Shown here: positions 1 to 64,000 of the stretch, one piece after another
Position numbering within the stretch: the first letter of the stretch is position 1
How the letters are laid out: each line of letters begins with the position of its first letter
From: Bacteroidetes bacterium GWA2_40_15
GTDB lineage: Bacteria; Bacteroidota; Bacteroidia; Bacteroidales; VadinHA17
Reading direction: 5' to 3'
Length of the DNA: 64,000 bases
NCBI GenBank assembly: GCA_001768195.1
Contig: MENI01000097.1
Location: 4,908-68,907 of the forward strand
Program-made: the position numbers and the translations under genes
Notes under the pieces: model-generated
Seen by the model: only the letters and a program-made list of their open reading frames with translations
Told to the model about the DNA's origin: nothing
The model's database searches: none

Positions 1-69
1 TTGGGGGGTTTGGGGGTAGAAATAGACTTTTTCAACAGCCCCAAAATGCCAGAGAAAAACTGAATTTTC

Positions 70-1059
70 CTAGTACAGCTTATTTGCTGCCATATACTCC
101 GCGATCTGAACTGCATTTGTAGCAGCGCCTTTTCTTATATTATCTGAAACGATCCAGATATTAAGACATTTCTCTTTCGACAGGTCTCTTCTTATCCTTC
201 CCACAAAAACCTCATCCCTGTTATGTGCCATCAGGGGCATTGGGTATTCATTCATGGAAGGGTTGTCGTAAACCACTACACCGGGGAACCCGTTGATGAG
301 CTTTTTCACATCATCAATGTCAAATTCTTTTTCAAATTCAATATTTACGGCTTCAGAGTGTCCTCCTACTACCGGGATCCTTACAACAGTTGCTGTAACC
401 ATAATGGTCTGATCTTCCAGTATTTTTCGTGTTTCATCAATCAGTTTCTGCTCTTCGCTGGTGTAACCGTCAGGCTGAAACGATCCGCCATGAGGGAAAC
501 AGTTCTTGTCAATGGGATGAGCATACACCATATCTCCTTTTTTCCCGGCTCTTTCATTCTCCATCTGAGCCACAGCTTTTACTCCTGTGCCGGTAACAGA
601 CTGGTATGTAGCAACAACGAGTCTTTTTATGCGGTATTTCCTGTGAAGTGGAGCAAGAGCCATTACCATCTGAATAGTTGAACAGTTCGGATTGGCAATT
701 ATACGGTCACCTTTTTTAATAACATGACTGTTTATTTCCGGCACTATCAGAGGAACCTCTTTGTACATGCGCCAGAATGACGAATTATCGATAACAACTG
801 TCCCGTTCTTTGCAAATTCGGGAGCCCATTCCTTTGATATTGTTGCACCTGCAGAAAATATCGCAAAATCAGGTTTTGCATCAACTGCCTCCCTGACGCT
901 TACTACCTTTACAGCCTTTCCCCTGAACATGATCTCTTTACCGACCGACATTTCCGAAGCGGCTGGAATAAGTTGTGTTACAGGGAAATTTCTCTCCTCG
1001 AGTACTTTGATCATTGTCTGGCCGACCATCCCGGTGGCACCCACAACAGCTGTTTTCAT
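70..1059 (-). CDS. asd: aspartate-semialdehyde dehydrogenase
   Basis: 329-aa ORF. N-terminal Rossmann motif VVGATGMVGQ and active-site stretch IIANPNCSTIQMV. Full-length Asd-like layout. Confidence 0.9.
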   Translation of the reverse strand: MKTAVVGATGMVGQTMIKVLEERNFPVTQLIPAASEMSVGKEIMFRGKAVKVVSVREAVDAKPDFAIFSAGATISKEWAPEFAKNGTVVIDNSSFWRMYKEVPLIVPEINSHVIKKGDRIIANPNCSTIQMVMALAPLHRKYRIKRLVVATYQSVTGTGVKAVAQMENERAGKKGDMVYAHPIDKNCFPHGGSFQPDGYTSEEQKLIDETRKILEDQTIMVTATVVRIPVVGGHSEAVNIEFEKEFDIDDVKKLINGFPGVVVYDNPSMNEYPMPLMAHNRDEVFVGRIRRDLSKEKCLNIWIVSDNIRKGAATNAVQIAEYMAANKLY

Positions 1060-1120
1060 GATGGTAATTTGTTTGAAATGATTGAAATATTTATTAACTT
1101 TACTCTCTTGTTATGAGCGT

Positions 1121-1128
1121 CAAAATTA
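1121..1128 (-). promoter_or_regulatory. candidate Bacteroidota -7 box (TAATTTTG on minus strand) for asd
   Basis: Plus-strand caaaatta reads as TAnnTTTG on the minus strand, about 60 nt upstream of the asd ATG. No clear -33 TTTG seen. Confidence 0.3.
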
Positions 1129-1154
1129 GCTTTTTTTTCAATTCGTCGCGCTGC

Positions 1155-3773
1155 ATGAAAAAAGTAATTTTGTTGTTTGTGTTGTTGCCATACCTGGCAT
1201 CAGGACAGGTTTTTGACGGCTTTGAATCGGGATTCCCGGTAAACTGGGAACAGAGCAGCCCGTATCGGTGGTCGTCCGACTCGGCAGGAGCCCTGTCAGG
1301 AAAGTACTCCCTGCACCATATTTACGATAACCCCGATGCCGGAACAGACCTTATTGGAATTCCTGTTCCCAATCTTCATCCTGATGAAGGCGTTACAACC
1401 TGGTCATTTGTGCTGCGACATGGATACGATCCTTCCTCTTCAAATAACTGGTCAGTATTCCTGTTCTCAGATGCCCGGCCTTCTTCAATACCCGCTGATG
1501 GTAATACAAATGGATTCGCAGTAGGCGTTAATCTTACCGGATATGATGATACTCTCCGGCTATGGAAGGTTAAAGGAAACCTTCTGACACCTGTTGTCAA
1601 TTCAGGTGTAAACTGGCAGACAGACGTTGGAACAACAAACATAGTCAGAATAGAGGTGGAAAGATATCCTGATGGCAGATGGGTTCTTTCTCTGTACCGG
1701 AATAACGGAGACTTAATCACAACCAGCTATGGTATTGAACCTGAATTATCTGAATCAACATGGTTTGTGATATTCTACAGGTACTCATCGAGCCGCGACC
1801 GTCTTCTGTGGATTGATGATATAAGCATTGAAGGTACGTTTTATGCAGATACAACTCCTCCTGCAGTAACAAAATACAGGATCACCGGAAAACAATCGGT
1901 TGAGATAACACTAAATGAATATCCTGGTGAACAGTTCAGCAGTATTGATAACTTTTATCTTAATTCAGTTGATAATAAGCCATTTTCCGTTGTAAATAAA
2001 AATGATCAGGTATTTGTATTGAAATTCGCTGATGAATTCATTAACAAGACATTGAATAAATTGAATATCAGGCATATATGTGATGAGAACGGGAACGTGA
2101 GTCAGGATACAATGATTAGTTTTACTCCGGTTTGGGCAGAGAGAGGCGATATAATTATTTCTGAGATAATGGCCGACCCCCTTCCCTCTGTTTCACTTCC
2201 GGGAAGGGAGTACCTTGAGATAACAAACAGGACTGAATTCTCATATAATCTTGAAAACTGGAAGCTTATTTCCGGAGATCAGATTATCATTTTTCCTCCT
2301 GTAAATATAGGCCCTTCAGAGATTAAGATTATCAGTTCCTTACAGGACACTATGTTATTCAGAGAGTTTGGACAGACAATCGGGTTGAAGCAATTCCCGG
2401 CACTTACTGATGGGGGAAAACTTTTATGCCTGAGTGATACATCATCCTCTATGATTCATGGTGTTGATTACTCAGCGAATTGGTATGGCAATGATCTGAA
2501 ATCGAAGGGAGGGTGGTCGCTTGAGATGATTGACGCATCATATCCGTTTCATTACGAAGAAAACTGGACAGCTTCAGTCTCGAGGAAAGGAGGAACACCA
2601 GGCATGGTTAACTCAGTTTCGCGTGTAAACAGAGATATGCTGTTTAATGGTATTCTGAATGTTTTCCCTGCTGAAAGTACCATAATTACCTGCAGATTCT
2701 CTGAACCGGTTTCTGATTTTTACGGCAACGGGAAAAGCTTTATTCAGGAAGGTCCGGTTATCGAAAATGTTTATCCTGCTGATCTCTTATTCCGTGAATT
2801 CAGAATAAAGCTGTCAGCTCCACTGAATTTCGGGAGCAGTTATATAATTGATTTTCCGGATAATATTACAGATTTTGCAGGAAACAAAATGGAGAGATCG
2901 TCTTTTGCATTTGGATTGGCAGAATCCCCTTCGGCAGGTGAGATATTGTTTAATGAGCTGCTTTTCAATCCTGTTCCGGGTGATCCTGATTACATTGAAT
3001 TTTACAATTGTTCAGACAGGATTATTGATGCCTCAAGACTTCATCTTGTTTCAGTAAACGGTGCAATGGCTGATACCTCCGATCTGGTCCCTGTTTCGCA
3101 GGAGAAAAGATGCATCATGCCCGGAACATATTTTGCCGTAACATCCGACAGGCAGAAAATCATCGACAGATATGCATCTTCTGTTCCTGAAAGTCTGTTT
3201 GAAATATCATCTCTTCCTTCAATGTCTGATAATGAGGGATTGCTTATACTGTTCAACAGCGAGCTGGATGTTATTGATAAAGTTTCATACAGTGAAGACA
3301 TGCATAATCCCCTTCTCTCCGGTTTTGAAGGGATAGCACTTGAAAAAACAGGAAAATGCAATTTGTCGCGAGAGACTGCCAGCTGGCATTCTGCAACTGA
3401 AATTTCAGGATGGGGTACCCCGGGTGGTCCGAATTCTGTATATGCTGAACTATTAGGTCAGACAGATAAGATGAGCCTTTCATCAACTAAGATTACACCT
3501 GACAATGACGGGTATGAAGATTTTCTGTCAATAAGCATTTCACTAACTGGAAATGCTAATGCAGTGTCTGTATCGGTGTTTGATGAGGCAGGAGGTTTTG
3601 TAAAAAAGATTGCGTCGAATATGCTTACCGGAGCTGAAGCGACATTTTTATGGGATGGTACGGCTGATGACGGCTCTCCGGTTAATTCAGGGATCTATAT
3701 AATCCTTATCAATCTGTTTGATGATAAGGGAAAAACGGAAAGGTGGAAAAAAGTGTGTACAGTATTAAGGTAG
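1155..3773 (+). CDS. secreted protein with two lamin-tail-domain-like segments and an Ig-like/sorting-type C-terminal tail
   Basis: The track ORF is 1113..3773. The internal ATG at 1155 gives signal peptide MKKVILLFVLLPYLASGQ. LTD-like strings are ISEIMADPLP..REYLEITN..LENWKL (nt ~2155-2290) and ILFNELLFNPVPGDPDYIEFYN (nt ~2940-3050). C-terminal string FLWDGTADDGSPVNSGIYII. Confidence 0.6.
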   Translation: MKKVILLFVLLPYLASGQVFDGFESGFPVNWEQSSPYRWSSDSAGALSGKYSLHHIYDNPDAGTDLIGIPVPNLHPDEGVTTWSFVLRHGYDPSSSNNWSVFLFSDARPSSIPADGNTNGFAVGVNLTGYDDTLRLWKVKGNLLTPVVNSGVNWQTDVGTTNIVRIEVERYPDGRWVLSLYRNNGDLITTSYGIEPELSESTWFVIFYRYSSSRDRLLWIDDISIEGTFYADTTPPAVTKYRITGKQSVEITLNEYPGEQFSSIDNFYLNSVDNKPFSVVNKNDQVFVLKFADEFINKTLNKLNIRHICDENGNVSQDTMISFTPVWAERGDIIISEIMADPLPSVSLPGREYLEITNRTEFSYNLENWKLISGDQIIIFPPVNIGPSEIKIISSLQDTMLFREFGQTIGLKQFPALTDGGKLLCLSDTSSSMIHGVDYSANWYGNDLKSKGGWSLEMIDASYPFHYEENWTASVSRKGGTPGMVNSVSRVNRDMLFNGILNVFPAESTIITCRFSEPVSDFYGNGKSFIQEGPVIENVYPADLLFREFRIKLSAPLNFGSSYIIDFPDNITDFAGNKMERSSFAFGLAESPSAGEILFNELLFNPVPGDPDYIEFYNCSDRIIDASRLHLVSVNGAMADTSDLVPVSQEKRCIMPGTYFAVTSDRQKIIDRYASSVPESLFEISSLPSMSDNEGLLILFNSELDVIDKVSYSEDMHNPLLSGFEGIALEKTGKCNLSRETASWHSATEISGWGTPGGPNSVYAELLGQTDKMSLSSTKITPDNDGYEDFLSISISLTGNANAVSVSVFDEAGGFVKKIASNMLTGAEATFLWDGTADDGSPVNSGIYIILINLFDDKGKTERWKKVCTVLR

Positions 3774-3787
3774 TATTAAATCAATTG

Positions 3788-3807
3788 CCGTTGGCTTTAG
3801 CCAACGG
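3788..3807. terminator. GC hairpin between convergent genes (ccgttggc-ttta-gccaacgg)
   Basis: Perfect 8-bp stem with a 4-nt loop, between the stop at 3773 (+) and the stop at 3842 (-). No strong T-run, so terminator function is uncertain. Confidence 0.35.
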
Positions 3808-3841
3808 TAATGTAAAGATATTTAGTGAGTTGGCAGAGATT

Positions 3842-4651
3842 TTATAGTGATTTTATCATCTCTGTCATAATGGTTGTCATGCGTGATTCTGTTTTTTCGG
3901 CCTCAATCTGGACTGATTCGTGGGTAACATATTCTATCTTCCCTTCAATTCCCAGATCGGTAATTACACTTACTGCAAAGCATGGAAGGTTCATATGCCT
4001 GGCAACAATTACCTCAGGGGTAGTTGACATGCCAACTGCGTCTGCACCAATAATCCTGAAATATCTGTATTCGGCAGGAGTTTCAAAAGTGGGTCCGCTG
4101 GTTGCCAGATATACACCTTTATGTATCCTTATTTTATTTTCACCTGCAATAATCAGGGCTTTCTTTATAAGGTATTTGTCGTATGCCTCGCCCATATCGG
4201 GGAATCGTACGCCAATCCTGTCATCGTTCTGCCCTAGAAGCGGATTAGGAAGAAGGTTAATATGGTCGGTTATTACCATAATATCTCCTATCTGAAATTC
4301 CGGGTTAACACCGCCAGCTGCATTCGACAGAAACAGGCATTTGATTCCGAGGTACTTCAGGATTCTCACCGGGAATGAAACCTGCTCCGGGCCATAACCT
4401 TCATAATAGTGAAACCTGCCTTTCATTGCAACTATCTTTCTTCCTCCGAAATCACCATAAATAAGTTTCCCATCATGCCCTTCAACTGTAGATACCGGGA
4501 AGTTGGGAATGTTCCTGTAATCAATCTCAATACAGTTTTTCATCCTTGCTGTAAGTCCGCCAAGTCCGGTGCCCAGTATTATACCTGCATCAGGATCAAT
4601 GATCCCTTCAGATCTCAGAAACTCTGTTGTTTCGTTTATTTTTTCTAACAT
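3842..4651 (-). CDS. punA: purine nucleoside phosphorylase (trimeric PNP/inosine-guanosine type)
   Basis: 269 aa. Motifs ILGTGLGGL, GRFHYYEGY, FLSNAAGG and VGMSTTPEV are typical of the PNP-I family. Confidence 0.85.
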   Translation of the reverse strand: MLEKINETTEFLRSEGIIDPDAGIILGTGLGGLTARMKNCIEIDYRNIPNFPVSTVEGHDGKLIYGDFGGRKIVAMKGRFHYYEGYGPEQVSFPVRILKYLGIKCLFLSNAAGGVNPEFQIGDIMVITDHINLLPNPLLGQNDDRIGVRFPDMGEAYDKYLIKKALIIAGENKIRIHKGVYLATSGPTFETPAEYRYFRIIGADAVGMSTTPEVIVARHMNLPCFAVSVITDLGIEGKIEYVTHESVQIEAEKTESRMTTIMTEMIKSL

Positions 4652-5705
4652 ATTCGATTATAAGTTTATTAAATTCAGCAGTGTCGTCATTCAAAAAACA
4701 GATTCCGACAGGGATGTAATAAAATGCCGACCTTATGGGGTCAGCAATATTAGTAAATTCCTTTAGCCTCACAGAGTCTTTTTCTGTTGTTAAGACAAAT
4801 TTCAAAGCTGTTTTAAGCTGATCGAATGCATTATAAACTGCATTCAGGTCTTTTTCCCGGAATGTATAGTGATCGGGATAGCGAAGATGTATTATCTCTC
4901 CGGCAGTCTCCTGAAGATATTCCTTCAGGGGGATTGGATTTGCAATTCCTGTGATGAGGACGACACCTGTTCCGTTAAGCTTTTTGAGGTCAGGAATTGG
5001 ACCTGATGATTCTTTTCTGTCAAAAAGCGGTACCGGCGGATTATATTTTATTGATGTAAAATAGAGGTTTTGATAAGGAGCTTTGTTTATCTCCTTCACA
5101 ATAAGTCTTCTTTGTATCGGATTTATATTAACAGGAGATTTTGTGATCAGTATTATATCTGCCCTCCTCATATTTGAAATACTCTCTCTGAGATTTCCAT
5201 AAGGAAGCATGTGGTCACTGATTACCGGCCTGTTAAAATCTGACAGAAGTATCGAAAACCCCGGTGTGATCCTGCGGTGCTGAAATGCATCGTCAAGAAT
5301 TATTACTTCTGTTTCAGGATGTAATTCCATGATTCTCCTGACCCCTTTAACCCGGTTTCTGTCAACAGCCACCAGAACATCGGGGTATTTCCGCGATATC
5401 TGTAATGGTTCATCACCTGATTCAGCTACAGTTGATGATGTTGTCACCACCCTGAAACCACTGCTGGTCCTCTTATATCCCCTGCTGAGTACCGCTACTT
5501 TGAAATTCTCTCGGAGCAATCCGGCCAGGTATTCAGCATGAGGGGTTTTCCCTGTTCCTCCTACAGTAATGTTTCCTACACATATTACAGGTAAACGGAA
5601 TTCAACAGAAGGTAATATCCCGGTATTATAGAGAAAATTCCTGATGACGGTAACCAGTCCGTAGATTAACGAAAGAGGATATAGAAGTATCCTGCCGTTT
5701 CCCAT
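4608..5705 (-). CDS. lpxK: tetraacyldisaccharide 4'-kinase
   Basis: 365 aa. P-loop VGNITVGGTGKTP and an LpxK-like N-terminal membrane helix. The 3' end overlaps the PNP start by 44 nt. Confidence 0.85.
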   Translation of the reverse strand: MGNGRILLYPLSLIYGLVTVIRNFLYNTGILPSVEFRLPVICVGNITVGGTGKTPHAEYLAGLLRENFKVAVLSRGYKRTSSGFRVVTTSSTVAESGDEPLQISRKYPDVLVAVDRNRVKGVRRIMELHPETEVIILDDAFQHRRITPGFSILLSDFNRPVISDHMLPYGNLRESISNMRRADIILITKSPVNINPIQRRLIVKEINKAPYQNLYFTSIKYNPPVPLFDRKESSGPIPDLKKLNGTGVVLITGIANPIPLKEYLQETAGEIIHLRYPDHYTFREKDLNAVYNAFDQLKTALKFVLTTEKDSVRLKEFTNIADPIRSAFYYIPVGICFLNDDTAEFNKLIIEYVRKNKRNNRVSEI

Positions 5706-5708
5706 TTT

Positions 5709-7478
5709 TCAGCGGATATCAATGAAATATGGAAGCAGGGCCTGTATACCTGTGAGATCTTTCAATTCCATCAGCCTGTTGTAATATTCCACCGATTCAC
5801 CAAGCTCTTTTCTAAGCAGGCTCATGCGAACATCTTCGCTCAGCTGTGTTAACAGTCTGGTATAAGGATCCTCAAGTTGCGGAAGTTCCCTGATTTTATA
5901 TTTGTCGATACCTGCCAGCTGTGCGGCTCCGGTTATTGCATCATTCAGTCCACCCATCTCATCTACCAGTCCTATCTTCATAGCTCTGGTTCCGCTCCAT
6001 ACTCTTCCCTGTCCGATATTGTCGACAGCATCGAAAGAAATTTTCCTTCCATCAGCTACTTTACTGACGAAATCACTGTACACCTTCTCAATGCTCATCT
6101 GCATTATCTCTTTTTCATAGCTGTTCATCGGCCGGAAGATTGAGGGGAAATCGGAATTCTTATTTGTGTTTACGGTCTCAGTTGAGAGGCCCAGTTTTTT
6201 CTCGAAGAGAGTTCTTGCATTGGGAAGCAGTCCGAATACTCCAATTGAACCCGAGATCGTTGCAGGACTTGCATATATTTTTGTTGCCGGGGCTGAGATA
6301 TAATATCCACCGGATGCGGCATAATTCCCCATTGATATTACTACTGGTTTGACTTTTTCGGCTAGCATAAGTTCCCGCCAGATAATATCCGATGCAATTG
6401 CATTACCGCCGGGGGAGTTAACTCGCAGTACAATTGCCTTAACTGCAGTGTCGAGCCTTTCTTTCCTTATTACTTCGGCATAATGCCTGCCTCCGATATT
6501 TGTCTCATTTCCTTTGCCTGCAACAATATTCCCTTCGGCGTATATTACAGAGATCCTGTTTTTGGAGGTAAAGACTTTTGCGGGATCCGGTACTTTGACA
6601 TATCTGGTCATTTTTACAAGTTTCAGCTCCTTCTCTTTCTCAATGCCTGCAAGCGCTTTGAGAGTGTCAATCAGTTCATCCCTGTACATAAGTCCGTCAA
6701 CCAGATTATTTTCATAAGCGAGGGTAGCAAGATTGCCTGTCAGGTTATCGGCATCCTGGCGAAGCTTTTCTACAGGAATCTCCCTGGCTTCAGAGACAGT
6801 CTCAATTACATGTTCCCATATTGATCCTGTGTAGTCTTTTATCTGCTCCCTGTTCTCCTCGCTGAGTTTATCGAGAATGAATGGTTCAACAGCTCCCTTG
6901 AATTTGCCATGCCTGGTTACCTGGACATCAATACCCAGTTTTTCCAGTGCATTTTTGAAGAACATTACTTCGCTGCTGAGTCCTTTGAATTCAACCATTG
7001 ATCCGGGACTGACGTATATCTTATCGGCAGCTGTTGACAGATAGTAGCATTGTTGTGTGAGTATGTAATCGGCATAGGAGATGACAAATTTACCCGAATC
7101 CCTGAATTCCATCAGAGCTTTGCGTATCTCGCCTGTTGTTGCCCAGCCTGAGGGAAGAAGTCCGTTCTCAATAAGGATTCCTTTGATTTTCCTGTCTGCA
7201 GATGCTTTTTGAATATTCCGGAGTATTTCATTCAGACCTACCGACGGGGTGAATGTCATATCCATCAGATCGAGTCCCTGAAATGGATTTTTAGTTCCCC
7301 TGTCAGGTATAATGACTCCGGCATTCAGCACAAGTATGGAATTTTCGCTTACAGATACAGGTTTATCGCCTGATGCAACAAGAGCGCTCAGTGCTGCAAT
7401 CATTATAATGAAAAAAAGTATAGATGTGATTATTATCCCGGTTATAGTTGCAAATGTATATTTCAGAAAGTTTTTCAT
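5709..7478 (-). CDS. sppA: signal peptide peptidase SppA, 67K type
   Basis: The track ORF extends to 7589. The ATG at 7478 gives MKNFLKYTFATITGIIITSILFF (TM anchor) and sits 26 nt downstream of a perfect -7 box. Duplicated ClpP-like domains (GGYYIS..ATISGSIGV). Confidence 0.85.
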   Translation of the reverse strand: MKNFLKYTFATITGIIITSILFFIIMIAALSALVASGDKPVSVSENSILVLNAGVIIPDRGTKNPFQGLDLMDMTFTPSVGLNEILRNIQKASADRKIKGILIENGLLPSGWATTGEIRKALMEFRDSGKFVISYADYILTQQCYYLSTAADKIYVSPGSMVEFKGLSSEVMFFKNALEKLGIDVQVTRHGKFKGAVEPFILDKLSEENREQIKDYTGSIWEHVIETVSEAREIPVEKLRQDADNLTGNLATLAYENNLVDGLMYRDELIDTLKALAGIEKEKELKLVKMTRYVKVPDPAKVFTSKNRISVIYAEGNIVAGKGNETNIGGRHYAEVIRKERLDTAVKAIVLRVNSPGGNAIASDIIWRELMLAEKVKPVVISMGNYAASGGYYISAPATKIYASPATISGSIGVFGLLPNARTLFEKKLGLSTETVNTNKNSDFPSIFRPMNSYEKEIMQMSIEKVYSDFVSKVADGRKISFDAVDNIGQGRVWSGTRAMKIGLVDEMGGLNDAITGAAQLAGIDKYKIRELPQLEDPYTRLLTQLSEDVRMSLLRKELGESVEYYNRLMELKDLTGIQALLPYFIDIR

Positions 7479-7504
7479 GTGAAGGAGGTTTATTAATTGG
7501 GTTT

Positions 7505-7512
7505 CAAATATA
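7505..7512 (-). promoter_or_regulatory. -7 box TATATTTG (minus strand) for sppA
   Basis: Plus-strand caaatata reads as TAnnTTTG on the minus strand, 26 nt upstream of the ATG at 7478. Confidence 0.45.
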
Positions 7513-7553
7513 TAAAAAACTATATTATTCTGTAAAGGTACGCATGTATTTAA

Positions 7554-7561
7554 TACTTTTG
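7554..7561 (+). promoter_or_regulatory. -7 box TACTTTTG for folK
   Basis: Perfect TAnnTTTG immediately upstream of the folK start region. Its position argues that the true start is the 7575 or 7581 ATG, not 7566. Confidence 0.4.
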
Positions 7562-7565
7562 TATT

Positions 7566-8084
7566 ATGATTGAAATGGCAATGAGACAAGTATTTCTGGG
7601 CATTGGGTCAAATCTGGGGAACAGGGAAGAGAACCTGAAAAATGCTCTCTGCAGGATCGGGGAGGAGATTGGCAGTATTTTAATTTCATCATCAGTTTAT
7701 GAGACCGAACCATGGGGGTTCGATGCTGATAATCAGTTCCTTAATATGGTGATAAAGATTGAAACAAAGCTTATACCACCTGATCTTCTTGATGCATTGC
7801 TTGAAATCGAAAGATCAATGGGAAGAGTAAGAGATAAGAAGCAGTATTCATCACGTGTGATAGATATTGATATTCTGTTTTATGAAGATCACGTCATAGC
7901 TTACCATAAACTGAGAATACCTCATCCATATATTCCTGATCGCCGGTTTGTTCTTGTGCCTCTTATTGAAATCGCACCTGATTTTATTCATCCTGTATTT
8001 CATAAATCTGTTAAGGAACTACTCTGTTCATGCAGTGATAATTCTGCAGTCAGAATTGTAACAGATTATTCGGATGACCGTTAA
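7566..8084 (+). CDS. folK: 2-amino-4-hydroxy-6-hydroxymethyldihydropteridine diphosphokinase
   Basis: VFLGIGSNLGNREENL, YETEPWG and ID(I)DIL motifs. The start is more likely at 7581 (MRQVFLGIGSN). Confidence 0.85.
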   Translation: MIEMAMRQVFLGIGSNLGNREENLKNALCRIGEEIGSILISSSVYETEPWGFDADNQFLNMVIKIETKLIPPDLLDALLEIERSMGRVRDKKQYSSRVIDIDILFYEDHVIAYHKLRIPHPYIPDRRFVLVPLIEIAPDFIHPVFHKSVKELLCSCSDNSAVRIVTDYSDDR

Positions 8085-8100
8085 CCTCACTCCTCACTTC

Positions 8101-8135
8101 GCCTTCCGTCTTCTGTCTTCCGTCTTCCGTCTTAT
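8101..8135. repeat. tandem heptamer repeat, about 5 units (gccttcc gtcttct gtcttcc gtcttcc gtcttat)
   Basis: Read directly from the sequence, between the convergent folK and radC stops. Confidence 0.7.
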
Positions 8136-8136
8136 A

Positions 8137-8820
8137 TCATATCAACCCGTTATCCGCAAAACTGTAGTAGTCCTTATCCGAGATTATCAGGTGATCGAGA
8201 AGTTGTATATCCATAAGGTTTCCGGCATCCTTTATTTTCTGGGTGATCTTCGAATCTGACTCACTGGGATTGAGATTCCCTGAGGGATGATTATGACAGA
8301 CTATGATACCCGATGCAAGATATTCGATTGCCTTTTTCATAACAAGTCTGACATCTGTAACAGTTCCGCTTATGCCACCCTGGCTGAGTTTCATCCTGTT
8401 TATGACCCTGTTTGACCTGTTGAGGAACAGGATCCAGAACTCTTCATGTAGCAGGTCCGACAGCAGTGGTTGGAATATATCAGCAACATCCTTTGAGCAT
8501 TTTATCTGTGGTACATCAGGCACTTCAGCAAGTTTTCGCCTGCGTCCCAGTTCAAGCGCCGCAGCTATGGTCACAGCACGGGCAGTTCCTATGCCATGTA
8601 GTTTTTTCAGATCATTAATCGATAGTTTTCCAAGGCTGTTGAGATTATTGTTTACTATGCCGAGTAATTCACGGCCAAGGTCAACTGCCGATTTATGCCT
8701 TGTACCTGAACTGATAAGGATTGCAAGCAATTCAGCATCACTCAGACTGGCTGTTCCTTTCTGAATAAGCTTCTCCCTGGGCCTGTCCTCGACAGCCCAC
8801 TCTGTAATTTTGATTGACAT
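8137..8820 (-). CDS. radC: RadC-family JAB-domain protein
   Basis: 227 aa. N-terminal PREKL..LSDAELLAILI and the JAMM motif HNHPSGNLNPSESD. Confidence 0.85.
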   Translation of the reverse strand: MSIKITEWAVEDRPREKLIQKGTASLSDAELLAILISSGTRHKSAVDLGRELLGIVNNNLNSLGKLSINDLKKLHGIGTARAVTIAAALELGRRRKLAEVPDVPQIKCSKDVADIFQPLLSDLLHEEFWILFLNRSNRVINRMKLSQGGISGTVTDVRLVMKKAIEYLASGIIVCHNHPSGNLNPSESDSKITQKIKDAGNLMDIQLLDHLIISDKDYYSFADNGLI

Positions 8821-8855
8821 TTTAGCACGAGTTTGAAATGTCTGTGCAAGATAAT

Positions 8856-8889
8856 AAAAAAAGGCCGTCCACCAACCTGGGGACAGCCT
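8856..8889 (-). terminator. rho-independent terminator of rpsT
   Basis: The minus strand reads aggctgtcc-ccaggttggt-ggacggcct followed by ttttttt, 20 nt after the rpsT stop. Confidence 0.7.
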
Positions 8890-8908
8890 CTTTTAATATT
8901 ATAAATTC

Positions 8909-9160
8909 TTATAAGCTGTTAACGTGCTTTACAAGTGAAGATTTAAGGTTGGAGGCCTTTTTCTTGTGAATAATGTTCTTCTTGGCCAGCTTGTCAAGCA
9001 TTGATGTAAGCTTTGGAAGCTGGGTTGATGCCTCTTCCTTGTTGGTTGTGGCGCGAAGAGCCTTGAGAGCATTACGGGTTGTTTTTGCGTAATACTTGTT
9101 GTTCTCTTTTCTTACTTCAGTCTGCCTGATCCTTTTTACTGACGACTTGTGATTTGCCAT
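8909..9160 (-). CDS. rpsT: 30S ribosomal protein S20
   Basis: 83 aa and basic. MANHKSSVKRIRQ is typical of S20. Confidence 0.9.
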   Translation of the reverse strand: MANHKSSVKRIRQTEVRKENNKYYAKTTRNALKALRATTNKEEASTQLPKLTSMLDKLAKKNIIHKKKASNLKSSLVKHVNSL

Positions 9161-9193
9161 GCTTTTACAGTTATTGTCTTAAATTTATTTTTG

Positions 9194-9265
9194 TAGTCCA
9201 TAGGGGAATCGAACCCCTGTTACCAGGATGAAAACCTGACGTCCTAACCACTAGACGAATGGACC
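9194..9265 (-). tRNA. tRNA-Glu (anticodon TTC)
   Basis: The reverse complement GGTCCATTCGTCTAGTGGTTAGGACGTCAGGTTTTCATCCTGGTAACAGGGGTTCGATTCCCCTATGGACTA folds as a cloverleaf. The anticodon loop is TTTTCAT and the T-arm is GGTTCGATTCC. Closely parallels E. coli tRNA-Glu. Confidence 0.9.
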
Positions 9266-9432
9266 ATGCAAAGAACTTTTAAATGCGGATGCAAAGAAAC
9301 GATGTTTTTTTAAATCTGCAAAATTTTTTAACCTAAAAAACACTATTTGATTTTTTTCATTGCCCTGGCAACTTGTGCTATTGCCTGATCATATCCATGA
9401 TATTCAAGGTCGAATACAATTCTTTTCAGATT

Positions 9433-10899
9433 TTATTTACTGACTTTTCGGGAATTTTTCAGATATAGTACAGCATCTCCACTGAATCTTGCTTTAAAAG
9501 TTCTTTTACCATCGGGTACTTTAATGGTTCCTGATTCTTCCACAATACCCTTGGTTGGATTAAACCATTCGTATTTATATCTGCCTTTTACCAGGCTTGC
9601 ATCGAATGAAGAATCAGAGATCTCCTGATAAATAATATATTCCATCCCGGGATCAGCCAGACAATATGTTGTAGTTGAAAGTTCATTGTGGGGAATGGCA
9701 TTCTTCAGATTCATCCGTGCTGCATATTTGAGTGTGTACCCCATGTTTTTCCGAACAGGTTCCCAGTTTTTATCCGGTGGATCAGGAATAAAAGCGCCAT
9801 CGTATGGATCCATAAATAAGGGATTCATACCTCTTAAGAATGTTTTCCATACCCATGGCTGATTTCCCCAGATACCTCCCAGATGATCAGTGTCATATAG
9901 TATCACCTTCCTGCCGTCAGCTGCAGGGGGATCATTCCTGACATCCACATTGTTTGACCTATTATTTGGTGAGATCCATTCTGCCGGACTGGCAAAAAGA
10001 GCATCATTGCTTCCTCCTTTATACTGGAAAGTCATTCCCACCGGGTGTTGTTTTGGTTTTTGTTTTTCATAATCATGAATAAGATTTATCATATGATATT
10101 GCCATTCTGTTGAAGGGGGATGATTTTCATTGGAGATCTCAAAGAGTACATTATCAAGATGGTTCACAGCATCAATTACATGTTTCACATATTTCTCCTG
10201 CAACCCTGTTATTGTTGTATCAGCAAGGGTGTAAATCTCCAGACCACTTCCATCATTATTGATGTCGCCGTTTATTCCATTTATATTATTTTCAGGATTA
10301 AAAAAGTGGTTCTTCCAACCGTCAGTTGCAAATTGCATTGACCAGCCTTCAAAGAGCATTACAGATACATATATGTTATGTTTACCTGCATTTTCTATTC
10401 TTTCTCTGAGTCTGGTAAAATACTCCTGATTAAAACGCGTAAGGTCAAATTTCGGCCTTCCGTCTGTTGCAAAACCGGAACCGGTTCGTTCATAGGGATG
10501 AGGATAGATTTTCAATGAATTATCAGGACGATATGTCCTGGATTGCCAGGTTAACATTTCCCAGGTCCACATCCTGATGAAATTATGATTATGCTCCTTT
10601 AACCAGTTGACGTATTTGTTAAAATCGAAGGGTTCAGGAGGAAAATTTGTATCAGCATCCATAAGATTTGACCATGTATGTGCTCCTGTCAGATAGACAA
10701 TATTACCTGTACTATCAGCAAAGTACCGGGGGTTATCAGCTGATACTCTTAGTGTGCCCGTATTTTTGGAGGAAGGGAGGTCATCTGAAATGCATCCGGT
10801 AAAAGAAACTGCCATCAAGAAAGAGCTCAAAGCAACAACGCTGGTCCGGAAACAGTAGTTTCCTCTGTAGCTATTCCGCATTTCTGTTTGGGTTTTCAT
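9433..10899 (-). CDS. lipoprotein, GH5-like/DUF4038-type TIM-barrel glycoside hydrolase
   Basis: 488 aa. Lipobox SFTGC. HNFIRMWTWE and FEISNENH (an NE catalytic-acid-like motif) resemble clan GH-A enzymes. Confidence 0.55.
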   Translation of the reverse strand: MKTQTEMRNSYRGNYCFRTSVVALSSFLMAVSFTGCISDDLPSSKNTGTLRVSADNPRYFADSTGNIVYLTGAHTWSNLMDADTNFPPEPFDFNKYVNWLKEHNHNFIRMWTWEMLTWQSRTYRPDNSLKIYPHPYERTGSGFATDGRPKFDLTRFNQEYFTRLRERIENAGKHNIYVSVMLFEGWSMQFATDGWKNHFFNPENNINGINGDINNDGSGLEIYTLADTTITGLQEKYVKHVIDAVNHLDNVLFEISNENHPPSTEWQYHMINLIHDYEKQKPKQHPVGMTFQYKGGSNDALFASPAEWISPNNRSNNVDVRNDPPAADGRKVILYDTDHLGGIWGNQPWVWKTFLRGMNPLFMDPYDGAFIPDPPDKNWEPVRKNMGYTLKYAARMNLKNAIPHNELSTTTYCLADPGMEYIIYQEISDSSFDASLVKGRYKYEWFNPTKGIVEESGTIKVPDGKRTFKARFSGDAVLYLKNSRKVSK

Positions 10900-10982
10900 A
10901 TTTAAGTTTATTTAAACATATTCAATTATCATAGCTTAGTCCAATAATCCTGTAATTTCGAATCCATTAAAGTCTCCCGAAC

Positions 10983-11191
10983 TCATAAAAAGGTAAACAG
11001 GAGATGAGAGGTGCCTTCAAAGCTCATAATCGTATTGTAGAAATCATCCTCACTGATACCCGACAACATGCAGGCCTCTTTTGCTGCTGAAAGGTTTTGC
11101 ATATTATGTTCTCCGAATACTTTTACAGGAACAACCCTGTTGTGTGTTGCAGCATAAAACCCGGTTTTGTTCAGAAAATGACAATGAAATG
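10983..11191 (-). pseudogene. remnant of a Mur-ligase (Mpl/MurC-like) gene
   Basis: An open frame with no start codon encodes ..GFYAATHNRVVPVKVFGEHNMQNLSAAKEACMLSGISEDDFYNTIMSFEGTSH... This matches the G-x-HN-x-x-N..AA..F-x-G central-domain pattern of Mur ligases. It is truncated at both ends. Confidence 0.5.
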
Positions 11192-11201
11192 TATTTTCAT
11201 A

Positions 11202-12068
11202 TTATACATCACAGATAAGCACGGATCTTCTCAGCGATTCCAGTTTATCCTTCATCGTGGGGACAAACTCATGCCCTACATACCCTTTATAGCCTGTTTT
11301 AACCAGTGCATTCATTATAGCAGGATAATACAGTTCCTGAGTTTCATCAAGTTCATGCCTGCCCGGCACACCTCCTGTATGGATATGCCCTATATACTGA
11401 CTGTATTTTGTGATAGTCTCAATAATATTGCCTTCCATTATCTGCATATGGTAAATATCGTATAAGAGCTTAAATCTTTCTGATCCTACCATTTCGCAAA
11501 GGGCTGCTCCCCAGCTGGTTCTGTCGCACTGATAATCCTCATGCTGATAACTGTTCAGCAGTTCAATTACAATTGTTACTTCATATTTTTCTGCCAAAGG
11601 CATAACCTGGCGTAATCCTCTTGCGCAGTTAAGGAGCCCCTCGTTATCATCCTGCCCCTCCCTGTTGCCTGAAAAACAGATAAGTGCAGGGACTCCGGCA
11701 GCAGCAGCTTTAGGGATCATTGCATTAAAGTCTGAAATTAGTTTCTCATGATTATACAACCGGTTGAATCCTTTGGGGATTCCCCAGTCAGTTGCATAAC
11801 CGACAGCACAGTTCAATCCTGCCTTCCGAACCACAGGCCAGTCTTTTTCCCCGAGAAGTTCAATTGATTCCAGTCCCATTTCCTTGCAGGCTTTTGCAAA
11901 CTGCTCAAGGGGAATGTCGTCATAACACCACTGGCTTACCGAATGACGTATATTCCCTTTAAGGGTAATGCTTTCCTCCTCTGTTCCGGCCAGAACATGG
12001 TTCAGTGGATTTACTGCGGTGACAACAGCTGCTCCGGCCATGCTTTCAATCATCTTTCTTCTTTTCAT
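11202..12068 (-). CDS. xylose-isomerase-like TIM-barrel protein (hydroxypyruvate isomerase/sugar phosphate isomerase family) with N-terminal export signal
   Basis: 288 aa. N-terminus MKRRKMIESMAGAAVVTAV. The body has the IELLN..H and GHIHT patterns of the AP_endonuc_2 fold. Confidence 0.65.
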   Translation of the reverse strand: MKRRKMIESMAGAAVVTAVNPLNHVLAGTEEESITLKGNIRHSVSQWCYDDIPLEQFAKACKEMGLESIELLGEKDWPVVRKAGLNCAVGYATDWGIPKGFNRLYNHEKLISDFNAMIPKAAAAGVPALICFSGNREGQDDNEGLLNCARGLRQVMPLAEKYEVTIVIELLNSYQHEDYQCDRTSWGAALCEMVGSERFKLLYDIYHMQIMEGNIIETITKYSQYIGHIHTGGVPGRHELDETQELYYPAIMNALVKTGYKGYVGHEFVPTMKDKLESLRRSVLICDV

Positions 12069-12150
12069 ATTACAAATTCTGAAAATAAGGTTAAAAATAA
12101 CACTTATTATTTGTATTCTGCTGCAACCTGATTCTTCTTACTTAAAGTCA

Positions 12151-12158
12151 TATATTTG
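12151..12158 (+). promoter_or_regulatory. -7 box TATATTTG for the PLD-family gene
   Basis: Perfect TAnnTTTG 29 nt upstream of the ATG at 12187. The 15-mer tcatatatttgtaat recurs on the minus strand at 37358-37372. Confidence 0.45.
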
Positions 12159-12186
12159 TAATGAGGAAACAAATCTCATTTGACTA

Positions 12187-13368
12187 ATGAAATTACCCTC
12201 GCGTCATCAATATAAGAGTGGTCATTCTGTCAGGTTGCTCAGGAGCGGCAGCTCCTATTTTGAGGCATGTGAAGAAGCAATTGACAGTGCAAAACATTTC
12301 ATTCACTTCCAGACATATATTGTTGATAATGATGAAACCGGACAAAGAGTTGTTTCTGCACTGAAAAGGGCGTCGGAAAAGGGCATCAGAGTTTATTTCC
12401 TTCTTGATGCTTACGGAGGAAGATCATTCCCCGGGAATCTTGAGGAGGAGATTGAGAAAGCAGGAGTTTTCTTCCGCAGATTTTCTCCGGTAATGATTTC
12501 AAGGGATTTTCAGCTCAGCTTAAGGCTGCATCATAAAGTTCTGCTTGTGGACGGAGAACATGCTATAATCGGAGGAATGAATGTTGCAAACCGGTACCAT
12601 GGAAAACGAGGGATGAAAGAGTGGCTTGATTTTGCAGTTTCTGTTAAGGGACCTGAATGTGTTAATGTATTATTTATCCTTAAGAAGCTGTGGAACAAGG
12701 CGTTCCTGAAAAGAAATGAACGATCGCGTGAAATGGTCCATAATCCTGTATATTATGAGGATAATGTCAGAATTAAAGTGCTTCAGAATAACTGGTACAG
12801 GAACAAGATTGAGATACTGAAAAGCTACAGGTCGGCTCTTAAGCACTCGAGGGAGAAGATGATAATAATGGCCAGCTACTTTCTTCCCGGCAGGAATGAG
12901 CGAAAGTTACTCAGGAATGCAAGCCGTCGTGGCGTTAATATAACAATTGTCCTTTCTGCTGAATCAGATGCACCCATGTTCAAACGGGCAACCAACTTTC
13001 TGTACAGGTTTATACTCAGGAATAATATAAAGATATATGAATACCTTCCTTCGAACCTTCATGCTAAAATAGCCACGGTTGATGGTATCTGGTGTACAAT
13101 AGGCAGCTATAACCTCAATCACCTGAGTGACTATGGCAGCATTGAGATGAATGTTAATATCCTTGATGAGGATTTTACAGGAACATTTGATGAACTGCTG
13201 ACCAACCTTATCAAAAATGATTGTCGCCAGGTTACCTTCGAGAACTATATCCACAGGAAAACCTGGCCCAACAGGCTATTTGACTGGAGCTCATACCAGA
13301 CGATAAGATTCATGCTCAGGATTATGTTCCTTCTCACATCAAAAGGCCCCCAAAAGCATTCCGTTTAG
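12187..13368 (+). CDS. phospholipase D/cardiolipin synthase-like protein (two HKD motifs)
   Basis: HHKVLLVDGEHAIIGGMN and HAKIATVDGIWCTIGSYNLN. Confidence 0.8.
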   Translation: MKLPSRHQYKSGHSVRLLRSGSSYFEACEEAIDSAKHFIHFQTYIVDNDETGQRVVSALKRASEKGIRVYFLLDAYGGRSFPGNLEEEIEKAGVFFRRFSPVMISRDFQLSLRLHHKVLLVDGEHAIIGGMNVANRYHGKRGMKEWLDFAVSVKGPECVNVLFILKKLWNKAFLKRNERSREMVHNPVYYEDNVRIKVLQNNWYRNKIEILKSYRSALKHSREKMIIMASYFLPGRNERKLLRNASRRGVNITIVLSAESDAPMFKRATNFLYRFILRNNIKIYEYLPSNLHAKIATVDGIWCTIGSYNLNHLSDYGSIEMNVNILDEDFTGTFDELLTNLIKNDCRQVTFENYIHRKTWPNRLFDWSSYQTIRFMLRIMFLLTSKGPQKHSV

Positions 13369-14255
13369 AATTGATGGAAATCCATCGTTACAAATTCCAT
13401 AACCTTTGGTAGTGCAGCACGCCAGTAAACCCAGTTGTGAATACCGTCGCGCACCCTGTATTCGTGAGCAATTCCCTTTTTGCGCATTGCGATGTGGACC
13501 AGTGCATTGCCTTCATATAAAAAATCATCATCACCGCAATCAATATACCATCTGACCCTCTTTTTCTGATCCTCAGGCTTATTTGATTTTATCTGGTCAT
13601 CAGGAATATTTTCAATGATATTAAGCACACTGTAGCTTTTGAAATATGCCTCCTTTTGTGCATCAGTAACATCGTCGGTTGATTGCAGAAGCCTGTCAGT
13701 CTTAAGTTCTTCCAAAGTTTTTGGTCCCGTGGCAGCACTGAGCGGACATGCTGAGGCGAACAATTCCGGATGATGAAGTGCATATATGAATGTGCCGTAA
13801 CCTCCCATTGAGAGACCGGCAACTGCGCGATAATGCTTATCAGCTTTGATTCGATAAGTTTTTTCAATGTAGGGCATGAATTCCTGGAAAAAGAAATCCT
13901 CGTAAAGCCAGTCTCCCTTAGGACTGTTGAAATATCCTCGGCGGCCCGTATTTCCATCAGGCATCACAATGATCATAGGAGTTGCAACACCTTCATTTAT
14001 TGCTTTGTCAGCAATATACAGCACCTCTCCGAATTGTACCCAGCCGGTCTGATCATCACCGGCTCCGTGAAGGAGATAAAGTACAGGGTAACTACGGCTT
14101 GATGTCTCATAATCAGGAGGGAGATAGATTGCATATTTACGGTCCATTTTTAATATCGTACTCGGCAACGAAAGATTGTCAGAGACTTTTCCTGTTTGCG
14201 CAATCAGAACAGATGTAGTAACAAGACAAATAATTATTGTAAGAGCTTTTTTCAT
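13365..14255 (-). CDS. secreted esterase (alpha/beta hydrolase, putative-esterase/CE1-like)
   Basis: The track ORF runs to 14372 from a TTG start. The ATG at 14255 gives signal peptide MKKALTIIICLVTTSVLIAQ. Nucleophile elbow GLSMGGYG. Confidence 0.75.
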   Translation of the reverse strand: MKKALTIIICLVTTSVLIAQTGKVSDNLSLPSTILKMDRKYAIYLPPDYETSSRSYPVLYLLHGAGDDQTGWVQFGEVLYIADKAINEGVATPMIIVMPDGNTGRRGYFNSPKGDWLYEDFFFQEFMPYIEKTYRIKADKHYRAVAGLSMGGYGTFIYALHHPELFASACPLSAATGPKTLEELKTDRLLQSTDDVTDAQKEAYFKSYSVLNIIENIPDDQIKSNKPEDQKKRVRWYIDCGDDDFLYEGNALVHIAMRKKGIAHEYRVRDGIHNWVYWRAALPKVMEFVTMDFHQF

Positions 14256-14337
14256 GGGTTGAATTTTAAATATTGATTTCATATTACCGATTTTAAAGGT
14301 ATTAAAATTCTTAATATTGTATAATAAAAAAAGCCTG

Positions 14338-15180
14338 ATGAAACTCAATCTTTTCAATATATCCAACTTCAAAGTCGACGGAGGTGCAATGTTTGGTGTA
14401 ATTCCAAAAGTATTATGGTCAAGAGTTTACCCTGCTGATCAGATGAACCTTATAGTGCTTACACTAAGGTCACTGATTGTTGAAACAGCGGGCCATATAA
14501 TCCTGGTTGATACCGGCTGGGGCGATAAGCAGGATGAAAAGTTCTTCAGACATGTAAACCTGCATGGAGGAGAAGGATTGATTGAAGGGCTTGAACGCAG
14601 AGGATACACTCCTGAAGATATTACAGACGTATTCCTGACTCACCTTCATGCCGACCATTGCGGCGGAGGCATTAAGAGATCTGCAGACGGAAAGGGATAT
14701 GAGCCGGTTTTTCCCGGAGCTGCATATCATGTAAGCAGAGCTCAGTGGGGATGGGCAGTAAAGAATAATCCAAGGGAAGAAGATGCATATCCAGAGGAGA
14801 ACTTTTTACCCGTTAAAGAAAGCGGCAAGCTTAATCTTATTGAAGATGAAGGGGAATTGTTTCCGGGATTTTCTGTAAGAATATGCTACGGTCATACTCC
14901 AGGGTTAATGATACCAGTTATAAAATATAACGAAAAGACTTTTGTGTATACAGGCGACCTTATACCAACCGCTGCTCATATACCCCTCTTATGGAACATG
15001 AGTTATGATATTGAAACTCTGAAGACAATCGAAGAGAAGGAGAGGATACTTCAGGAGGCTCTGGAGAACAATTATATTCTAATTTTTCAGCATGATGAAC
15101 ATGTAGAATGCTGCACTCTTGAAATGACCGAAAAAGGAATAAGAGTTAAAGAGAATTTTGAATTTATTAATATCCTGTAA
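14338..15180 (+). CDS. MBL-fold metallo-hydrolase
   Basis: THLHADHCGG motif. The track start at 14317 is TTG and the first ATG is at 14338. Confidence 0.8.
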   Translation: MKLNLFNISNFKVDGGAMFGVIPKVLWSRVYPADQMNLIVLTLRSLIVETAGHIILVDTGWGDKQDEKFFRHVNLHGGEGLIEGLERRGYTPEDITDVFLTHLHADHCGGGIKRSADGKGYEPVFPGAAYHVSRAQWGWAVKNNPREEDAYPEENFLPVKESGKLNLIEDEGELFPGFSVRICYGHTPGLMIPVIKYNEKTFVYTGDLIPTAAHIPLLWNMSYDIETLKTIEEKERILQEALENNYILIFQHDEHVECCTLEMTEKGIRVKENFEFINIL

Positions 15181-15190
15181 AACCAGTATT

Positions 15191-15412
15191 ATGAGTAAAA
15201 GGTACCTTCTGATGTCATTTTTGTATTCAACAACATTCCTTCTTCAGGCTCAATGGGTAAGTGCAAACCAGGTGGATTTTCTTGTGGCAGACTATTCAAA
15301 CGGCGGAGCTGAGATATTTTTTGCATCACACCTTGAGCATGAACGAAAGCCTTTGATGCCCGGTGACAATTTCAAAGGCGAGGTTACATTGAAGTTAGTA
15401 AGTCAGGAATAG
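15191..15412 (+). CDS. small hypothetical secreted protein
   Basis: The ATG at 15191 gives MSKRYLLMSFLYSTTFLLQAQ (signal-like). No homology recognised. Confidence 0.3.
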   Translation: MSKRYLLMSFLYSTTFLLQAQWVSANQVDFLVADYSNGGAEIFFASHLEHERKPLMPGDNFKGEVTLKLVSQE

Positions 15413-15415
15413 TTT

Positions 15416-15516
15416 TTAACCACACAAAGAATATTGCACAGAGGGCACTAAGAAAATCTGTTTTTTTGACTATCTCTGTGTTCTTTGTGTGATTCCTTTG
15501 TGACCTTTGTGGTTAA
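15416..15516. repeat. imperfect inverted repeat of about 100 nt (cacaaag-type REP-like element)
   Basis: Left arm ttaaccacacaaagaa..cacagag pairs with right arm ctctgtgttctttgtgtg..tggttaa. The right arm carries an extra cctttgtgacctttgt. Confidence 0.6.
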
Positions 15517-15536
15517 AGGATTTTTTTGTATTTTTG
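15506..15536 (+). promoter_or_regulatory. Bacteroidota-type promoter of the fumarase gene (-33 TTTG, 19-nt spacer, -7 TATTTTTG)
   Basis: TTTG at 15506-15509 and TATTTTTG at 15529-15536, with the ATG 52 nt downstream. The -33 lies inside the right arm of the inverted repeat. Confidence 0.55.
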
Positions 15537-15587
15537 AGAAAGCATCTTTCTTGAAGATCTTTCATTACTAACGAAAAATCTTTTATC

Positions 15588-17198
15588 ATGCCGGAATTCA
15601 GATATGAAAAACCTTTTCAGATTGATAAGGATTCAACTAAGTACCGCCTTCTTACAAAAGATTATGTTAAGATAGTTGAAGCTGATGGCAGAAAAATCCT
15701 GAAGGTCGATCCTCCGGGTCTTGAACTTCTTGCCAAGGAAGCTGTTTCGGATCTTTCATTTTATCTGAGGACATCGCATCTTGAAAAGCTGGCTGTCATT
15801 CTTAAGGACCCGGAAGCGACTGACAATGACCGTTTTGTAGCTTACATGATGCTTCGGAATACAGTTATCTCTGCAAAGGGAGATCTGCCATGGTGCCAGG
15901 ATACGGGAACAGCAATTGTTATGGCAAAGAAGGGTGAACAGGTATGGACCGGTGTCAATGATGCTGAGTATCTGTCAAAGGGAATCTATGAAACATATAA
16001 AAATAAGAACCTAAGGTATTCACAGGTAGTTCCTCTTACAATGTTTGATGAAAAGAATACCGGATCGAATCTGCCTGCCCAGATAGACATCTATTCGGGA
16101 GAGGGATATATGTATGAGTTTCTTTTTATCACCAAGGGAGGAGGTTCTGCAAACAAGACATTCCTTTATCAGCAGACCAAATCACTCCTGAATGAGGAAT
16201 CCCTGGTAAAATTCGTTAAGGAAAAGATCAGGGAACTCGGAACATCAGCCTGTCCGCCATATCACCTGGCGCTTGTTATCGGAGGTACCTCTGCTGAAGC
16301 AACTTTGAAAACAGTAAAAGAGGCATCTGCAGGTTATTTCGATCATTTGCCGGTTACAGGCAATGAGGGAGGACGCGCTTTCCGGGATCTTGAGTGGGAA
16401 AAAAGAATTGAGAAGATCTGTCATGAATACGGAGTAGGAGCCCAGTTCGGTGGCAAATATTTTGTACATGATGTAAGGGTAATACGTCTTCCGAGGCATG
16501 CAGCTTCATGCCCTGTGGGGATTGGCGTAAGCTGCAGTGCCGACAGGAATATAAAAGCAAAGATCACCGGCGATGGGATATTCCTGGAAGAGCTGGAACG
16601 TAATCCTGAAAAGTTTATGCCTGCAAAGGCCCCGGAACTTGAAAAACCGGTTGAAATCAATCTCGATCGTCCTATGAAGGAGGTGCTTGCAGAGCTGACA
16701 AAATACACGGTAAAGACCAGGCTAAGTCTTACAGGTACACTTATTGTAGCAAGAGATATTGCCCATGCAAGGATCAAAAAGATGCTGGATGAAGGCAAAC
16801 CTATGCCGGAATATTTCAGGAATCACCCCGTTTATTATGCCGGACCGGCAAAGACACCTGCAGGTATGCCTTCGGGTAGTTTTGGCCCGACAACTGCAGG
16901 TCGAATGGATACATATGTTGATCTTTTCCAAAGCCTTGGGGGATCGCTGATCATGCTTGCCAAGGGCAACCGCAACCGTCAGGTTATTGATTCATGCAAG
17001 AAGTATGGAGGATTTTACCTGGGCTCTATAGGAGGTCCGGCTGCCATACTGGCTGCGGAGAACATAAAATCTGTTGAGATGGTGGATTTTGAAGATCTGG
17101 GTATGGAAGCTATACGAAAAATACGGGTTGAAAACATGCCTGCATTCATTATCACCGACGATAAGGGAAATGATTTTTTTGATAATTACAACAAATAG
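15588..17198 (+). CDS. fumA: class I (Fe-S) fumarate hydratase
   Basis: 536 aa, near-colinear with E. coli FumA. Shared strings include [44 protein letters not shown] and GPTTAGRMD. Confidence 0.95.
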
Positions 17199-17202
17199 AA
17201 GA

Positions 17203-17257
17203 CCTCACTCCAACCCCTCTCCCGGGAGCGATGAACGGGAGGGGGTGAGGTTGTTTT
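17203..17257. terminator. GC-rich hairpin plus T-run between convergent genes
   Basis: cctcac..cccctctcccg / cgggagggggtgagg followed by ttgtttt. It lies directly after the fumarase stop. Confidence 0.55.
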
Positions 17258-17594
17258 AATTCTTCCAGATCCTCTTTACAAAATCTGCTTTATCATAAAA
17301 TTTAACACCCTGTATGATAGTGTTTCCGGTAATCCCTCCGAGGAAGCCCAGAGAGTAGCAGTCTTCTGAATAGACAGCAGCTCCCAGGTCGGCGCCGCAT
17401 GAACCATCAGAAAATACATAAACATTTTTCCCGTTTAATATATAGAGTGAGACTGAAGCTCCGGAATCACAAATAACCGTTTTGGTAAATTCCCTGATCT
17501 TATCCTTAATACACCCTGGTGCATCATAGTTGTTTTTTTCACAACCTGAAAAAAGCAGGGTATAAAATATTATCAGAACAATAACCTTTTTCAT
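17256..17594 (-). CDS. small hypothetical lipoprotein
   Basis: 112 aa with lipobox LLFSGC. No family recognised. Confidence 0.5.
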   Translation of the reverse strand: MKKVIVLIIFYTLLFSGCEKNNYDAPGCIKDKIREFTKTVICDSGASVSLYILNGKNVYVFSDGSCGADLGAAVYSEDCYSLGFLGGITGNTIIQGVKFYDKADFVKRIWKN

Positions 17595-17687
17595 ATAATT
17601 AAAGGTAGTAATTTAACTAAAAAACAAAAATCATGCCCCAATTGTTTGATAATCACTCAATATTTTCTCCCCTTCACCCTCTCTCCC

Positions 17688-19115
17688 CTAAAGTCTTTCT
17701 ATTACAAAGATGTCGTGCCTGTCGAGATTCAGCCAGTATTTGATAGAGTTCTTCCTGACCAGTTCCCAGTAAATGTCACTGTCGAGGCCATAGACAAAGT
17801 TTATCTCCTTTAGTTCATTGCTTATGAGCGATGCAATTTCAGGTTTAAGGGTCAGCCTTATTTTTCGGTTCATATAAATGAATTCGGCTGAAGGTAATGC
17901 AGGCGATTCATGCTTAACAGTAAGCAGACCGTGGCCCGGTGTTGCTCCGGTACTTACCTGGAGACCATCATTCATGCAGCTCATTGGAGGTTCGGAGCCT
18001 GCTGATGAGGTGACCATAAATTCATCCACCCCTGTATTGAAATATTCTCTGGCCCTGATCCCCATTTTAACACCTATTATGGCAAAAACACCAAGATGCC
18101 TGTGTAACTCATTTGCGATCACTCCTGACACCCATTCATCCAAACCGTATTTGTTGATTATATCCGTTACAGATGGTTCAATATCTGCGAAATAGAATGA
18201 AGGAGTCAGCGGAAATTCCTTTATAACCTGATTTCTTTCAACCGTTTCCCCTTTAAGTATCCGCAGAGTCTTTTCCCTGATCAGGCCTATGTCGGCAGGC
18301 GATGCAACAATGCCTTTCGCTGTTGTTTCGGCATTGAATAATTGAGGGTAATGCATGTAAACTGGTATCGCATCATCAGTCATTCCAAATGAAAAATTGT
18401 GGTTCTTTGCCTTTTCTGATGTAAAAAATTCTGTTAATCTCTTTGCATACGCAGAATGTACAAATGAGATATTGTTGTTTAGGTCAGCGTCATATAATTT
18501 CATGTCGCCTGTTCCTTTTACTACGGTTACCTGGATGCCACTTCCGAAAATTTTACTGACAGCCTGAGCATCAATCTTATAGTTAAAGCCCTTTTTGTCA
18601 TTCAGCCCGTCAGCGCTCCATATGATCCCTTTTACCTTTTGCCTGAACTGAGGGATCTCCGCATAAGCAGAAGCTGCAGTTGAGAGGCTTCCGAGGCATA
18701 CCATACTGATTTTATTATTCTCTGTGCTCAGTATTTCGCGTATAACACCAATACATTCAGGGGCTATATCTCCTGATAATTGATTTTCCTCTCCCCATAC
18801 ATAGTTCAATGCCAATGGGAGATCAGGCGATCTGAATTTACATGAAGTGTTTATCCCTACAGGTATGCCCTCGTGGTAAAATCCATTCAGAAGGCTTTTT
18901 ACTTTTACCCAGGCGGCCTTTGCATTCAGCGCTCCGGGTGAAACGGTTATTGCAAGCACCCTGATGTCGGGCGAGGCAAGCAGCATCGAAATTGCTTTCA
19001 TGTCATCTACTCCTGCATCAGTGTCAACTATGATATAATGCCGGGGCTTCCACGGATGTGAAAAAGCAGTAACAGCAAAACCAAACGTCAGCAGCAGAAT
19101 AAATATCCTTTTCAT
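17688..19115 (-). CDS. secreted fusion protein: inosine-uridine nucleoside hydrolase-like N-domain plus FmdE-like C-domain
   Basis: The ATG at 19115 (the track TTG is at 19124) gives signal peptide MKRIFILLLTFGFAVTAFS. The IUNH signature is IIVDTDAGVDDMKAI. The C-terminal ~150 aa (HRHLGVFAIIGVKMGIRA..SCMNDGLQVSTGATPGHGLL) follow the FmdE-domain pattern. Confidence 0.6.
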   Translation of the reverse strand: MKRIFILLLTFGFAVTAFSHPWKPRHYIIVDTDAGVDDMKAISMLLASPDIRVLAITVSPGALNAKAAWVKVKSLLNGFYHEGIPVGINTSCKFRSPDLPLALNYVWGEENQLSGDIAPECIGVIREILSTENNKISMVCLGSLSTAASAYAEIPQFRQKVKGIIWSADGLNDKKGFNYKIDAQAVSKIFGSGIQVTVVKGTGDMKLYDADLNNNISFVHSAYAKRLTEFFTSEKAKNHNFSFGMTDDAIPVYMHYPQLFNAETTAKGIVASPADIGLIREKTLRILKGETVERNQVIKEFPLTPSFYFADIEPSVTDIINKYGLDEWVSGVIANELHRHLGVFAIIGVKMGIRAREYFNTGVDEFMVTSSAGSEPPMSCMNDGLQVSTGATPGHGLLTVKHESPALPSAEFIYMNRKIRLTLKPEIASLISNELKEINFVYGLDSDIYWELVRKNSIKYWLNLDRHDIFVIERL

Positions 19116-19133
19116 AAGTGACAAATTTCTTAT

Positions 19134-19829
19134 ACTTAAAAATACAAAATAAAAATTGGAAAAAGTGATGTATTTTGTTTATATTTAAGTCGTTAACGCA
19201 AAAATCACAAACAAAAAAACATCACTTTAAAGATGAAAAATATAAAAAGAAAATAAAACGACCAAACAAAAGTTGTCAAAGCTTCATTTACAGGAAGTAA
19301 CATCACTAAATACGATGGACTGAATATGGTAGCAAAATACATGAATCGCCAAAACATCATAAGATCCATTAGCTCAACTTTTCCCATTGAGTGGCACAAT
19401 GCCACAAAGTTTTGTATCAACCCTGTTAAATCTGCCTTGCAGAATAGATTATTTAGCAGGATCAACCAGGTTTTGATGGCAATCACACTGGCCTCTATAA
19501 GTGGTATAGGTCAGATTTGTAGGATTGCCGCCTTTAGTTATAAGGCAAATGGATGGGACAAACCACGGGTATTTAAGGCCATGTGGATGGTAAAGGAATA
19601 GGTACGGGTTACCTATCTTGGACAGAAACGATATTACCGGTTTCCCAGTATGTTTGTTACATCAGCAGCTTTAATATGGATGCTATTGAATTGCATGAGC
19701 TTTACAAACAACGCTCTACCAGTGAGACATGGATTGAGCAGGTAAAAGGGCATGTGATGGCAGGGGAAACATTAACCTTGGCGAATTACGTTCCTTTAGC
19801 TCAAAAAATTCAATTTGAATATTTAAGTT
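19134..19829 (+). mobile_element. internally deleted IS remnant (IS4/IS1380-like DDE transposase fragments), copy 1
   Basis: The 88-nt left end 19134-19221 matches 22242-22329, with roughly ten mismatches by eye. The right end 19789-19829 matches 22578-22617. The termini are inverted (acttaaaaat.. vs ..atatttaagt). The broken frames include IELHELYKQRSTSETWIEQVKGHVMAGETLT. Confidence 0.7.
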
Positions 19830-19851
19830 TAACTCTTTATTTATATTTTCT

Positions 19852-22122
19852 ATGGATAACACGCTGATGAAATACAATCTGATTTTTGCATTATTCTTGA
19901 TGACCCTCTTGCTCACCGCCTGTACAAAGCAACCTGCGAAGATGGACGGGCGCGGCAAACCTGGATTTCGCGTTCGTTCCGACTTTGCTGCGACGTTAAA
20001 CTCTGAAGTAGGATGGGCTGGTGCACTGAATGAGAATGTTCCCATTTACGCAGACCAACCTTTCCGCATTCGATTTGAATTGGAGCGCCCTGCAGGACCA
20101 ACTAGTGGTCGGCAATTCCGGCTTCAGTACAGACTAAATAGCGGAGTCTGGACCAATGTCGAGGCACACGACTTCCCCCACCCGGAACGCTATATTAGTA
20201 TGAATTTTAAACAACTTGAGGCCGGCACGCAACCTGAGGGATGGACTGTTGTGAAGGGCAATTCCTCAGAATTGGTCGTAGTGACCGATAACCATCAGAA
20301 CGCTCTACGAGCCAAATCGGATAAAGAGCCGCTTGTATGGCTCTTCACCCCACCTTGGGAGGCTACAGAAATTGCATCTCAATTCCGATTGGCCCCTGAA
20401 AATCACCGCGGGATCGCGTTCGTTGTGGGCTATGCCGATATCAGTAACTACTGTCTCGTACAGCTCGAGCCTACACCTGGCACGATACGTGTGAGCCATA
20501 TTATTGATGGGATAGAAAGGATTCTCGTCGAGAGAACCACCGTTATTACTACTGGCCAATGGCTCGAAATCGAAATTGAAACCGAAAACCGCAGGATTGA
20601 AATTAATTTCCAGAATGATATGCTGGAAATGGATGTCAAGCTTGATACTGATATCCCGCACTCAAAACTTGGATTTCAGGTTCCGTCGAATAGTACAATC
20701 GATTTTCGGAAATTCTCCTTCAATGGAGAAGCCAAAACCCCGCGAATCAGTATAGTTACCTGCCCAGCCTACGAGCACGGCATGTCAACCAACGATCTGT
20801 TGAAAGGTTCGGCCGCACCATTCCAGGCTGGCACTGGTATTAGTTTCGTCGAATTTACGCCTGTATGGAGCGGCGCGAATGTTCATGGCGAGTTCGAATG
20901 GCCGGTGGTCATTCGCCGGTTTGCTGATGGGGCAGTGACCAACAATGAAGGTGATACATTCGAATTTAGGATGATCGACACTGAAGGAACCGCACTGGGA
21001 AATGAACATAATCCAGCACTCCGCCTGTCCATCCCGCTCGGCCATGTTGGCGGGACATTCGTAGAAACCCCTGGCCGGATCGGCCCTTGGCAGGCCTCCA
21101 ACGGAAATCTTTACTTCATCATGGAACCGACAGAGACGGATAATATGTTCATGATGATAAAGTCCACGGACAACGGACGTACCTGGTACGAAATGGATGG
21201 AGCAAACCGCCCCAGGACAAATGACCTCGAATCGGTTGACTCGCGACTATTGGATAACACGATTCATATTATTCACCAAGTGACCCAATCTGTGCGTTAT
21301 CATACTTTCCGTACGTCTGATCATCCAACCCACCCTGATACCTGGGCTATCCGGGACGAGTTGGCTGGATCCGTGAACGCCATCGCCCAGAATGCGTCGA
21401 TGGTAGTGCGCTCAGACGGAAGCATAGTCGCGTTTTATCTTGGTACAGAAAAAATACATTACAGTATACGCTCGCCCGAAGGCACATGGAGCCAGGTAAA
21501 AACACTTGATCTCGACCTTCAACCCAACCAGGCTGGGCCACAAGCAGTGCTCGGTGCAAACGACATTATTCATCTCGCCTATTATGGAACCGATGGCACC
21601 ATCTGGTATCGACGGTTTCTTCCCGATGGTACCTTCACGTCAAGGCAACAGGTAGCGACAGGTGCCGGGACTTCAAGGGCGGAATATGGCGCAGTGCTTC
21701 CACTTCTCTTTATTCCCCACAAGAATGAGGTCGTCATTATTTATCGGCTCTTAAGCGGGAACCTTTGGGAACGACGGATTGTAAATGATGCCCCGCCTAC
21801 GGATGCAGTCATGGTAACCGATCTAAGGGTGGTCACCGACGCCGTCGACTCACATCAAGCCGGTGCCGATGCTGCCATCGACGGCGAGACAGTGTATGCG
21901 ATTTTCATTGCTGAGTCTTCCCGAAGCATCCTCAGCACGCACGACAATGGTGGATGGCAACCTCCGAAGCTCCGGGTCGACAACATACTTGGATCGTGGG
22001 TCCGTGGAAACGTATACACCCGCAAAGATGGCATGAGAGTATATGGATACATCTATGATGCGGGCTCCGATGGCGGTACAGGCATGAATCGATTCAGTGA
22101 GCTTGTATTGAACGGCAGATGA
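19852..22122 (+). CDS. lipoprotein with ConA/LamG-like (DUF1080-like) middle region and BNR/Asp-box beta-propeller-like C-terminal half
   Basis: 756 aa with lipobox LLLTAC. Canonical Asp-box STDNGRTW at nt 21163-21186. The middle string GWTVVKGN..ALRAK..GIAFVVGY is jelly-roll-like. G+C and CG-dinucleotide content are visibly higher than in the flanks. Confidence 0.55.
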   Translation: MDNTLMKYNLIFALFLMTLLLTACTKQPAKMDGRGKPGFRVRSDFAATLNSEVGWAGALNENVPIYADQPFRIRFELERPAGPTSGRQFRLQYRLNSGVWTNVEAHDFPHPERYISMNFKQLEAGTQPEGWTVVKGNSSELVVVTDNHQNALRAKSDKEPLVWLFTPPWEATEIASQFRLAPENHRGIAFVVGYADISNYCLVQLEPTPGTIRVSHIIDGIERILVERTTVITTGQWLEIEIETENRRIEINFQNDMLEMDVKLDTDIPHSKLGFQVPSNSTIDFRKFSFNGEAKTPRISIVTCPAYEHGMSTNDLLKGSAAPFQAGTGISFVEFTPVWSGANVHGEFEWPVVIRRFADGAVTNNEGDTFEFRMIDTEGTALGNEHNPALRLSIPLGHVGGTFVETPGRIGPWQASNGNLYFIMEPTETDNMFMMIKSTDNGRTWYEMDGANRPRTNDLESVDSRLLDNTIHIIHQVTQSVRYHTFRTSDHPTHPDTWAIRDELAGSVNAIAQNASMVVRSDGSIVAFYLGTEKIHYSIRSPEGTWSQVKTLDLDLQPNQAGPQAVLGANDIIHLAYYGTDGTIWYRRFLPDGTFTSRQQVATGAGTSRAEYGAVLPLLFIPHKNEVVIIYRLLSGNLWERRIVNDAPPTDAVMVTDLRVVTDAVDSHQAGADAAIDGETVYAIFIAESSRSILSTHDNGGWQPPKLRVDNILGSWVRGNVYTRKDGMRVYGYIYDAGSDGGTGMNRFSELVLNGR

Positions 22123-22241
22123 AGTAAACTCCGGTGATTAGGCCGCCGAATTCGAAAAGCCAGATATGAGCTTCAAATAGAGGCGTAAAAATGATACAAA
22201 ATCACTCTAACTATTCGTGCTGTATCGCAAATTAAGATAAC

Positions 22242-22617
22242 ACTTAAAAATGTAAAATAAAAATTAGAAAAGGTGATGTATTATGTTTATATTTAAGTTG
22301 TTAACCTATAAATCACAAACAAAAAAACAACCACCAGCCGGAGGGTGCACCAGAAGAAAAATAGATTTACAAAGCAGGAACATCGCTGTTTTATTGAGTG
22401 GTTTATTGCCGTACCTGCAAAGATAACCAGAAACGGGCATCAAACAGAACTTAAAATGAATGAATATCAATTTTATAAAGCCGAATGGGAGGAGCTTGAC
22501 AGGCTCATTTAAACGGCATAAAAAGAAAGAAAGGAGGTAAATATGAGAACCAACACGAGAGTGTATGGACGAAGTACGATCCGTTAGCTCAAAAAAATCA
22601 ATTTGGATTTTTAAGTT
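22242..22617 (+). mobile_element. internally deleted IS remnant, copy 2 (same family and orientation as copy 1)
   Basis: It shares both ends with copy 1. The internal frame FIEWFIAVPAKITRNGHQTELKMNEYQFYKAEWEELDRLI* resembles the extreme C-terminus of IS4/IS1380-type transposases. At about 376 bp it is too short to be autonomous. Confidence 0.65.
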
Positions 22618-22742
22618 ATAAAATTACTGTTTTATATTATAACAATCTGTAACTGGTTTTGTCAGTTTTTATTGTGAAAATAATCACACTATGTTTCTTG
22701 TGAGAGATATTTGCATATCTTAAGCCTCAAATTTTTTAAATT

Positions 22743-24269
22743 ATGAAGAGATTTCTCTTATGGTTTTTACCGGGACTGATTGTAGGCGTTTTGCTGATAC
22801 TTGGTGGGGGTAAGGCAATAGATACAACTTCATCAAATGACTTTTGCATGTCGTGCCATATTCACCCCCTGGCCGATGCAGCCTGGAAGAAGTCAGTTCA
22901 TTATGATACGAAGTCAGGATCGCGGATCGGATGTGTTGAGTGCCATCTTCCTCCTAAAGGCGATAATTATTTATGGGCAAAAGCTACTACAGGATTAAGG
23001 GATCTTTGGAGCTATTGGACCAAGGACTCTGCATCGTTTAACTGGGAAGAGCGCGGAAGACTTGAAATTGCCAGGGGGCATGTTTTTGAGAGCAGCTGTA
23101 CTAAATGTCATGTGAACCTTTTCCCTGCGAAGCTTACAAAGGAAGGGGAGAATGCACATCTCTATTATACCCAGACAAAAAAGACCGATGAGCTTCACTG
23201 TATAAATTGTCATCTGAATGCAGGGCATCATATTGAAGGGTATACCCATGGAAGCAATGCAACTTTCGGAGCTACTTCTGCTGCGCCAAAAGAGATCTTT
23301 ACCGTACCTGCAGAAGTATCAGAATTCATAAATTACACCGAGAAGATACCCGGCTCTTCAGTTGCTTTCAATATGGTGGCTGTTCCGGGAGGTAAATTCA
23401 GAATTGGCAGTCCTGATGATGAACCATTCAGGAAGCCTGACGAAGGACCGAAACGTGAGGTGGAGATCAGCCCTTTCTTTATGGCCGAAATTGAAGTCAC
23501 CTGGGATGAATATCTTGCATTCTATGTACAGACTGCTGCAGAAGGTCGAACGACTGATACTGAGGGAACAAGAAAAATAAAGTCTGATAAGACCGATGCA
23601 ATTTCCGGAGCAACTCCTCCCTACGGACAACCCGATCAGGGATGGGGAATGGGAAGACGCCCTGCTATATCCTTCTCTTATCATGCCGCAGAAACATATT
23701 GTAAATGGCTTAGTTCCGTTTCCGGGAAAACTTACCGTCTGCCTACTGAAGCGGAATGGGAATATGCCTGCAGGGCAGGTTCTGATGGCCCATATTTCTT
23801 CCCCGGAGATCCAAATAAATTTCAAAAGACAGGACTGAAGGCTAAGCTCTCCAAAAACGATACTGCAGTTATAAATACATACGTTGTATATAAAGCAAAC
23901 AGCTTATCCAAGACGCAACCACCCGACAGAGCAAAACCCAATCCTTTCGGCCTGAGAAACATGCCGGGAAATGTTGCCGAATTCTGCTCAGACTGGTATC
24001 AGCCCGATGCCTATTCACTATATCCTGATGGGGTTGTGAAGGATCCGAAAGGACCTGATAGCGGTGATGAACATGTTGTAAGAGGGGGTTCATTCCAGAG
24101 CACTGCAGATGTTCTGAGAAGTGCGGCCCGCGATTATACCCGTACAGAAGCATGGCTGAAAACCGACCCTCAGATGCCAAAGAGCATCTGGTGGTACTCC
24201 GACTGTTTCAATGTTGGTTTCAGGGTAGTATGCGAGTTTGATGAGAAAACAGGAAATGTTTCACCATGA
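22743..24269 (+). CDS. membrane-anchored NapC/NirT-type tetrahaem cytochrome c fused to an FGE/SUMF1 (formylglycine-generating-enzyme-like) domain
   Basis: N-terminal TM helix. Four CxxCH motifs (CMSCH, CVECH, CTKCH, CINCH) within the first ~170 aa. The C-terminal ~300 aa carry FGE-sulfatase patterns (MVAVPGGKFRIGS, YRLPTEAEWEYACRAG, GNVAEFCSDWY, RGGSF). Confidence 0.8.
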   Translation: MKRFLLWFLPGLIVGVLLILGGGKAIDTTSSNDFCMSCHIHPLADAAWKKSVHYDTKSGSRIGCVECHLPPKGDNYLWAKATTGLRDLWSYWTKDSASFNWEERGRLEIARGHVFESSCTKCHVNLFPAKLTKEGENAHLYYTQTKKTDELHCINCHLNAGHHIEGYTHGSNATFGATSAAPKEIFTVPAEVSEFINYTEKIPGSSVAFNMVAVPGGKFRIGSPDDEPFRKPDEGPKREVEISPFFMAEIEVTWDEYLAFYVQTAAEGRTTDTEGTRKIKSDKTDAISGATPPYGQPDQGWGMGRRPAISFSYHAAETYCKWLSSVSGKTYRLPTEAEWEYACRAGSDGPYFFPGDPNKFQKTGLKAKLSKNDTAVINTYVVYKANSLSKTQPPDRAKPNPFGLRNMPGNVAEFCSDWYQPDAYSLYPDGVVKDPKGPDSGDEHVVRGGSFQSTADVLRSAARDYTRTEAWLKTDPQMPKSIWWYSDCFNVGFRVVCEFDEKTGNVSP

Positions 24270-24397
24270 AACCACATCATTAAATAGTTAAAAAACCTTA
24301 ACCTTCAGTATAATATTATATTTTATTATTTATATTTACAGAGGTTCAACCAAATTGCAGACTAATAATTCTTTTCATAAAACCTAACCTTATCAGT

Positions 24398-25744
24398 ATG
24401 AAAAAATTCAGCATTTCAAGACGTAATTTTCTTGGTAAAGCAGCAACAGCAGGTGTAGCAGGTATTGTGGTTCCATCAATCATTGCAGGCTGTTCACGCG
24501 AAAGTAAAAAGGTCGTTGCTGTTCCGACAATGCTTGACCAGGCTCCTGACGGGCCGGTGTTAAAAGCAGGTGTGATAGGTTGCGGCGGACGTGGAACCGG
24601 CGCTGCTATTAACTTTCTGAGTGCCGGCCCGAGTCTGCAGGTTACTGCATTGGCCGACACATTCCAGGATCGGGTTGATTCCTGCCGGGAAGCTATAAAG
24701 AAAGAAAAGGGACAGGATGTTCCCATTGAAAATTGCTTTGTTGGTTTCGATGCTTACCAGAAAGTAATTGATTCAGGAGTTGATATTGTAATTCTTGCCA
24801 CTCCTCCATATTTTCGTCCTGAGCACCTTGCTGCCTGCGTCCAGGCCAAGAAGCATATCTTTGCTGAAAAACCTGTTTGTGTTGATCCTGTTGGCGCAAG
24901 GTCAGTCATGGCAACTGCCCAGAAAGCAAAAGGACTTGAACTGAGCATTGCAACAGGTACCCAGAGGAGGCATCAGCGCGACTATGTTGCTACTTGGCAG
25001 CAGGTTGCACAGGGACTCATCGGGGATATCGTTGGAGGAACAGTATACTGGAATGGCGGCAAGCTATGGCATCGCGATCCAAACCCGAAATGGAGCGAAA
25101 TGGAATACATGATACGTAACTGGGTGAACTGGACCTGGCTTTCCGGCGATCACATTGTGGAACAGCATGTTCATAACCTCGATGTACTGAACTGGTTTAC
25201 AGGGTCACACCCGGTTAAAGCTGTTGGTTTCGGATCAAGGCTCAGAAGGGTGACAGGTGATCAGTATGATAATTTCAGTATAGACTATACCTTTGAAAAT
25301 GGAATTCATGCTCACAGCATGTGCAGGCAGATAAACGGCTGTGTCAACAACGTATCCGAAAGATTACAGGGAGCAAAAGGCTCCACAAACTGCAGGAACG
25401 TGGTTCTCGACTTAACCGGAAATGAACTCTGGAAGTACGGGTATCCGCTTGATAAAGACAGCAAACCAACCAACAATGTAAGCGTTGATCCTTATGTTCA
25501 GGAACATATCAACCTGGTTACCGCCATTCGCAGCGGTCAGGCATTCAACGAACTGGAAAACACCGCCATCTCAACTATGGTTGGCATTATGGGACGCATA
25601 TCGGCCTATACAGGCAAGGAGACAACTTACGAAGAGATGATGAACTCCGACCTTAAGCTTGGGCCTGAAGTATTTGATTTTGGACCTGTTAACATCCCTA
25701 AGGAAGTACCGGTCGCCGGTCTTCCATACGTTCCCGGGCAGTAA
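24398..25744 (+). CDS. Tat-exported Gfo/Idh/MocA-family oxidoreductase (probable lipoprotein)
   Basis: Twin-arginine leader SRRNFLGKAATAGVAG followed by IIAGCS. Rossmann motif VIGCGGRGTG and the EKP motif (FAEKPV). Confidence 0.8.
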   Translation: MKKFSISRRNFLGKAATAGVAGIVVPSIIAGCSRESKKVVAVPTMLDQAPDGPVLKAGVIGCGGRGTGAAINFLSAGPSLQVTALADTFQDRVDSCREAIKKEKGQDVPIENCFVGFDAYQKVIDSGVDIVILATPPYFRPEHLAACVQAKKHIFAEKPVCVDPVGARSVMATAQKAKGLELSIATGTQRRHQRDYVATWQQVAQGLIGDIVGGTVYWNGGKLWHRDPNPKWSEMEYMIRNWVNWTWLSGDHIVEQHVHNLDVLNWFTGSHPVKAVGFGSRLRRVTGDQYDNFSIDYTFENGIHAHSMCRQINGCVNNVSERLQGAKGSTNCRNVVLDLTGNELWKYGYPLDKDSKPTNNVSVDPYVQEHINLVTAIRSGQAFNELENTAISTMVGIMGRISAYTGKETTYEEMMNSDLKLGPEVFDFGPVNIPKEVPVAGLPYVPGQ

Positions 25745-25786
25745 CAAACAGTCGGTTTTAGATGATATAACCAATAAGATTCTGTT

Positions 25787-26737
25787 ATGATAGATTCAAG
25801 AAGGAATTTCATAAAAAGAGCCACATTAGCAGGAGCCGCCATTTTGGCTGCTCCTGCAGTTTTTGGATCCCAGGACGGGAAGAAGAAAACCAAAGCAAAA
25901 ACCCCCGATGCGGTTACACCATTCAAACTGAAGTATGCACCTTCAGTAGGGATGTTCCGCGAACATGCAGGCAATGATATTATCGATAATATCAAATTCT
26001 GTAATGACATGGGTTTCAGAGCCATGTTCGATAACGGGCTTATGGGTCGTTCTCCTGAAGACCAGGTAAAGTATCTGAGTGAGCTGCAGCGGTTAGGGAT
26101 GGACTTTGGGCCATTCGTCCTTTACGCCGATTTTTCAGTTACCTCATTTGTACTTAACAAGCCTGAGACACGTGAAATGCTCATCAATAAGATGAAAGAG
26201 GGTGTTGAGGTTTCAAAAAGGACCGGGGCAAAGCAGGCTCTTGTTGTTCCCGGAAGATATGATGAAAAGCTTGACCGCGATTTTCAGACTGCTAACGTGA
26301 TCGATAACCTGAGGTACTGTTGTGATATCGTTGAACCGGCAGGACTGACAATTGTACTGGAACCTCTCAATACCCTGAGGGATCATCCGGGTCTGTTCCT
26401 TACAGGAGTGCCGCAGACTTATTCAATTTGCAGGGCAGTGAACCGCCCCTCATGCAAAATAAACCTGGATTTATATCATCAGCAGATAACAGAGGGAAAT
26501 CTGATTCCGAACCTGGATGCTGCATGGAGCGAGATAGGAGCATTGCATTGTGGCGATAATCCTGGCAGGATGGAGCCAACAACCGGAGAGATAAACTATA
26601 AGAATGTTTTTAAGTTTATCTATCAGAAAGGCTACCAGGGAGTTATATGTATGGAGCACGGCATGAAAAACAGGACAAAGGAGGGAGAGGCAAGAGTTAT
26701 AGAGGCTTACCGTGAATGCGATAGTTTCGAAGTGTAA
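25787..26737 (+). CDS. Tat-signal xylose-isomerase-like TIM-barrel protein (sugar phosphate isomerase/epimerase family)
   Basis: Leader SRRNFIKRATLAGAAILAAPAVFG. The body resembles the hydroxypyruvate isomerase/AP_endonuc_2 fold (VLEPLN.., DLYHQQ). Confidence 0.7.
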   Translation: MIDSRRNFIKRATLAGAAILAAPAVFGSQDGKKKTKAKTPDAVTPFKLKYAPSVGMFREHAGNDIIDNIKFCNDMGFRAMFDNGLMGRSPEDQVKYLSELQRLGMDFGPFVLYADFSVTSFVLNKPETREMLINKMKEGVEVSKRTGAKQALVVPGRYDEKLDRDFQTANVIDNLRYCCDIVEPAGLTIVLEPLNTLRDHPGLFLTGVPQTYSICRAVNRPSCKINLDLYHQQITEGNLIPNLDAAWSEIGALHCGDNPGRMEPTTGEINYKNVFKFIYQKGYQGVICMEHGMKNRTKEGEARVIEAYRECDSFEV

Positions 26738-26758
26738 CTGATAACATTAAAACTAAAA

Positions 26759-27877
26759 ATGAAAAAGATTTTATATTTCGGACTGGTGCTGTTATTAGCA
26801 GTCTTGTTTTCAGATGCTGCCAATTGCCAGCTTTCCCGGCTCTATGTCGGAAAATATGCTAAGGAAGGCGAAAAAGGGCTTCACATAATTGATGTTGATC
26901 TTTCGAAGGGGACCTTTACCACAGTTTCAGAGTCGGATGCAGGTACAAATCCATCTTACTTTTGTATCTCAAAGAAAAGAAGCCTCATTTATGCTGTAAA
27001 TGAAGTCGGCAGGATAAAAGATGTGCGGGCGGGAAGCGTTTCTACTCTCCGCTTCGATGCAAAAAACGGGAAAACTGAAAAACTGAATGAAATTTCAGTT
27101 CCTAACGGAGGACCATGCTATATCTCTTTATCTGCTGATGAAGGCTTCCTCCTGGTAGCCAATTACGGAGGTGGTTCTGTAGCAGTTGTAAGGCTTGATG
27201 CAAACGGAATCCCCTTTGAAGTGAGCGATACAATAATATATAAAGGAGAGGAGGGCACTCGCTCCCGTGGCCATATGATAGCTCCCGGTTTAGGTGGGAA
27301 GAAGATATATGTGACTGACCTCGGCCTCGACAGGGTTGCAGTATATGACCTTGATCCAGTTTCAGGAAAGCTGAAGCTTATAAATAATGGATATGCAAAG
27401 CTTGCAAAAGGAGCAGGCCCGCGTCATTTTGCTTTCGGGAAAGACGGCACCAGAATGTATGTAATTAATGAGCTTAATTCAACCATGACTGTTTTTAATG
27501 TCGGTAACTCAGGGGAACTGAATGAAATACAGACACTTTCCACTCTCCCTGAAGGCTTCTCAGGAAAGAATTTCTGTGCCGATGTCCATGTAGCCGGGAA
27601 TGGTAAATATGTTTATGGTTCAAACAGAGGTCATAACTCTATCGTGACATATAAGGTCGGACCTGAAGGGAAACTCACTCTTGTTGGTCACACTTCATGC
27701 GGAGGAGACTGGCCGCGTAATTTTGTTCTCGATCCTTCAGGAAAATACCTTATAGCCGGAAATCAAAACTCCGGAAATATTTCACTTTTCAGCCTTGATA
27801 AAAAAACAGGACTTCCTCAGCTTCCATCAAAGGATTTTAAGATAGAATCCCCTTCATGCCTGAAGTTTATTGAGTAA
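26759..27877 (+). CDS. secreted 7-bladed beta-propeller lactonase (6-phosphogluconolactonase/YbhE-like family)
   Basis: Signal peptide, then repeated motifs NPSYF.., VANYGGGSVAV, GAGPRHFAF and GSNRGHNSI typical of Pfam Lactonase. Confidence 0.75.
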   Translation: MKKILYFGLVLLLAVLFSDAANCQLSRLYVGKYAKEGEKGLHIIDVDLSKGTFTTVSESDAGTNPSYFCISKKRSLIYAVNEVGRIKDVRAGSVSTLRFDAKNGKTEKLNEISVPNGGPCYISLSADEGFLLVANYGGGSVAVVRLDANGIPFEVSDTIIYKGEEGTRSRGHMIAPGLGGKKIYVTDLGLDRVAVYDLDPVSGKLKLINNGYAKLAKGAGPRHFAFGKDGTRMYVINELNSTMTVFNVGNSGELNEIQTLSTLPEGFSGKNFCADVHVAGNGKYVYGSNRGHNSIVTYKVGPEGKLTLVGHTSCGGDWPRNFVLDPSGKYLIAGNQNSGNISLFSLDKKTGLPQLPSKDFKIESPSCLKFIE

Positions 27878-27886
27878 TTAACCTGT

Positions 27887-27906
27887 CCCCCTTCTGCAAG
27901 AGGGGG
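27887..27906 (+). terminator. intra-cluster GC hairpin (ccccct-tctgca-agaggggg)
   Basis: Read from the sequence between the lactonase stop and the next start. No T-run, so it could be an attenuator or a REP-like element. Confidence 0.25.
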
Positions 27907-27923
27907 TATGATACATATTAGAT

Positions 27924-30407
27924 ATGCAATCAAGATGCTGTATATCAGTTATATTGTTGCTTTTGATAAGTTTTTCATCTTTTGCACAGGAGATAACCCA
28001 TTCCCGTGATGAAAAGGCAGTTGTTATTGCCGACAAATCAGGTAACCTTCAGATAGAAATTGATTACAGTAAAGGCTGCAGGATCAGCAGACTGATAGTT
28101 AAAGGGAGGAATACTCTTTCTGCTTCAGGAGCCTTTACTTCGGTAAAAACAGCGGATAATTTATATACCTCGCCTGAGTCATCTGCCCGGGCAAAGGTTG
28201 TGAAACGTAAAAACGGCCTTACAATACGCAATATTATCTTCGGAGATGAAGAGATGACTGTTTCAGAGACCTGGGAATTCGCAATTGCCGGCAGCACTAT
28301 TGAATGGAAGATAAACAGGCAGTACAGAAATCGCGGGACACTCGATGATATGGCCATGCCTGCCTGGCACTTTGAAAAACTCAACACATGGAAGGCAGGT
28401 ATCCTGAACACAGGTGGCGTGGTATGGTGTAAATATTTTGAGAATCTGAATGACACATATGGAGTACATACCAACGGAGTAACATTCTGGGAAACTGAAT
28501 CAGGCAATGGATTAAGGATTGAAGCAGATTCTCAGACAGGAGGTCACATTGCCTGCTCATTCAGCCATGCTCAGGATGAAGAGTTTAAACTCACTCAGTA
28601 TCTTACAACTGATGAACTGGGGCAACGTTACAACCTGAGCAGGTTCGTAAGTAAAAAGAAGGACGTATTTGCTCCCTTCAATGTGGATATGGGTGTTGCA
28701 TCGGTTATACTTAATATCAGCTATGTAGACTATGATAAGGAGTATGACAGGGGAACTCTGCCCGGAATAGATGAAGTGGCGGTCAGGGAACTTTTAAACA
28801 CTACAGGACGATATGGCGTAGTTGACAGAAACATTACAGGAGGCAACGGATGGGTAACCAACTGGAAGTGCCTGCATGAACCATTCTTTGCACAAACAGG
28901 AATGGCAATAAATGATAAAAACTATCTTAGAAATCTCGCTTCAACACTCGATCAGGAACGGGACCAGGCAATTGAAGCCGATGGCAGGGTGCTGGCACGA
29001 TGGCACGACATTCCTGAAGCTCAGAAGAGCAATTACAATTTCAAAACAGGCTACTACGACTGCCCCTGGGGATACACTATTGATGCCCAGCCCTCGCAGG
29101 TGATAAATACAGTTGAGCTGTTTCATCAGACAGGTGACCTGAACTGGCTCAGATCACATAAGGAGAATTGTGAAAAGGTTCTGAACTGGCTTATTAAAAG
29201 AGATTCCAACAATAACGGGATCTTTGAAATGCTTAATGATAATACCGGAGAAAACAAATGCAGCGACTGGATAGATGTTGTATGGGCAAGCTTCGAGAAC
29301 GCTTTTGTTAATGCACAGATGTATGAGGCGCTGAATCTTTGGTCCGGGTGCGAATCTATCCTGGGAGATACGGGTAAAGCAGCCTACTATTCAAGGATCG
29401 CCGACAGGTTGAAAGTGGCTTTCAATAAACCTGTGCAATACGGAGGGTTCTGGTACCCTGAAAAAAGGCAATATATCTACTGGAGGGATAAGGATGGATC
29501 GCTGCATGGTGATAACCTGGTAACTCCTGTAAATTTTGCAGCCATAGCTTTTGGGCTTTGTGAAGATCCCGTACGAATAAAGGAGATACTTGACCAGATC
29601 GAGGAAAAGACTTCTGCCGAGAAGCTGTTTCACTGGCCCCTTTGCTTTGAATCATTCAGGGAAGAGGAGGTCTACAAGCCTGTAAACTGGCCGTTTCCAA
29701 ACTATGAGAATGGGGATATTTTTCCAACATGGGGTTATCTCGGTGTGCGATCGTATGTGAAATACGATAAAACTATTGCTCTAAAATATATTAAGAATCT
29801 TCTGCAACAGTATAATAAGGACGGGCTTTCCTCGCAGCGTTTCAGCAGGACTACTCAGCAAGGAAAGGGTTCTGATATTCTTGCCGGTTCAAGCACAACA
29901 ATTGCTGCTCTGTACAGGGATATTTATGGAATAAGGCCTAAATGGAACAGGTTCGGTATTGAACCCAATATGCTAAAAGAGCTTAATGGAACGGAATTCA
30001 GTTATACATTTACCGGAAAGAAATATAATGTCAGACTGAATGAGGATAAATATGAACTCTCCAATGACGATTTCACTATTACTGCCGGGCAGAGCTTTGG
30101 AGTCAGTACTGATGGAAATAACCTGCTATATTACCCGGGGAATAAAGATATTGCCCGGTTGTCAGTAACCAAAAGTATTATTGACCCGGTTAAAGTAGAT
30201 ATAGCACAGTGGGATGAAGGGATAATGGAGTGGTCGATTCTGTCGCCAGGGATCTTCAGGTTCATTGTATCGGGTCTTAAGCCAGGCAGCCAGTACAGGC
30301 TGAAGACAGGAGCTGATGAAGAGAAGCTTGTAATTTCCGGTTCAGATGGCAATCTTAATTTTGAATATACATGTCAGGATATGGTAAAATTCACTCTGAT
30401 CAGGTAG
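27924..30407 (+). CDS. secreted 827-aa protein with an (alpha/alpha)6-barrel glycoside-hydrolase-like C-terminal half
   Basis: Signal peptide. The central and C-terminal strings SDWIDVVWASFENAFVNAQMYEALNLW and TPVNFAAIAFG resemble GDE_C/GH63/GH78-type six-hairpin enzymes. The family is not resolved by eye. Confidence 0.45.
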   Translation: MQSRCCISVILLLLISFSSFAQEITHSRDEKAVVIADKSGNLQIEIDYSKGCRISRLIVKGRNTLSASGAFTSVKTADNLYTSPESSARAKVVKRKNGLTIRNIIFGDEEMTVSETWEFAIAGSTIEWKINRQYRNRGTLDDMAMPAWHFEKLNTWKAGILNTGGVVWCKYFENLNDTYGVHTNGVTFWETESGNGLRIEADSQTGGHIACSFSHAQDEEFKLTQYLTTDELGQRYNLSRFVSKKKDVFAPFNVDMGVASVILNISYVDYDKEYDRGTLPGIDEVAVRELLNTTGRYGVVDRNITGGNGWVTNWKCLHEPFFAQTGMAINDKNYLRNLASTLDQERDQAIEADGRVLARWHDIPEAQKSNYNFKTGYYDCPWGYTIDAQPSQVINTVELFHQTGDLNWLRSHKENCEKVLNWLIKRDSNNNGIFEMLNDNTGENKCSDWIDVVWASFENAFVNAQMYEALNLWSGCESILGDTGKAAYYSRIADRLKVAFNKPVQYGGFWYPEKRQYIYWRDKDGSLHGDNLVTPVNFAAIAFGLCEDPVRIKEILDQIEEKTSAEKLFHWPLCFESFREEEVYKPVNWPFPNYENGDIFPTWGYLGVRSYVKYDKTIALKYIKNLLQQYNKDGLSSQRFSRTTQQGKGSDILAGSSTTIAALYRDIYGIRPKWNRFGIEPNMLKELNGTEFSYTFTGKKYNVRLNEDKYELSNDDFTITAGQSFGVSTDGNNLLYYPGNKDIARLSVTKSIIDPVKVDIAQWDEGIMEWSILSPGIFRFIVSGLKPGSQYRLKTGADEEKLVISGSDGNLNFEYTCQDMVKFTLIR

Positions 30408-30440
30408 ATTTGTATCCAGATAATAAATACTTTAATCTGC

Positions 30441-31703
30441 ATGCAACTTATCAACATCAGTCTTTCAGGAATAGTAAGGGTAAAGAGAAAATTTGTGCTT
30501 GCTTTGTTCCTGCTTTTCATTATAGTCTTGCCTGTTATAACCGGCTTCAGCCCTGGGAAAAGGAAACCGTATAAAAACTATGTGCTTCTCGTTTCCCTTG
30601 ATGCTTTCAGGTGGGACTATCCTGATTTGTACAACACTCCCAACCTTGACATACTGGGAAACGACGGAGTCAGAGCGGAAAGGATGATCTCCTCTTTTCC
30701 CACAAATACATTTCCAAATCATTATTCCATAGCAACAGGCCTCTATCCGGACCATCACGGACTAATAAGCAACAGTTTCCCGGCTCCCGACCTTGGGCTG
30801 TTTTACCGGATAGGCGACAGGGAAGCAGTTGAGAATCCGGACTTCTACGGAGGAGAACCAATGTGGGTTACTGCTGAAAAGCAGGGCGTTAAAGCTGCTT
30901 CATTCTTCTGGGTAGGATCGGAAGCACCTGTCGGAGGAATGCATCCGACATACTGGAAGAAGTATGACGAATCAGTGGGTTATGGTGAGAGGATAGATAC
31001 TATTGTAAAATGGCTCGGTTATCCTGAGCAGAACAGGCCTGAACTTTTAACTCTCTACCTTGATGAACCTGATGCAACCAGCCATGATTTCGGTCCTGTT
31101 TCAGCGGAAACCGGGGAAGTTGTGATGAGACTTGACAGTCTGATCGGAGCGTTGCGGAACAAACTTAGTTCTCTGCCTTACGGCGACAGAATAAACCTGA
31201 TAGTGATATCTGATCATGGTATGGCTTCGGTATCGCCTGAAAAGTATATTAACCTGAAATCGCTTGTTCCCGACAGAATGATTGCATCTATATCAGGAGG
31301 TAATCCTGTATATCTGATAAATCCTGCAGAAGGGAAAGCCGACAGTTTACTTCTTCTTATAAACAGAGCATCGGGTGTAAGAGCCTGGAGGAAATCAGAA
31401 CTTCCTTCAAAATGGCACTATGGTACCCATCCAAGGATCCCTGAGATTGTTGTTGTTGCCGACAGCTCGTGGAGCATCGGAACCCGGCCTTCTGCATTCT
31501 CAAACAAAGGTGCTCATGGTTACGATAATTATAATCCCGATCTCTTTTCGATTTTTTATGCAGCAGGTCCTTCATTTAAAAAGAATTACAGTTTCAGCGA
31601 GCTTAAGAATACAGATGTTTACAACCTTGTCTGTCGTATCCTCAATATTAAGCCCGCCGCTAATGATGGCAACCGAAAAAATATCAGGAAGTTGCTCAGA
31701 TAA
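30441..31703 (+). CDS. ectonucleotide pyrophosphatase/phosphodiesterase (NPP, alkaline-phosphatase superfamily), membrane-anchored
   Basis: LVSLDAFRWDY, FPTNTFPNHYSIATGLYPDHHGL and ISDHGM motifs. Confidence 0.8.
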   Translation: MQLINISLSGIVRVKRKFVLALFLLFIIVLPVITGFSPGKRKPYKNYVLLVSLDAFRWDYPDLYNTPNLDILGNDGVRAERMISSFPTNTFPNHYSIATGLYPDHHGLISNSFPAPDLGLFYRIGDREAVENPDFYGGEPMWVTAEKQGVKAASFFWVGSEAPVGGMHPTYWKKYDESVGYGERIDTIVKWLGYPEQNRPELLTLYLDEPDATSHDFGPVSAETGEVVMRLDSLIGALRNKLSSLPYGDRINLIVISDHGMASVSPEKYINLKSLVPDRMIASISGGNPVYLINPAEGKADSLLLLINRASGVRAWRKSELPSKWHYGTHPRIPEIVVVADSSWSIGTRPSAFSNKGAHGYDNYNPDLFSIFYAAGPSFKKNYSFSELKNTDVYNLVCRILNIKPAANDGNRKNIRKLLR

Positions 31704-31732
31704 TTTAATTTTGAACCTATATATTCATATCC

Positions 31733-33229
31733 ATGAAAGAATTTATCCTGGCTCTCGACCAGGGAACAACAAGTTCAAGGGCGATTATCTTTGACAAAGA
31801 CGGTCGTCCGGTTGCAACAGCGCAAAAGGAATTCAGGCAATTTTTCCCAAAGCCGGGCTGGGTTGAACACGACCCTGATGAAATCTGGTCAACACAGGCA
31901 GGCGTTGCACTTGAGGCAATAACAAAAGCAAGGCTTTCCGGTAAAAATATTAAAGCAATAGGCATCACCAATCAGCGGGAGACAACAGTTGTCTGGAACA
32001 GAAAAACTGGCAATCCTGTTTATAAAGCCATCGTATGGCAGGACAGGCGCACTGCTGATTTCTGCGACAAGCTTAAGAAAGAGGGATATGACAAAAAGAT
32101 CCTTAAGAAGACAGGGTTGATAATTGATGCATATTTTTCTGCTACCAAAGTAAAGTGGATTCTGGATAATGTAAAGGGTGCACAAAAGCTTGCAGAAGAC
32201 GGAAAACTGGCTTTTGGGACAATCGACTCCTGGCTTGTATGGAAACTGACTGGTGGCCGACTTCATATTACAGATGTTTCCAATGCTTCAAGAACAATGC
32301 TTTACAATATTCATACACTCGAATGGGACAGTGAACTTCTGAAGATTTTCAATATTCCTTCAGCCATTCTTCCTGAAGTCAGATCATCAAGCGAGGTATA
32401 TGGAACCACCTCAGGACTATTTGAAACGGAAATTCCTGTGGCAGGCATTGCCGGCGACCAGCAGGCTGCATTGTTCGGACAGATGTGCATAGAACCGGGA
32501 ATGGTTAAGAACACCTACGGCACTGGATGCTTTATGATGATGAATACCGGTTCCAAACCTGTCGAATCAAAGAACAGGCTGCTGACAACTATTGCATGGA
32601 AAATTGACACGGAAACCATTTATGCACTCGAGGGCAGTATTTTCATTGGTGGAGCCGTTGTGCAATGGTTGAGGGATGGTCTTGGAATCATAAAAAGATC
32701 AGCCGATGTTGAGAAACTTGCAGCGAATGTGGAAGACAGCGGGGGAGTATACTTTGTACCTGCATTTGCAGGTCTTGGAGCGCCCTACTGGAACCAGCAT
32801 GCAAGGGGTACGATTGTAGGGCTTACCAGAGGAACTGCAGCAGCTCATATTGCAAGGGCAGCGCTCGACAGCATAGCCTACCAGACACTTGAAGTGCTGC
32901 TTGCAATGCAAAAGGATTCGGGTCTGAAAATACCTGAGCTAAGAGTGGATGGCGGGGCTACTGTGAATGACAGATTAATGCAGTTCCAGTCTGACATCCT
33001 CCAGGCAAAGGTTGTGCGTCCTGAAATTACTCAAACGACAGCTCTTGGCGCTGCTTATCTTGCAGGACTGGCAGTAAAATACTGGGGAAGTATTAATGAA
33101 ATAAAGAAACAGTGGGCAATAGACAAGGCCTTTACTCCCTCCGTTAAAGCGAAGGATACAAAAGTGCTTATTGACGGATGGCACAGGGCAGTTAAAGCAG
33201 CACAGGCCTGGGCGGGAGAGGGGAGATAA
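31733..33229 (+). CDS. glpK: glycerol kinase
   Basis: 498 aa. [24 protein letters not shown] and [15 protein letters not shown] are canonical GlpK strings. Confidence 0.95.
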
Positions 33230-33283
33230 GAAGAAGGGGAGAGGGGGAGAGGGGGAGAATGGGAGAATGGGAGAAAATGCAGA
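33210..33283 (+). repeat. polypurine (GGGAGA-type) tract of about 75 nt
   Basis: ggcgggagaggggagataagaagaaggggagagggggagagggggagaatgggagaatgggagaaaatg. Almost only purines on the plus strand. It spans the glpK stop. Confidence 0.7.
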
Positions 33284-33318
33284 AATACCTGAATTATTAA
33301 TGAAATAATTATAACATT

Positions 33319-34023
33319 ATGAACGCATTTTTTGCAGAATTTTTCGGAACCGCTATGATAATTGTTTTTGGAGGAGGAGTAGTGTCAAATGTTCTTCTTG
33401 CAGGGACAAAAGGAAACAACAGCGGCTGGATCGTGATAACCTTCGGATGGGCCGTCGGGGTATTTACAGGTGTGCTTATAGCAGCACCTGTAAGCGGTGC
33501 TCATCTGAATCCTGCTGTTACTCTGGCGCTTGTGCTGGCAGGTAAGTTCTCGATCTCACTTATGCCCCTTTATGTATGTGCCCAGCTGCTGGGAGCAATG
33601 TTCGGGGCATTTCTGGTCTGGGTTGCTTATAAAAAGCATTTTGATGCCACCCGGGATGGTGATCTAAAACTTGCTGTATTCTGCACTTCTCCAAATATCA
33701 GGAGTTATTGGTATAATATACTGACAGAGGTAATCGGCACATATGTACTTGCACTGGCCGTACTGTATATGGCTGAACCTGAAGTGGGACTGGGTTCGCT
33801 GAATGCCCTTCCCGTTTCTATAGTTGTCCTGGGGCTTGGCCTTTCCCTTGGCGGTCCGACAGGATATGCAATAAACCCGGCCCGTGATCTTGGCCCAAGA
33901 ATAATGCATTTTTTCCTTCCAATCCCTGATAAAAGAGACAGTGACTGGAAATATTCATGGGTACCGGTTGTCGGGCCACTCATTGGGGCATCCCTGGCTG
34001 CAATAATGTTTGATATGTTTTGA
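33319..34023 (+). CDS. glpF: glycerol uptake facilitator (MIP/aquaglyceroporin)
   Basis: Two NPA boxes (SGAHLNPAVT and YAINPARDLGPR). Confidence 0.9.
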   Translation: MNAFFAEFFGTAMIIVFGGGVVSNVLLAGTKGNNSGWIVITFGWAVGVFTGVLIAAPVSGAHLNPAVTLALVLAGKFSISLMPLYVCAQLLGAMFGAFLVWVAYKKHFDATRDGDLKLAVFCTSPNIRSYWYNILTEVIGTYVLALAVLYMAEPEVGLGSLNALPVSIVVLGLGLSLGGPTGYAINPARDLGPRIMHFFLPIPDKRDSDWKYSWVPVVGPLIGASLAAIMFDMF

Positions 34024-34145
34024 GGGCTATAAGCAGTAGTTCCCCGAGGTTGCAATACATGGGTATAATTTCCATAATTCTGATTTTAATGGAATATTCC
34101 CTATCTTCACAGTCAAAATATTATGACTCTGAAATATACAACTAA

Positions 34146-34649
34146 ATGAAGATAAGCCTGATACGTAGTGCGTTAATTCTTCTTAGCATCATTCCTTATA
34201 TTCTGAAAGGAGAGTCACCGGCTGACTCTGTCAGGGATCACTCCTACTACCATATATCAGAAGGACAATACATTGAGAATGACAGTATCACCTCCCTGGA
34301 TAACTGGGTTGACAAGGGGATGAACATCCTTTTTGTACCAGTCAGGGACAGCCTGATCATTTCAATTGACATAGGAGGGAAGGATAAAATATTCTTTATG
34401 GGAATGGCAGTCAGAATAGAAAATCCGGGATTCGACAATCAGAATAAAGATGCAGAATTCTATCACTGGATATTCACCAGCCATATTAAGGAAGGAATAA
34501 GGAATGCTTTCATTTCAAAGGAATATATCCGGGGAAGTCTTGAAAAATATGGACTGAAAGGGTACTTGATACAAATACATTTTTTCGATAAGTCGGAATT
34601 CCTCTTTTATGCATCTGAGCTGAAGCCCAATATTCAGGTTAAACAATAA
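34146..34649 (+). CDS. hypothetical secreted protein
   Basis: 167 aa with an N-terminal hydrophobic signal. No family recognised. Confidence 0.4.
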   Translation: MKISLIRSALILLSIIPYILKGESPADSVRDHSYYHISEGQYIENDSITSLDNWVDKGMNILFVPVRDSLIISIDIGGKDKIFFMGMAVRIENPGFDNQNKDAEFYHWIFTSHIKEGIRNAFISKEYIRGSLEKYGLKGYLIQIHFFDKSEFLFYASELKPNIQVKQ

Positions 34650-34653
34650 AAGA

Positions 34654-35889
34654 CTATTTCACATCAGATGTAACCGGATCAATCAGCAATGGTTCTTCCT
34701 CTTTTAAAATTGATTCTGTTTTTCTTTTTTCCGGCAGCATATTCCCGATCATCATAACGAATATCGACATAATAATTACCAGAGTTACAACCTCTTCGTT
34801 TATCAGGTCAATTCTTAATCCGTCAGGTATGCTTAAGAATAGCAATATTGTAATTAATCCTCTGGGCGCAAAATATATCAGTTTCCCGGAAACTTTTTTA
34901 AGCAGCAGTTTAAGGAAGATCCATCTGAATATAAATATTCCGGCAGTTATTCCAATGGCGATAATTAAGTTGCGCTGGTTAATGAATCCGGTCAGGCTGG
35001 TGTAAAATCCAAACATTATGAAAAAGAATGACCTTACAAGAAATGTCAGTTCGGCGAGTATTTTCTTGAATGAATTGAGATCATCCCGGAATTTATCAAA
35101 ATCAACGAAGTTGTTTGCGATTGTGTTTTCTGCGAGATGATTATTTGCCAGCGATAGACCGAATACCACAACAAGAAAAAGGCCAGGAAGATGCACCAGT
35201 TTTGCAAGTACGTAAACCAGTATAACTGATGTGAGGATAATAATATAGCTTACATGATGTTTAATCTTGTGAAGAAGAAGTGCCAGGATAGCCGTCATCA
35301 GGGCAGCGATGATAATTGTTATAAGACCGTTGAAAGCGAAAATTGTCAGTCCGTGGCCGATAGATCCCTGGTTGATCAGTATGAAATCAAAAGCAAGTAT
35401 TCCTATAATATCAGAAACAGCGCTCTCGAATGTTATGAATTCCCTCTGATCACGGTCGAGCAGGGCAGCAGATGATATTGCCACGGCACTGCTAATGATC
35501 CCCAGAGGAATGCTGTTCAGCAAAGCCTCAGTCAGAGGCTGGTCCCATATTTTTACCAGCAATATTGTCAGTATAGCCACAAAAACAGTGAAAAGAACGA
35601 ATGCCGAAAGGATCCCTCTCAACAGACCTTTTGCCTTGCTTTTTTCAAGTTTAATTTCAAGACTGGCGTCCATTACAATGAGAATCAATCCAAGTGTACC
35701 CAGAATCGGCAGAACAGATCGCATATTGGGTATTCTGATACCTGTATAATTCACAATCAGCTGAATTGCTATGCCGAGTGCAATCAGCAGTACAACGCCG
35801 GGGATCTTCGAGTATTTGAATGAAATGTCAAAAAGGTATGAAAGGATGACCAGAACACAGAGGCCTAGAATTACATAATTGGTCAGCAT
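34654..35889 (-). CDS. cation:proton antiporter (Na+/H+ exchanger family)
   Basis: 411 aa and polytopic throughout. CPA-like helices with acidic residues inside TM segments. Confidence 0.65.
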   Translation of the reverse strand: MLTNYVILGLCVLVILSYLFDISFKYSKIPGVVLLIALGIAIQLIVNYTGIRIPNMRSVLPILGTLGLILIVMDASLEIKLEKSKAKGLLRGILSAFVLFTVFVAILTILLVKIWDQPLTEALLNSIPLGIISSAVAISSAALLDRDQREFITFESAVSDIIGILAFDFILINQGSIGHGLTIFAFNGLITIIIAALMTAILALLLHKIKHHVSYIIILTSVILVYVLAKLVHLPGLFLVVVFGLSLANNHLAENTIANNFVDFDKFRDDLNSFKKILAELTFLVRSFFFIMFGFYTSLTGFINQRNLIIAIGITAGIFIFRWIFLKLLLKKVSGKLIYFAPRGLITILLFLSIPDGLRIDLINEEVVTLVIIMSIFVMMIGNMLPEKRKTESILKEEEPLLIDPVTSDVK

Positions 35890-35964
35890 GAGGTTTATTA
35901 TTACTTATATCCAAAAATACGATTTTTAAGCTGACAAATTCAGGGTCTTATGTGGGGTATAGGT

Positions 35965-37338
35965 CTATTGCGCGATATCAAGCAACTCCAGGAAGCTTTT
36001 TTCGGATATTGTATGGTCAGCAATCAGGTTTAGGTAGTTGTTGTTTGAACGGAATGCAATACCTTTTCCACTCTCCCTGATAAGACATATGTCATTTTCA
36101 CTGTCGCCTATCGAAATTATCTTCTCAAGTCCAATAGTATATTGTTCTGCAAGCTGAAGCAGAACATTTGATTTACAGAAGTCGTGGTTACATTTGCTTT
36201 TTCCGGTTCTTAAAAAGGATGACGGTACCTTTACCTCTCCTGTGGCGATGCTTCTGGAGAACTCAAGTTCATTTCCAATTGAAAAATCCATACCAAGCTT
36301 GTTCTTAATGTGATTTGTGACCACATCATAGCTGTCGCTGATTATTCCGCAAATATACCCCCTGCTTTTAAGTTCGGAAATGACAAATTCTGCATCCCTG
36401 ATTATGGGGATGCTGTCAGTTACATTAAGGATTTCATCTATTGACTTTCCCTTAAGCAGTTTAGCTATACCTTTGGTCCTCAGGTAGGCATTGTCGGTTT
36501 CAGTAACAGTTTTTATAAGATCCTTCTTGAACCCGAATGCTTCAGCAGCAGTTGTAATAAAACTATCCTCCAGAAGTGTATTATCCATGTCGAATATTAT
36601 CATTTTTTCAAGGCCCCGGAGTCCTTCCCTGATTGCATAATCCATCTGCGTACGGATAATACTCATATTCTGAAGGGTTTCAAGGTTGTATCCTTCAATG
36701 CGTTTGGCTCTTTTAATAATAGAGAGTGAGACCTCCCGCGACATTTTGGCCAGGGCCTCCCAGCTCTGCATCCTGTTTTCAATATATCCGATATTCACTT
36801 CAGTGATCCTTGCACCCAGAATATTCATATCAATAAGAAGACCGATATCAACTCCATAATCATTCTCGAATTCTACCTTTTTAAGAAGGCTTTTCCTGGC
36901 TGCTATCATCCCGCTCAGAGGTTGTGAAAACCTTGTCAGATCAGGGAACAGGATGCTTAACAGCGGCTTTGCAACAAGCTCGGTAACCCTTCCGGCCTGC
37001 CTGTCGAAAGATGATTTGACCAGATCAGCCTCATCGTTTATTATCGGCGTGGCAAGCCTTTCCACAACATCATTGGGATATGTAAGTATATCGGCATCGA
37101 GAAAGACAATAACCTCATTCTTTGCAAGCAGCATACCGTCCCTCATTGAAGCACCTTTCCCCAGCTTTGTACTGGTATAGAGTTTTACAGCCGGCAATTT
37201 TGCAACTTTTAATGTATCATCAGAAGATTTGTCATCAATGACGAGGATCTCATTAACCAGGGAAGATTTTCCGACAAGTTCAATTACTTGTTTTACGGTT
37301 TTCTCTTCATTCAGTGTTGGGATGATCAATGTTACCAT
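35965..37338 (-). CDS. fusion protein: glucosyl-3-phosphoglycerate-synthase-like GT (GT2/GT81-like) plus HAD phosphatase (SerB-like)
   Basis: N-terminal half: IIPTLNEE.., VIDDKSSDDT, FLDADI, GRVTELVAKPLL and QPLSGMIAARK (GpgS/MpgS-like). C-terminal half: HAD motif I IFDMDNTL and motif IV GDSENDI. Confidence 0.65.
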   Translation of the reverse strand: MVTLIIPTLNEEKTVKQVIELVGKSSLVNEILVIDDKSSDDTLKVAKLPAVKLYTSTKLGKGASMRDGMLLAKNEVIVFLDADILTYPNDVVERLATPIINDEADLVKSSFDRQAGRVTELVAKPLLSILFPDLTRFSQPLSGMIAARKSLLKKVEFENDYGVDIGLLIDMNILGARITEVNIGYIENRMQSWEALAKMSREVSLSIIKRAKRIEGYNLETLQNMSIIRTQMDYAIREGLRGLEKMIIFDMDNTLLEDSFITTAAEAFGFKKDLIKTVTETDNAYLRTKGIAKLLKGKSIDEILNVTDSIPIIRDAEFVISELKSRGYICGIISDSYDVVTNHIKNKLGMDFSIGNELEFSRSIATGEVKVPSSFLRTGKSKCNHDFCKSNVLLQLAEQYTIGLEKIISIGDSENDICLIRESGKGIAFRSNNNYLNLIADHTISEKSFLELLDIAQ

Positions 37339-37361
37339 GGCACAGAATTATGATTATATTA

Positions 37362-37369
37362 CAAATATA
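37362..37369 (-). promoter_or_regulatory. -7 box TATATTTG (minus strand) for the GT-HAD fusion gene
   Basis: Plus-strand caaatata, 24 nt upstream of the ATG at 37338. Confidence 0.45.
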
Positions 37370-37550
37370 TGAAATCAAAAGGAAGAGGAAGTTAAAGACT
37401 GTTAATATGGCATAACAGTTCACATCTCATATCTCAAATCTCCCCCACTCCCTCATTTGTTCTCAGCCTATAGTTTGAATAATCAATTGAATTAAATTAT
37501 ATTAGCACTTATTGGGTTATTATTTTCAATGTAACTATTTATGACTATTT

Positions 37551-39965
37551 ATGACTGCAGGGAATTATATTAAAGCAAAACTGAATAAGCATATTCCGGC
37601 TATAGGCTGGTTGCATGAGTATTCACCGGGAATCCTTGGCAAAGATGCAGTTGCAGGAGTTACTCTTGCTGCCTATGCAATACCTGTATCGCTGGCTTAT
37701 GCAACTCTGGCAGGATTGCCTCCGCAGTACGGGGTGTATGGTTATCTTATCGGAGGCTTGTTTTATGCAATGCTCGGCACCGGAAAACAGCTTGCTGTCG
37801 GACCCACATCTGCAATATCAATGCTTATCGGAGTAACGCTAGCCGGATTTGCTGAAGGTGATGTTCAGCGATGGATTGATCTGGCATCATTGTCAGCACT
37901 GTTGTTAGCGGTAATGAGCGTTATGGCATACTTCCTCCGGTTAAGCAGTATAATTAATTTTATAAGCGAAACTGTTCTGGTAGGATTTAAAGCCGGTGCA
38001 GCAATATTGATCGGACTTACACAGTTACCCAAACTTTTTGGTGTGGCAGGTGGCGGTGAATCATTTTTTGGCCGTCTGGCAGCCCTGATAACTCAATTGC
38101 CTGATACCAACCTGGTTGTTCTGATATTTGGCATTGCGGCAATTATTTTTATGATCGCCGGCAATAAGCTTCTGCCTGGCAAACCGGTAGCAATAATTGT
38201 GGTTGTGATATCTATTCTTATTATTTCATTTTCCCCGCTTGGTTCCATGGGTTTCAAAACTGTTGGGATAATTCCTGCAGGATTGCCTGATTTCCGTCTC
38301 CCTGATCTGAATTCAGATCATATCCTGGATGATATTATGAATATTCTTCCTCTGGCATTTGCATCTTTCCTGCTTGCCTACATCGAAAGTGTATCCGCAG
38401 CAAAAACACTGGCTCAGAAAAACGGGTATGAAATCGATCCGGGACAGGAGCTTCTATCCCTTGGTGTGGCAAACCTTGCAACATCACTGGGTCAGGGTTA
38501 TCCGGTAAGCGGAGGTTTATCGCAATCTGCTGTCAATGAAAAAGCTGGTGCCAAAACACCAATTTCACTTGTCATTGCATCTGTTACAATAGGAATTTGT
38601 CTTTTATTTCTGACCGGCTTACTGAAAAACCTCCCATCTGTTGTACTGGCTGCAATTGTTATTGTTGCTATTAAGGGACTGGTGGACATCAAAGAGATGA
38701 AGCGGATGTACAGGGTCAACCGGTTTGATTTTATTATTGCAATGATAGCGCTTGTGGCTGTAATTGTATTTGGTATTCTTAAGGGAGTACTCATTGCTGC
38801 CTTGTTTTCTCTGATTCTTATAATCAGGGCTGTATCGGGCCCTCATATTGCTTTTCTTGGAAGGATACCAGGTACTAACAGGTACACCGATATAAAGAGG
38901 CATCCTGATAATGAACTGATACCCGGAATCCTTTTATTCAGGGTAGAAGCCAGTTTGTTTTATTTCAATACGGCATTTATTTACAGGACAGTCTGGGCAA
39001 AAATAAAGGAATCAAATGACTCGCTTAAGACTGTTATTTTCGATTTAAGCACTTCAGCGTATATTGATTCCAGCGGTGCCAGGCTTATAAAAAGGTTACA
39101 TGAAAATCTGTCGGCCCGTGGAATTGACTTAAAGGTATCAGAGGCTCATTCAGGAGTACGTGACCGGCTGAGACTTGAAGAGATTGAGCACCTGCTGGGG
39201 CATGTCAGCCGACGTGATACATTACACGACATGATTGTTACTGCAATCGGAGAGGTTGAGCCCGATATCAAAAAAGCCCCGGTCAAGCCTGCCAAGCTGC
39301 TTCCTCCGGAGATAATTACACAAATTATACTGGGGAATAATTATTTCACACAGACACATCCAAAGGAGTATTTCGAGAGCTTTAGCTATGAGCAGAAACC
39401 CTATATAACCCTGGTAACATGTTGTGATTCCAGAGTCCCTCTAAATTCCCTGCTGCCCGATACATCGAACAGGGTATTCGCGATAAAGAATATCGGTAAC
39501 CAGATACTTTCAACAGAAGGATCTGTTGACTACGGAATATATCATCTGAAAACACCAATTTTATTTTTCCTGGGGCATTCCGATTGCGGGGCAATAAGGG
39601 CATTCCTGAAAGGGTTTGAAGATGAGTCATATAATATAAAACATGAACTTGATTTTCTTAAGCCTTCCATAATAGAACAGGATATACAGGATTTTGAAAA
39701 GCTCCAGTCAATTATTATTGAGAAGAACCTCGATTACCAGGTGAATATTGCCTGCAAAAAGTACAGGGAGCAGATTCAGTCGGGCGATCTTATTGTAATG
39801 GCAGGGACCTACGATTTCAAAGGAGAATATGGAAAGGGAATGGGTGATATAGTAATAGTGAATGTCAATAAGATCAAAGATGTTGAGCAGCTTCACAACA
39901 TGTCATTATTCGAGTATCTTTCGAAAGCCCAGAAAGAGTTGCACATCGGCAGGCTGCCGGTATAA
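37551..39965 (+). CDS. SulP-family anion transporter with STAS domain fused to a beta-carbonic anhydrase domain
   Basis: 804 aa. SulP N-terminus (AGVTLAAYAIPVSLAYATLAGLPPQYG), a STAS region (~aa 460-560) and C-terminal beta-CA motifs CCDSRVP and GHSDCGA. Confidence 0.8.
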   Translation: MTAGNYIKAKLNKHIPAIGWLHEYSPGILGKDAVAGVTLAAYAIPVSLAYATLAGLPPQYGVYGYLIGGLFYAMLGTGKQLAVGPTSAISMLIGVTLAGFAEGDVQRWIDLASLSALLLAVMSVMAYFLRLSSIINFISETVLVGFKAGAAILIGLTQLPKLFGVAGGGESFFGRLAALITQLPDTNLVVLIFGIAAIIFMIAGNKLLPGKPVAIIVVVISILIISFSPLGSMGFKTVGIIPAGLPDFRLPDLNSDHILDDIMNILPLAFASFLLAYIESVSAAKTLAQKNGYEIDPGQELLSLGVANLATSLGQGYPVSGGLSQSAVNEKAGAKTPISLVIASVTIGICLLFLTGLLKNLPSVVLAAIVIVAIKGLVDIKEMKRMYRVNRFDFIIAMIALVAVIVFGILKGVLIAALFSLILIIRAVSGPHIAFLGRIPGTNRYTDIKRHPDNELIPGILLFRVEASLFYFNTAFIYRTVWAKIKESNDSLKTVIFDLSTSAYIDSSGARLIKRLHENLSARGIDLKVSEAHSGVRDRLRLEEIEHLLGHVSRRDTLHDMIVTAIGEVEPDIKKAPVKPAKLLPPEIITQIILGNNYFTQTHPKEYFESFSYEQKPYITLVTCCDSRVPLNSLLPDTSNRVFAIKNIGNQILSTEGSVDYGIYHLKTPILFFLGHSDCGAIRAFLKGFEDESYNIKHELDFLKPSIIEQDIQDFEKLQSIIIEKNLDYQVNIACKKYREQIQSGDLIVMAGTYDFKGEYGKGMGDIVIVNVNKIKDVEQLHNMSLFEYLSKAQKELHIGRLPV

Positions 39966-39981
39966 AAACAACCGGGTTTCT

Positions 39982-40281
39982 TTAGAATTCCGTTTCATAG
40001 AAACTGAGCCTGTTTTTAAGCAGTCTGATCTCATCCTGCATCAGGTCAATACGCTTTAACAGATGGATTATTGTTTCAATACCTTCCAGGTTAATATCCA
40101 ACTCGTAATAAAAACTAATGCACTTTTCTAATTTCTGAAGCTGCAGGGCATCAATAAACCCTTTTTCTTCGATGGTTTTAATTTCTATTACACCGTTTTG
40201 TTCCAATGAACTGATAAATGAAACTTCAATGTTGTTATTGGTACAATACTCATCTACTTCTATTAAATAATCTGTTTGCAT
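39982..40281 (-). CDS. cbpM: chaperone modulatory protein CbpM-like
   Basis: 99 aa, immediately downstream of the DnaJ-like cbpA. The MerR-like fold pattern and C-terminal coiled coil are typical of CbpM. Confidence 0.65.
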   Translation of the reverse strand: MQTDYLIEVDEYCTNNNIEVSFISSLEQNGVIEIKTIEEKGFIDALQLQKLEKCISFYYELDINLEGIETIIHLLKRIDLMQDEIRLLKNRLSFYETEF

Positions 40282-40298
40282 TATTTCTGTACACTAAA

Positions 40299-41186
40299 TT
40301 ACAATCCTGACAATTCTGTAAATAATTCTTTTTGCTTATCCGTTAGATTCGTTGGGATTTTAATTGTATAGGTTACAATTAAATCTCCAAAATGCCCTTC
40401 ATTTTTATAAACAGGAAATCCCATTCCCTTTAATTTAATCATGCATCCATTTTGTGTTTCTGGCTTTACTTTCAGTTTTACCTTTCCTTTTAATGTATCA
40501 ATTGTAATTTCACCTCCCAATATGGCTTTGAATAAATCCAAATCAACTTTTATATATAAATCACTTCCCAAACGTTTAATATCTGATTGATTTGTTATTG
40601 AAAATGTAATATATAAATCACCATTTGGTCCGCCATTTACTCCAGGCCCCCCATGTGCGGAAATTTTAATTGTCTGACCATTTTCAATTCCTGCAGGAAT
40701 AGTTATCCGTATGGTTTTCCCGTTTACTGTTAAGGTTTGTTTATGGGTTTTATAGGCCTGCCTGAGATCGAGCTTTAATCCAGCATTAAAGTCTTTGCCT
40801 CTGTATTTAACGTGGCTGCTCCTTCCGGCACCTGCTGATCCACCAAACAAGGATTCAAAAAAATCGGAAAAATCCCCTTCCATCTGAGTACCGGAGTAAT
40901 CTGGGTGCTGATAATCTGATGTTTGTTCCTGATATTGTTTCGCTTTTTCAAATTCTTCAGCATGCTTCCAGTCCTTGCCGTACTGGTCGTATTTCTTGCG
41001 TTTCACGGGGTCACTCAATACTTCATTCGCCTCATTGATCTGCTGAAAATTCTTTTTTGCCTCCTTATCATTAGGATTTAAATCGGGATGATACTTTCTG
41101 GCTAATTTCCTATAGGCACTTTTAACGTCCTTTGCTGTGGCCGTTTTATTTAAACCTAAAATTTTGTAATAGTCTAAGAAAATCAT
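40299..41186 (-). CDS. cbpA: DnaJ-class curved-DNA-binding co-chaperone CbpA
   Basis: J domain YYKILGL..AYRKLARKYHPDLNP. No zinc-finger region. DnaJ C-terminal domains present. Confidence 0.85.
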   Translation of the reverse strand: MIFLDYYKILGLNKTATAKDVKSAYRKLARKYHPDLNPNDKEAKKNFQQINEANEVLSDPVKRKKYDQYGKDWKHAEEFEKAKQYQEQTSDYQHPDYSGTQMEGDFSDFFESLFGGSAGAGRSSHVKYRGKDFNAGLKLDLRQAYKTHKQTLTVNGKTIRITIPAGIENGQTIKISAHGGPGVNGGPNGDLYITFSITNQSDIKRLGSDLYIKVDLDLFKAILGGEITIDTLKGKVKLKVKPETQNGCMIKLKGMGFPVYKNEGHFGDLIVTYTIKIPTNLTDKQKELFTELSGL

Positions 41187-41691
41187 GTTTCTATTTCATA
41201 AACTGAAAAGGCTTTCCAGGGTTTTCGTTCACAGGTAATGGGGACTTACCCCAGGTCTCCCGCTTTGCGGGATCGGGGGCAATGCATAACAGATAGTTTT
41301 TATCTCTTAATTTTTATTATTAACCGTTAAGTTCCTAAATGCTTCTCCAAGTGCATCCATGTCGTTATTAAATTCACGCTTAAATGATTCCCAATTACTT
41401 TGACTCTTTTCATATGCATACAACTTTACTCTCAAATCCTTGTTTTGTTGTTCAAGAGTTGTAATGTTTTTAATGTTTAGAAATATTTGTTTTGATTTAC
41501 CTTGCTATTTTAAAGTATTAAGGCAGCAAAGGTCGTCTCAAATGTCTCAATAACCATTACAAAACCTTTAAGAAGAATTACCTAATTCACACAGTTTGTA
41601 TTGTGTAAATAAGAATCAGGAGAAATTGATTTAACACTAAACCTGATATCAGGTTAGGATTTTGAAATTCCTGGTTGTCCGGTAATGATAG

Positions 41692-42027
41692 TTATACGAT
41701 TATTACCGAATTTTCAGTTTGAAATTCGTTTGGAACAAGCTTATCCGCTTCTTTCTCATTCAGCCAGGAGTTTCCGTCTATGAGATACTTAAACTGGTAT
41801 TCCTTGCCTTTTTGCAGGGCAACAGTGACAGTATACTCACCGCCCTTGAGTTTTTTCATCGGAATACTATCTGTGTTCCAGTGATTAAAATCTCCTGCCA
41901 GGTTAACTTTTCTGGCAGAATTGACAATGTCTTTTGTCAGTTTGAATGTTACTTTACAAACCGGCTTTGTCTCGAAGAATTGTTTTTTCAGGCTCATAAT
42001 AATCTCTTTTAGTTTATACTGTTTCAC
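41692..42027 (-). CDS. stand-alone CBM48/AMPK-beta-type glycogen-binding domain protein
   Basis: VNLAGDFNHWN..YQFKYLIDGNSW pattern. The track start at 42027 is a GTG overlapping the upstream stop. An alternative ATG is at 41997. Confidence 0.65.
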   Translation of the reverse strand: MKQYKLKEIIMSLKKQFFETKPVCKVTFKLTKDIVNSARKVNLAGDFNHWNTDSIPMKKLKGGEYTVTVALQKGKEYQFKYLIDGNSWLNEKEADKLVPNEFQTENSVIIV

Positions 42028-43331
42028 TAACCTGCCTTACGGCCGGCTACATGATAATAAATCTCTTTCACTTTTTCGGCAGCTCTTATCCATCTTAAAT
42101 CGTTTACTTCCTTATTACCGTTCTTTACCATGTATTTTCCAAGTGAAGGATAATTCAGTATTCCATAAATAGCATCCGACATGGCATCAATATCCCAGAA
42201 ATCGACTTTTATGGCATGAGTAATTACCTCTGATACACCTGATTGCTTCGATATGATTACCGGGACATTATTCTGTATTGCTTCTAATGTTGAAATTCCA
42301 AATGGTTCGGAAACTGATGGCATAACATATAAATCACTCATTGCGTACATCCTTGTGACATCATCGCCTTTCAGGAATCCGGTAAAGTGAAACCTGTCTG
42401 CAATTTTTAACCTGGCCGCACATTTGATCATATCTTCCATCATTTCTCCGCTGCCGGCCATCACAAACCTGACATTATCCATCTTCTGCAGAACTTTATA
42501 AGCAGACTTTACAAAAAATTCGGGGCCTTTCTGTTTTGTGATCCTTCCCAGGAATGTGACTATTTTATCATTTGTTCCCTTCTCCTGTGATTTTCTGAGA
42601 GGATTATTGATGGCTGAATCCACGGCATTATGTACAGTTATGATTTTTGATGGGTTTATGTTATAATTCCTGATTACTATATTGCGTGTAAAATCGCTCA
42701 CTGTTATTATCTTATCAGCTATCTCCATACCTTTTTGTTCAATTTCATATACATTTCTATTAGGATTTTCACCGCTTCGGTCAAATTCTGTAGAATGTAC
42801 ATGAACAATAAGAGAATTCCCCGACGCTTTTTTTGCTGCAATACCTGCCGGGTATGTCAGCCAGTCATGGGCATGGACTACATCATGCGGTTCACGTCTT
42901 GCAATTTCAGAAGCTACAACTGCATACCGGGATATTTCATTGAACAGGCTTGATCCGTATTTCCCTGCAAATTCCAGTTTGCCGGAAGAGATGGTTTTTT
43001 CCCCTTTACCAATAACCAGTCTCGTTTTTTTTTCTAAAAGCTTTTTATATTGTTTTGGAGTTATGTAAGCAGAAATCTGTTCTTCAGAATAATGAGGTTT
43101 TCTCATTTCCAGTAGCCTCTGTTTTAACAATGTTTTTCCTGAAAGTTCAACATCTCCTGCGCCGATAAGTTTAATACCATTTTTGTCTTCATTACCGTAA
43201 ACTTTAGGAACGACAAAAGTCATATCAACACCACCTAATGAGGCTAATCCTTTCGATAGGCCGTAACAGGCTGTACCCAAACCACCTGATATATTAGGAG
43301 GAAACTCCCATCCAAACATGAGTACTTTCAT
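42027..43331 (-). CDS. glycogen-synthase-like GT-B glycosyltransferase (archaeal-type GT5/GT4)
   Basis: 434 aa. N-terminal MKVLMFGWEFPPNISGGLG and C-terminal E-x7-E-like SEPFGISTLEA. Confidence 0.7.
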   Translation of the reverse strand: MKVLMFGWEFPPNISGGLGTACYGLSKGLASLGGVDMTFVVPKVYGNEDKNGIKLIGAGDVELSGKTLLKQRLLEMRKPHYSEEQISAYITPKQYKKLLEKKTRLVIGKGEKTISSGKLEFAGKYGSSLFNEISRYAVVASEIARREPHDVVHAHDWLTYPAGIAAKKASGNSLIVHVHSTEFDRSGENPNRNVYEIEQKGMEIADKIITVSDFTRNIVIRNYNINPSKIITVHNAVDSAINNPLRKSQEKGTNDKIVTFLGRITKQKGPEFFVKSAYKVLQKMDNVRFVMAGSGEMMEDMIKCAARLKIADRFHFTGFLKGDDVTRMYAMSDLYVMPSVSEPFGISTLEAIQNNVPVIISKQSGVSEVITHAIKVDFWDIDAMSDAIYGILNYPSLGKYMVKNGNKEVNDLRWIRAAEKVKEIYYHVAGRKAG

Positions 43332-43515
43332 GAGGCAAGAATTGGACTAAGAATTTTGATGAAAAGGTAGAATTTATAACCAGGAAATGCGTTACACAAT
43401 TCTGCGGAAAATTTACATAATTCACATATTTCCGGAAATAGCGGATGTGAACAGATAGGATTACCTGATTATATAACTCAGCATTATGCTTAACCAATTA
43501 TCAATATATCTTGCC

Positions 43516-43725
43516 CTATAGTTTTGCTTCCCTCATGATGCTGCCTGAACTTTTAAACCATAATGAGTGAAGTTTTGTCAGCTCTCGTAATATTTTATCC
43601 TGAATCAGATGACTTCCCTCGAAATTGCGGAGTATTCGGATCTCATCAATGACAATCTTGCGTCGGCACTGATGAGCTTTTGATTTTAAAAGGTTAGGTG
43701 TTCTCATATTGCAAAGATAGGTCAC
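43516..43725 (-). CDS. hypothetical small protein (doubtful)
   Basis: The only ORF in a 570-nt gap. No family recognised. Confidence 0.2.
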   Translation of the reverse strand: MTYLCNMRTPNLLKSKAHQCRRKIVIDEIRILRNFEGSHLIQDKILRELTKLHSLWFKSSGSIMREAKL

Positions 43726-43921
43726 CTCATCAGGGGAACTCTTACAAAATTCTGATTATAAGTTACATCATTCATACAATTACAAAGTGAAAAAATACCA
43801 AATCCCCCCCTTAATAATCCTGCAGGGAGTGTCATCAGAAAAAAATTAGTTATTATGACTCAGTCAGGTTCCGGATTTTCATATTTTAATTTGGTATCTT
43901 TTGAGGATCAATTCTTTTATT

Positions 43922-46081
43922 ATGGACAGAAGAGATTTTATAAGAACAACAGCATTTACGGGGGCTTATGCAATCAGCACACCTTCATTATTTGAGAGAA
44001 TGATAATACTTCCGGATGAAACCTGGTTCAACCGGCCGATGCGGTGGGCGCAACTGACACTGGTGGAAAATGATCCCGGTCAGTTTGATCCTGATTTCTG
44101 GCTCAGCTATTTCAAACGTGTTCATGCAGACGGAGCCACATTGAGCGCAGGAGGTATTGTTGCGTATTATCCCACTGAAATTAAATTCCATCATCGAAGC
44201 ACCTTTCTTGGCAGCATGGATCCATTTGGCTATCTTTTAAAGGGATGCCGCGATATGAATATGTCGGTGATTGCCCGTAGCGATCCGCATGCAACATGGC
44301 AAAATGTATATGAGGCCCATCCTGACTGGATTGCAGTTAACAATAAAGGTGAGAAACGGCGTCACTGGGCGAACCCGGAGCTGTGGGTGACATGCGCCCT
44401 TGGGCCTTATAACTTCGAGTTCATGACCATGGTACATAAGGAGATAATGGAGATGTACCAGCCAGATGGCATATTTTCAAATCGCTGGGCCGGACATGGT
44501 ATTTGCTACTGCGAACACTGCATTAATAACTTCAGAGAGTATTCAGGCAGTGATCTGCCGGTGAGTGCTGACAGCTTTGATCCTGTTTATCAGAAATACA
44601 TGGAATGGAGCACAGGCAGGCTCAAGGAGCTTTGGCTGCTGTGGGATGATATCATCCGCAAACAGAAACCAACTTCACGATTTATCCCGAACGGTTTTCC
44701 TGACAAGGTTATAACCGGGCAGCTTTCAGATATAGTATTCACCGACCATCAGGCAAGGAGCGGGTATGAATTGCCATGGTCGAATGGAAGAGTTGCCAAA
44801 GAGCTGCGCGCATCAATAGGAATGAAACCCCTCGGAGGCATATTCAGCGTTGGGCTCGAGGAGCAATACAGGTGGAAAGACTCTGTGCAGACTGAAGCAG
44901 AAATAAGAACCTGGGTTGCAGAAGGTGTCGCCAATGGGATGCGTCCATGGTTTACAAAATTTTCCGGTGTGCTCTATGACAAAAGATGGCTCGATCCGGT
45001 TGAAAAAATCTATGAAGTTCTTTACAGGAATGAAAAATACCTGAGAAATATTAAGCCACTTGCACGTGTCGGCCTTGTTTTCCAGGAACAGAAAAAAAAC
45101 TATGGCAATGAGAAATGGCAACAAAGAAGCGGTGATCATTCCTCAGGCATGTACCATGCTCTGATTGAGGCACGAATACCATTTGAAATGGTTAATGACA
45201 GGCTGCTGGGTCAGGAATATCTTCAGCCGTACCGGTTACTTATTCTGCCCAACATAGCCCAACTGTCTGAAGAACAGTGCGGACACCTGCGTGAATTCGT
45301 CGGAAAGGGTGGTAGTCTTATGGCTACTTTTGAGACATCACTTTATGATAAAGAAGGTAAAAGAAGATCAGATTTTGGTCTTTCTGATCTGTTTGGCGCT
45401 TCCTTTGACAATGGAACTGAGGGTCCGATGCAGAACAGTTATCTGCGGCTTAAAAAGGATCCTGCATCGGAGAAGTTCCACCCTGTGCTGGCCGGACTGG
45501 AAGATGCCTACAGGATAATAAATACCATTTACAGAGTGAAGGTTAAACCGCTGGCTTCTCTTCCTTCTCCCATAACTCTGATACCAACATATCCGGATCT
45601 GCCTATGGAACACGTATTTCCTCTGATAACCGGTACTGATATCCGTGAATTGTATCTTAATGACACAGGGAAAGGAAGAGTAGCCTATTTTCCGGGAGAT
45701 ATTGACAGAACATTCTGGCAGGTCATGTGTGCTGACCATGGAAGATTATTAGGTAATACAATTAGATGGGCTTTGAATGAAGAGCCTGTTGTTGAGGTAA
45801 AGGGTTCCGGAGTTATAGATGTCACAGCCTGGCAACAAAAAGATTCGATGACTATACATCTCGTTAATCTCACCAATCCGATGATGATGAAAGGCCCCTT
45901 CCGTGAACTGTTACCCATATCAGCCGAGGCAATAGTTAAGATTCCGGATAAAATAAAAGTGTATGGAGTACACTTATTAGTAAGGGGGCAAAAAATCCCG
46001 TTTAAGATCGAAGATAATAAGATCAGCCTTTCTATTCCCTCGATTCCGGATCATGAGATCATCGGCATAGATTTCAAATAA
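43922..46081 (+). CDS. Tat-signal GH42-like beta-galactosidase-family protein (TIM barrel plus trimerisation-like domain)
   Basis: The ATG at 43922 gives MDRRDFIRTTAFTGAYAIS (twin-arginine). The layout resembles beta-galactosidase trimerisation-domain proteins. The family call is tentative. Confidence 0.5.
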   Translation: MDRRDFIRTTAFTGAYAISTPSLFERMIILPDETWFNRPMRWAQLTLVENDPGQFDPDFWLSYFKRVHADGATLSAGGIVAYYPTEIKFHHRSTFLGSMDPFGYLLKGCRDMNMSVIARSDPHATWQNVYEAHPDWIAVNNKGEKRRHWANPELWVTCALGPYNFEFMTMVHKEIMEMYQPDGIFSNRWAGHGICYCEHCINNFREYSGSDLPVSADSFDPVYQKYMEWSTGRLKELWLLWDDIIRKQKPTSRFIPNGFPDKVITGQLSDIVFTDHQARSGYELPWSNGRVAKELRASIGMKPLGGIFSVGLEEQYRWKDSVQTEAEIRTWVAEGVANGMRPWFTKFSGVLYDKRWLDPVEKIYEVLYRNEKYLRNIKPLARVGLVFQEQKKNYGNEKWQQRSGDHSSGMYHALIEARIPFEMVNDRLLGQEYLQPYRLLILPNIAQLSEEQCGHLREFVGKGGSLMATFETSLYDKEGKRRSDFGLSDLFGASFDNGTEGPMQNSYLRLKKDPASEKFHPVLAGLEDAYRIINTIYRVKVKPLASLPSPITLIPTYPDLPMEHVFPLITGTDIRELYLNDTGKGRVAYFPGDIDRTFWQVMCADHGRLLGNTIRWALNEEPVVEVKGSGVIDVTAWQQKDSMTIHLVNLTNPMMMKGPFRELLPISAEAIVKIPDKIKVYGVHLLVRGQKIPFKIEDNKISLSIPSIPDHEIIGIDFK

Positions 46082-46283
46082 TGTTGCTCCACTCCACTCA
46101 ACAACAGGTAAGCCTGTCGTGAAATCTACAGGGTTCCAGCGATCTGGTTGTTGATGTGGGAATTATGCAATAGAAACTTAAAATTTTGTAACATTCTATC
46201 AGGAGATAAACTGAATCTTTACTTTTAAGTATAATCTGACTGACCATATGTGGCCATCATCCCCGGCTTTTGCAAACAGTATT

Positions 46284-46765
46284 ATGAAAAGACTACTCTT
46301 ATTAGTTACATACATTTTGGCATATGATGCAAATGCCCAAAATTACCTGATACCGGAAATTTATGCCCGGCAGGATGGCATGTGCCCACCGATGCAGAGT
46401 GGACAACGCTTGAAAACTACCTGATTGCCAGCGGGTATAATTATGATGGAACAACTTCCGGCAATAAATTAGCAAAGTCATCGGCATCAGTTGCCGGATG
46501 GGATTCTTCATCAAATACCGGAGCCGTTGGTAATACCGATTATAATGAAAAACGAAATGCGACTGGCTTTACAACTCTTCCCGGGGGCTACCGTGACGAA
46601 GATGGGACGTTCAATGATATTGGAAAAGACGGAGGCTGGTGGTCGGCTACAGCGACCGGAACTGAGTCAGCACGGGACCGTTGGTTGTACTACAGTGGCA
46701 GCAATGTAAACCGTGGCGTTTACAGTAAGAAAAATGGGTTTTCTGTTCGCTGTCTCAAGGACTGA
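46284..46765 (+). pseudogene. truncated and frameshifted FISUMP-domain (Fibrobacter succinogenes major paralogous domain) gene
   Basis: The signal peptide frame (ATG 46284, MKRLLLLVTYILAYDANAQ) stops at 46424. The FISUMP C-half (..CPAGWHVPTDAEW...GFSVRCLKD) is in another frame that opens at 46328, with only a GTG at 46382. About 100 aa of the N-half are missing relative to the intact paralogue at 62037-62768. Confidence 0.6.
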
Positions 46766-46868
46766 AAGGGTCAAAAGTCAATAAAGCTATTCCTTCAAAA
46801 TATATCTGTAGTTGTAAGAATAAGAGATATATTTTGATATATTTAAGGGTTTATAAAAAACCTCCGGA

Positions 46869-48698
46869 ATGAGACTTTTTGGAATGAATTTCAGGAACAA
46901 GCTTTCAAGAAGAAATTTCATCTCTTTGTCATCTCTTGGAATGGCTTTTGGAATTACCGGAGTTGCATTTAATAACAAGGGAAAACATATCCGGTCTGCT
47001 GATAATCTTGTCGAAGATCCTCTTAGAAGAGATCCGGAATCTGTTAAGAACCGGATAATTCATCTGCACCCTCAGGATAATGTGGCAGTAGCTCTTGAAG
47101 ATTTAGATGAAGGCACAAAGGTCTCAATAGATAATCTGCCATTAGTTCTGGATGATTTTATTGCTGCAAAACATAAATTCACTCTGTCCGATATTCCCGT
47201 TGGCGAAACAATCTATCTGTACGGAATTAAGGTGGGGATAGCTGTTAAAGCTATTAAGAAAGGGACAGCCATTACAACAGAAAATACTGTTAATGCAATC
47301 AGTGAGGTACAAAGAAACACTACCGGGAATTTCAAGTGGACACCCCCGGGGACCGACGCATTTAAGAACAGGAGTTTCATGGGATATCACAGGCCTGACG
47401 GACAGGTCGGTACTGCAAATTACTGGCTTGTAATTCCCATGGTCTTTTGTGAAAACAGGAACATTGAAATTATTAAGGAAGCAGTACTTTCTGAGCTTGG
47501 ATACCAACAGAGTTCTCCTTATATACAGTTCACCCGGGAACTGATTTCACAACACCAGGAAGGAGGTTCCCCGAAAGAGACTTCAAAGATTGCTCAAACA
47601 AAAATTCATGCCAACAATTACAAAACAAACCTTTTTAAGAATGTAACCGGGATAAAGTTTCTCACACATAGCGGAGGATGCGGGGAGACCAGACAGGATT
47701 CGGAAGAACTGTGCGGACTCCTTGCAGGATATATTACTCATCCCAATGTAGCCGGAGCAACAATTCTTAGTCTGGGTTGCCAGAATGCTCAGCTTTCCAT
47801 CTTACAAAAAGAGATAAAAAAACGTGATGCAAATTTCTCAAAGCCATATTTTGAGTTTGAGCAACAGGAAATCGGGACTGAGGATGAGATGATCAGACAG
47901 GCGATCCGGTCAATTGTTAACGGGCTTATTATGGCTGATCAGATTGAAAGAAAACCTGCACCACTTTCAAAACTTACAATAGGAGTGGAATGTGGCGGGT
48001 CAGATGGATTCTCCGGAATTTCAGCCAATCCTGCTGTCGGGCATGTTTCTGATCTGATTGTTGCTCTTGGAGGGTCAGTAATTTTATCGGAGTTTCCTGA
48101 ACTAAGCGGCGTAGAACAAAATATTTATGACCGCTGCACAAAACAGGTCCATGCTGATAAATTCCTGGATCTTATGCAGATGTATAATGCAAGAGCAGTA
48201 TCTGTTGGTTCTGGTTTCGATATGAATCCCTCTCCCGGGAATATTAAGGACGGATTGATTACAGATGCAATGAAGTCTGCAGGAGCTGCAAAAAAAGGCG
48301 GTACTTCTCCTGTTACCGGAGTATTTGATTATCCTGAGAAAGCTGATGGACCCGGACTTCATCTGCTTTGTACTCCGGGAAATGATGTTGAGTCGGTAAC
48401 AGCTGAAGTGGCTTCCGGGGCAAATCTGGTTTTATTCACAACAGGACTTGGAACTCCAACAGGAAATCCTGTTGTACCCGTAATAAAAATATCTACTAAT
48501 ACCTCTCTCTCTGAAAAAATGTCCGATATCATTGATATTAATGCAGGTACTATAATTGATGGAGAGGAGAGCATCGGACAAACTGCTGAACGGATTCTGA
48601 ATTATGCTATTGAAGTAGCCAGCGGGATAAAAGAACCTGCTGGTATCAGGAATGAGCAGGTTGATTTTATTCCCTGGAGGCGTGGAGTTTCCTTGTGA
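46869..48698 (+). CDS. UxaA-family sugar-acid dehydratase (altronate/galactarate dehydratase-like) with an N-terminal Tat-like extension
   Basis: SAF-like N-domain (HPQDNVAVALEDLDEG) plus the UxaA C-domain. It is preceded by about 60 extra residues including SRRNFISLSSLGMAFGITGVAF. Confidence 0.75.
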   Translation: MRLFGMNFRNKLSRRNFISLSSLGMAFGITGVAFNNKGKHIRSADNLVEDPLRRDPESVKNRIIHLHPQDNVAVALEDLDEGTKVSIDNLPLVLDDFIAAKHKFTLSDIPVGETIYLYGIKVGIAVKAIKKGTAITTENTVNAISEVQRNTTGNFKWTPPGTDAFKNRSFMGYHRPDGQVGTANYWLVIPMVFCENRNIEIIKEAVLSELGYQQSSPYIQFTRELISQHQEGGSPKETSKIAQTKIHANNYKTNLFKNVTGIKFLTHSGGCGETRQDSEELCGLLAGYITHPNVAGATILSLGCQNAQLSILQKEIKKRDANFSKPYFEFEQQEIGTEDEMIRQAIRSIVNGLIMADQIERKPAPLSKLTIGVECGGSDGFSGISANPAVGHVSDLIVALGGSVILSEFPELSGVEQNIYDRCTKQVHADKFLDLMQMYNARAVSVGSGFDMNPSPGNIKDGLITDAMKSAGAAKKGGTSPVTGVFDYPEKADGPGLHLLCTPGNDVESVTAEVASGANLVLFTTGLGTPTGNPVVPVIKISTNTSLSEKMSDIIDINAGTIIDGEESIGQTAERILNYAIEVASGIKEPAGIRNEQVDFIPWRRGVSL

Positions 48699-48782
48699 AA
48701 CCGGACCGGTTTTAAAACCTGTCAGGCAGACCAATATACACTTTAAATCATTGAGATTCTTTTTAATTATATAACACATAGT

Positions 48783-50504
48783 ATGGGAAAAAAATCTTAC
48801 TTAAGGAGCGTTGAATGGTTCGGGAAAAATGATAAAATGGGTTTCGTTCATCGCAGCTGGCTCAGAAACCAGGGTCACCCTGACCACATGTTCAGGGGAA
48901 AACCGGTAATTGGCATTTGCAATACATGGTCAGATCTGACTCCATGTAACGGTCATTTAAGAGAGTTTGCTGAAATTGTAAAACGGGGCGTTTACGAGGC
49001 CGGAGGTTTTCCGCTGGAGTTCCCTGTAATGTCTCTTGGTGAAACAATTATGAAACCCACAACAATGCTTTTCCGGAATCTTGCAAGCATGGATGTGGAA
49101 GAGACGATCCGGGCTAATCCTCTGGACGGTATTGTTCTTCTGACGGGTTGTGACAAAACCACCCCCTCAACACTTATGGGTGCCGCAAGTGTGAACCTTC
49201 CAACTATTGTAGTTCCCGGGGGTCCGATGCTAAATGGAAAGTTCAGGGGTAAAGAAATCGGATCGGGAACATCGACCTGGCAGATCTCTGAAGGATTAAA
49301 AGCCGGGACTTTTACAGTAGCCGATTTGACAGAGGCAGAAAGTTGCGTATCGCGGAGTGCAGGTCATTGCATGACAATGGGAACAGCATCGACAATGGCA
49401 GCCATGGTGGAAGCTCTTGGCCTTACTTTGCCGGGCGCTGCTGCAATACCTGCGGTAGACTCAAGAAAAAAAGTCATGGCACACCTGTCAGGCAACCGTA
49501 TTGTGGAGATGGTCAACGAAAACATGAAAATGTCGGATATACTGACAAGAGAGGCATTTGAGAACTCAATTATGATAAACTCAGCAGTCGGGGGTTCGAC
49601 TAACCTGATAATTCACCTGCTTGCACTGGCCGGCAGGATTGGTGTTGATCTGAATCTGGATGATTTTGACCGGTTGGGAAGTGATATGCCTCTGTTGCTG
49701 AATCTTATGCCTTCAGGAAAATACCTGATGGAGGATTTTTATTACGCCGGAGGATTACCAGTGATCATAGATCAGCTCAAAGATATCATTCATTCTGGTG
49801 CCATGACCATTAACGGGAAATCAATTGGTGAAAATTGTGCCGGTGCTCCCTGTTATAATTATGATGTAATAGCAACTCTGGAAAAACCACTGAAGGAGAA
49901 AGCCGGAATTGCTGTATTAAAGGGGAACCTGTGTGAGAATGGAGCTGTAATTAAGCCTTCGGCAACTTCAGGCGAATTGTTACAGCACAGGGGCAGGGCA
50001 GTTGTCTTTGAGAACATGGAAGATTACCATGCCAGGATTGATGATCCTGACCTCAATATTGACGAAAACTGCATAATGGTATTGAAAGGGGTAGGACCGG
50101 TTGGATACCCCGGAATGCCGGAAGTTGGAAACATGGAACTTCCTCAGAAACTTATCAAAAAGGGGATCACCGATATGGTCCGTATTTCTGATGGCCGCAT
50201 GAGCGGCACTGCATACGGAACTGTTGTTTTACATGTTTCTCCCGAATCTACTGTTGGCGGGACTCTGGCATTGGTGGAAAACGGAGACATGATTGACCTT
50301 GATGTAAAAAATCGGTCTCTGAAACTGGATGTTGCTGAAGATATTCTGAAAAAAAGGAGAGATTCCTGGATCCGCACGGTACCCGATGCCGATAGGGGTT
50401 ATGTACGTATGTTCATGCAGCATGTTGAACAGGCTGACCGGGGATGTGACTTTGATTTCCTTAAAGGGGGATCCGGTTCAGTAGTCCTCAGGGATTCGCA
50501 TTAG
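48783..50504 (+). CDS. IlvD/Edd-family pentonate (L-arabinonate/D-xylonate-type) dehydratase
   Basis: The N-terminus LRSVEWFGKNDKMGFVHRSWLRNQG..GKPVIGICNTWSDLTPCNGH and LLTGCDKTTP closely track the characterised arabinonate/xylonate dehydratase branch. Confidence 0.8.
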   Translation: MGKKSYLRSVEWFGKNDKMGFVHRSWLRNQGHPDHMFRGKPVIGICNTWSDLTPCNGHLREFAEIVKRGVYEAGGFPLEFPVMSLGETIMKPTTMLFRNLASMDVEETIRANPLDGIVLLTGCDKTTPSTLMGAASVNLPTIVVPGGPMLNGKFRGKEIGSGTSTWQISEGLKAGTFTVADLTEAESCVSRSAGHCMTMGTASTMAAMVEALGLTLPGAAAIPAVDSRKKVMAHLSGNRIVEMVNENMKMSDILTREAFENSIMINSAVGGSTNLIIHLLALAGRIGVDLNLDDFDRLGSDMPLLLNLMPSGKYLMEDFYYAGGLPVIIDQLKDIIHSGAMTINGKSIGENCAGAPCYNYDVIATLEKPLKEKAGIAVLKGNLCENGAVIKPSATSGELLQHRGRAVVFENMEDYHARIDDPDLNIDENCIMVLKGVGPVGYPGMPEVGNMELPQKLIKKGITDMVRISDGRMSGTAYGTVVLHVSPESTVGGTLALVENGDMIDLDVKNRSLKLDVAEDILKKRRDSWIRTVPDADRGYVRMFMQHVEQADRGCDFDFLKGGSGSVVLRDSH

Positions 50505-50535
50505 AACTTTATTGAACAGAATAAATCCTGGAAAT

Positions 50536-51363
50536 ATGAGATTATTCAAAACTAAAACAGGGATCGCAATTGAAAGGGATAATAATTATTACCTGATACT
50601 GGATAATTGGGATAGCTTTATTAATGATGATAATCTTTTTGCCAAAACCACAAACCTCTTATCCTCAGTGACCCCAAAAGATTCATCAGTTATTGACGAA
50701 TTACTTCCTCCGATTGGCAGTCAGCAGGAATTATGGGCTTGCGGTGTTACATATCTGAGAAGCAAAATTGGCAGGCAGGAAGAGAGCAAAGTTGCAGGAG
50801 GAGCAGATTTCTATGGAAAAGTATATGAAGCTGTAAGACCTGAGTGTTTCTTTAAAAGTAATCCGTCCCGTGTTGTGGGACATAACAACTTTGTTCGTAT
50901 AAGGAAGGACAGTACATGGGATGTACCGGAACCCGAGCTCACCCTTGTGGTTTCAGCATCTGGCAAAATTACAGGTTATACAATCGGGAATGATATGAGC
51001 AGCCGTAGCATTGAAGGAGAGAACCCTTTGTATCTTCCACAGGCCAAAACATATGATGGTTGTGCTGCATTGGGACCATGTATTTATATTTCGGAAACGC
51101 CATTTGACAGGAACAATAAAATTTATTTACAGATTATAAGGAATAAGCAGATTGTATTTGAGGACAGTATATCTGTCAGCCAGATGAAACGAAGCTTTGA
51201 AGAACTGGTAAAATATGTTTTCTTTGAGTGTAGTTTCCCTCATGGTTGTTTAATTATGACAGGTACCGGAATAGTACCCCCGGGCAGTTTTACATTACAG
51301 AGCGGCGATGTGATAAATATAACAATTGATTCAATAGGAAAATTGACTAATACCGTCAGTTAG
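50536..51363 (+). CDS. fumarylacetoacetate hydrolase-family protein (2-keto-3-deoxy-pentonate dehydratase-like, XylX/KdaD type)
   Basis: The track start at 50512 is TTG and the first ATG is at 50536. FAH C-terminal fold strings (ELTLVV.., GNDMSSRSIEGENPLYLPQAK) plus the gene context. Confidence 0.6.
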   Translation: MRLFKTKTGIAIERDNNYYLILDNWDSFINDDNLFAKTTNLLSSVTPKDSSVIDELLPPIGSQQELWACGVTYLRSKIGRQEESKVAGGADFYGKVYEAVRPECFFKSNPSRVVGHNNFVRIRKDSTWDVPEPELTLVVSASGKITGYTIGNDMSSRSIEGENPLYLPQAKTYDGCAALGPCIYISETPFDRNNKIYLQIIRNKQIVFEDSISVSQMKRSFEELVKYVFFECSFPHGCLIMTGTGIVPPGSFTLQSGDVINITIDSIGKLTNTVS

Positions 51364-51364
51364 A

Positions 51365-52678
51365 ATGACTTTTATTATTATTATCCTGGCTATTGCATTA
51401 CAGGTTTTTTTGTCAGTTAAAAAGGTAAATGCCTTTCTTTCGCTTTTAATCGTTTCTATTCTTTCAGGATTATTTCTTGGAATGCAGCCCGCTGCGATCA
51501 TCAAATCTGTTGAAACCGGAGTAGGAAGTACATTGGCAGGTCTGGCGCTTATTATCTGCCTGGGAGCAGTTCTTGGAAAAATACTGGAATCAAGCGGTGC
51601 CGCAAAGAAAATCTCTCTGACACTTATAAAAGCTTTTGGTATTAAAAATATCCAGTGGTCTTTGCTTCTTACAGGTTTTCTGGTTGGGATCCCGCTTTTT
51701 TACAATGCCGGATTTGTGATCCTGGTCCCACTGGTATTTTCAATTGCAAAGGAGACCCGTCTACCGCTCTTATATCTGGCGATTCCTATGGCTGCTTCAT
51801 TGTCAACTGCACATTGTTTTTTACCACCCCATCCGGGCCCGGTTATACTGGTAAATGCTTTTAAGGCAGATATGGGTAAGACCCTGATCTATGGTTTTGT
51901 TCTTGCGATTCCGGCCATAGTTCTAGCAGGTCCTTATTTCGGCAGATTACTTAAAAATGTAAAGATAAACCTTGTCGGCTTATTTGGTGAAAAGGAAGAT
52001 TTTACACCTGAAGAATTGCCTGCAGCATTCCCATCTTTCTTAATTGCCATGTTGCCGGTTTTGCTTATCACACTTTCAGTAATAGCCAACAGAGCTCTTA
52101 CTGATGGTTCTCTTCTGAAAAATATCTTAGTTTTTGCCGGAGATGCAAACGTAGCCTTACTGATAACCGTAATAATTGCATCATGGTTTTTTGGCTTACG
52201 TGCCGGTCATAAAATGGAAAATGTAATGAAATGGTTAAGTGATGGTATTTCGGGGATTGCCATTATTTTATTGATCATTACTGCCGGGGGTGTTTTCAAG
52301 CAGGTATTGAGCGACAGTGGTGCAGCTGACTATATTTTATCATTCAGCAAAGACTGGCAGATGCAACCATTTCTGTTTGCATGGCTGGTTACTGCCTGTT
52401 TAAGGGTTACAATTGGATCGGCAACGGTGGCTGCAATAACAGCTTCAGGGATAGTGGCTCCTCTGGTTGCAACGACTAATGTATCGCCTGAGCTAATGGT
52501 ACTTGCTGTAGGTTCCGGAAGTGTTTTTATGTCGCATGTAAATGATACAGCATTCTGGATGTTTAAAGAATTCTTCAACCTTTCTTTAAAACAAACTTTT
52601 TTTTCATGGACATTAATGGAAACTTCTATTTCATTTATCGGACTCATTGGAGTGTTTATTCTAAATTCTATAATCTGA
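51365..52678 (+). CDS. GntP-family gluconate/sugar-acid:H+ symporter
   Basis: 437 aa and polytopic. GntP-like N-terminus and a conserved central segment. Confidence 0.75.
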   Translation: MTFIIIILAIALQVFLSVKKVNAFLSLLIVSILSGLFLGMQPAAIIKSVETGVGSTLAGLALIICLGAVLGKILESSGAAKKISLTLIKAFGIKNIQWSLLLTGFLVGIPLFYNAGFVILVPLVFSIAKETRLPLLYLAIPMAASLSTAHCFLPPHPGPVILVNAFKADMGKTLIYGFVLAIPAIVLAGPYFGRLLKNVKINLVGLFGEKEDFTPEELPAAFPSFLIAMLPVLLITLSVIANRALTDGSLLKNILVFAGDANVALLITVIIASWFFGLRAGHKMENVMKWLSDGISGIAIILLIITAGGVFKQVLSDSGAADYILSFSKDWQMQPFLFAWLVTACLRVTIGSATVAAITASGIVAPLVATTNVSPELMVLAVGSGSVFMSHVNDTAFWMFKEFFNLSLKQTFFSWTLMETSISFIGLIGVFILNSII

Positions 52679-52692
52679 TTAAAAAATAAATT

Positions 52693-54174
52693 ATGAAGAC
52701 ATCTGAAATGATTAACCGGAAGGTTGATGCTGTCATGCAAAAGGCATGGAGCGCATTCAGGATTTACAGCAAATTTTCATTAAAAAGGAGAAAGTCCTTC
52801 TTGTATGCTATTGCAGATGAATTGGAAAAAGCGGGAGATGATCTGATAAAAACCTGCATGGAGGAAACCAACCTTACTGAAGCCAGATTAAAAAATGAGA
52901 AAGTAAGAACTGTTTTTCAGCTTCGGAGCTATGCTGACCATTGTGAAAGCGGTGACTGGCTTGATGCCAGGATTGATACCGCAATTCCGGACCGCACTCC
53001 ACCCAGACCGGATATCAGGAAGATGAATGTCCCGCTGGGCCCTGTAGTTGTATTTGGTCCCAGTAATTTCCCGTTTGCATACTCCACTGCAGGCGGAGAC
53101 ACGGCAAGCGCGCTGGCAGCAGGCTGTCCGGTAATTGTGAAAGCCCACTCCGGACATCTTAAAACATCAGAAATGGTAGCAGAACTTATTAAAATTGCTA
53201 CAGAAAAAATGAAAATGCCTGAAGGTCTGTTTTCCCATATATATTCTCCTTCACATTATATTGGAGAGGCACTGGTGAAGCATCCGTATACGAAAGCTGT
53301 CGGCTTTACCGGATCAGTTTCTGTGGGAACACAGCTTTTCAGATGGGGAAATGAACGTAAGGTCCCCATTCCGGTTTTCTCTGAGATGGGAAGTGTGAAT
53401 CCTGTATTCCTGATGCCCGGCAAAATAAAAGAATCATCTCAGGAAATAGCCCGAATGTATGCGGCATCAGTAACCCTGGGAGTCGGTCAGTTCTGTACAA
53501 ATCCTGGAATAATTATCGGCCTTGAAAGCAAGGATATGAACGATTTTCTTGCGACACTTAGTGAAGAAATCAGGAAGATCGCACCTGCAAAAATGCTTCA
53601 TAAAAAAATTGCAGATTCTTTTATGACCTTACGCGACAGCATCCTGATGGAAAATGGTGTTTCTGTGGTAGCAGTATCGGATTTGGAAAAGAGTGATTAT
53701 TGCGGTATTCCTACAATAGCAACAGTGTCTTCAGAAGAGTTTCTGAGGAACCCAAAATTGCAGGAAGAAATATTTGGTCCTTATTCACTTGTTGTGCGTT
53801 GTAAATCATTGGATGAGTATAGCCTTATTGCCAGGTCAATGGAAGGTCAGCTGACTTGTACAATGATGGCCACCGCCGATGATATGAAGAACAATGATGA
53901 TTTAATTGACGATATAAAAATACTTTGTGGAAGATTCATAATAAATGGTGTACCAACAGGTGTTGAGGTTTGTTTGAGTATGCAGCATGGAGGGCCGTTT
54001 CCTGCTACAACAGACGGTCGTTTTACATCTGTTGGAGGAGATGCATTGAGACGCTTTGCAAGACCTGTGGCATTTCAAAACTGGCCTGATGAATTATTGC
54101 CCGATGAGCTCAAAAATGAAAACCTGCTGAATATTTACCGCACGGTAAATAACCGGTTGACAAAAGATAGGTAG
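52693..54174 (+). CDS. aldehyde dehydrogenase, alpha-ketoglutaric-semialdehyde (2,5-dioxovalerate) dehydrogenase type
   Basis: RIDTAIPDRTPPRPDIRKMNVPLGPVVVFGPSNFPFAYSTAGGDTASALAAGCPVIVKAH is the hallmark stretch of the KGSADH subfamily. Confidence 0.75.
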   Translation: MKTSEMINRKVDAVMQKAWSAFRIYSKFSLKRRKSFLYAIADELEKAGDDLIKTCMEETNLTEARLKNEKVRTVFQLRSYADHCESGDWLDARIDTAIPDRTPPRPDIRKMNVPLGPVVVFGPSNFPFAYSTAGGDTASALAAGCPVIVKAHSGHLKTSEMVAELIKIATEKMKMPEGLFSHIYSPSHYIGEALVKHPYTKAVGFTGSVSVGTQLFRWGNERKVPIPVFSEMGSVNPVFLMPGKIKESSQEIARMYAASVTLGVGQFCTNPGIIIGLESKDMNDFLATLSEEIRKIAPAKMLHKKIADSFMTLRDSILMENGVSVVAVSDLEKSDYCGIPTIATVSSEEFLRNPKLQEEIFGPYSLVVRCKSLDEYSLIARSMEGQLTCTMMATADDMKNNDDLIDDIKILCGRFIINGVPTGVEVCLSMQHGGPFPATTDGRFTSVGGDALRRFARPVAFQNWPDELLPDELKNENLLNIYRTVNNRLTKDR

Positions 54175-54202
54175 GTACATGCCATGGCATGTACCTACCT
54201 AT
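54167..54202. repeat. perfect 36-nt palindrome (ataggtaggtacatgcca|tggcatgtacctacctat) that supplies both convergent stop codons
   Basis: Base-by-base pairing checked around the centre at 54184/54185. The TAG at 54172-54174 (+ gene) and the TAG at 54195-54197 (- gene) are mirror positions. Confidence 0.8.
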
Positions 54203-55478
54203 TTAGATATGGTATTGTCTGTGGCCCTTCAGGTAAAATGCAGATTGAAATATTTTTGCCTAGCCTGTTCCTGAAGTTTTCAATCAGGTCATAAATATCA
54301 TGACACCTCTTAATCCTGGAGATCTCCAGTTGTTCGTCGCTCAGGTTATCAGTATAGAGATATGTATCGGCCTTAAGCTGGATCAGGGCAAGAATCTGAG
54401 CTTCCCACTGGTCCTGCTTGGAAAAGCCAGGGGAACAGATCGTTTCAAGAAGCCGGACCGGACTTTCAGATTCACGTAACAGTTGACTGAATAATCCATG
54501 ATCGGGGAATCCATCACTGCATTCAGCTGCGGTGATTATAACTCCGCCTGGTTTAACTATCCTTGCCGCAGCGCTCATTCCCTTTACTGTCTGGTAAAGG
54601 TTCAGATCGAGTGGGTAACCCGAGTTTGTTGTTACTACAATATCAAATTCTGACGACACAGCTGCCATCGAGGTCTTTCTTACAGATTCTATCCCTTCAA
54701 GGTGCGATTTGATTATGTCGCCTGCGAATACCCCGGTTACCTCTTTTTCACTGTTCAGGGTAACGTTTACCAGGAAAGTGGCTCCGGCCATGATTGCTGC
54801 CTCCCTGACCTCTTCCCATATCGGATTTTTCTGAGTTACGCCCCATGATGCATTACTGTTGCCAATGTTTTTTGCACTGTGGTTGCCAAGAATGGTCTTA
54901 ATCCCTGCCATCCCGGGCATTACTGCCTTACCTCCCCCCGAGAAGCCGGCGAAAAAGTGCGGTTCAATGAATCCGGTAAGTATTTTAATGTTGCACGATA
55001 TCAGTTCTTTATTGACCTGGATTACATTTCCAAACGATGAAGTGCCAATTTCCTCCAGCTGACTTTCTTCAAAGGCATTATTCTGAACAATCCTGAAATT
55101 ATCATACAGATAACTGCCCAGCATGCTGCGTAACTCACTTTCGGTGTTTGGCCGGTGTGTTCCGGTTGCATTAAAAAGCAGAACAGATGTATAGGGTATA
55201 TGCTTTATCTCCCGGAGGATAGTCTCAATTATAAGTTTATTTGGAGTAGGTCGTGTGATATCATTGAAAATAATCGCTACCTTATCCTCTGATTTCACAA
55301 GTTGTTTAAGAGGAAGGGAACCTGAAGGTTTGCGTAAGGCTTTGGTAATTGCATCAGAAGCATCAGCTAAACCACTTAAATGCTGTGGTTCAATCACTGT
55401 GACATTCCAGTTGTCCCCAATTTTCATTTCAATGCCATGCTTCCCGTAAGCAAGTCTGACTGAATGATTATTCTCCAT
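54195..55478 (-). CDS. larA: LarA-family nickel-pincer-dependent 2-hydroxyacid racemase/epimerase homologue
   Basis: 427 aa. NDITRPTP, ATGTHRPN, GFIEPHFFAGFSGGGKA (cofactor-binding Lys) and GNHS strings match the LarA active-site pattern. Confidence 0.75.
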   Translation of the reverse strand: MENNHSVRLAYGKHGIEMKIGDNWNVTVIEPQHLSGLADASDAITKALRKPSGSLPLKQLVKSEDKVAIIFNDITRPTPNKLIIETILREIKHIPYTSVLLFNATGTHRPNTESELRSMLGSYLYDNFRIVQNNAFEESQLEEIGTSSFGNVIQVNKELISCNIKILTGFIEPHFFAGFSGGGKAVMPGMAGIKTILGNHSAKNIGNSNASWGVTQKNPIWEEVREAAIMAGATFLVNVTLNSEKEVTGVFAGDIIKSHLEGIESVRKTSMAAVSSEFDIVVTTNSGYPLDLNLYQTVKGMSAAARIVKPGGVIITAAECSDGFPDHGLFSQLLRESESPVRLLETICSPGFSKQDQWEAQILALIQLKADTYLYTDNLSDEQLEISRIKRCHDIYDLIENFRNRLGKNISICILPEGPQTIPYLNR

Positions 55479-55487
55479 TTGCGAAGA

Positions 55488-56462
55488 TTATTTTATTACA
55501 AATTTAGCGGTCTCTGGCCCGTCAGCTTCCTTTTTCTTTAAATAATTATTCATAATAACCACAATAGCGGGACATAAGATAGCAGTTACGATACACGATG
55601 CTGCTATCTGAGCCGTAGCAGTTGCTGCAAAGGGTAAATATGTGATATCTGCTGCTGCAAGGGCAGCAGGAGTTCCAATGGCATTACCTGCAGTGGAGCC
55701 TTCAGCAAAACCGGCAATTGTTCTTTTTTCGCCGAATGCCTTCAGCGAGTAATAACCCCCGAAGCCGGTAAGGAATGCTGTCATTACTCCAAGCAGGATC
55801 CCTGACAAACCTGCCCCGAATACATCTGATAAATTCATTGCTGCACCAAGTGGAAAAGCAAAGAAAGGGATAAGGAGTTTCTGGCCACCGGAAAGGAATG
55901 ATTTCATTTTGGGGTCCAGGTTTCCAAGGATCATTCCAAGGCTTATAGGTACTACTACTGCTATAAAGGCCAGAAAAGGGATTGATGCCTGGCCTGCTAT
56001 GCCAAGGGCCAGCATTGTAAGGAACGGACCATCATTTAATGAAAGAACTGAAACTGCGCCAACATCTGTTTCGTCGCCATATTCGCCAGTCAATGCAACA
56101 TAAAGCCCCCCGTTGGAGTTTGTCATAGCTGCAATAATTGCCAGTGGTGTTAAGCCGATCAATCCTGCAGGGCCGAAGATTTTTCCAACAACAAGTCCGA
56201 TAGCAACACCAATAGCATATTTTGAAACTGTAAGGATAAGCCCTTTTTTAAGAGCTTTAGGAGCCACTTTGAAGCTGATCTGGGAACCCATACAAAATAA
56301 AAAGACACCTAAAATAGCCAAAGCGCCATGTTTGAACATTGCTGTGGTAAATCCGCCTATCATTAATGCCTGAGGGAAAAGTGTATTAATGATTGCACCC
56401 AGTAACAATGGGATGATCATTAATCCTCCCGGTATTTTATCAATGGTATCTTTAATTCTCAT
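55488..56462 (-). CDS. kdgT: 2-keto-3-deoxygluconate permease family transporter
   Basis: 324 aa. MRIKDTIDKIPGGLMIIPLLLGAIINTLFP is a typical KdgT N-terminus. Confidence 0.75.
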   Translation of the reverse strand: MRIKDTIDKIPGGLMIIPLLLGAIINTLFPQALMIGGFTTAMFKHGALAILGVFLFCMGSQISFKVAPKALKKGLILTVSKYAIGVAIGLVVGKIFGPAGLIGLTPLAIIAAMTNSNGGLYVALTGEYGDETDVGAVSVLSLNDGPFLTMLALGIAGQASIPFLAFIAVVVPISLGMILGNLDPKMKSFLSGGQKLLIPFFAFPLGAAMNLSDVFGAGLSGILLGVMTAFLTGFGGYYSLKAFGEKRTIAGFAEGSTAGNAIGTPAALAAADITYLPFAATATAQIAASCIVTAILCPAIVVIMNNYLKKKEADGPETAKFVIK

Positions 56463-56525
56463 CTGTCAGTTGTTCAGAGATCTTGGAAGAATTATAAATA
56501 TAGAATAAGGTTTTAAATAATTGGT

Positions 56526-57326
56526 CTATTCAATCAACCTTAAAATGTCAGTCGGGATATTACGGTTCAGAATTGATATTTGCTGATGAGGATTCAGGAT
56601 AATCCCCTTTTCGGAGAATATCTGTTGCAGGGCCTGAAGAGCTTTTTCGGGAGTGTTGTTGTTCTTGCTCAGATGAGCAAGACAGATATGGCTGATATTG
56701 TCATTGATAATATCTGCCAGGAAAGCCGATGTCTGACGGTTTCCTAAATGACCATTGTCTGATTGTATTCTTGCCTTTAAAAATGGAGGGTATCTGCCAT
56801 TAATCAACATCTCTTCATCGTAATTCGACTCAATAACAAGCATATTGGCTGCTTTAATATATGGAGCAACTGTCTGGCAGATGTGTCCAAGGTCGGTGGC
56901 AATGGTTATTTTTTTCTCACCGGCACAAATGTGGAATCCTATGGTTTCAGGAGCATCATGACAAACCGGGAATGCTTCGATATCAAAACCAGCTATTTTG
57001 AATTTTTGCTGTACCGGTATTTCGCGGATACAGTCTCTGGATATTTTGTTTTTTGGAGAGAGAATACTCTTCCAGATTTTATCAGTGGTGAATGCAGGAA
57101 GACTCTCTTTCCTGGTAAGCACTTCCAGTCCTCTGATATGATCTATATGATTGTGTGTTATCAGAACACCCATAATAGTCCGCATGGAAACGTCAATATT
57201 CTTTAGAAATTTTCGTATAGATGTTGCTGAAATTCCGGCATCTATGAGTATTCCATGGAACTCGTTACCCAGGTAATAACAATTTCCGCTGCTTCCGCTG
57301 CTAAGACTGTAAAAATTCAATCTCAT
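56526..57326 (-). CDS. MBL-fold metallo-hydrolase (YycJ-like)
   Basis: SSGSSGNCYY and ITHNHIDHIRG motifs. Confidence 0.75.
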   Translation of the reverse strand: MRLNFYSLSSGSSGNCYYLGNEFHGILIDAGISATSIRKFLKNIDVSMRTIMGVLITHNHIDHIRGLEVLTRKESLPAFTTDKIWKSILSPKNKISRDCIREIPVQQKFKIAGFDIEAFPVCHDAPETIGFHICAGEKKITIATDLGHICQTVAPYIKAANMLVIESNYDEEMLINGRYPPFLKARIQSDNGHLGNRQTSAFLADIINDNISHICLAHLSKNNNTPEKALQALQQIFSEKGIILNPHQQISILNRNIPTDILRLIE

Positions 57327-57363
57327 TAATGCTTTTTTCTTTGGGTTTAAAGGTATAGATTAT

Positions 57364-57460
57364 TTCATGATCCTTATATGGTTGCAACCTAAGGAAAAAG
57401 CCCCGGTACTTTCGCACCAGGGCTTTTCTTCGTTGACAAGAGGTCTGAAAAATCTAACCT
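57364..57460. repeat. structured intergenic element of about 97 nt, copy A
   Basis: Contains ttcatgatcct..tgc..ctaaggaaaaagcccc-[hairpin]-agggcttttcttcgttgacaagaggtctgaaaaatctaacc. Its modules recur at 61936-61968 and 63010-63359. Confidence 0.6.
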
Positions 57461-57579
57461 TTATCTGATGATACAATGTTAGTCTACTTAAGCTGAAGGA
57501 GCTTATATCATCATCAAAGGAATTATCATTTTGTACCTGTAATAAGTAGCTTTGTGGTATATCTGGAAGTAAATCCCTT

Positions 57580-59385
57580 TCACTTAGACATGGTTACCCT
57601 TGAGTTGATCTGTCTTGAAGCCGTAATAACCTCATTACCACTTTCAAAACTTATTCTTTTGGCAGGTTTGTCATATTTAACATGGAAATCTTTAAATCCC
57701 CCATAGCTGTATCCATTAACAAAATACTCGTTTTTACCAGTTGGTATTAGTTTAACGGTATGAATATCACACTTTGGGAATACCTTTAGAATATAAAACC
57801 CGTTTATTTGTGAATTGTCATTAAATGAGAGTTGCATCAGGACTTCAGCTTTATCAAGGTGGAATGCCAATGAATAATTCTTACTACCGTTTTGTTCATC
57901 TTTGTTATATATGCTTACTGAGGAACATTTACCAGCCTTTGATACGATATAATTCCAGAAATCAATAGTAGCGACGTTCCCCTTTTCATCAAATGCTGCC
58001 TTCTTCATTTTATCATCTGCATATTTTCCGAAATCCTTAAGATCTCCACTTGTAATATACGATACAAATATTTTACAGACCTCATATTCTGACGATAAGT
58101 CAGTTATTTCCTTGTAAAGATTGTAATTAAAAAGGGTAATATTGCCTTGGTTGTCTGTTTCCAGGAACAATGAATCTTTGCGGGATGTAATATTTATAAA
58201 ATTGACATCATCCAATAAGTAGCTGCCAGTTTTTAGATTACCATGTTTTTTTGCAGGCATTGGCAAATATGCGACGTTTTTGCCTTTCATGATCCTTACG
58301 ATATCCTCGGTAATTTCATCAACCCAGGAATAGTTGACTGAAGAGGGACCATCCTGTGACTTATCCTTCACCAGGTTAGATAGAATTACTATTGAAATGT
58401 TCTCTTCAGGTACAAATCCGATTCTTGTAGAGAAACCTTTAATGCTGCCTCCGTGTGAGTATAGATTCACACCATCCAAAACATTCTTTTCCCACCCTGC
58501 AGTCCATAACTTGTTTCCCTTGTTGATAACAAAACACGTATCAAGCATTAGATTCAAAGTTTCTTCATTAAGCAGACGTTGTGATAAGATAGCTTCAAGA
58601 AACTTATGAAGATCAGAAACTGAAGAATACAAGCCTGCTGCACCTATGAGCCACCCTGGAAACATATCCTCCTTTACTGGCATTATATTGGTGGTCCCTA
58701 TTCCGATATAACCATTTACCGGTTGTTCCGGAAGAAATCGCTGACCAAAGGTGTTAGTCATTCCTGCCACAGAAAATATATCTTTATTCAGATAATCCAA
58801 ATAATCCATACCGGTTACCTTTTCTATAATATAACCCAGAAGGAGATACCCATAGTTATTATAATTAAATTTTTCCCCTGGTCTGCTATTCAAATTGGTA
58901 TCTCTGAATCTTGATATCAGCTGGTCTGTCGTAACGATTTCACTGTCAGACACGACTATTTTTCCGTGATTACTGGAATTATCCGTCTGGGCAAGATTCG
59001 CACTCATCCCGGATGTATGGTTGAGAAGATTGATAAGTGTTAAGCTGTCAGTATTGTCATTGATAAATCCCGGGATGTACTTGTCAACCTTATCATATAT
59101 ACTAAGTTTTCCATCCTCATGAAGCTTAAGAATTGCCGTTGCTGTAAAGACCTTTGTAACTGAAGCAAGGTTAAATAAACTTGATTCTTTGACAGGGTAT
59201 TTATTCTCCCTGTCGGCAAAACCATAATTCTGCTGAAAAACTATTTCGCCATTACGGGCTACAAGGACACTTCCGTTGAATCTGTTATATGCATAGTATC
59301 CATCGAGAAGGTCGGAAATACTCTGAGAACTGACTGAATTGACAATCGTTTCAAGTATTATTAAAAACAAAAATGCTTTTTTCAT
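57580..59385 (-). CDS. secreted serine hydrolase (class C beta-lactamase/PBP4-like family) with an extra C-terminal domain
   Basis: The ATG at 59385 gives signal peptide MKKAFLFLIILETIVNSVSSQ. S-x-x-K motif SVTKVF. Confidence 0.75.
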   Translation of the reverse strand: MKKAFLFLIILETIVNSVSSQSISDLLDGYYAYNRFNGSVLVARNGEIVFQQNYGFADRENKYPVKESSLFNLASVTKVFTATAILKLHEDGKLSIYDKVDKYIPGFINDNTDSLTLINLLNHTSGMSANLAQTDNSSNHGKIVVSDSEIVTTDQLISRFRDTNLNSRPGEKFNYNNYGYLLLGYIIEKVTGMDYLDYLNKDIFSVAGMTNTFGQRFLPEQPVNGYIGIGTTNIMPVKEDMFPGWLIGAAGLYSSVSDLHKFLEAILSQRLLNEETLNLMLDTCFVINKGNKLWTAGWEKNVLDGVNLYSHGGSIKGFSTRIGFVPEENISIVILSNLVKDKSQDGPSSVNYSWVDEITEDIVRIMKGKNVAYLPMPAKKHGNLKTGSYLLDDVNFINITSRKDSLFLETDNQGNITLFNYNLYKEITDLSSEYEVCKIFVSYITSGDLKDFGKYADDKMKKAAFDEKGNVATIDFWNYIVSKAGKCSSVSIYNKDEQNGSKNYSLAFHLDKAEVLMQLSFNDNSQINGFYILKVFPKCDIHTVKLIPTGKNEYFVNGYSYGGFKDFHVKYDKPAKRISFESGNEVITASRQINSRVTMSK

Positions 59386-59621
59386 GATATAAAAATTTAT
59401 TAAATTAATACTTATCGACAAAATAATGTAAAGCACTAATAGAGAACAAAATACTTATACGAGCATTGTGAAAAATTATCTAAATGTTGAGATTTATTAC
59501 CAAATATGACTTCAGATAGAAAATCAATAAGTTTGAATCGTAAAAATGATCATTGGAATAATTTATATGTAGAATTGATACTTATTCGATAATATTATAT
59601 CTTTTCAGAGAATAAAAGGGA

Positions 59622-60653
59622 ATGAGTAAACTCACCAGAACATATATTGAGGTAATATCACATATCTTATTGTGGACCTTACCAACTTACCTGATAATCC
59701 GGTATGATCTCATGAGTTTTGAGTATCTGCATGGCAGGTATTTCACTTTTCCGCTTATAATCAGTGTCATTTTAAACATGTTGATTGTTTATTTCAACAT
59801 ATTTGTCCTCTTCCCTGCTCTGAATAAGAAAAAACTAACACCTGTACTTTATTCGCTTGTACTCATCTTTATTATCATCCTGATAGCTTTCCTGAAAGTA
59901 CAGATAGACAATCAGTTTGTATGGCACTATTTCTCAAGAAGAACTTCAGATCATGGGAGATACGTGATGGAATTAATTGTCAATTTCTTTTTTGCAGGTC
60001 AGTCTGTTTTATATTGCATTGTTAAAGAATGGATCAGGAATAAGATTAATGAACAGAAACTTGTTGAAGAAAAGCTCTCCCTGGAATTAAAGTATTTGAA
60101 ATCCCAGATAAATCCACATTTCTTATATAACACTCTCAATAATCTTTATTCCCTCGCCCTGAAGAATAATGATAACGAAACTGCAGTTGGAATAGCAAAA
60201 CTCTCTAATATTATGAGATTTATGCTCAGCGAAGTGGATGAGAAAATGATATTGCTGGAAAGAGAGGTTGGATATCTTGGAAGTTATATTGAGCTTCAGA
60301 AATTGAGATTTTCTGAAAAAGACGATGTAGAGATCAATTTCAGGATTGAAGGAGACATTTCAGATATAAGAATACATCCTTTTATGTTTATTGTTTTCAT
60401 TGAAAATGCTTTTAAATATGGGATCAATATCAGGAAACATTCTTTTATAGATATTAAATTTGTGGTACTAAATAGTGAACTTAAATTCAGTATCAGTAAT
60501 TCGATACATTATAAAAATGATTTGCCTGATCCCGGGATTGGTCTGAGTAATATCAGGGACCGCCTTAAACTTATTTATCAGGATAAATTTAACCTGGAAA
60601 TAAATTCAGGGGATGATATCTTTAATGTAGATTTGGTAATCAGATTAACTTAA
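59622..60653 (+). CDS. LytS/YehU-type sensor histidine kinase
   Basis: N-terminal TM helices, then the His_kinase motif QINPHFLYNTLNNLYSLA and a GHKL-like C-terminus. Confidence 0.8.
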   Translation: MSKLTRTYIEVISHILLWTLPTYLIIRYDLMSFEYLHGRYFTFPLIISVILNMLIVYFNIFVLFPALNKKKLTPVLYSLVLIFIIILIAFLKVQIDNQFVWHYFSRRTSDHGRYVMELIVNFFFAGQSVLYCIVKEWIRNKINEQKLVEEKLSLELKYLKSQINPHFLYNTLNNLYSLALKNNDNETAVGIAKLSNIMRFMLSEVDEKMILLEREVGYLGSYIELQKLRFSEKDDVEINFRIEGDISDIRIHPFMFIVFIENAFKYGINIRKHSFIDIKFVVLNSELKFSISNSIHYKNDLPDPGIGLSNIRDRLKLIYQDKFNLEINSGDDIFNVDLVIRLT

Positions 60654-60658
60654 AGGAT

Positions 60659-61369
60659 ATGACATGCATAGCAGTTGATGATGAGCCTAAAGCGCTGGAC
60701 ATACTGACTTTATTCATCGCCAGAGTTTCTTTTCTTGAATTGCTTGGAACTTTCAGGGATCCTTTTGAGGCATTGAATTATACGGCAGAGAACAAACCTG
60801 ATCTGATTTTCCTCGATATCAGCATGCCTGAAATGACAGGCTTGCAGCTACTCAGATCCTTATCAAACCCTCCTATGGTAATACTTACTACAGCGTATTC
60901 CGAGCATGCTTTGGATGGTTATGAGCTCAATGTAATTGATTATCTGTTAAAACCATTTGAGTTTGAAAGGTTTCTTAAAGCTGTAATGAAAGCAAAAGAA
61001 TTATCAGCTTTAAAAGCAGGGTCTGTCAGGGAGGAAAAGAAATCCAGGGGCAAAGAAGACAAGGTGGTCTTTATTAAAGAAGGTACAAAAATATACAGGA
61101 TAAAGATTGATGCAATCCAGTACGTTGAAGGTCTTGGTAACTATGTAATATTTTTCCTTCCTGATAAAAAAATAGTCTCCTATCTGAGCATTCACGATGT
61201 TCTTAATATGCTGCCTCCGGATCAGTTTTGCAGGATCCATAAATCATACGTGGTTTCATTAGAACATATTGATATTATTGAGAAGCATCAGGTAATAATT
61301 GACAATAAACCTATACCGATAGGTCTTACTTACCGTGAAAAATTTGTCCGGATAACAGGTAAGAAATAA
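60659..61369 (+). CDS. LytTR-family response regulator
   Basis: Receiver domain (AVDDEP..DLIFLDISMP) plus a LytTR DNA-binding domain (IQYVEGLGNYV..FCRIHKSYVV). Confidence 0.85.
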   Translation: MTCIAVDDEPKALDILTLFIARVSFLELLGTFRDPFEALNYTAENKPDLIFLDISMPEMTGLQLLRSLSNPPMVILTTAYSEHALDGYELNVIDYLLKPFEFERFLKAVMKAKELSALKAGSVREEKKSRGKEDKVVFIKEGTKIYRIKIDAIQYVEGLGNYVIFFLPDKKIVSYLSIHDVLNMLPPDQFCRIHKSYVVSLEHIDIIEKHQVIIDNKPIPIGLTYREKFVRITGKK

Positions 61370-61550
61370 TCTTTAAGCCAATAGTAGAAATTGGAAGAAA
61401 TACACCATAATTTTTAGGATATAAATCCGACGGGACCTTCGATTTCAATTTGGTATCTTCTGAAGGATCTGCTTTGTATTGTGCCAGGATCGAAGTTAAT
61501 TGAGTTGATAGGAGGGCTAATGAAATCCTGTAAAAACACGAGTATACTCT

Positions 61551-61880
61551 TATAAAAATCAATATTTATACACACCTCGGTCCGATGCTGAAAGTGGATA
61601 GATTTTGCCTGTCCTGCTTCAATTTATGTTTGACAATGGATTCAGATTACAGGCAGGCCCGCAAGTGGGTTTTCTGGTAAGCGCAGACAATAAGGATAAT
61701 CTGAATCCTGTTGACTTTGGTGTGAGTATTGGTGCAAGCTATGTAGTTCCATCAACAGGCTTTGGCATTGATACAAGATATAATCTTGGACTAAGCAACA
61801 TAAATAAAGACGATGCTGTAAAATCGACCAACAGGGGACTTCAATTGGGTCTCTTTTATATTTTTGGTCATACAAAATAG
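61551..61880 (+). pseudogene. C-terminal remnant of an outer-membrane beta-barrel (porin-family, OMP_b-brl_2-like) gene
   Basis: ILPVLLQFMFDNGFRLQAGPQVGFLVSA..RYNLGLSNI..LQLGLFYIFG matches the last strands of this family. The in-frame upstream sequence is interrupted by TAG at ~61596 and by TAA/TGA further up. No signal peptide. Confidence 0.5.
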
Positions 61881-61935
61881 TAGTTCCTTAATAATCAGGT
61901 TTATAAAGGATTACTTTGTGAACCTGTAAGAAGAG

Positions 61936-61968
61936 TCTTTGTAGACAAGAGGTTTGAAATATCTAACC
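61936..61968. repeat. copy D of the 3' module (tctttgtagacaagaggtttgaaatatctaacc)
   Basis: Near-identical to 63328-63359 and similar to 57428-57459. Confidence 0.6.
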
Positions 61969-62036
61969 TTGAGTTGATAAATGATATGGATAAAGTTTTA
62001 GGACTTGATGAGGTTTTATCTATTATTAAGTAATAA

Positions 62037-62768
62037 TCAATCTTTGATACAGCGGATACTTGCACCTACTACCTTTCCATTAATTGATGGTTTTACTGAA
62101 GGATAAACTAATTTTTGAATACTATCTGACCATGTACTTAGTCCATAGAAAAGTGGTCTTCTTTCATATTGTGTCCCCATATAAAATTGCCCTTCAACTA
62201 AACTACTCGACCACCAGAGACCTTGCATGTTTATTCCAGTATATGTTCCATTCCAAGGTGCACGATAACCTCCGGGCAGTGCGGTAAAACCACTTGAATT
62301 ATCTGAATTATTGGGAGTTGGCCAATGGGCAGTACCTTCTTCTTTTAGTTTTATGCCTGCACTGTCTGTGCCGCCTAAATTGTAAATAAGCTGGGACCAG
62401 TCTTCTATTGAAGGTATATGCCATCCTGAAGGACATAACTTACCAGTTGCAACAGCAAAATAATTATATAAGGCACCATAAATATCTCTGTAATTTTTTT
62501 CATTGTTATTATAGAAACACACTCCTGGTGAATTTAAAGAGATCCAAACTGAATTATCGTTAACTTTTGGTATATCTGTACCGTTATTAAAATGAGTTGT
62601 CTTAAGATTTTCAGCCATCCATACCTGTTCACCTATCTTGATGGTTTTGTAATAAATACTGTCATTATAGGTAACATCCTCAATGTTTTCATCTTTACAA
62701 CAAGATTTGATCACTATGATAAGTAGAAATAATGCTGAGGCTATAAAAATATTTTTTAATGACAACAT
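62037..62768 (-). CDS. FISUMP-domain (Fibrobacter succinogenes major paralogous domain) secreted protein
   Basis: YKTIKIGEQVWMAENLK, YGALYNY, CPSGWHIPSIEDW and GASIRCIKD motifs. Confidence 0.8.
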   Translation of the reverse strand: MLSLKNIFIASALFLLIIVIKSCCKDENIEDVTYNDSIYYKTIKIGEQVWMAENLKTTHFNNGTDIPKVNDNSVWISLNSPGVCFYNNNEKNYRDIYGALYNYFAVATGKLCPSGWHIPSIEDWSQLIYNLGGTDSAGIKLKEEGTAHWPTPNNSDNSSGFTALPGGYRAPWNGTYTGINMQGLWWSSSLVEGQFYMGTQYERRPLFYGLSTWSDSIQKLVYPSVKPSINGKVVGASIRCIKD

Positions 62769-63009
62769 GTTTATTAACTTAAATAGAACCCAGTTTAATA
62801 TAAGGTTAAAACTAGCAAAAGCAAAATCTAATTTACATGAGTAAAATATAGCAATTTTTTAAATCATTTTCACAAATTGCAGATATGATGATTATAGCTT
62901 AAGTACTAAAAATACAATACAAAGGATTAAAATGTTTCTTATTTCAAAATAAAAGCCTGTAAGTTATTAATATACACACTTATCTGTTTTTGCTATTTAG
63001 CGAATGGAG

Positions 63010-63359
63010 GATTGTTTCATGATCCTCTTTTGAGTGCCTAACAAAGGAAAATTTCTGCATCCGCCTGTTACAGAAGATTATAAAATAGTCACCGCTCTTT
63101 GCGAAGCAGAGAGGGGATGGGGGTGAGTACATGAAGGAAACATGAAAGATTAATTCATGATCCTCAAAGGGAGTGCTTAACAAGGAAAAAGCCCTGCATC
63201 CGCCTGGGAGGGACATGCCATGGCATGTCCCTCCATCATATTTTGATATTATCTGTAGGGTCACGCCATGGCGTGACCTAAACCATGATAATCAATAATC
63301 CCCGGCGCTTTAGCGCCAGGGGTTTTTCTTTGTAGACAAGAGGTTAGAAATATCTAACC
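63010..63359. repeat. composite repeat region: partial copy B plus copy C of the structured element, with two nested catggc-core palindromes
   Basis: The 5' modules at 63010-63067 and 63148-63206 are direct repeats. The palindromes are at 63207-63234 and 63259-63278. The terminal hairpin plus 3' module is at 63296-63359. Confidence 0.6.
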
Positions 63360-63495
63360 AAGCTCTAATCAGAGACATGGCTGGAATTGTTATGCTGGGG
63401 GTTTTGCTTTAAAATAAATTTGCCATTGGCTTTCTTCTGGCGTAGCTTTGATAGATCATTAACTTACTATTATTTAATAACTAAAGCCTGTAACT

Positions 63496-63927
63496 ATGAA
63501 AAAAATTATCTTTTTAAGCCTAATTATTTCGTTATTCGGGAGCTGTACTCAGCAGCAACAAGTCGTTAAGTCCCCACTAGATGGTGCTTGGGACCTGATT
63601 AGTTATGAGCAGCGGCATGGTGATACAATAATTTTGCAACTTGGCAAGGATTTTACCGGGTCAGAGATGAAAATTTGGTCGGGGAAATATTTCAATTACG
63701 TAGGTCAATATAAAATGGCTGATAGCACCATGAATAACTATGGAGGAGGGACATTTACTCTTGTTGGAAACCGCTGTGATGAGATTAAAACGTTTCCTAC
63801 CCCTACCACTGTTAAATTGTTGCTAGAAATAAAGAACGATACTATTACACAAACATGGCCTGTGGATGACAATGGACAAGTCAACAATAACGATTATTAC
63901 ATTCAAAAGCTTATAAGAAAACAATAA
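63496..63927 (+). CDS. small lipoprotein (lipocalin-like/DUF-type)
   Basis: Lipobox SLFGSC. 143 aa. No catalytic motif recognised. Confidence 0.55.
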   Translation: MKKIIFLSLIISLFGSCTQQQQVVKSPLDGAWDLISYEQRHGDTIILQLGKDFTGSEMKIWSGKYFNYVGQYKMADSTMNNYGGGTFTLVGNRCDEIKTFPTPTTVKLLLEIKNDTITQTWPVDDNGQVNNNDYYIQKLIRKQ

Positions 63928-63969
63928 CATAGCTGTTTGACCCTACTTCCTATACTTTGCTTTGGAATC

Positions 63970-64000
63970 AGCCCTCTGGAATCTGTTCGGGGGGCTTTTT
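63970..64000 (+). terminator. rho-independent terminator (agccctc..ggggggct + ttttt)
   Basis: Hairpin followed by a T-run about 40 nt after the stop at 63927. Truncated by the window edge. Confidence 0.5.

Follow-up and report, generated by a model that had tools for sequence, protein, structure and literature searches.

A cytochrome-FGE fusion and a Tat-exported Gfo/Idh/MocA protein form a conserved gene pair, a candidate cytochrome-linked periplasmic carbohydrate dehydrogenase

The window, that is the whole 64,000-nucleotide stretch of DNA analysed here, carries six adjacent genes (g1 to g6) that the first-pass annotation had described as a respiratory-linked module for sugar oxidation. According to our analysis, the conserved functional unit may instead be a two-gene core, g1 and g2, acting as a cytochrome-wired periplasmic carbohydrate dehydrogenase with variable accessories; we give this reading a probability of about 0.45. 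The co-conservation of g1 and g2, a PpgL-like lactonase and a set of aldonate genes speak for the respiratory-linked oxidation as first proposed, but the six-gene unit did not stand. Beyond g1-g2, the proposed module is a lineage-specific mosaic.

All six plus-strand open reading frames lie exactly where they had been placed (Table 1), separated from g1 to g6 by 128, 42, 21, 46 and 33 nt, and matches to domain models agree with the domain assignments of all six genes. Each protein has a hydrophobic N-terminal segment and no TM-like segment further on. The N-terminal export features proposed earlier are thus borne out on motifs, from which a location outside the cytoplasm is predicted for g1-g6. 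The cluster had also been called exclusively extracytoplasmic, which fits the export features of these six genes, but the same-strand run goes on, with the cytoplasmic glpK after 29 nt, glpF after another 89 nt and an ORF of 167 aa after a further 122 nt. Because these genes extend the run, the six-gene boundary is arbitrary. Upstream of g1, a 756-aa lipoprotein gene lies on the same strand. Scans for sigma-70, terminator and Bacteroidetes -7 motifs found nothing beyond chance.

Table 1. Features of the cluster and its surroundings (positions in the window)
Feature	Position	Strand	Assignment
g1	22743..24269	+	tetraheme NapC/NirT-type cytochrome + FGE-like (SUMF1/PvdO-type) domain, membrane-anchored
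g2	24398..25744	+	Gfo/Idh/MocA-family lipoprotein, Tat-exported, NAD-type dehydrogenase (predicted)
g3	25787..26737	+	xylose-isomerase-like TIM barrel, Tat-exported (hydroxypyruvate/2-oxo-tetronate isomerase-like)
g4	26759..27877	+	7-bladed beta-propeller lactonase, Sec-signal
g5	27924..30407	+	827-aa (alpha/alpha)6-barrel glycoside-hydrolase/phosphorylase-like protein, secreted
g6	30441..31703	+	NPP-type nucleotide pyrophosphatase/phosphodiesterase, membrane-anchored
glpK	31733..33229	+	glycerol kinase, cytoplasmic
glpF	33319..34023	+	glycerol facilitator
aldonate-type catabolic set	46869..54174	+	UxaA/GarD-type dehydratase, IlvD/Edd dehydratase, FAH-family, GntP, aldehyde dehydrogenase

The g1 product matches NapC/NirT (PF03264, 88 bits) and FGE-sulfatase (PF03781, 153 bits) and contains four CXXCH motifs. 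The NapC/NirT-type family trades electrons with menaquinone/menaquinol. Across five divergent fusions (38-51% identity), neither the N-terminal TM helix nor the CXXCH motifs vary, and the same is true of a K-x6-D pair (KATTGLRD), which would correspond to K82/D89 of NrfH. This pair falls in the region of CymA Lys91, a residue required for quinone interaction (PMC2762525). The FGE-like domain differs from FGE in having no first catalytic Cys: the alignment with T. curvata FGE stops at GGSFQS in g1, where FGE reads GGSFLC. No conserved cysteine was found in its catalytic loop, and the alignment of the five fusions revealed no invariant His or Cys in this domain that would hint at a redox metal site. 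The fusion is kept in 160 loci.

Gene content was counted in 26 related species with enough flanking sequence (the config-A set), and metagenome loci were gathered with a profile built from distant cytochrome-FGE fusions, distant loci being those whose fusion is 51-65% identical to g1; the neighbourhoods compared spanned 10-kb flanks. In 28 of the 30 evaluable distant loci, the fusion gene is directly followed on its strand by a g2-type Gfo gene (48-63% identical), at a median gap of 37 nt; in the other two, a small or split ORF comes between them. When the distant loci were clustered at 70% identity, the pair was present in 13/13 evaluable clusters. The GC contents of these loci range from 31 to 52%, and the fumarase/IU-nucleosidase synteny of the window was found in none of them. 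The g1-g2 pair is kept together far more than descent from a common gene order would account for. Within the family of the window, the Gfo gene adjoins the cytochrome gene in 37 of 89 loci, and 24 of 62 evaluable related species (about 40%) carry a SusC/SusD block (an insert of about 9.5 kb) and opposite-strand genes between the two; in this configuration, at least 14 loci have the Gfo gene again some 10.5 kb further downstream, and L171 shows the complete arrangement. Since opposite-strand genes preclude a shared transcript there, co-transcription is not obligatory. In another lineage, ThuA and a ThuB-like Gfo gene adjoin the pair. The SusC/SusD and ThuA/ThuB-like neighbours point to carbohydrate substrates.

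Co-conservation, proposed earlier as a check on the whole cluster, applies to g1-g2, often with g3 along, but does not extend to the six genes as a unit. The exact six-gene order occurs in only 1/26 config-A species, and the six genes are not kept as one module: the g5 type (GH827) is present in 4 and the g6-type NPP in 10 of the 26, and the lactonase is missing from all distant lineages. Because they are found in so few relatives, g5 and g6 look like passengers. Genes of MFS, BNR and isochorismatase type and SusCD are inserted within the run in relatives. Together with the occurrence of g5 homologues in unrelated contexts and the promoter and terminator scans, this would suit the view that the six genes form no functional module, being neighbours by descent in one family; that all of them carry export signals would then simply follow from the abundance of exported enzymes in Bacteroidota. 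That view holds for g5 and g6; however, it is contradicted for g1-g2 by the distant loci and for g2-g3 by their joint presence throughout the family set and their recurrence in distant lineages. It was rejected for the g1-g2 core on the neighbourhood data, and for the cluster as a whole we consider it very improbable.

The g2 protein combines the N-terminal (PF01408) and C-terminal (PF22725) domains of Gfo/Idh/MocA with a leader containing SRRNFL and the lipobox IAGC, and scores 22.2 bits against the TAT model TIGR01409 (cut-off 16.7). The RR and the lipobox Cys are present at >=95% in 20 non-redundant Gfo orthologues, and Cys32 (the lipobox residue), the Rossmann motif GxGxRGxGA, Asp87 and EKP are kept at the same level among orthologues 48-93% identical. 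The structure predicted for g2 is unreliable (pLDDT 41). The solved structures closest to the profile of g2 orthologues are the inositol dehydrogenases 4n54 and 4mkx, at an E-value of only 5e-16, and the best NCBIfam match is IolG (TIGR04380, 66.7 bits against a cut-off of 355). These matches, along with weak matches of g3 to IolO and IolI, could indicate periplasmic cyclitol oxidation, in which g2 would be an inositol-type dehydrogenase and g3 an inosose isomerase/dehydratase-like enzyme, while the NPP would cleave glycerophospho-inositol-type head groups and pass glycerol to GlpF/GlpK; NPP, glpD, glpK and glpF do come after g1-g3 in many relatives. However, every score is far under the family cut-offs, the NPP is most like nucleotide pyrophosphatases and is present in a minority of the relatives, the scheme leaves the lactonase without a role, and the glp linkage is limited to one family, where it may be plain synteny. 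We therefore consider this inositol scheme improbable.

The TIM barrel g3 (AP_endonuc_2, PF01261, 104 bits) likewise exceeds the TAT cut-off (21.3 bits) with a leader reading SRRNF, and RRxF occurs in 48/48 of its orthologues. By sequence it is closest to the Hyi/OtnI-like isomerases, although it scores below the cut-offs of both TIGR03234 (116 bits against 353) and OtnI (111 against 325); its PDB matches include 3ngf (E 2e-23) and YgbM. It is found in 26/26 config-A relatives, and g3-type genes recur in some distant lineages at variable positions and on either strand. A Tat TIM barrel thus often joins the g1-g2 pair as a third member.

To our knowledge, the described Tat-Gfo systems are redox-neutral and work without need for a cytochrome. 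A Tat-exported Gfo protein with a TIM barrel is a published architecture in which the bound NAD is re-oxidised by a 3-keto-sugar (bioRxiv 10.1101/2024.03.25.586180; PMC8121099). Here too, the NAD of g2 could cycle between two sugars, either in glycoside cleavage as in BT2156-2160/AL1-5, with g3 as lyase or isomerase, or in aldose disproportionation as in GFOR and aldose-aldose oxidoreductase, leaving g1 a mere neighbour. This would accord with weak matches of g2 to the P2B11 glucuronide 3-dehydrogenase (8tdi), DgpA and aldose-aldose oxidoreductase (5a02), with the match of g3 to 3-keto-D-glucoside 4-epimerase (6wn6, E 8e-8), and with the retention of g1 in species that carry an insert between g1 and the Gfo gene. 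However, it leaves unexplained why the two types of gene stay adjacent in all the divergent clusters, where other synteny is lost. In addition, membership of g2 in the BT2158 family was rejected (23.6 bits, where the cut-off is 750), and g2 belongs neither to that family nor to the GFOR type; g3, nearest to Hyi/OtnI-type isomerases, matched none of the BT2156-type models. A second Gfo gene is missing, and so is a credible DUF1080: the one candidate, found in this species alone, scores 20.9 bits where the gathering score is 26.8. A redox-neutral role for g2 thus appears unlikely.

The lactonase g4 (PF10282, 326 bits) matches B. fragilis 3scy and B. thetaiotaomicron 3fgb and resembles the periplasmic gluconolactonase PpgL of P. 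aeruginosa (6igb, E 3e-44). It is present in 23/26 config-A relatives, and no g4-type lactonase was found in loci whose cytochrome is <66% identical to g1; g4 is therefore an accessory particular to the window's own family. The aldonate catabolism genes noted earlier at 46.8-56.5 kb were recognised by Pfam at 46.9-54.2 kb. This set, 15 kb from the cluster, resembles a lower Weimberg route and is a possible cytoplasmic sink for an aldonate product.

For g5, the only Pfam match is a borderline one to Bac_rhamnosid6H (24.7 bits against 24.5), and no PDB sequence matched at E<=1. Its AlphaFold model (pLDDT 86) shows an (alpha/alpha)6 barrel flanked by beta-sandwiches, to which Foldseek places GH94, GH63, GH65 and GH78 nearest (E-values between 1e-17 and 1e-11, but TM-scores of just 0.35-0.40). 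The predicted fold thus suggests a glycoside hydrolase- or phosphorylase-like protein whose sequence matches none of the solved families. Homologues 55-58% identical occur in Dysgonomonas, Mucilaginibacter and Bacteroides, and g5 looks like a lineage-specific passenger. The g6 NPP (PF01663, 287 bits) is nearer to the Xanthomonas NPP 2gsn (E 2.5e-81) than to ENPP6 (only 1.6e-42). Wherever it occurs in the config-A relatives, it stands directly upstream of glpD-glpK-glpF, and from this constant position we suggest that g6 may belong with the glp set and not with the oxidation core. GlpK (NF000756, 829 bits) and GlpF (MIP, TIGR00861, 181 bits) both exceed their cut-offs, and their genes make up a glycerol module of their own. 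In 24/26 config-A relatives, glpK comes after the lactonase or the NPP, and a GlpD-like FAD dehydrogenase, missing from the window, usually precedes it.

For the cytochrome-wired dehydrogenase, we infer the coupling of g1 and g2 (physical or by electrons), the direction of flow and the substrate alike. A hydride donor normally reaches one-electron acceptors via a flavin or quinone mediator, and the conserved core encodes none. We know of no NAD(P)-dependent Gfo-family enzyme that passes electrons to a c-type haem, and our literature search found no precedent for such transfer from an NAD-type Gfo enzyme. In the Tat-Gfo enzymes BT2158 and AL3, NAD is tightly bound and non-exchanging and requires an external re-oxidant (PMC8121099; bioRxiv 10.1101/2024.03.25.586180). 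In the proposed scheme, g2 would be exported folded, presumably carrying bound NAD(H), and would oxidise a periplasmic carbohydrate (aldose, glycoside or cyclitol). Locked into the enzyme and unable to exchange in the periplasm, the cofactor would be re-oxidised via g1, anchored in the inner membrane, with its periplasmic C-terminal FGE-like domain as a docking or transfer module, and the electrons would enter the menaquinone pool and end at fumarate reductase in such anaerobes. The carbonyl product could then be isomerised or epimerised by g3, or undergo elimination. In the window's own family, g4 would hydrolyse a lactone product, and the aldonate could enter via GntP and be processed by the Weimberg-like genes; g5 and g6 would be lineage-specific additions, g6 perhaps joining glpK/glpF as a phosphodiester/glycerol module.

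The same pair could potentially work in reverse, as a small anaerobic respiratory reductase in which g1 is a menaquinol dehydrogenase feeding g2 as a periplasmic terminal keto-sugar/carbonyl reductase. The co-conservation of g1 and g2 fits this equally, and NapC/NirT proteins usually pass electrons from quinol to a periplasmic reductase. Canonically, members of the NapC/NirT/CymA/NrfH family oxidise quinol (PMC2762525, PMC3340143). In addition, record titles name anoxic source habitats (fens, sediments, digesters), and ketoreductases are numerous in the Gfo family; sugar 3-ketoreductases and 1,5-anhydrofructose reductase are among the PDB matches of g2. However, electron transfer from haem to NAD meets the same one- versus two-electron mismatch, the lactonase and the aldonate-degrading set suit an oxidative route better, and the SusCD, ThuA and ThuB-like genes nearby hint that imported sugars are broken down. 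We therefore regard the reductive direction as unlikely.

The g1-g2 pair is widely conserved and apparently unstudied so far. If the oxidative reading is true, the pair probably connects the oxidation of sugars in the periplasm with the quinone pool.

The first-pass annotation had read six plus-strand ORFs (g1 to g6) as a candidate module of exclusively extracytoplasmic enzymes, oxidising a periplasmic sugar or glycoside in connection with respiration. The six ORFs lie exactly where it placed them, with gaps of 21-128 nt, and its domain calls for all of them were upheld by Pfam and NCBIfam. A sequence scan found a hydrophobic N-terminal segment in each of the six proteins and no TM-like segment further on; their export is a prediction from motifs. 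However, the same-strand run goes on beyond g6, after 29 nt, into the cytoplasmic glpK, followed by glpF and a 167-aa ORF. Therefore, the six-gene boundary was the reader's choice and is not set by the DNA. Promoter and terminator scans of the window gave counts at or below the shuffled expectation. The Bacteroidetes -7 motif TAnnTTTG has no copy upstream of g1 or g2; its copies in the g5-g6 and g6-glpK gaps are at most a hint of internal promoters, the count in the window being at chance level and not above shuffled expectation. The only Rfam match in the window is a tRNA, and nothing was matched in the 620-nt gap 5' of g1. Proteins identical to those of the window also occur in GCA_001768485.1, GCA_001769225.1 and other MAGs. 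The source population is uncultured Bacteroidales, and the database record of the g5 protein carries the name 'Bacteroidetes bacterium GWE2_41_25'.

Features of the window discussed in the text
Feature	Coordinates	Strand	Content
tRNA	9194-9265		Rfam match
TIM-barrel region	9433-12068	-	Second xylose-isomerase-like TIM barrel (11202-12068) and its neighbour
Nucleosidase gene	17688-19124	-	Secreted inosine-uridine (IU) nucleoside hydrolase + FmdE fusion, divergent from g1
756-aa gene	19852-22122	+	Lipoprotein, between the IU-nucleosidase gene and g1
g1 (cytFGE)	22743-24269	+	NapC/NirT tetraheme domain, 88 bits, + FGE-sulfatase domain, 153 bits
g2 (Gfo)	24398-25744	+	Gfo/Idh/MocA; twin-arginine model match above cut-off; lipobox IAGC
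g3 (TIM)	25787-26737	+	Xylose-isomerase-like TIM barrel; Tat match
g4 (lactonase)	26759-27877	+	Full-length PF10282 lactonase, 326 bits
g5 (GH827)	27924-30407	+	827-aa GH-like protein; borderline six-hairpin rhamnosidase match only
g6 (NPP)	30441-31703	+	Full-length NPP phosphodiesterase, 287 bits
TAnnTTTG copy	30405-30412	+	g5-g6 gap
TAnnTTTG copy	31706-31713	+	g6-glpK gap
NPP-glpK junction	31703-31733		NPP straight to glpK, without glpD
SulP fusion	37551-39965	+	804-aa SulP sulfate-permease-family transporter (STAS domain) + beta-carbonic anhydrase
Aldonate-type set	46869-54174	+	UxaA/GarD-type dehydratase, IlvD/Edd dehydratase, FAH-family protein, GntP permease, aldehyde dehydrogenase (Pfam)
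LarA/KdgT pair	54195-56462	-	LarA-type lactate racemase homologue beside KdgT 2-keto-3-deoxygluconate permease; convergent with the aldonate-type set

Gene order was compared in 80 loci anchored on g1 (75-87% identical), each from a different GTDB species and all from uncultured Bacteroidales, with a flank of 10 kb per locus and the ORFs clustered. Upstream of g1, these loci share a class I fumarase gene and the divergent secreted IU-nucleosidase/FmdE gene, the latter adjoining g1 in 50 of the 80 species. The pair formed by the second TIM barrel of the window (N-terminus MKRRKMI..., possibly a Tat signal) and a DUF6298/apiosidase-like 488-aa protein is also retained on the upstream side of many related loci, as clusters k9 and k13. 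Downstream, two arrangements prevail. In 32 loci (configuration A), cytFGE is followed by Gfo, TIM, lactonase, in some loci GH827 and NPP, and then glpD, glpK and glpF. In 24 others, about 40% of the related species (configuration B; e.g. L035, L038 and L039), an insert of about 9.5 kb separates the cytochrome-FGE and Gfo genes: g1 is followed by SusC and SusD and then by two or three genes on the opposite strand, and in at least 14 loci the N-terminus of a g2 orthologue shows up again about 10.5-11 kb further down, at the edge of the locus. Besides SusC and SusD, the insert carries DUF6057 and PD40/TolB-like genes on the opposite strand (L171, 775-9475), and in a full example the order is cytFGE, SusC, SusD, then DUF6057, PD40 and a small ORF on the opposite strand, then Gfo and TIM on the strand of cytFGE.

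Of the configuration-A loci, 26 have 9 kb or more of downstream sequence; in these, TIM is present in all 26, glpK in 24, the lactonase in 23, NPP in 10 and GH827 in four, and MFS, BNR-propeller and isochorismatase genes are inserted at varied points of the run. The exact six-gene order occurs in one of the 26. Given this single occurrence, the sporadic GH827 and NPP genes and the inserts, the six genes are not a conserved unit. The genes g5 and g6 look like passengers. Where NPP is present in configuration A, it always lies just 5' of the glycerol genes, a position from which it may belong with them. A gene for a GlpD-like FAD glycerol-3-phosphate dehydrogenase stands between lactonase/NPP and glpK in 23/26 loci and in L169/L170 (13958-15517).

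Shared ancestry of gene order within the family means that adjacency there proves little; therefore, distant relatives were sought. A search of 1.8 billion cluster representatives for full-length NapC-FGE fusions yielded P0363, P0365, P0366 and P0421, which are 38-51% identical, and an alignment of the distant fusions was used to scan metagenome contigs, returning 80 loci. In loci with a cytochrome-FGE protein 51-65% identical to g1, the fumarase/nucleosidase synteny is lost and the GC content ranges from 31 to 52%. In 28 of the 30 distant loci that could be evaluated, the very next same-strand gene is a g2-type Gfo (48-63% identical), and the remaining two have a split or small ORF before it. 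The g1-g2 pair is found in 13/13 evaluable clusters at 70% identity, with a median gap of 37 nt. The loci of the analysis supplied roughly 70 adjacent pairs. Other Tat-Gfo paralogues in the distant loci form a separate sequence cluster, which makes the association one with the g2 type in particular. In about one third of the distant loci, a Tat TIM barrel, either g3-type or other, is encoded no more than a few kb away, up- or downstream and on either strand, and no g4-type lactonase, NPP or glp gene was found in loci whose cytochrome is less than 66% identical. In one well-sampled distant lineage (L089, L091, L098, L116 and L132 among others), the order is MsrBA, cytFGE, Gfo, a second Tat-Gfo with a ThuB-type C-domain, ThuA, GT2 and a large TPR membrane protein. 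The conserved core therefore consists of cytochrome-FGE and Gfo, which a Tat TIM barrel often accompanies. This two-gene core is robust, widespread and uncharacterised, and the six-gene story is largely deflated. As a separate observation, a signal-peptide MsrB-MsrA fusion lies directly 5' of the cytochrome-FGE gene in 14 distant-lineage loci; a periplasmic Msr without a thioredoxin domain beside a quinol-linked cytochrome may merit a look of its own.

The first partner, g1, has an N-terminal TM segment (residues 5-22) and matches NapC/NirT (PF03264) over residues 6-164 with 88.3 bits, against a gathering score of 24.1. Its haem motifs (CMSCH, CVECH, CTKCH and CINCH) are all invariant in five fusions 38-51% identical, as is a K-x6-D pair (KATTGLRD) in the five aligned fusions. 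CymA Lys91 is required for quinone interaction (PMC2762525), and the K-x6-D pair of g1, a candidate for the quinone-site residues, falls in the corresponding region. All scores against the NCBIfam cytochrome equivalogs are far below cut-off (TorC 66.7/478, NrfH 64.7/134 and napC_nirT 51.1/311 bits). The remainder of g1 has the FGE-sulfatase fold (PF03781, 153 bits against 23.3) and aligns with true FGEs in the PDB and with PvdO at E values of about 1e-24. PvdO is the best NCBIfam match of the domain and is also found as PDB 5hha (E 4e-24); however, against the model for PvdO as dihydropyoverdine dehydrogenase (NF051459) the 114 bits compare with a cut-off of 500, and g1 is not an equivalog. 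The alignment to T. curvata FGE stops at GGSFQS, where the FGE has GGSFLC; therefore, the first catalytic Cys is replaced in g1. No Cys occurs in the loop that follows (STADVLRSAARDY), nor do the five divergent fusions share one at this place. Thus, on an alignment that reaches the first of the two Cys positions, g1 fails to show the catalytic, copper-binding Cys pair of aerobic copper-dependent FGE, and judging from the alignments its domain is not a formylglycine-generating enzyme. No His or Cys is invariant in the FGE-like domain of the five aligned fusions. At least 248 GTDB species carry the fusion, and it is encoded on many contigs of sediment, fen and digester metagenomes.

The second partner, g2, combines a Rossmann N-domain (PF01408, 54.7 bits) with a C-terminal domain (PF22725, 34.7 bits). 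G61/G63/G66, D87 and E157-K158-P159 are invariant in its orthologues, and the Tat RR and lipobox Cys are conserved at 95% or more across distant ones. Asp87, after strand beta-2, suggests NAD and not NADP as the cofactor. Its closest solved relatives, with a profile of orthologues, are inositol dehydrogenases (E 5e-16), and g2 is remote from every characterised member of the superfamily. It scores 23.6 bits against the model of the BT2158-family glycoside 3-dehydrogenases (NF058561; cut-off 750), and GFOR is absent from its PDB matches at E<=1e-3. Caulobacter aldose-aldose oxidoreductase (5a02) is matched at E 1e-4 with the single sequence and 5e-9 with the profile, and the P2B11 glucuronide 3-dehydrogenase and DgpA reach just 1e-5 to 1e-10. 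An AlphaFold model from a shallow alignment (>=83% identity) was unusable (pLDDT 41). By analogy with its relatives, g2 would be a nicotinamide-type dehydrogenase that may retain its cofactor.

The best NCBIfam matches of g3 are TIGR03234 (116 bits, cut-off 353) and NF043033 (111 bits, cut-off 325), so that it is below both cut-offs as a hydroxypyruvate isomerase or 2-oxo-tetronate isomerase equivalog, though closest to them. The lactonase g4 covers positions 2-344 of the 344 in PF10282 (gathering score 21.7) and scores 159.5 bits as a 6-phosphogluconolactonase equivalog (cut-off 370); it resembles Bacteroides structural-genomics lactonases and the Pseudomonas aeruginosa periplasmic gluconolactonase PpgL (6igb, E 3e-44). 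For g5, Bac_rhamnosid6H is matched at 24.7 bits against 24.5, a PDB sequence search gave no match at E<=1, and the protein does not fall by sequence into any defined six-hairpin family. Its AlphaFold model (pLDDT 86) runs from an N-terminal beta-sandwich through an (alpha/alpha)6 barrel to C-terminal beta domains, and Foldseek matched it to GH94, GH63, GH65 and GH78 at E 7e-17 to 1e-11 with TM-scores of just 0.35-0.40; the predicted fold is of the six-hairpin GH/phosphorylase clan type (GH94, GH63, GH65, GH78, GH15). The g5 homologues of Dysgonomonas, Mucilaginibacter and Bacteroides are found in unrelated neighbourhoods. In Mucilaginibacter sp. SMC90 (L172, 7146-11329), one lies between a PhyH-family dioxygenase and a xylose-isomerase-like TIM barrel, with a SusC/SusD pair adjoining, so that a member of this GH-like family is paired with a TIM barrel a second time, independently. 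Finally, g6 matches PF01663 over positions 1-342 of 342 and has the Thr nucleophile motif TFPNH. Its likeness to Xanthomonas NPP 2gsn (E 2.5e-81) is much stronger than that to the glycerophosphodiesterase ENPP6, and the idea of an ENPP6-like enzyme feeding GlpF/GlpK is weakened, since its best relatives are nucleotide pyrophosphatases.

The 756-aa lipoprotein gene in front of g1 is unique to this species. It has no homologue in 160 related loci, and its region has a GC content of 0.507, against about 0.42 around it; therefore, it looks like a recent insertion. Its product gives the sole DUF1080-like (3-keto-disaccharide hydrolase) signal, at 20.9 bits with a gathering score of 26.8, and a PDB sequence search found no relative. 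As a DUF1080 3-keto-glycoside lyase of the system it was rejected on these grounds. Elsewhere in the window, the 804-aa SulP-carbonic anhydrase fusion is probably of the bicarbonate transporter type.

Next to the gene of a Tat-exported nicotinamide-type dehydrogenase there is persistently one for a NapC/NirT-type membrane cytochrome that carries an additional periplasmic domain, and the accessory genes (a TIM-barrel keto-sugar enzyme, a PpgL-like lactonase, SusC/SusD, ThuA and a ThuB-like Gfo) point to carbohydrates. We also considered maturation of Ser-type sulfatases, in which the FGE-like domain would bind the peptide and the Gfo enzyme would oxidise Ser to formylglycine. It was set aside because no sulfatase gene was found in the window or the conserved neighbourhoods, and because the accessory genes indicate sugars. 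Periplasmic Tat-Gfo enzymes hold a tightly bound, non-exchangeable NAD that has to be recycled in place (PMC8121099; bioRxiv 10.1101/2024.03.25.586180). We propose that g1 would recycle the bound NAD of g2, wiring it to the menaquinone pool, with the FGE-like domain as a docking or transfer module. A comparable case is TorC, whose extra domain docks TorA. In the family of the window, the presence of the lactonase suggests that g2 oxidises C1 to an aldonolactone. The aldonate-type genes that the first-pass annotation had named as a possible sink are indeed present. They resemble a lower Weimberg (aldonate to 2-oxoglutarate) set without its own dehydrogenase or lactonase, which fits that idea of a putative link, but they lie 15 kb from the cluster.

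The most far-reaching reading, to which we give a probability of about 0.3, is that Bacteroidota would possess a new class of respiratory periplasmic dehydrogenase, in which a nicotinamide Tat-Gfo enzyme would be re-oxidised (or reduced) directly by a NapC/NirT tetraheme cytochrome through a fused FGE-like domain. Several points weaken the model. No case in which a Gfo enzyme passes hydride to haem is known to us, the conserved core encodes neither a flavin nor a quinone mediator, and an invariant His or Cys is missing from the FGE-like domain. In the literature covered by our searches, neither a NapC-FGE fusion nor a Gfo-cytochrome pair or link was described. The reverse direction, with g2 as a terminal keto-sugar reductase fed by g1, is a live rival, as NapC/NirT proteins usually oxidise quinol. 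A redox-neutral scheme like that of BT2156, with g1 as a bystander, is also possible; however, it leaves the g1-g2 adjacency in distant lineages unexplained.

The cluster would work like known periplasmic sugar-oxidising systems and belongs to none of them. Among the closest is the 3-keto-glycoside pathway of Bacteroides thetaiotaomicron BT2156-BT2160 and Alistipes AL1-AL5, also periplasmic and from Bacteroidota, in which a Tat Gfo/Idh/MocA dehydrogenase is combined with an exported xylose-isomerase-like TIM barrel (PMC8121099; bioRxiv 10.1101/2024.03.25.586180); the NAD of their Gfo enzyme is non-exchangeable, and by analogy that of g2 may be so. In contrast to them, the window lacks a second Gfo gene, a SusR-type regulator and a convincing DUF1080 protein, and its TIM barrel is Hyi/OtnI-like. 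Moreover, their pathway is redox-neutral and has no cytochrome, whereas here the tetraheme fusion is the most conserved partner. Zymomonas mobilis GFOR with its gluconolactonase, and the Caulobacter aldose-aldose oxidoreductase (PMC4628093), likewise place a Tat Gfo enzyme and a lactonase in the same periplasm, but g2 is a lipoprotein, its lactonase partner is limited to one family, and GFOR has no cytochrome partner. Periplasmic sugar oxidation feeds the respiratory chain in Agrobacterium glucoside 3-dehydrogenase (G3DH), Caulobacter LacABC and Pseudomonas Gcd with PpgL, and a PpgL-like lactonase is also present in the window. However, these dehydrogenases use FAD (GMC family) or PQQ, which are able to donate single electrons, and a soluble or subunit cytochrome c, whereas g2 is a nicotinamide-type Gfo and the cytochrome is a membrane NapC/NirT fusion; no FAD/GMC domain was found in g1 to g6 by Pfam or NCBIfam.

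From the side of the cytochrome, g1 shares with TorC, CymA, NrfH and their relatives the N-terminal TM anchor and the four c-haems, and has a putative counterpart of their Lys/Asp near haem 1. TorC joins its tetraheme part to a C-terminal TorA-docking domain, and g1 also has an extra C-terminal periplasmic domain, a possible partner dock; this domain is FGE-like in g1 and monohaem in TorC. The partner of g1 is a Gfo dehydrogenase, unlike the molybdo- or haem-reductases of the NapC/NirT relatives. Some such relatives, Nitrosomonas cM552 and Sideroxydans ImoA, have been proposed as quinone reductases. PvdO and PorK/GldK have the FGE/SUMF1 fold in common with g1 and are without FGE chemistry; PvdO, a periplasmic protein, has been implicated in an oxidation step. 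We know of no member of these families fused to a multihaem cytochrome. As g2 fails the BT2158 model and is not GFOR-like, and as the cluster lacks DUF1080, a second Gfo and an FAD/PQQ dehydrogenase, it is a member of no known system. Coupling of periplasmic carbohydrate dehydrogenases to the respiratory chain is known as such; the pair of components proposed for it here is unprecedented.

The six-gene 'module' being for the most part a mosaic, annotations should be transferred on the basis of the two- or three-gene core. In Bacteroidota and PVC bacteria, Gfo/Idh/MocA enzymes with Tat export occur in great abundance, and they have only recently been linked to alternative, non-Koshland glycan breakdown, where re-oxidation of the trapped NAD was left explicitly open. 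The two-gene core makes cofactor recycling in these periplasmic enzymes directly testable. If the pairing with a quinone-pool cytochrome is true, it would explain how a sealed-in NAD is recycled without a second sugar substrate, and would give a function to a fusion now annotated only as 'SUMF1/EgtB/PvdO family nonheme iron enzyme'. Direct coupling of g1 and g2 would, in addition, give the FGE fold a redox docking or electron-transfer role, and could allow anaerobic Bacteroidales to conserve energy directly as they oxidise sugars in the periplasm.

Follow-up and report, generated by a model that had tools for sequence, protein, structure and literature searches.

The window, as we call the whole 64-kb stretch of DNA analysed here, carries a permease gene and a LarA-superfamily gene on the minus strand that run tail to tail into a sugar-acid operon on the plus strand. 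The features of the locus are as follows.

46869-54174, plus strand: convergent five-gene Weimberg-type sugar-acid operon (Pfam/NCBIfam models, matches to solved structures), comprising the next five genes
46869-48698, plus strand: UxaA/GarD-like dehydratase
48783-50504, plus strand: IlvD/Edd sugar-acid dehydratase (best match to a solved structure PuDHT 8EJ0, 826 bits; next 5J84)
50512-51363, plus strand: KdaD-like FAH dehydratase (best match 2Q18, 191 bits)
51365-52678, plus strand: GntP permease
52693-54174, plus strand: ALDH
54167-54202, no strand: perfect palindrome with a 16-bp stem and 4-nt loop (terminator scan and sequence)
54195-55478, minus strand: LarA-superfamily enzyme (DUF2088), 427 aa, ORF with ATG start (Pfam Lar_N and LarA_C)
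55488-56462, minus strand: KdgT-family (TC 2.A.10) permease, 324 aa, ORF with ATG start (PF03812)
56526-57326, minus strand: MBL-fold hydrolase (Pfam Lactamase_B_2), 63 nt upstream of kdgT

The two minus-strand genes are 9 nt apart with kdgT upstream of larA, and an operon-like pair is supported. The open reading frames, their spacing and their convergence on the pentonate/KGSA genes were confirmed as originally predicted. The MBL-fold hydrolase gene is possibly co-transcribed with kdgT; it accompanies the pair in loci L001-L006 only and is not beside the pair in L012 or L101. Between the pair and the operon, the palindrome spans the 20-nt gap separating the convergent stop codons and overlaps both of them, and it likely functions as a bidirectional terminator between the permease/racemase unit and the pentonate operon.

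The predicted products of the plus-strand genes form a Weimberg-type set leading from a pentonate to 2-oxoglutarate. The second solved match of the IlvD/Edd protein, 5J84, is an L-arabinonate dehydratase, and the best, PuDHT, has been assayed on D-gluconate, D-galactonate, D-xylonate, L-arabinonate, L-threonate and D-glycerate (PMC10107998). A twin-arginine motif, LSRRNFI, is conserved at the N-terminus of the UxaA-like protein across three diverged homologues. We also considered the operon as a lactate- or glycerate-yielding pathway with an FAH hydrolase of the L-fuconate/L-rhamnonate type, which was rejected because the FAH protein matches KdaD; its score against the didehydro-deoxy-rhamnonate hydrolase model was only 22 bits. 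Genes for a possible downstream enzyme (glycerate kinase, lactate dehydrogenase, DUF1537 kinase, PdxA) are absent from the window.

To our knowledge, the nickel-pincer nucleotide (NPN) has very few users, LarA-type enzymes among them. The window LarA spans both superfamily domains at full length, scoring 208.8 bits against Lar_N (PF09861, residues 11-213) and 107.9 bits against LarA_C (PF21113, residues 277-418). Alignment to the Lactiplantibacillus plantarum LarA structure 5HUQ showed that the NPN-binding residues R75, K183 (=K184) and H199 (=H200) and the catalytic residues D72, H107 (=H108), H173 (=H174) and K298 are kept, and Y294 and Q295 are likewise retained. The His of ATGTHR, the Lys of GGGKA and the His of GNHS that had been singled out as essential are His107, Lys183 and His199, and no active-site residue is substituted. 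Across 28 homologues (57-100% identical) most of the catalytic and cofactor residues are invariant, and at least 24 contigs, drawn from different samples, encode exactly this protein. As judged by alignment, the nickel-pincer active site is intact, and the window LarA is predicted to use NPN to racemise or 2-epimerise a short 2-hydroxy acid.

In the L. plantarum enzyme, positions F175, F176, W358 and T359 set the specificity codes of the superfamily, with F,F,W,E/Q marking lactate racemases (LAR) and E,V,A,H marking gluconate 2-epimerases (GntEs) (PMC11770544). The corresponding residues of the window LarA are F174, F175, W357 and E358 in the alignment to 5HUQ. The resulting code, F,F,W,E, agrees with the LAR rule and differs both from the GntE code and from the malate racemase (MAR) code, which has H/Q and K where the window LarA has W and E. 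Family models gave the same picture: the protein passes the lactate-racemase equivalog NF033504 by a narrow margin (491.5 bits vs a cut-off of 460, with 604 bits for a Group-1-like homologue), and it scores 33.3 bits vs 500 on the hexonate-epimerase model NF052594. The MAR models NF052593 and NF052595 gave 351 vs 500 and 309 vs 462 bits, and all MAR, LarAH10 and LarAH14-16 identities fell under their NCBIfam cut-offs. Residue code and HMM score together rule out a GntE-type identity, so that by both measures the window LarA is not a gluconate 2-epimerase of that type, and the analogy to gluconate 2-epimerases drawn in the original prediction is not sustained. Lactate, glycerate and 2-hydroxybutyrate are all substrates of LAR-group racemases, which are weaker on 2,4-dihydroxybutyrate and 4-deoxy-tetronates (PMC11770544). 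The pocket of the window LarA thus appears to fit small 2-hydroxy acids such as lactate and glycerate rather than gluconate, with the four-residue code here being an extrapolation from Group 1 to Group 03.

The Group 03 assignment comes from the phylogenetic placement that had been proposed as a check. Identity to Group 03 references is 44-46% (330-377 bits), and to Groups 1 and 2 it is 32-37% (219-264 bits). In a neighbour-joining tree the protein lies outside the Group-1 clade (100% bootstrap), which contains the experimentally proven lactate racemases, and its subclade is sister to the Group 03 references, although the bootstrap of that join is only 53%. Identity and tree position both put the window LarA in the Group 03 ('LAR?') branch described by Desguin et al. 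2020. No activity has been demonstrated for any Group 03 enzyme, and the sole member tested, LarAH3, was inactive on all 7 substrates after refolding (PMC7583248). The possibility that the protein is a bona fide lactate racemase, with a lactate permease elsewhere, had been named as the outcome that would count against a sugar-acid role. It is borne out in part: the residue code, the NF033504 score and a 61%-identical homologue whose cluster includes a Lactate_perm-family transporter point that way, whereas the placement outside Group 1 does not.

The permease matches its family at full length, scoring 406.1 bits against PF03812 over profile positions 1-303 of 305. Against the kdgT equivalog TIGR00793 it reaches 245.8 bits vs a cut-off of 453.8, too low for an equivalog of the characterised 2-keto-3-deoxygluconate permease. 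Among 80 metagenomic KdgT loci, the neighbours were a DUF1537 kinase (34), PdxA (27), LarA (16), a UxaA-like protein (15) and glycerate kinase (8); KDG kinase and aldolase genes are not the usual neighbours of this subfamily. This suggests that many '2-keto-3-deoxygluconate permease' annotations are mis-named. The 16 LarA genes share the strand of kdgT and lie no more than 3.5 kb from it, 14 of them directly adjacent, and the companions of these pairs are mostly DUF1537 kinase/PdxA or glycerate kinase. Seven Bacillales genomes have the arrangement cdaR | glycerate kinase-kdgT-larA, followed in some by larE/larB/larC. In total, KdgT-LarA adjacency was found in at least 23 independent loci, and the KdgT-linked LarAs are spread over three LarA clades. 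Within the clade of the window LarA itself, KdgT is missing from the neighbourhood in about 70 of 80 genome loci, and the contexts are very varied. The largest neighbour-ORF cluster of those 80 loci consisted of antisense ORFs over larA in GC-rich genomes and was discarded as an artefact of ORF picking.

On balance, these data lead us to favour, with moderate confidence, a reading in which KdgT and LarA act as an uptake-plus-stereoinversion module whose substrate is a C3-C4 2-hydroxy acid, namely lactate or glycerate. The permease, probably the importer of the LarA substrate, would bring in the short 2-hydroxy acid, with lactate or glycerate the most likely cargo and a four-carbon acid sugar less likely. 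LarA would then invert C2 by the proton-coupled hydride transfer known for LarA, the residues for which it keeps: the cofactor would accept a hydride and hand it back to the other face of the resulting 2-keto intermediate, while His107 and His173 would serve as acid and base. The cofactor, the nickel-pincer nucleotide, is predicted to load at Lys183 and His199, both of which are present. With such an inversion, a single stereospecific enzyme downstream would be able to handle both enantiomers.

The strongest competing explanation, which we consider unlikely, is that LarA is a lactate racemase of lactate metabolism, that KdgT is a true 2-keto-3-deoxy-acid permease of the operon, and that their adjacency is incidental. 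The permease might in that event import the product of the UxaA-like dehydratase, which is apparently Tat-exported and periplasmic. The LarA side of this explanation draws on the NCBIfam equivalog and on the F,F,W,E code shared with 2YJG and LarAH51, and the permease side on the conserved twin-arginine motif and on gene order in Bacteroidales relatives. KdgT flanks the pentonate operon in L012, L099, L100, L103 and L105, and it is the constant partner, LarA being sometimes adjacent, sometimes at the far end and sometimes absent. Because KdgT stays beside the operon in the LarA-less loci L099, L100 and L103, the permease may serve the operon and not LarA. These three loci, together with P0005, P0009 and P0015, in which LarA (67-73% identical) follows Pyr_redox_2/AHSA1 genes and no KdgT is found, contradict a conserved KdgT-LarA-operon unit in Bacteroidales. 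The link of LarA to the pentonate operon is therefore weak, LarA being a variable passenger of KdgT-operon synteny, and the location of the pair beside a Weimberg-type operon is owed mainly to that synteny in the Bacteroidales lineage. Incidental adjacency is, however, at odds with the 9-nt spacing and with locus L101, where KdgT (84% identical) and LarA (62% identical) are encoded by overlapping genes with no sugar-acid operon nearby; both arrangements speak for permease and racemase being translated together. The recurrence of the pair in three LarA clades is also far above chance for a family present in about 16% of bacterial species, and the score of the permease below the kdgT cut-off, in a subfamily mostly linked to DUF1537/PdxA and not to KDG genes, likewise counts against this explanation.

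Less probable still is that LarA acts as a C5/C6 sugar-acid 2-epimerase that feeds the operon's (2R,3S)-specific IlvD-type enzyme or its UxaA-like dehydratase. Example reactions would be L-ribonate to L-arabinonate, D-lyxonate to D-xylonate and mannonate to gluconate. The acids in the PuDHT assay are all 2R by textbook stereochemistry, so a C2 epimerase would make further acids available to such an enzyme. The pair adjoins the operon in the window, and in L012 the larA gene (product 79% identical) and the UxaA-like gene are divergently oriented, 91 nt apart. LarA-UxaA links also occur elsewhere, with 100% association of LarAH group 5 and COG2721 in a published neighbourhood survey and UxaA-like genes near KdgT-LarA in L072, L114 and L169, and the silence of Group 03 in activity assays leaves room for such a substrate. 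Against this stand the residue code and the hexonate-epimerase score given above, and the efficiency of LAR-type enzymes falls 100- to 1000-fold already on C4 dihydroxy acids. Synteny separates the two units as well, since KdgT and the operon stay together without LarA in three loci and L101 has the pair without the operon, and a strong terminator hairpin lies between the two transcription units. Of the sugar-acid 2-epimerase feeding a dehydratase pathway that was originally predicted, the gluconate-type analogy and the tie to the operon did not hold up, and the window LarA should not be read as a gluconate/pentonate-type epimerase feeding the Weimberg pathway. What survives is a role in stereoinversion of small sugar acids (glycerate, tetronate), which is plausible given the predicted Group 03 membership and the KdgT-LarA pairs beside glycerate kinase and DUF1537/PdxA genes.

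Genes for cofactor synthesis are not linked to the pair. Pfam scanning (40 of 51 non-overlapping ORFs, 90 aa or longer), a six-frame motif search and tblastn with Bacillales LarE, LarC and LarB seeds all failed to detect larB, larC or larE in the 64-kb window, as had been noted originally, and the same holds for the 10-kb flanking regions in L007-L014 and L101, relatives of Bacteroidales type. It is nevertheless very improbable that LarA is an orphan in an organism without the nickel-pincer nucleotide, being non-functional or using another cofactor or chemistry, as these absences might indicate, because its catalytic and cofactor residues are intact and mostly invariant, the recurrence of the identical protein is consistent with purifying selection, and larBCE is often unlinked from larA, with an association of only 33-42% even in Group 1 in the published survey.

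The uptake-plus-stereoinversion reading can be extended, more tentatively, to other bacteria. It is possible, if doubtful, that KdgT and LarA form a widespread, hitherto unrecognised module that breaks down the smallest sugar acids when their C2 has the 'wrong' configuration, with the role set by the partner genes and with the KdgT subfamily carrying C3/C4 acid sugars. If so, a LarA encoded with glycerate kinase and CdaR would act in vivo as a nickel-pincer racemase of glycerate, and one encoded with a DUF1537 kinase and PdxA2 as a tetronate 2-epimerase (D-erythronate/D-threonate); the cargo of this KdgT subfamily would be C3/C4 acid sugars and not 2-keto-3-deoxygluconate. The window enzyme would be the Bacteroidales version and would give Group 03 its first physiological role and substrate. 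The presence of kdgT directly upstream of larA, with genes for glycerate or four-carbon acid-sugar kinases or dehydrogenases, yields concrete candidate substrates (L/D-glycerate, erythronate/threonate), and Brevibacillus, Neobacillus and Planococcus offer cultivable hosts in which the role could be tested, with B. reuszeri, N. rhizophilus and P. chinensis among the carriers of the cdaR/glycerate kinase cluster. Our literature search returned nothing relevant on a glycerate racemase or on KdgT together with glycerate kinase and lactate racemase, and both LarA and KdgT go unmentioned in a recent paper on the tetronate pathway.

Among known systems, Group 03 (LarAH3 SERP0256 of S. epidermidis, Desor_0905 and AMED_3084) has the same catalytic residues as the window LarA and a matching code, F,F,W,Q/E. 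The subclade of the window LarA, which takes in Bacteroidota, Anaerolineae and others, is separate from these reference members, and the published Group 03 context lists larE/B/C, FAH, amidohydrolase and enolase-superfamily genes but not KdgT. The Group 1 enzymes of L. plantarum (5HUQ) and Thermoanaerobacterium (2YJG) resemble the window LarA in their fold domains, in every residue for NPN binding and catalysis, and in the pocket's FF loop and Trp, yet identity is only 33-37%. With 2YJG, a 'lactate racemase apoprotein', the full code is identical, including Glu at the T359 position. In a further difference, the neighbourhood of the window LarA lacks a lar operon, a lactate permease and a LarD channel. 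The D-gluconate 2-epimerases GntE1/GntE2 (LarAH19/20) and LarAH15 share the superfamily and mechanism and are tied to sugar-acid catabolism, but their E,V,A,H code is absent from the window LarA. The published four-residue code of the window LarA is shared by LarAH51 (E) and LarAH43 (Q), whose substrates include glycerate and 2-hydroxybutyrate besides lactate, and the physiological roles of such promiscuous LAR-group racemases are stated to be unknown (PMC11770544). Glycerate racemisation by LarAH43 and LarAH51 fits the KdgT-LarA clusters that are linked to glycerate kinase.

The KdgT-family permease gene and the gene for the LarA homologue lie side by side on the minus strand, 9 nt apart, and five plus-strand genes converge on them:

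46869-47050 (N-terminus), plus strand: UxaA/GarD-like dehydratase
plus strand: IlvD/Edd sugar-acid dehydratase; best solved relatives PuDHT 8EJ0 (826 bits) and L-arabinonate dehydratase 5J84
plus strand: FAH-family protein, closest to 2-keto-3-deoxy-D-arabinonate dehydratase KdaD (2Q18, 191 bits)
plus strand: GntP permease
plus strand: aldehyde dehydrogenase
54167-54202: perfect 36-nt palindrome, 16-bp stem, CATG loop, overlapping both convergent stop codons
54195-55478, minus strand: LarA homologue, 427 aa, Lar_N and LarA_C (Pfam)
55488-56462, minus strand: KdgT-family permease, 324 aa, KdgT PF03812, 406 bits (Pfam)
31733-34023: glycerol kinase (FGGY) and MIP-family channel genes, side by side

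The coordinates, strand and spacing of the pair are as the original prediction gave them, and the pentonate pathway neighbours it proposed are borne out by the dehydratase, KdaD-like, GntP and aldehyde dehydrogenase genes, the five genes forming a Weimberg-type set leading from pentonate to 2-oxoglutarate. The 20 nt separating the convergent stop codons fall within the palindrome, which looks like a bidirectional terminator. Two MAGs (GCA_001769225.1 and GCA_003528105.1) carry an identical LarA protein in identical synteny. The UxaA/GarD-like dehydratase opens with a twin-arginine-type motif (LSRRNFISLSSLGMAFG), also seen in L012 and L103; because the motif is kept in homologues 71-75% identical while the N-terminal residues around it diverge, the enzyme may reach the periplasm by Tat export, a location that would be unusual in this family. 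Elsewhere in the window, the sole GC-rich stretch (19852-22122; 0.507 vs about 0.41) corresponds to a 756-aa ORF, which carries a lipoprotein-type signal (LLTAC) and matches nothing in Pfam.

In an alignment to L. plantarum LarA (5HUQ), D72, R75, H107 (=H108), H173 (=H174), K183 (=K184), H199 (=H200), Y294, Q295 and K298 were all kept. The window LarA has lost none of the residues with an assigned role in catalysis or in binding the cofactor, and the three active-site motifs originally recognised are therefore correct. Substrate-deciding residues have been defined experimentally as LarA_Lp F175, F176, W358 and T359; lactate racemases carry the code F,F,W,E/Q, gluconate 2-epimerases E,V,A,H, and in malate racemases the last two residues are H/Q and K (PMC11770544). 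The window LarA has F,F,W,E, the same as PDB entry 2YJG. It passes the NCBIfam lactate-racemase equivalog (491.5 bits vs cut-off 460) and falls far under the cut-offs of the models for malate racemase (351 vs 500 and 309 vs 462), LarAH10 (280 vs 540), LarAH14-16 (81 vs 740) and hexonate epimerase (33 vs 500). With this code, not E,V,A,H, and these scores, the analogy to gluconate 2-epimerase in the original prediction is therefore unsupported.

The window LarA is not closely related to any proven lactate racemase. Identity was 33-37% to LarA_Lp, 2YJG and a Clostridium Group-1 protein, 32-37% to Group 2 (Sar), and 44-46% to three Group 03 proteins from Dataset S2 of Desguin et al. 2020 (LarAH3 SERP0256, Desor_0905 and AMED_3084). 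A neighbour-joining tree of 31 sequences and 417 columns (100 bootstraps), a plain distance tree whose deep support is weak, grouped it with other sequences from Bacteroidota and Anaerolineae (85%); this subclade joined the Group 03 references at a weak 53%, and the Group 1 clade (100%) stood clearly apart. Group 03 is labelled 'LAR?' for resemblance to lactate racemases in residue logo only, and its sole tested member, refolded from inclusion bodies, showed no activity (PMC7583248); any substrate prediction for the window LarA must therefore be regarded as an extrapolation. The source of LarAH3 differs within that paper, being Streptococcus pneumoniae in Table 1 and Staphylococcus epidermidis SERP0256 / Q5HRD7_STAEQ in Dataset S1/S2.

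Pairing of KdgT with LarA recurs well beyond this lineage. A LarA-clade alignment scan with one genome per species gave 80 loci in highly diverse contexts, among them 7 Bacillales genomes (Oceanobacillus, Bacillus, two Brevibacillus, Neobacillus, Planococcus and Halalkalibacter) in which a divergent CdaR-type regulator is followed by glycerate kinase, a KdgT-family permease and LarA, in several cases with larE, larB and larC directly downstream. These LarAs are 66% identical to LarAH3 and therefore belong truly to Group 03. We also scanned metagenomes by KdgT alignment and counted neighbours up to 3.5 kb from the permease gene at 80 loci; as the counts rest on tblastn with few seed proteins and many contigs are short, the co-occurrences are lower bounds. 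A LarA-family gene was present at 16 of the 80 loci, on the same strand in 16/16 and directly adjacent in 14/16. Other neighbours were a DUF1537 four-carbon acid-sugar kinase (34/80; best NCBIfam match D-threonate kinase, under cut-off), PdxA (27/80), a UxaA-like dehydratase (15/80) and glycerate kinase (8/80). Since only about 16% of bacterial species have a LarA homologue (PMC11770544), the repeated same-strand, immediately adjacent arrangement is far beyond chance. The KdgT-linked LarAs fall in three clades: one Group-1-like (51-60% identical to LarA_Lp/2YJG; code FFWQ), one Group 03 (FFWQ) and a third coded FMWQ. Our literature searches found no mention of the pairing or of any 'glycerate racemase'; KdgT is absent from Table S1 of the 2020 LarA paper (PMC7583248), and a 2026 tetronate-pathway paper mentions neither LarA nor KdgT. 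The recurrent permease-racemase module and its ties to genes for glycerate and four-carbon acid sugars make a useful, apparently unreported lead.

The window KdgT fails the kdgT equivalog cut-off, and its subfamily lies mostly beside DUF1537 and PdxA genes, often accompanied by a UxaA-like dehydratase (L105-L184, L098). This failure and neighbourhood make the name '2-keto-3-deoxygluconate permease' doubtful for the subfamily. In three Bacillota loci (L095-L097, e.g. GCA_000746025.2 CP045798.1), a split UxaA-like dehydratase (96-aa SAF and 385-aa GD_AH proteins) precedes a KdgT that shares 71% identity with the window KdgT, and a sigma-54 PrpR_N-type activator lies upstream of the unit.

Support for the pairing within the immediate lineage is mixed. 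L012 (LarA 79% identical) has the five-gene operon between the two genes, KdgT convergent at the aldehyde dehydrogenase end and LarA divergent from the UxaA-like gene. At L099, L100 and L103 (KdgT 88-89% identical) KdgT flanks the operon without LarA. At L007, L008/L009 and L014 (LarA 67-73% identical) LarA adjoins or lies near Pyr_redox_2 and AHSA1 genes, without KdgT or the operon. At L101, the genes for KdgT (84%) and LarA (62%) overlap, and this two-gene unit has no sugar-acid operon near it. The operon's constant partner is thus KdgT; LarA is variable and tends to accompany KdgT when present. Among these Bacteroidota-like contigs, the conserved Pyr_redox_2 (thioredoxin-reductase-like) and AHSA1 pair precedes LarA in L007 and L014 and is also near it in L008/L009, and an ABC-F-type ATPase gene follows LarA in L007 and L101. 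In L010 and L011, a LarA homologue (61% identical) sits in an apparent operon ordered Fe-ADH, LarA, split transketolase (N and C parts), AP_endonuc_2 isomerase, Lactate_perm-family transporter and LacI regulator.

That KdgT serves the operon and adjoins LarA only incidentally accords with KdgT's constancy; given the recurrent pairing elsewhere, we consider it doubtful. Still less probable is the original prediction that LarA is a C2 epimerase serving the operon, sound as its chemical logic is. D-Gluconate, D-xylonate, L-arabinonate, L-threonate and D-glycerate are all 2R acids. PuDHT was assayed on all of these (PMC10107998), so a C2 epimerase would widen the substrate range of the PuDHT-related IlvD-type dehydratase, and LarA is linked to UxaA-family genes elsewhere (e.g. 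L072, L114, L169). Four points speak against the idea: the pocket code, the terminator separating pair from operon, three relatives with the same KdgT-operon synteny but no LarA, and the pair that stands alone in L101. As predicted, larB, larC and larE are missing from the window (Pfam domains in 0/40 ORFs; none by motif search or by tblastn with seeds from other loci), and an orphan LarA without cofactor supply is quite improbable.

The reading we prefer is that the permease would import a short 2-hydroxy acid, probably the LarA substrate, and that the LarA homologue, loaded with nickel-pincer nucleotide, would invert C2 by passing hydride to the cofactor and back, making both isomers usable by a stereospecific downstream enzyme. 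The intact active site, the small hydrophobic pocket of lactate-racemase type and the tight gene pair are seen directly; the function and substrate proposed for this member of an uncharacterised branch of a known superfamily are inferred. Lactate is our tentative first choice, glycerate a possible second, a C4 acid unlikely, and a pentonate or hexonate more unlikely again. The recurrence of KdgT-LarA pairs beside glycerate-kinase and tetronate genes favours glycerate or a C4 acid sugar. The glycerol kinase and channel genes resemble an ordinary glpK-glpF pair, not a LarD-type lactate channel tied to the LarA gene 20 kb off.

At the T359 position, E versus Q tracks lactate versus glycerate preference in characterised enzymes, and the glycerate-preferring LarAH43 has Gln (PMC11770544). 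Gln also occupies it in every LarA adjoining a glycerate kinase and in the closest relatives of the window LarA (L012, at 79%, L007, L008, L014 and L101); among 91 aligned sequences (88 from loci and three PDB references), 65 were FFWQ and 16 FFWE. Residue 358 of the window LarA (codon about 54405-54407) is Glu, which points slightly towards lactate, and in this it is like LarAH51 and 2YJG.
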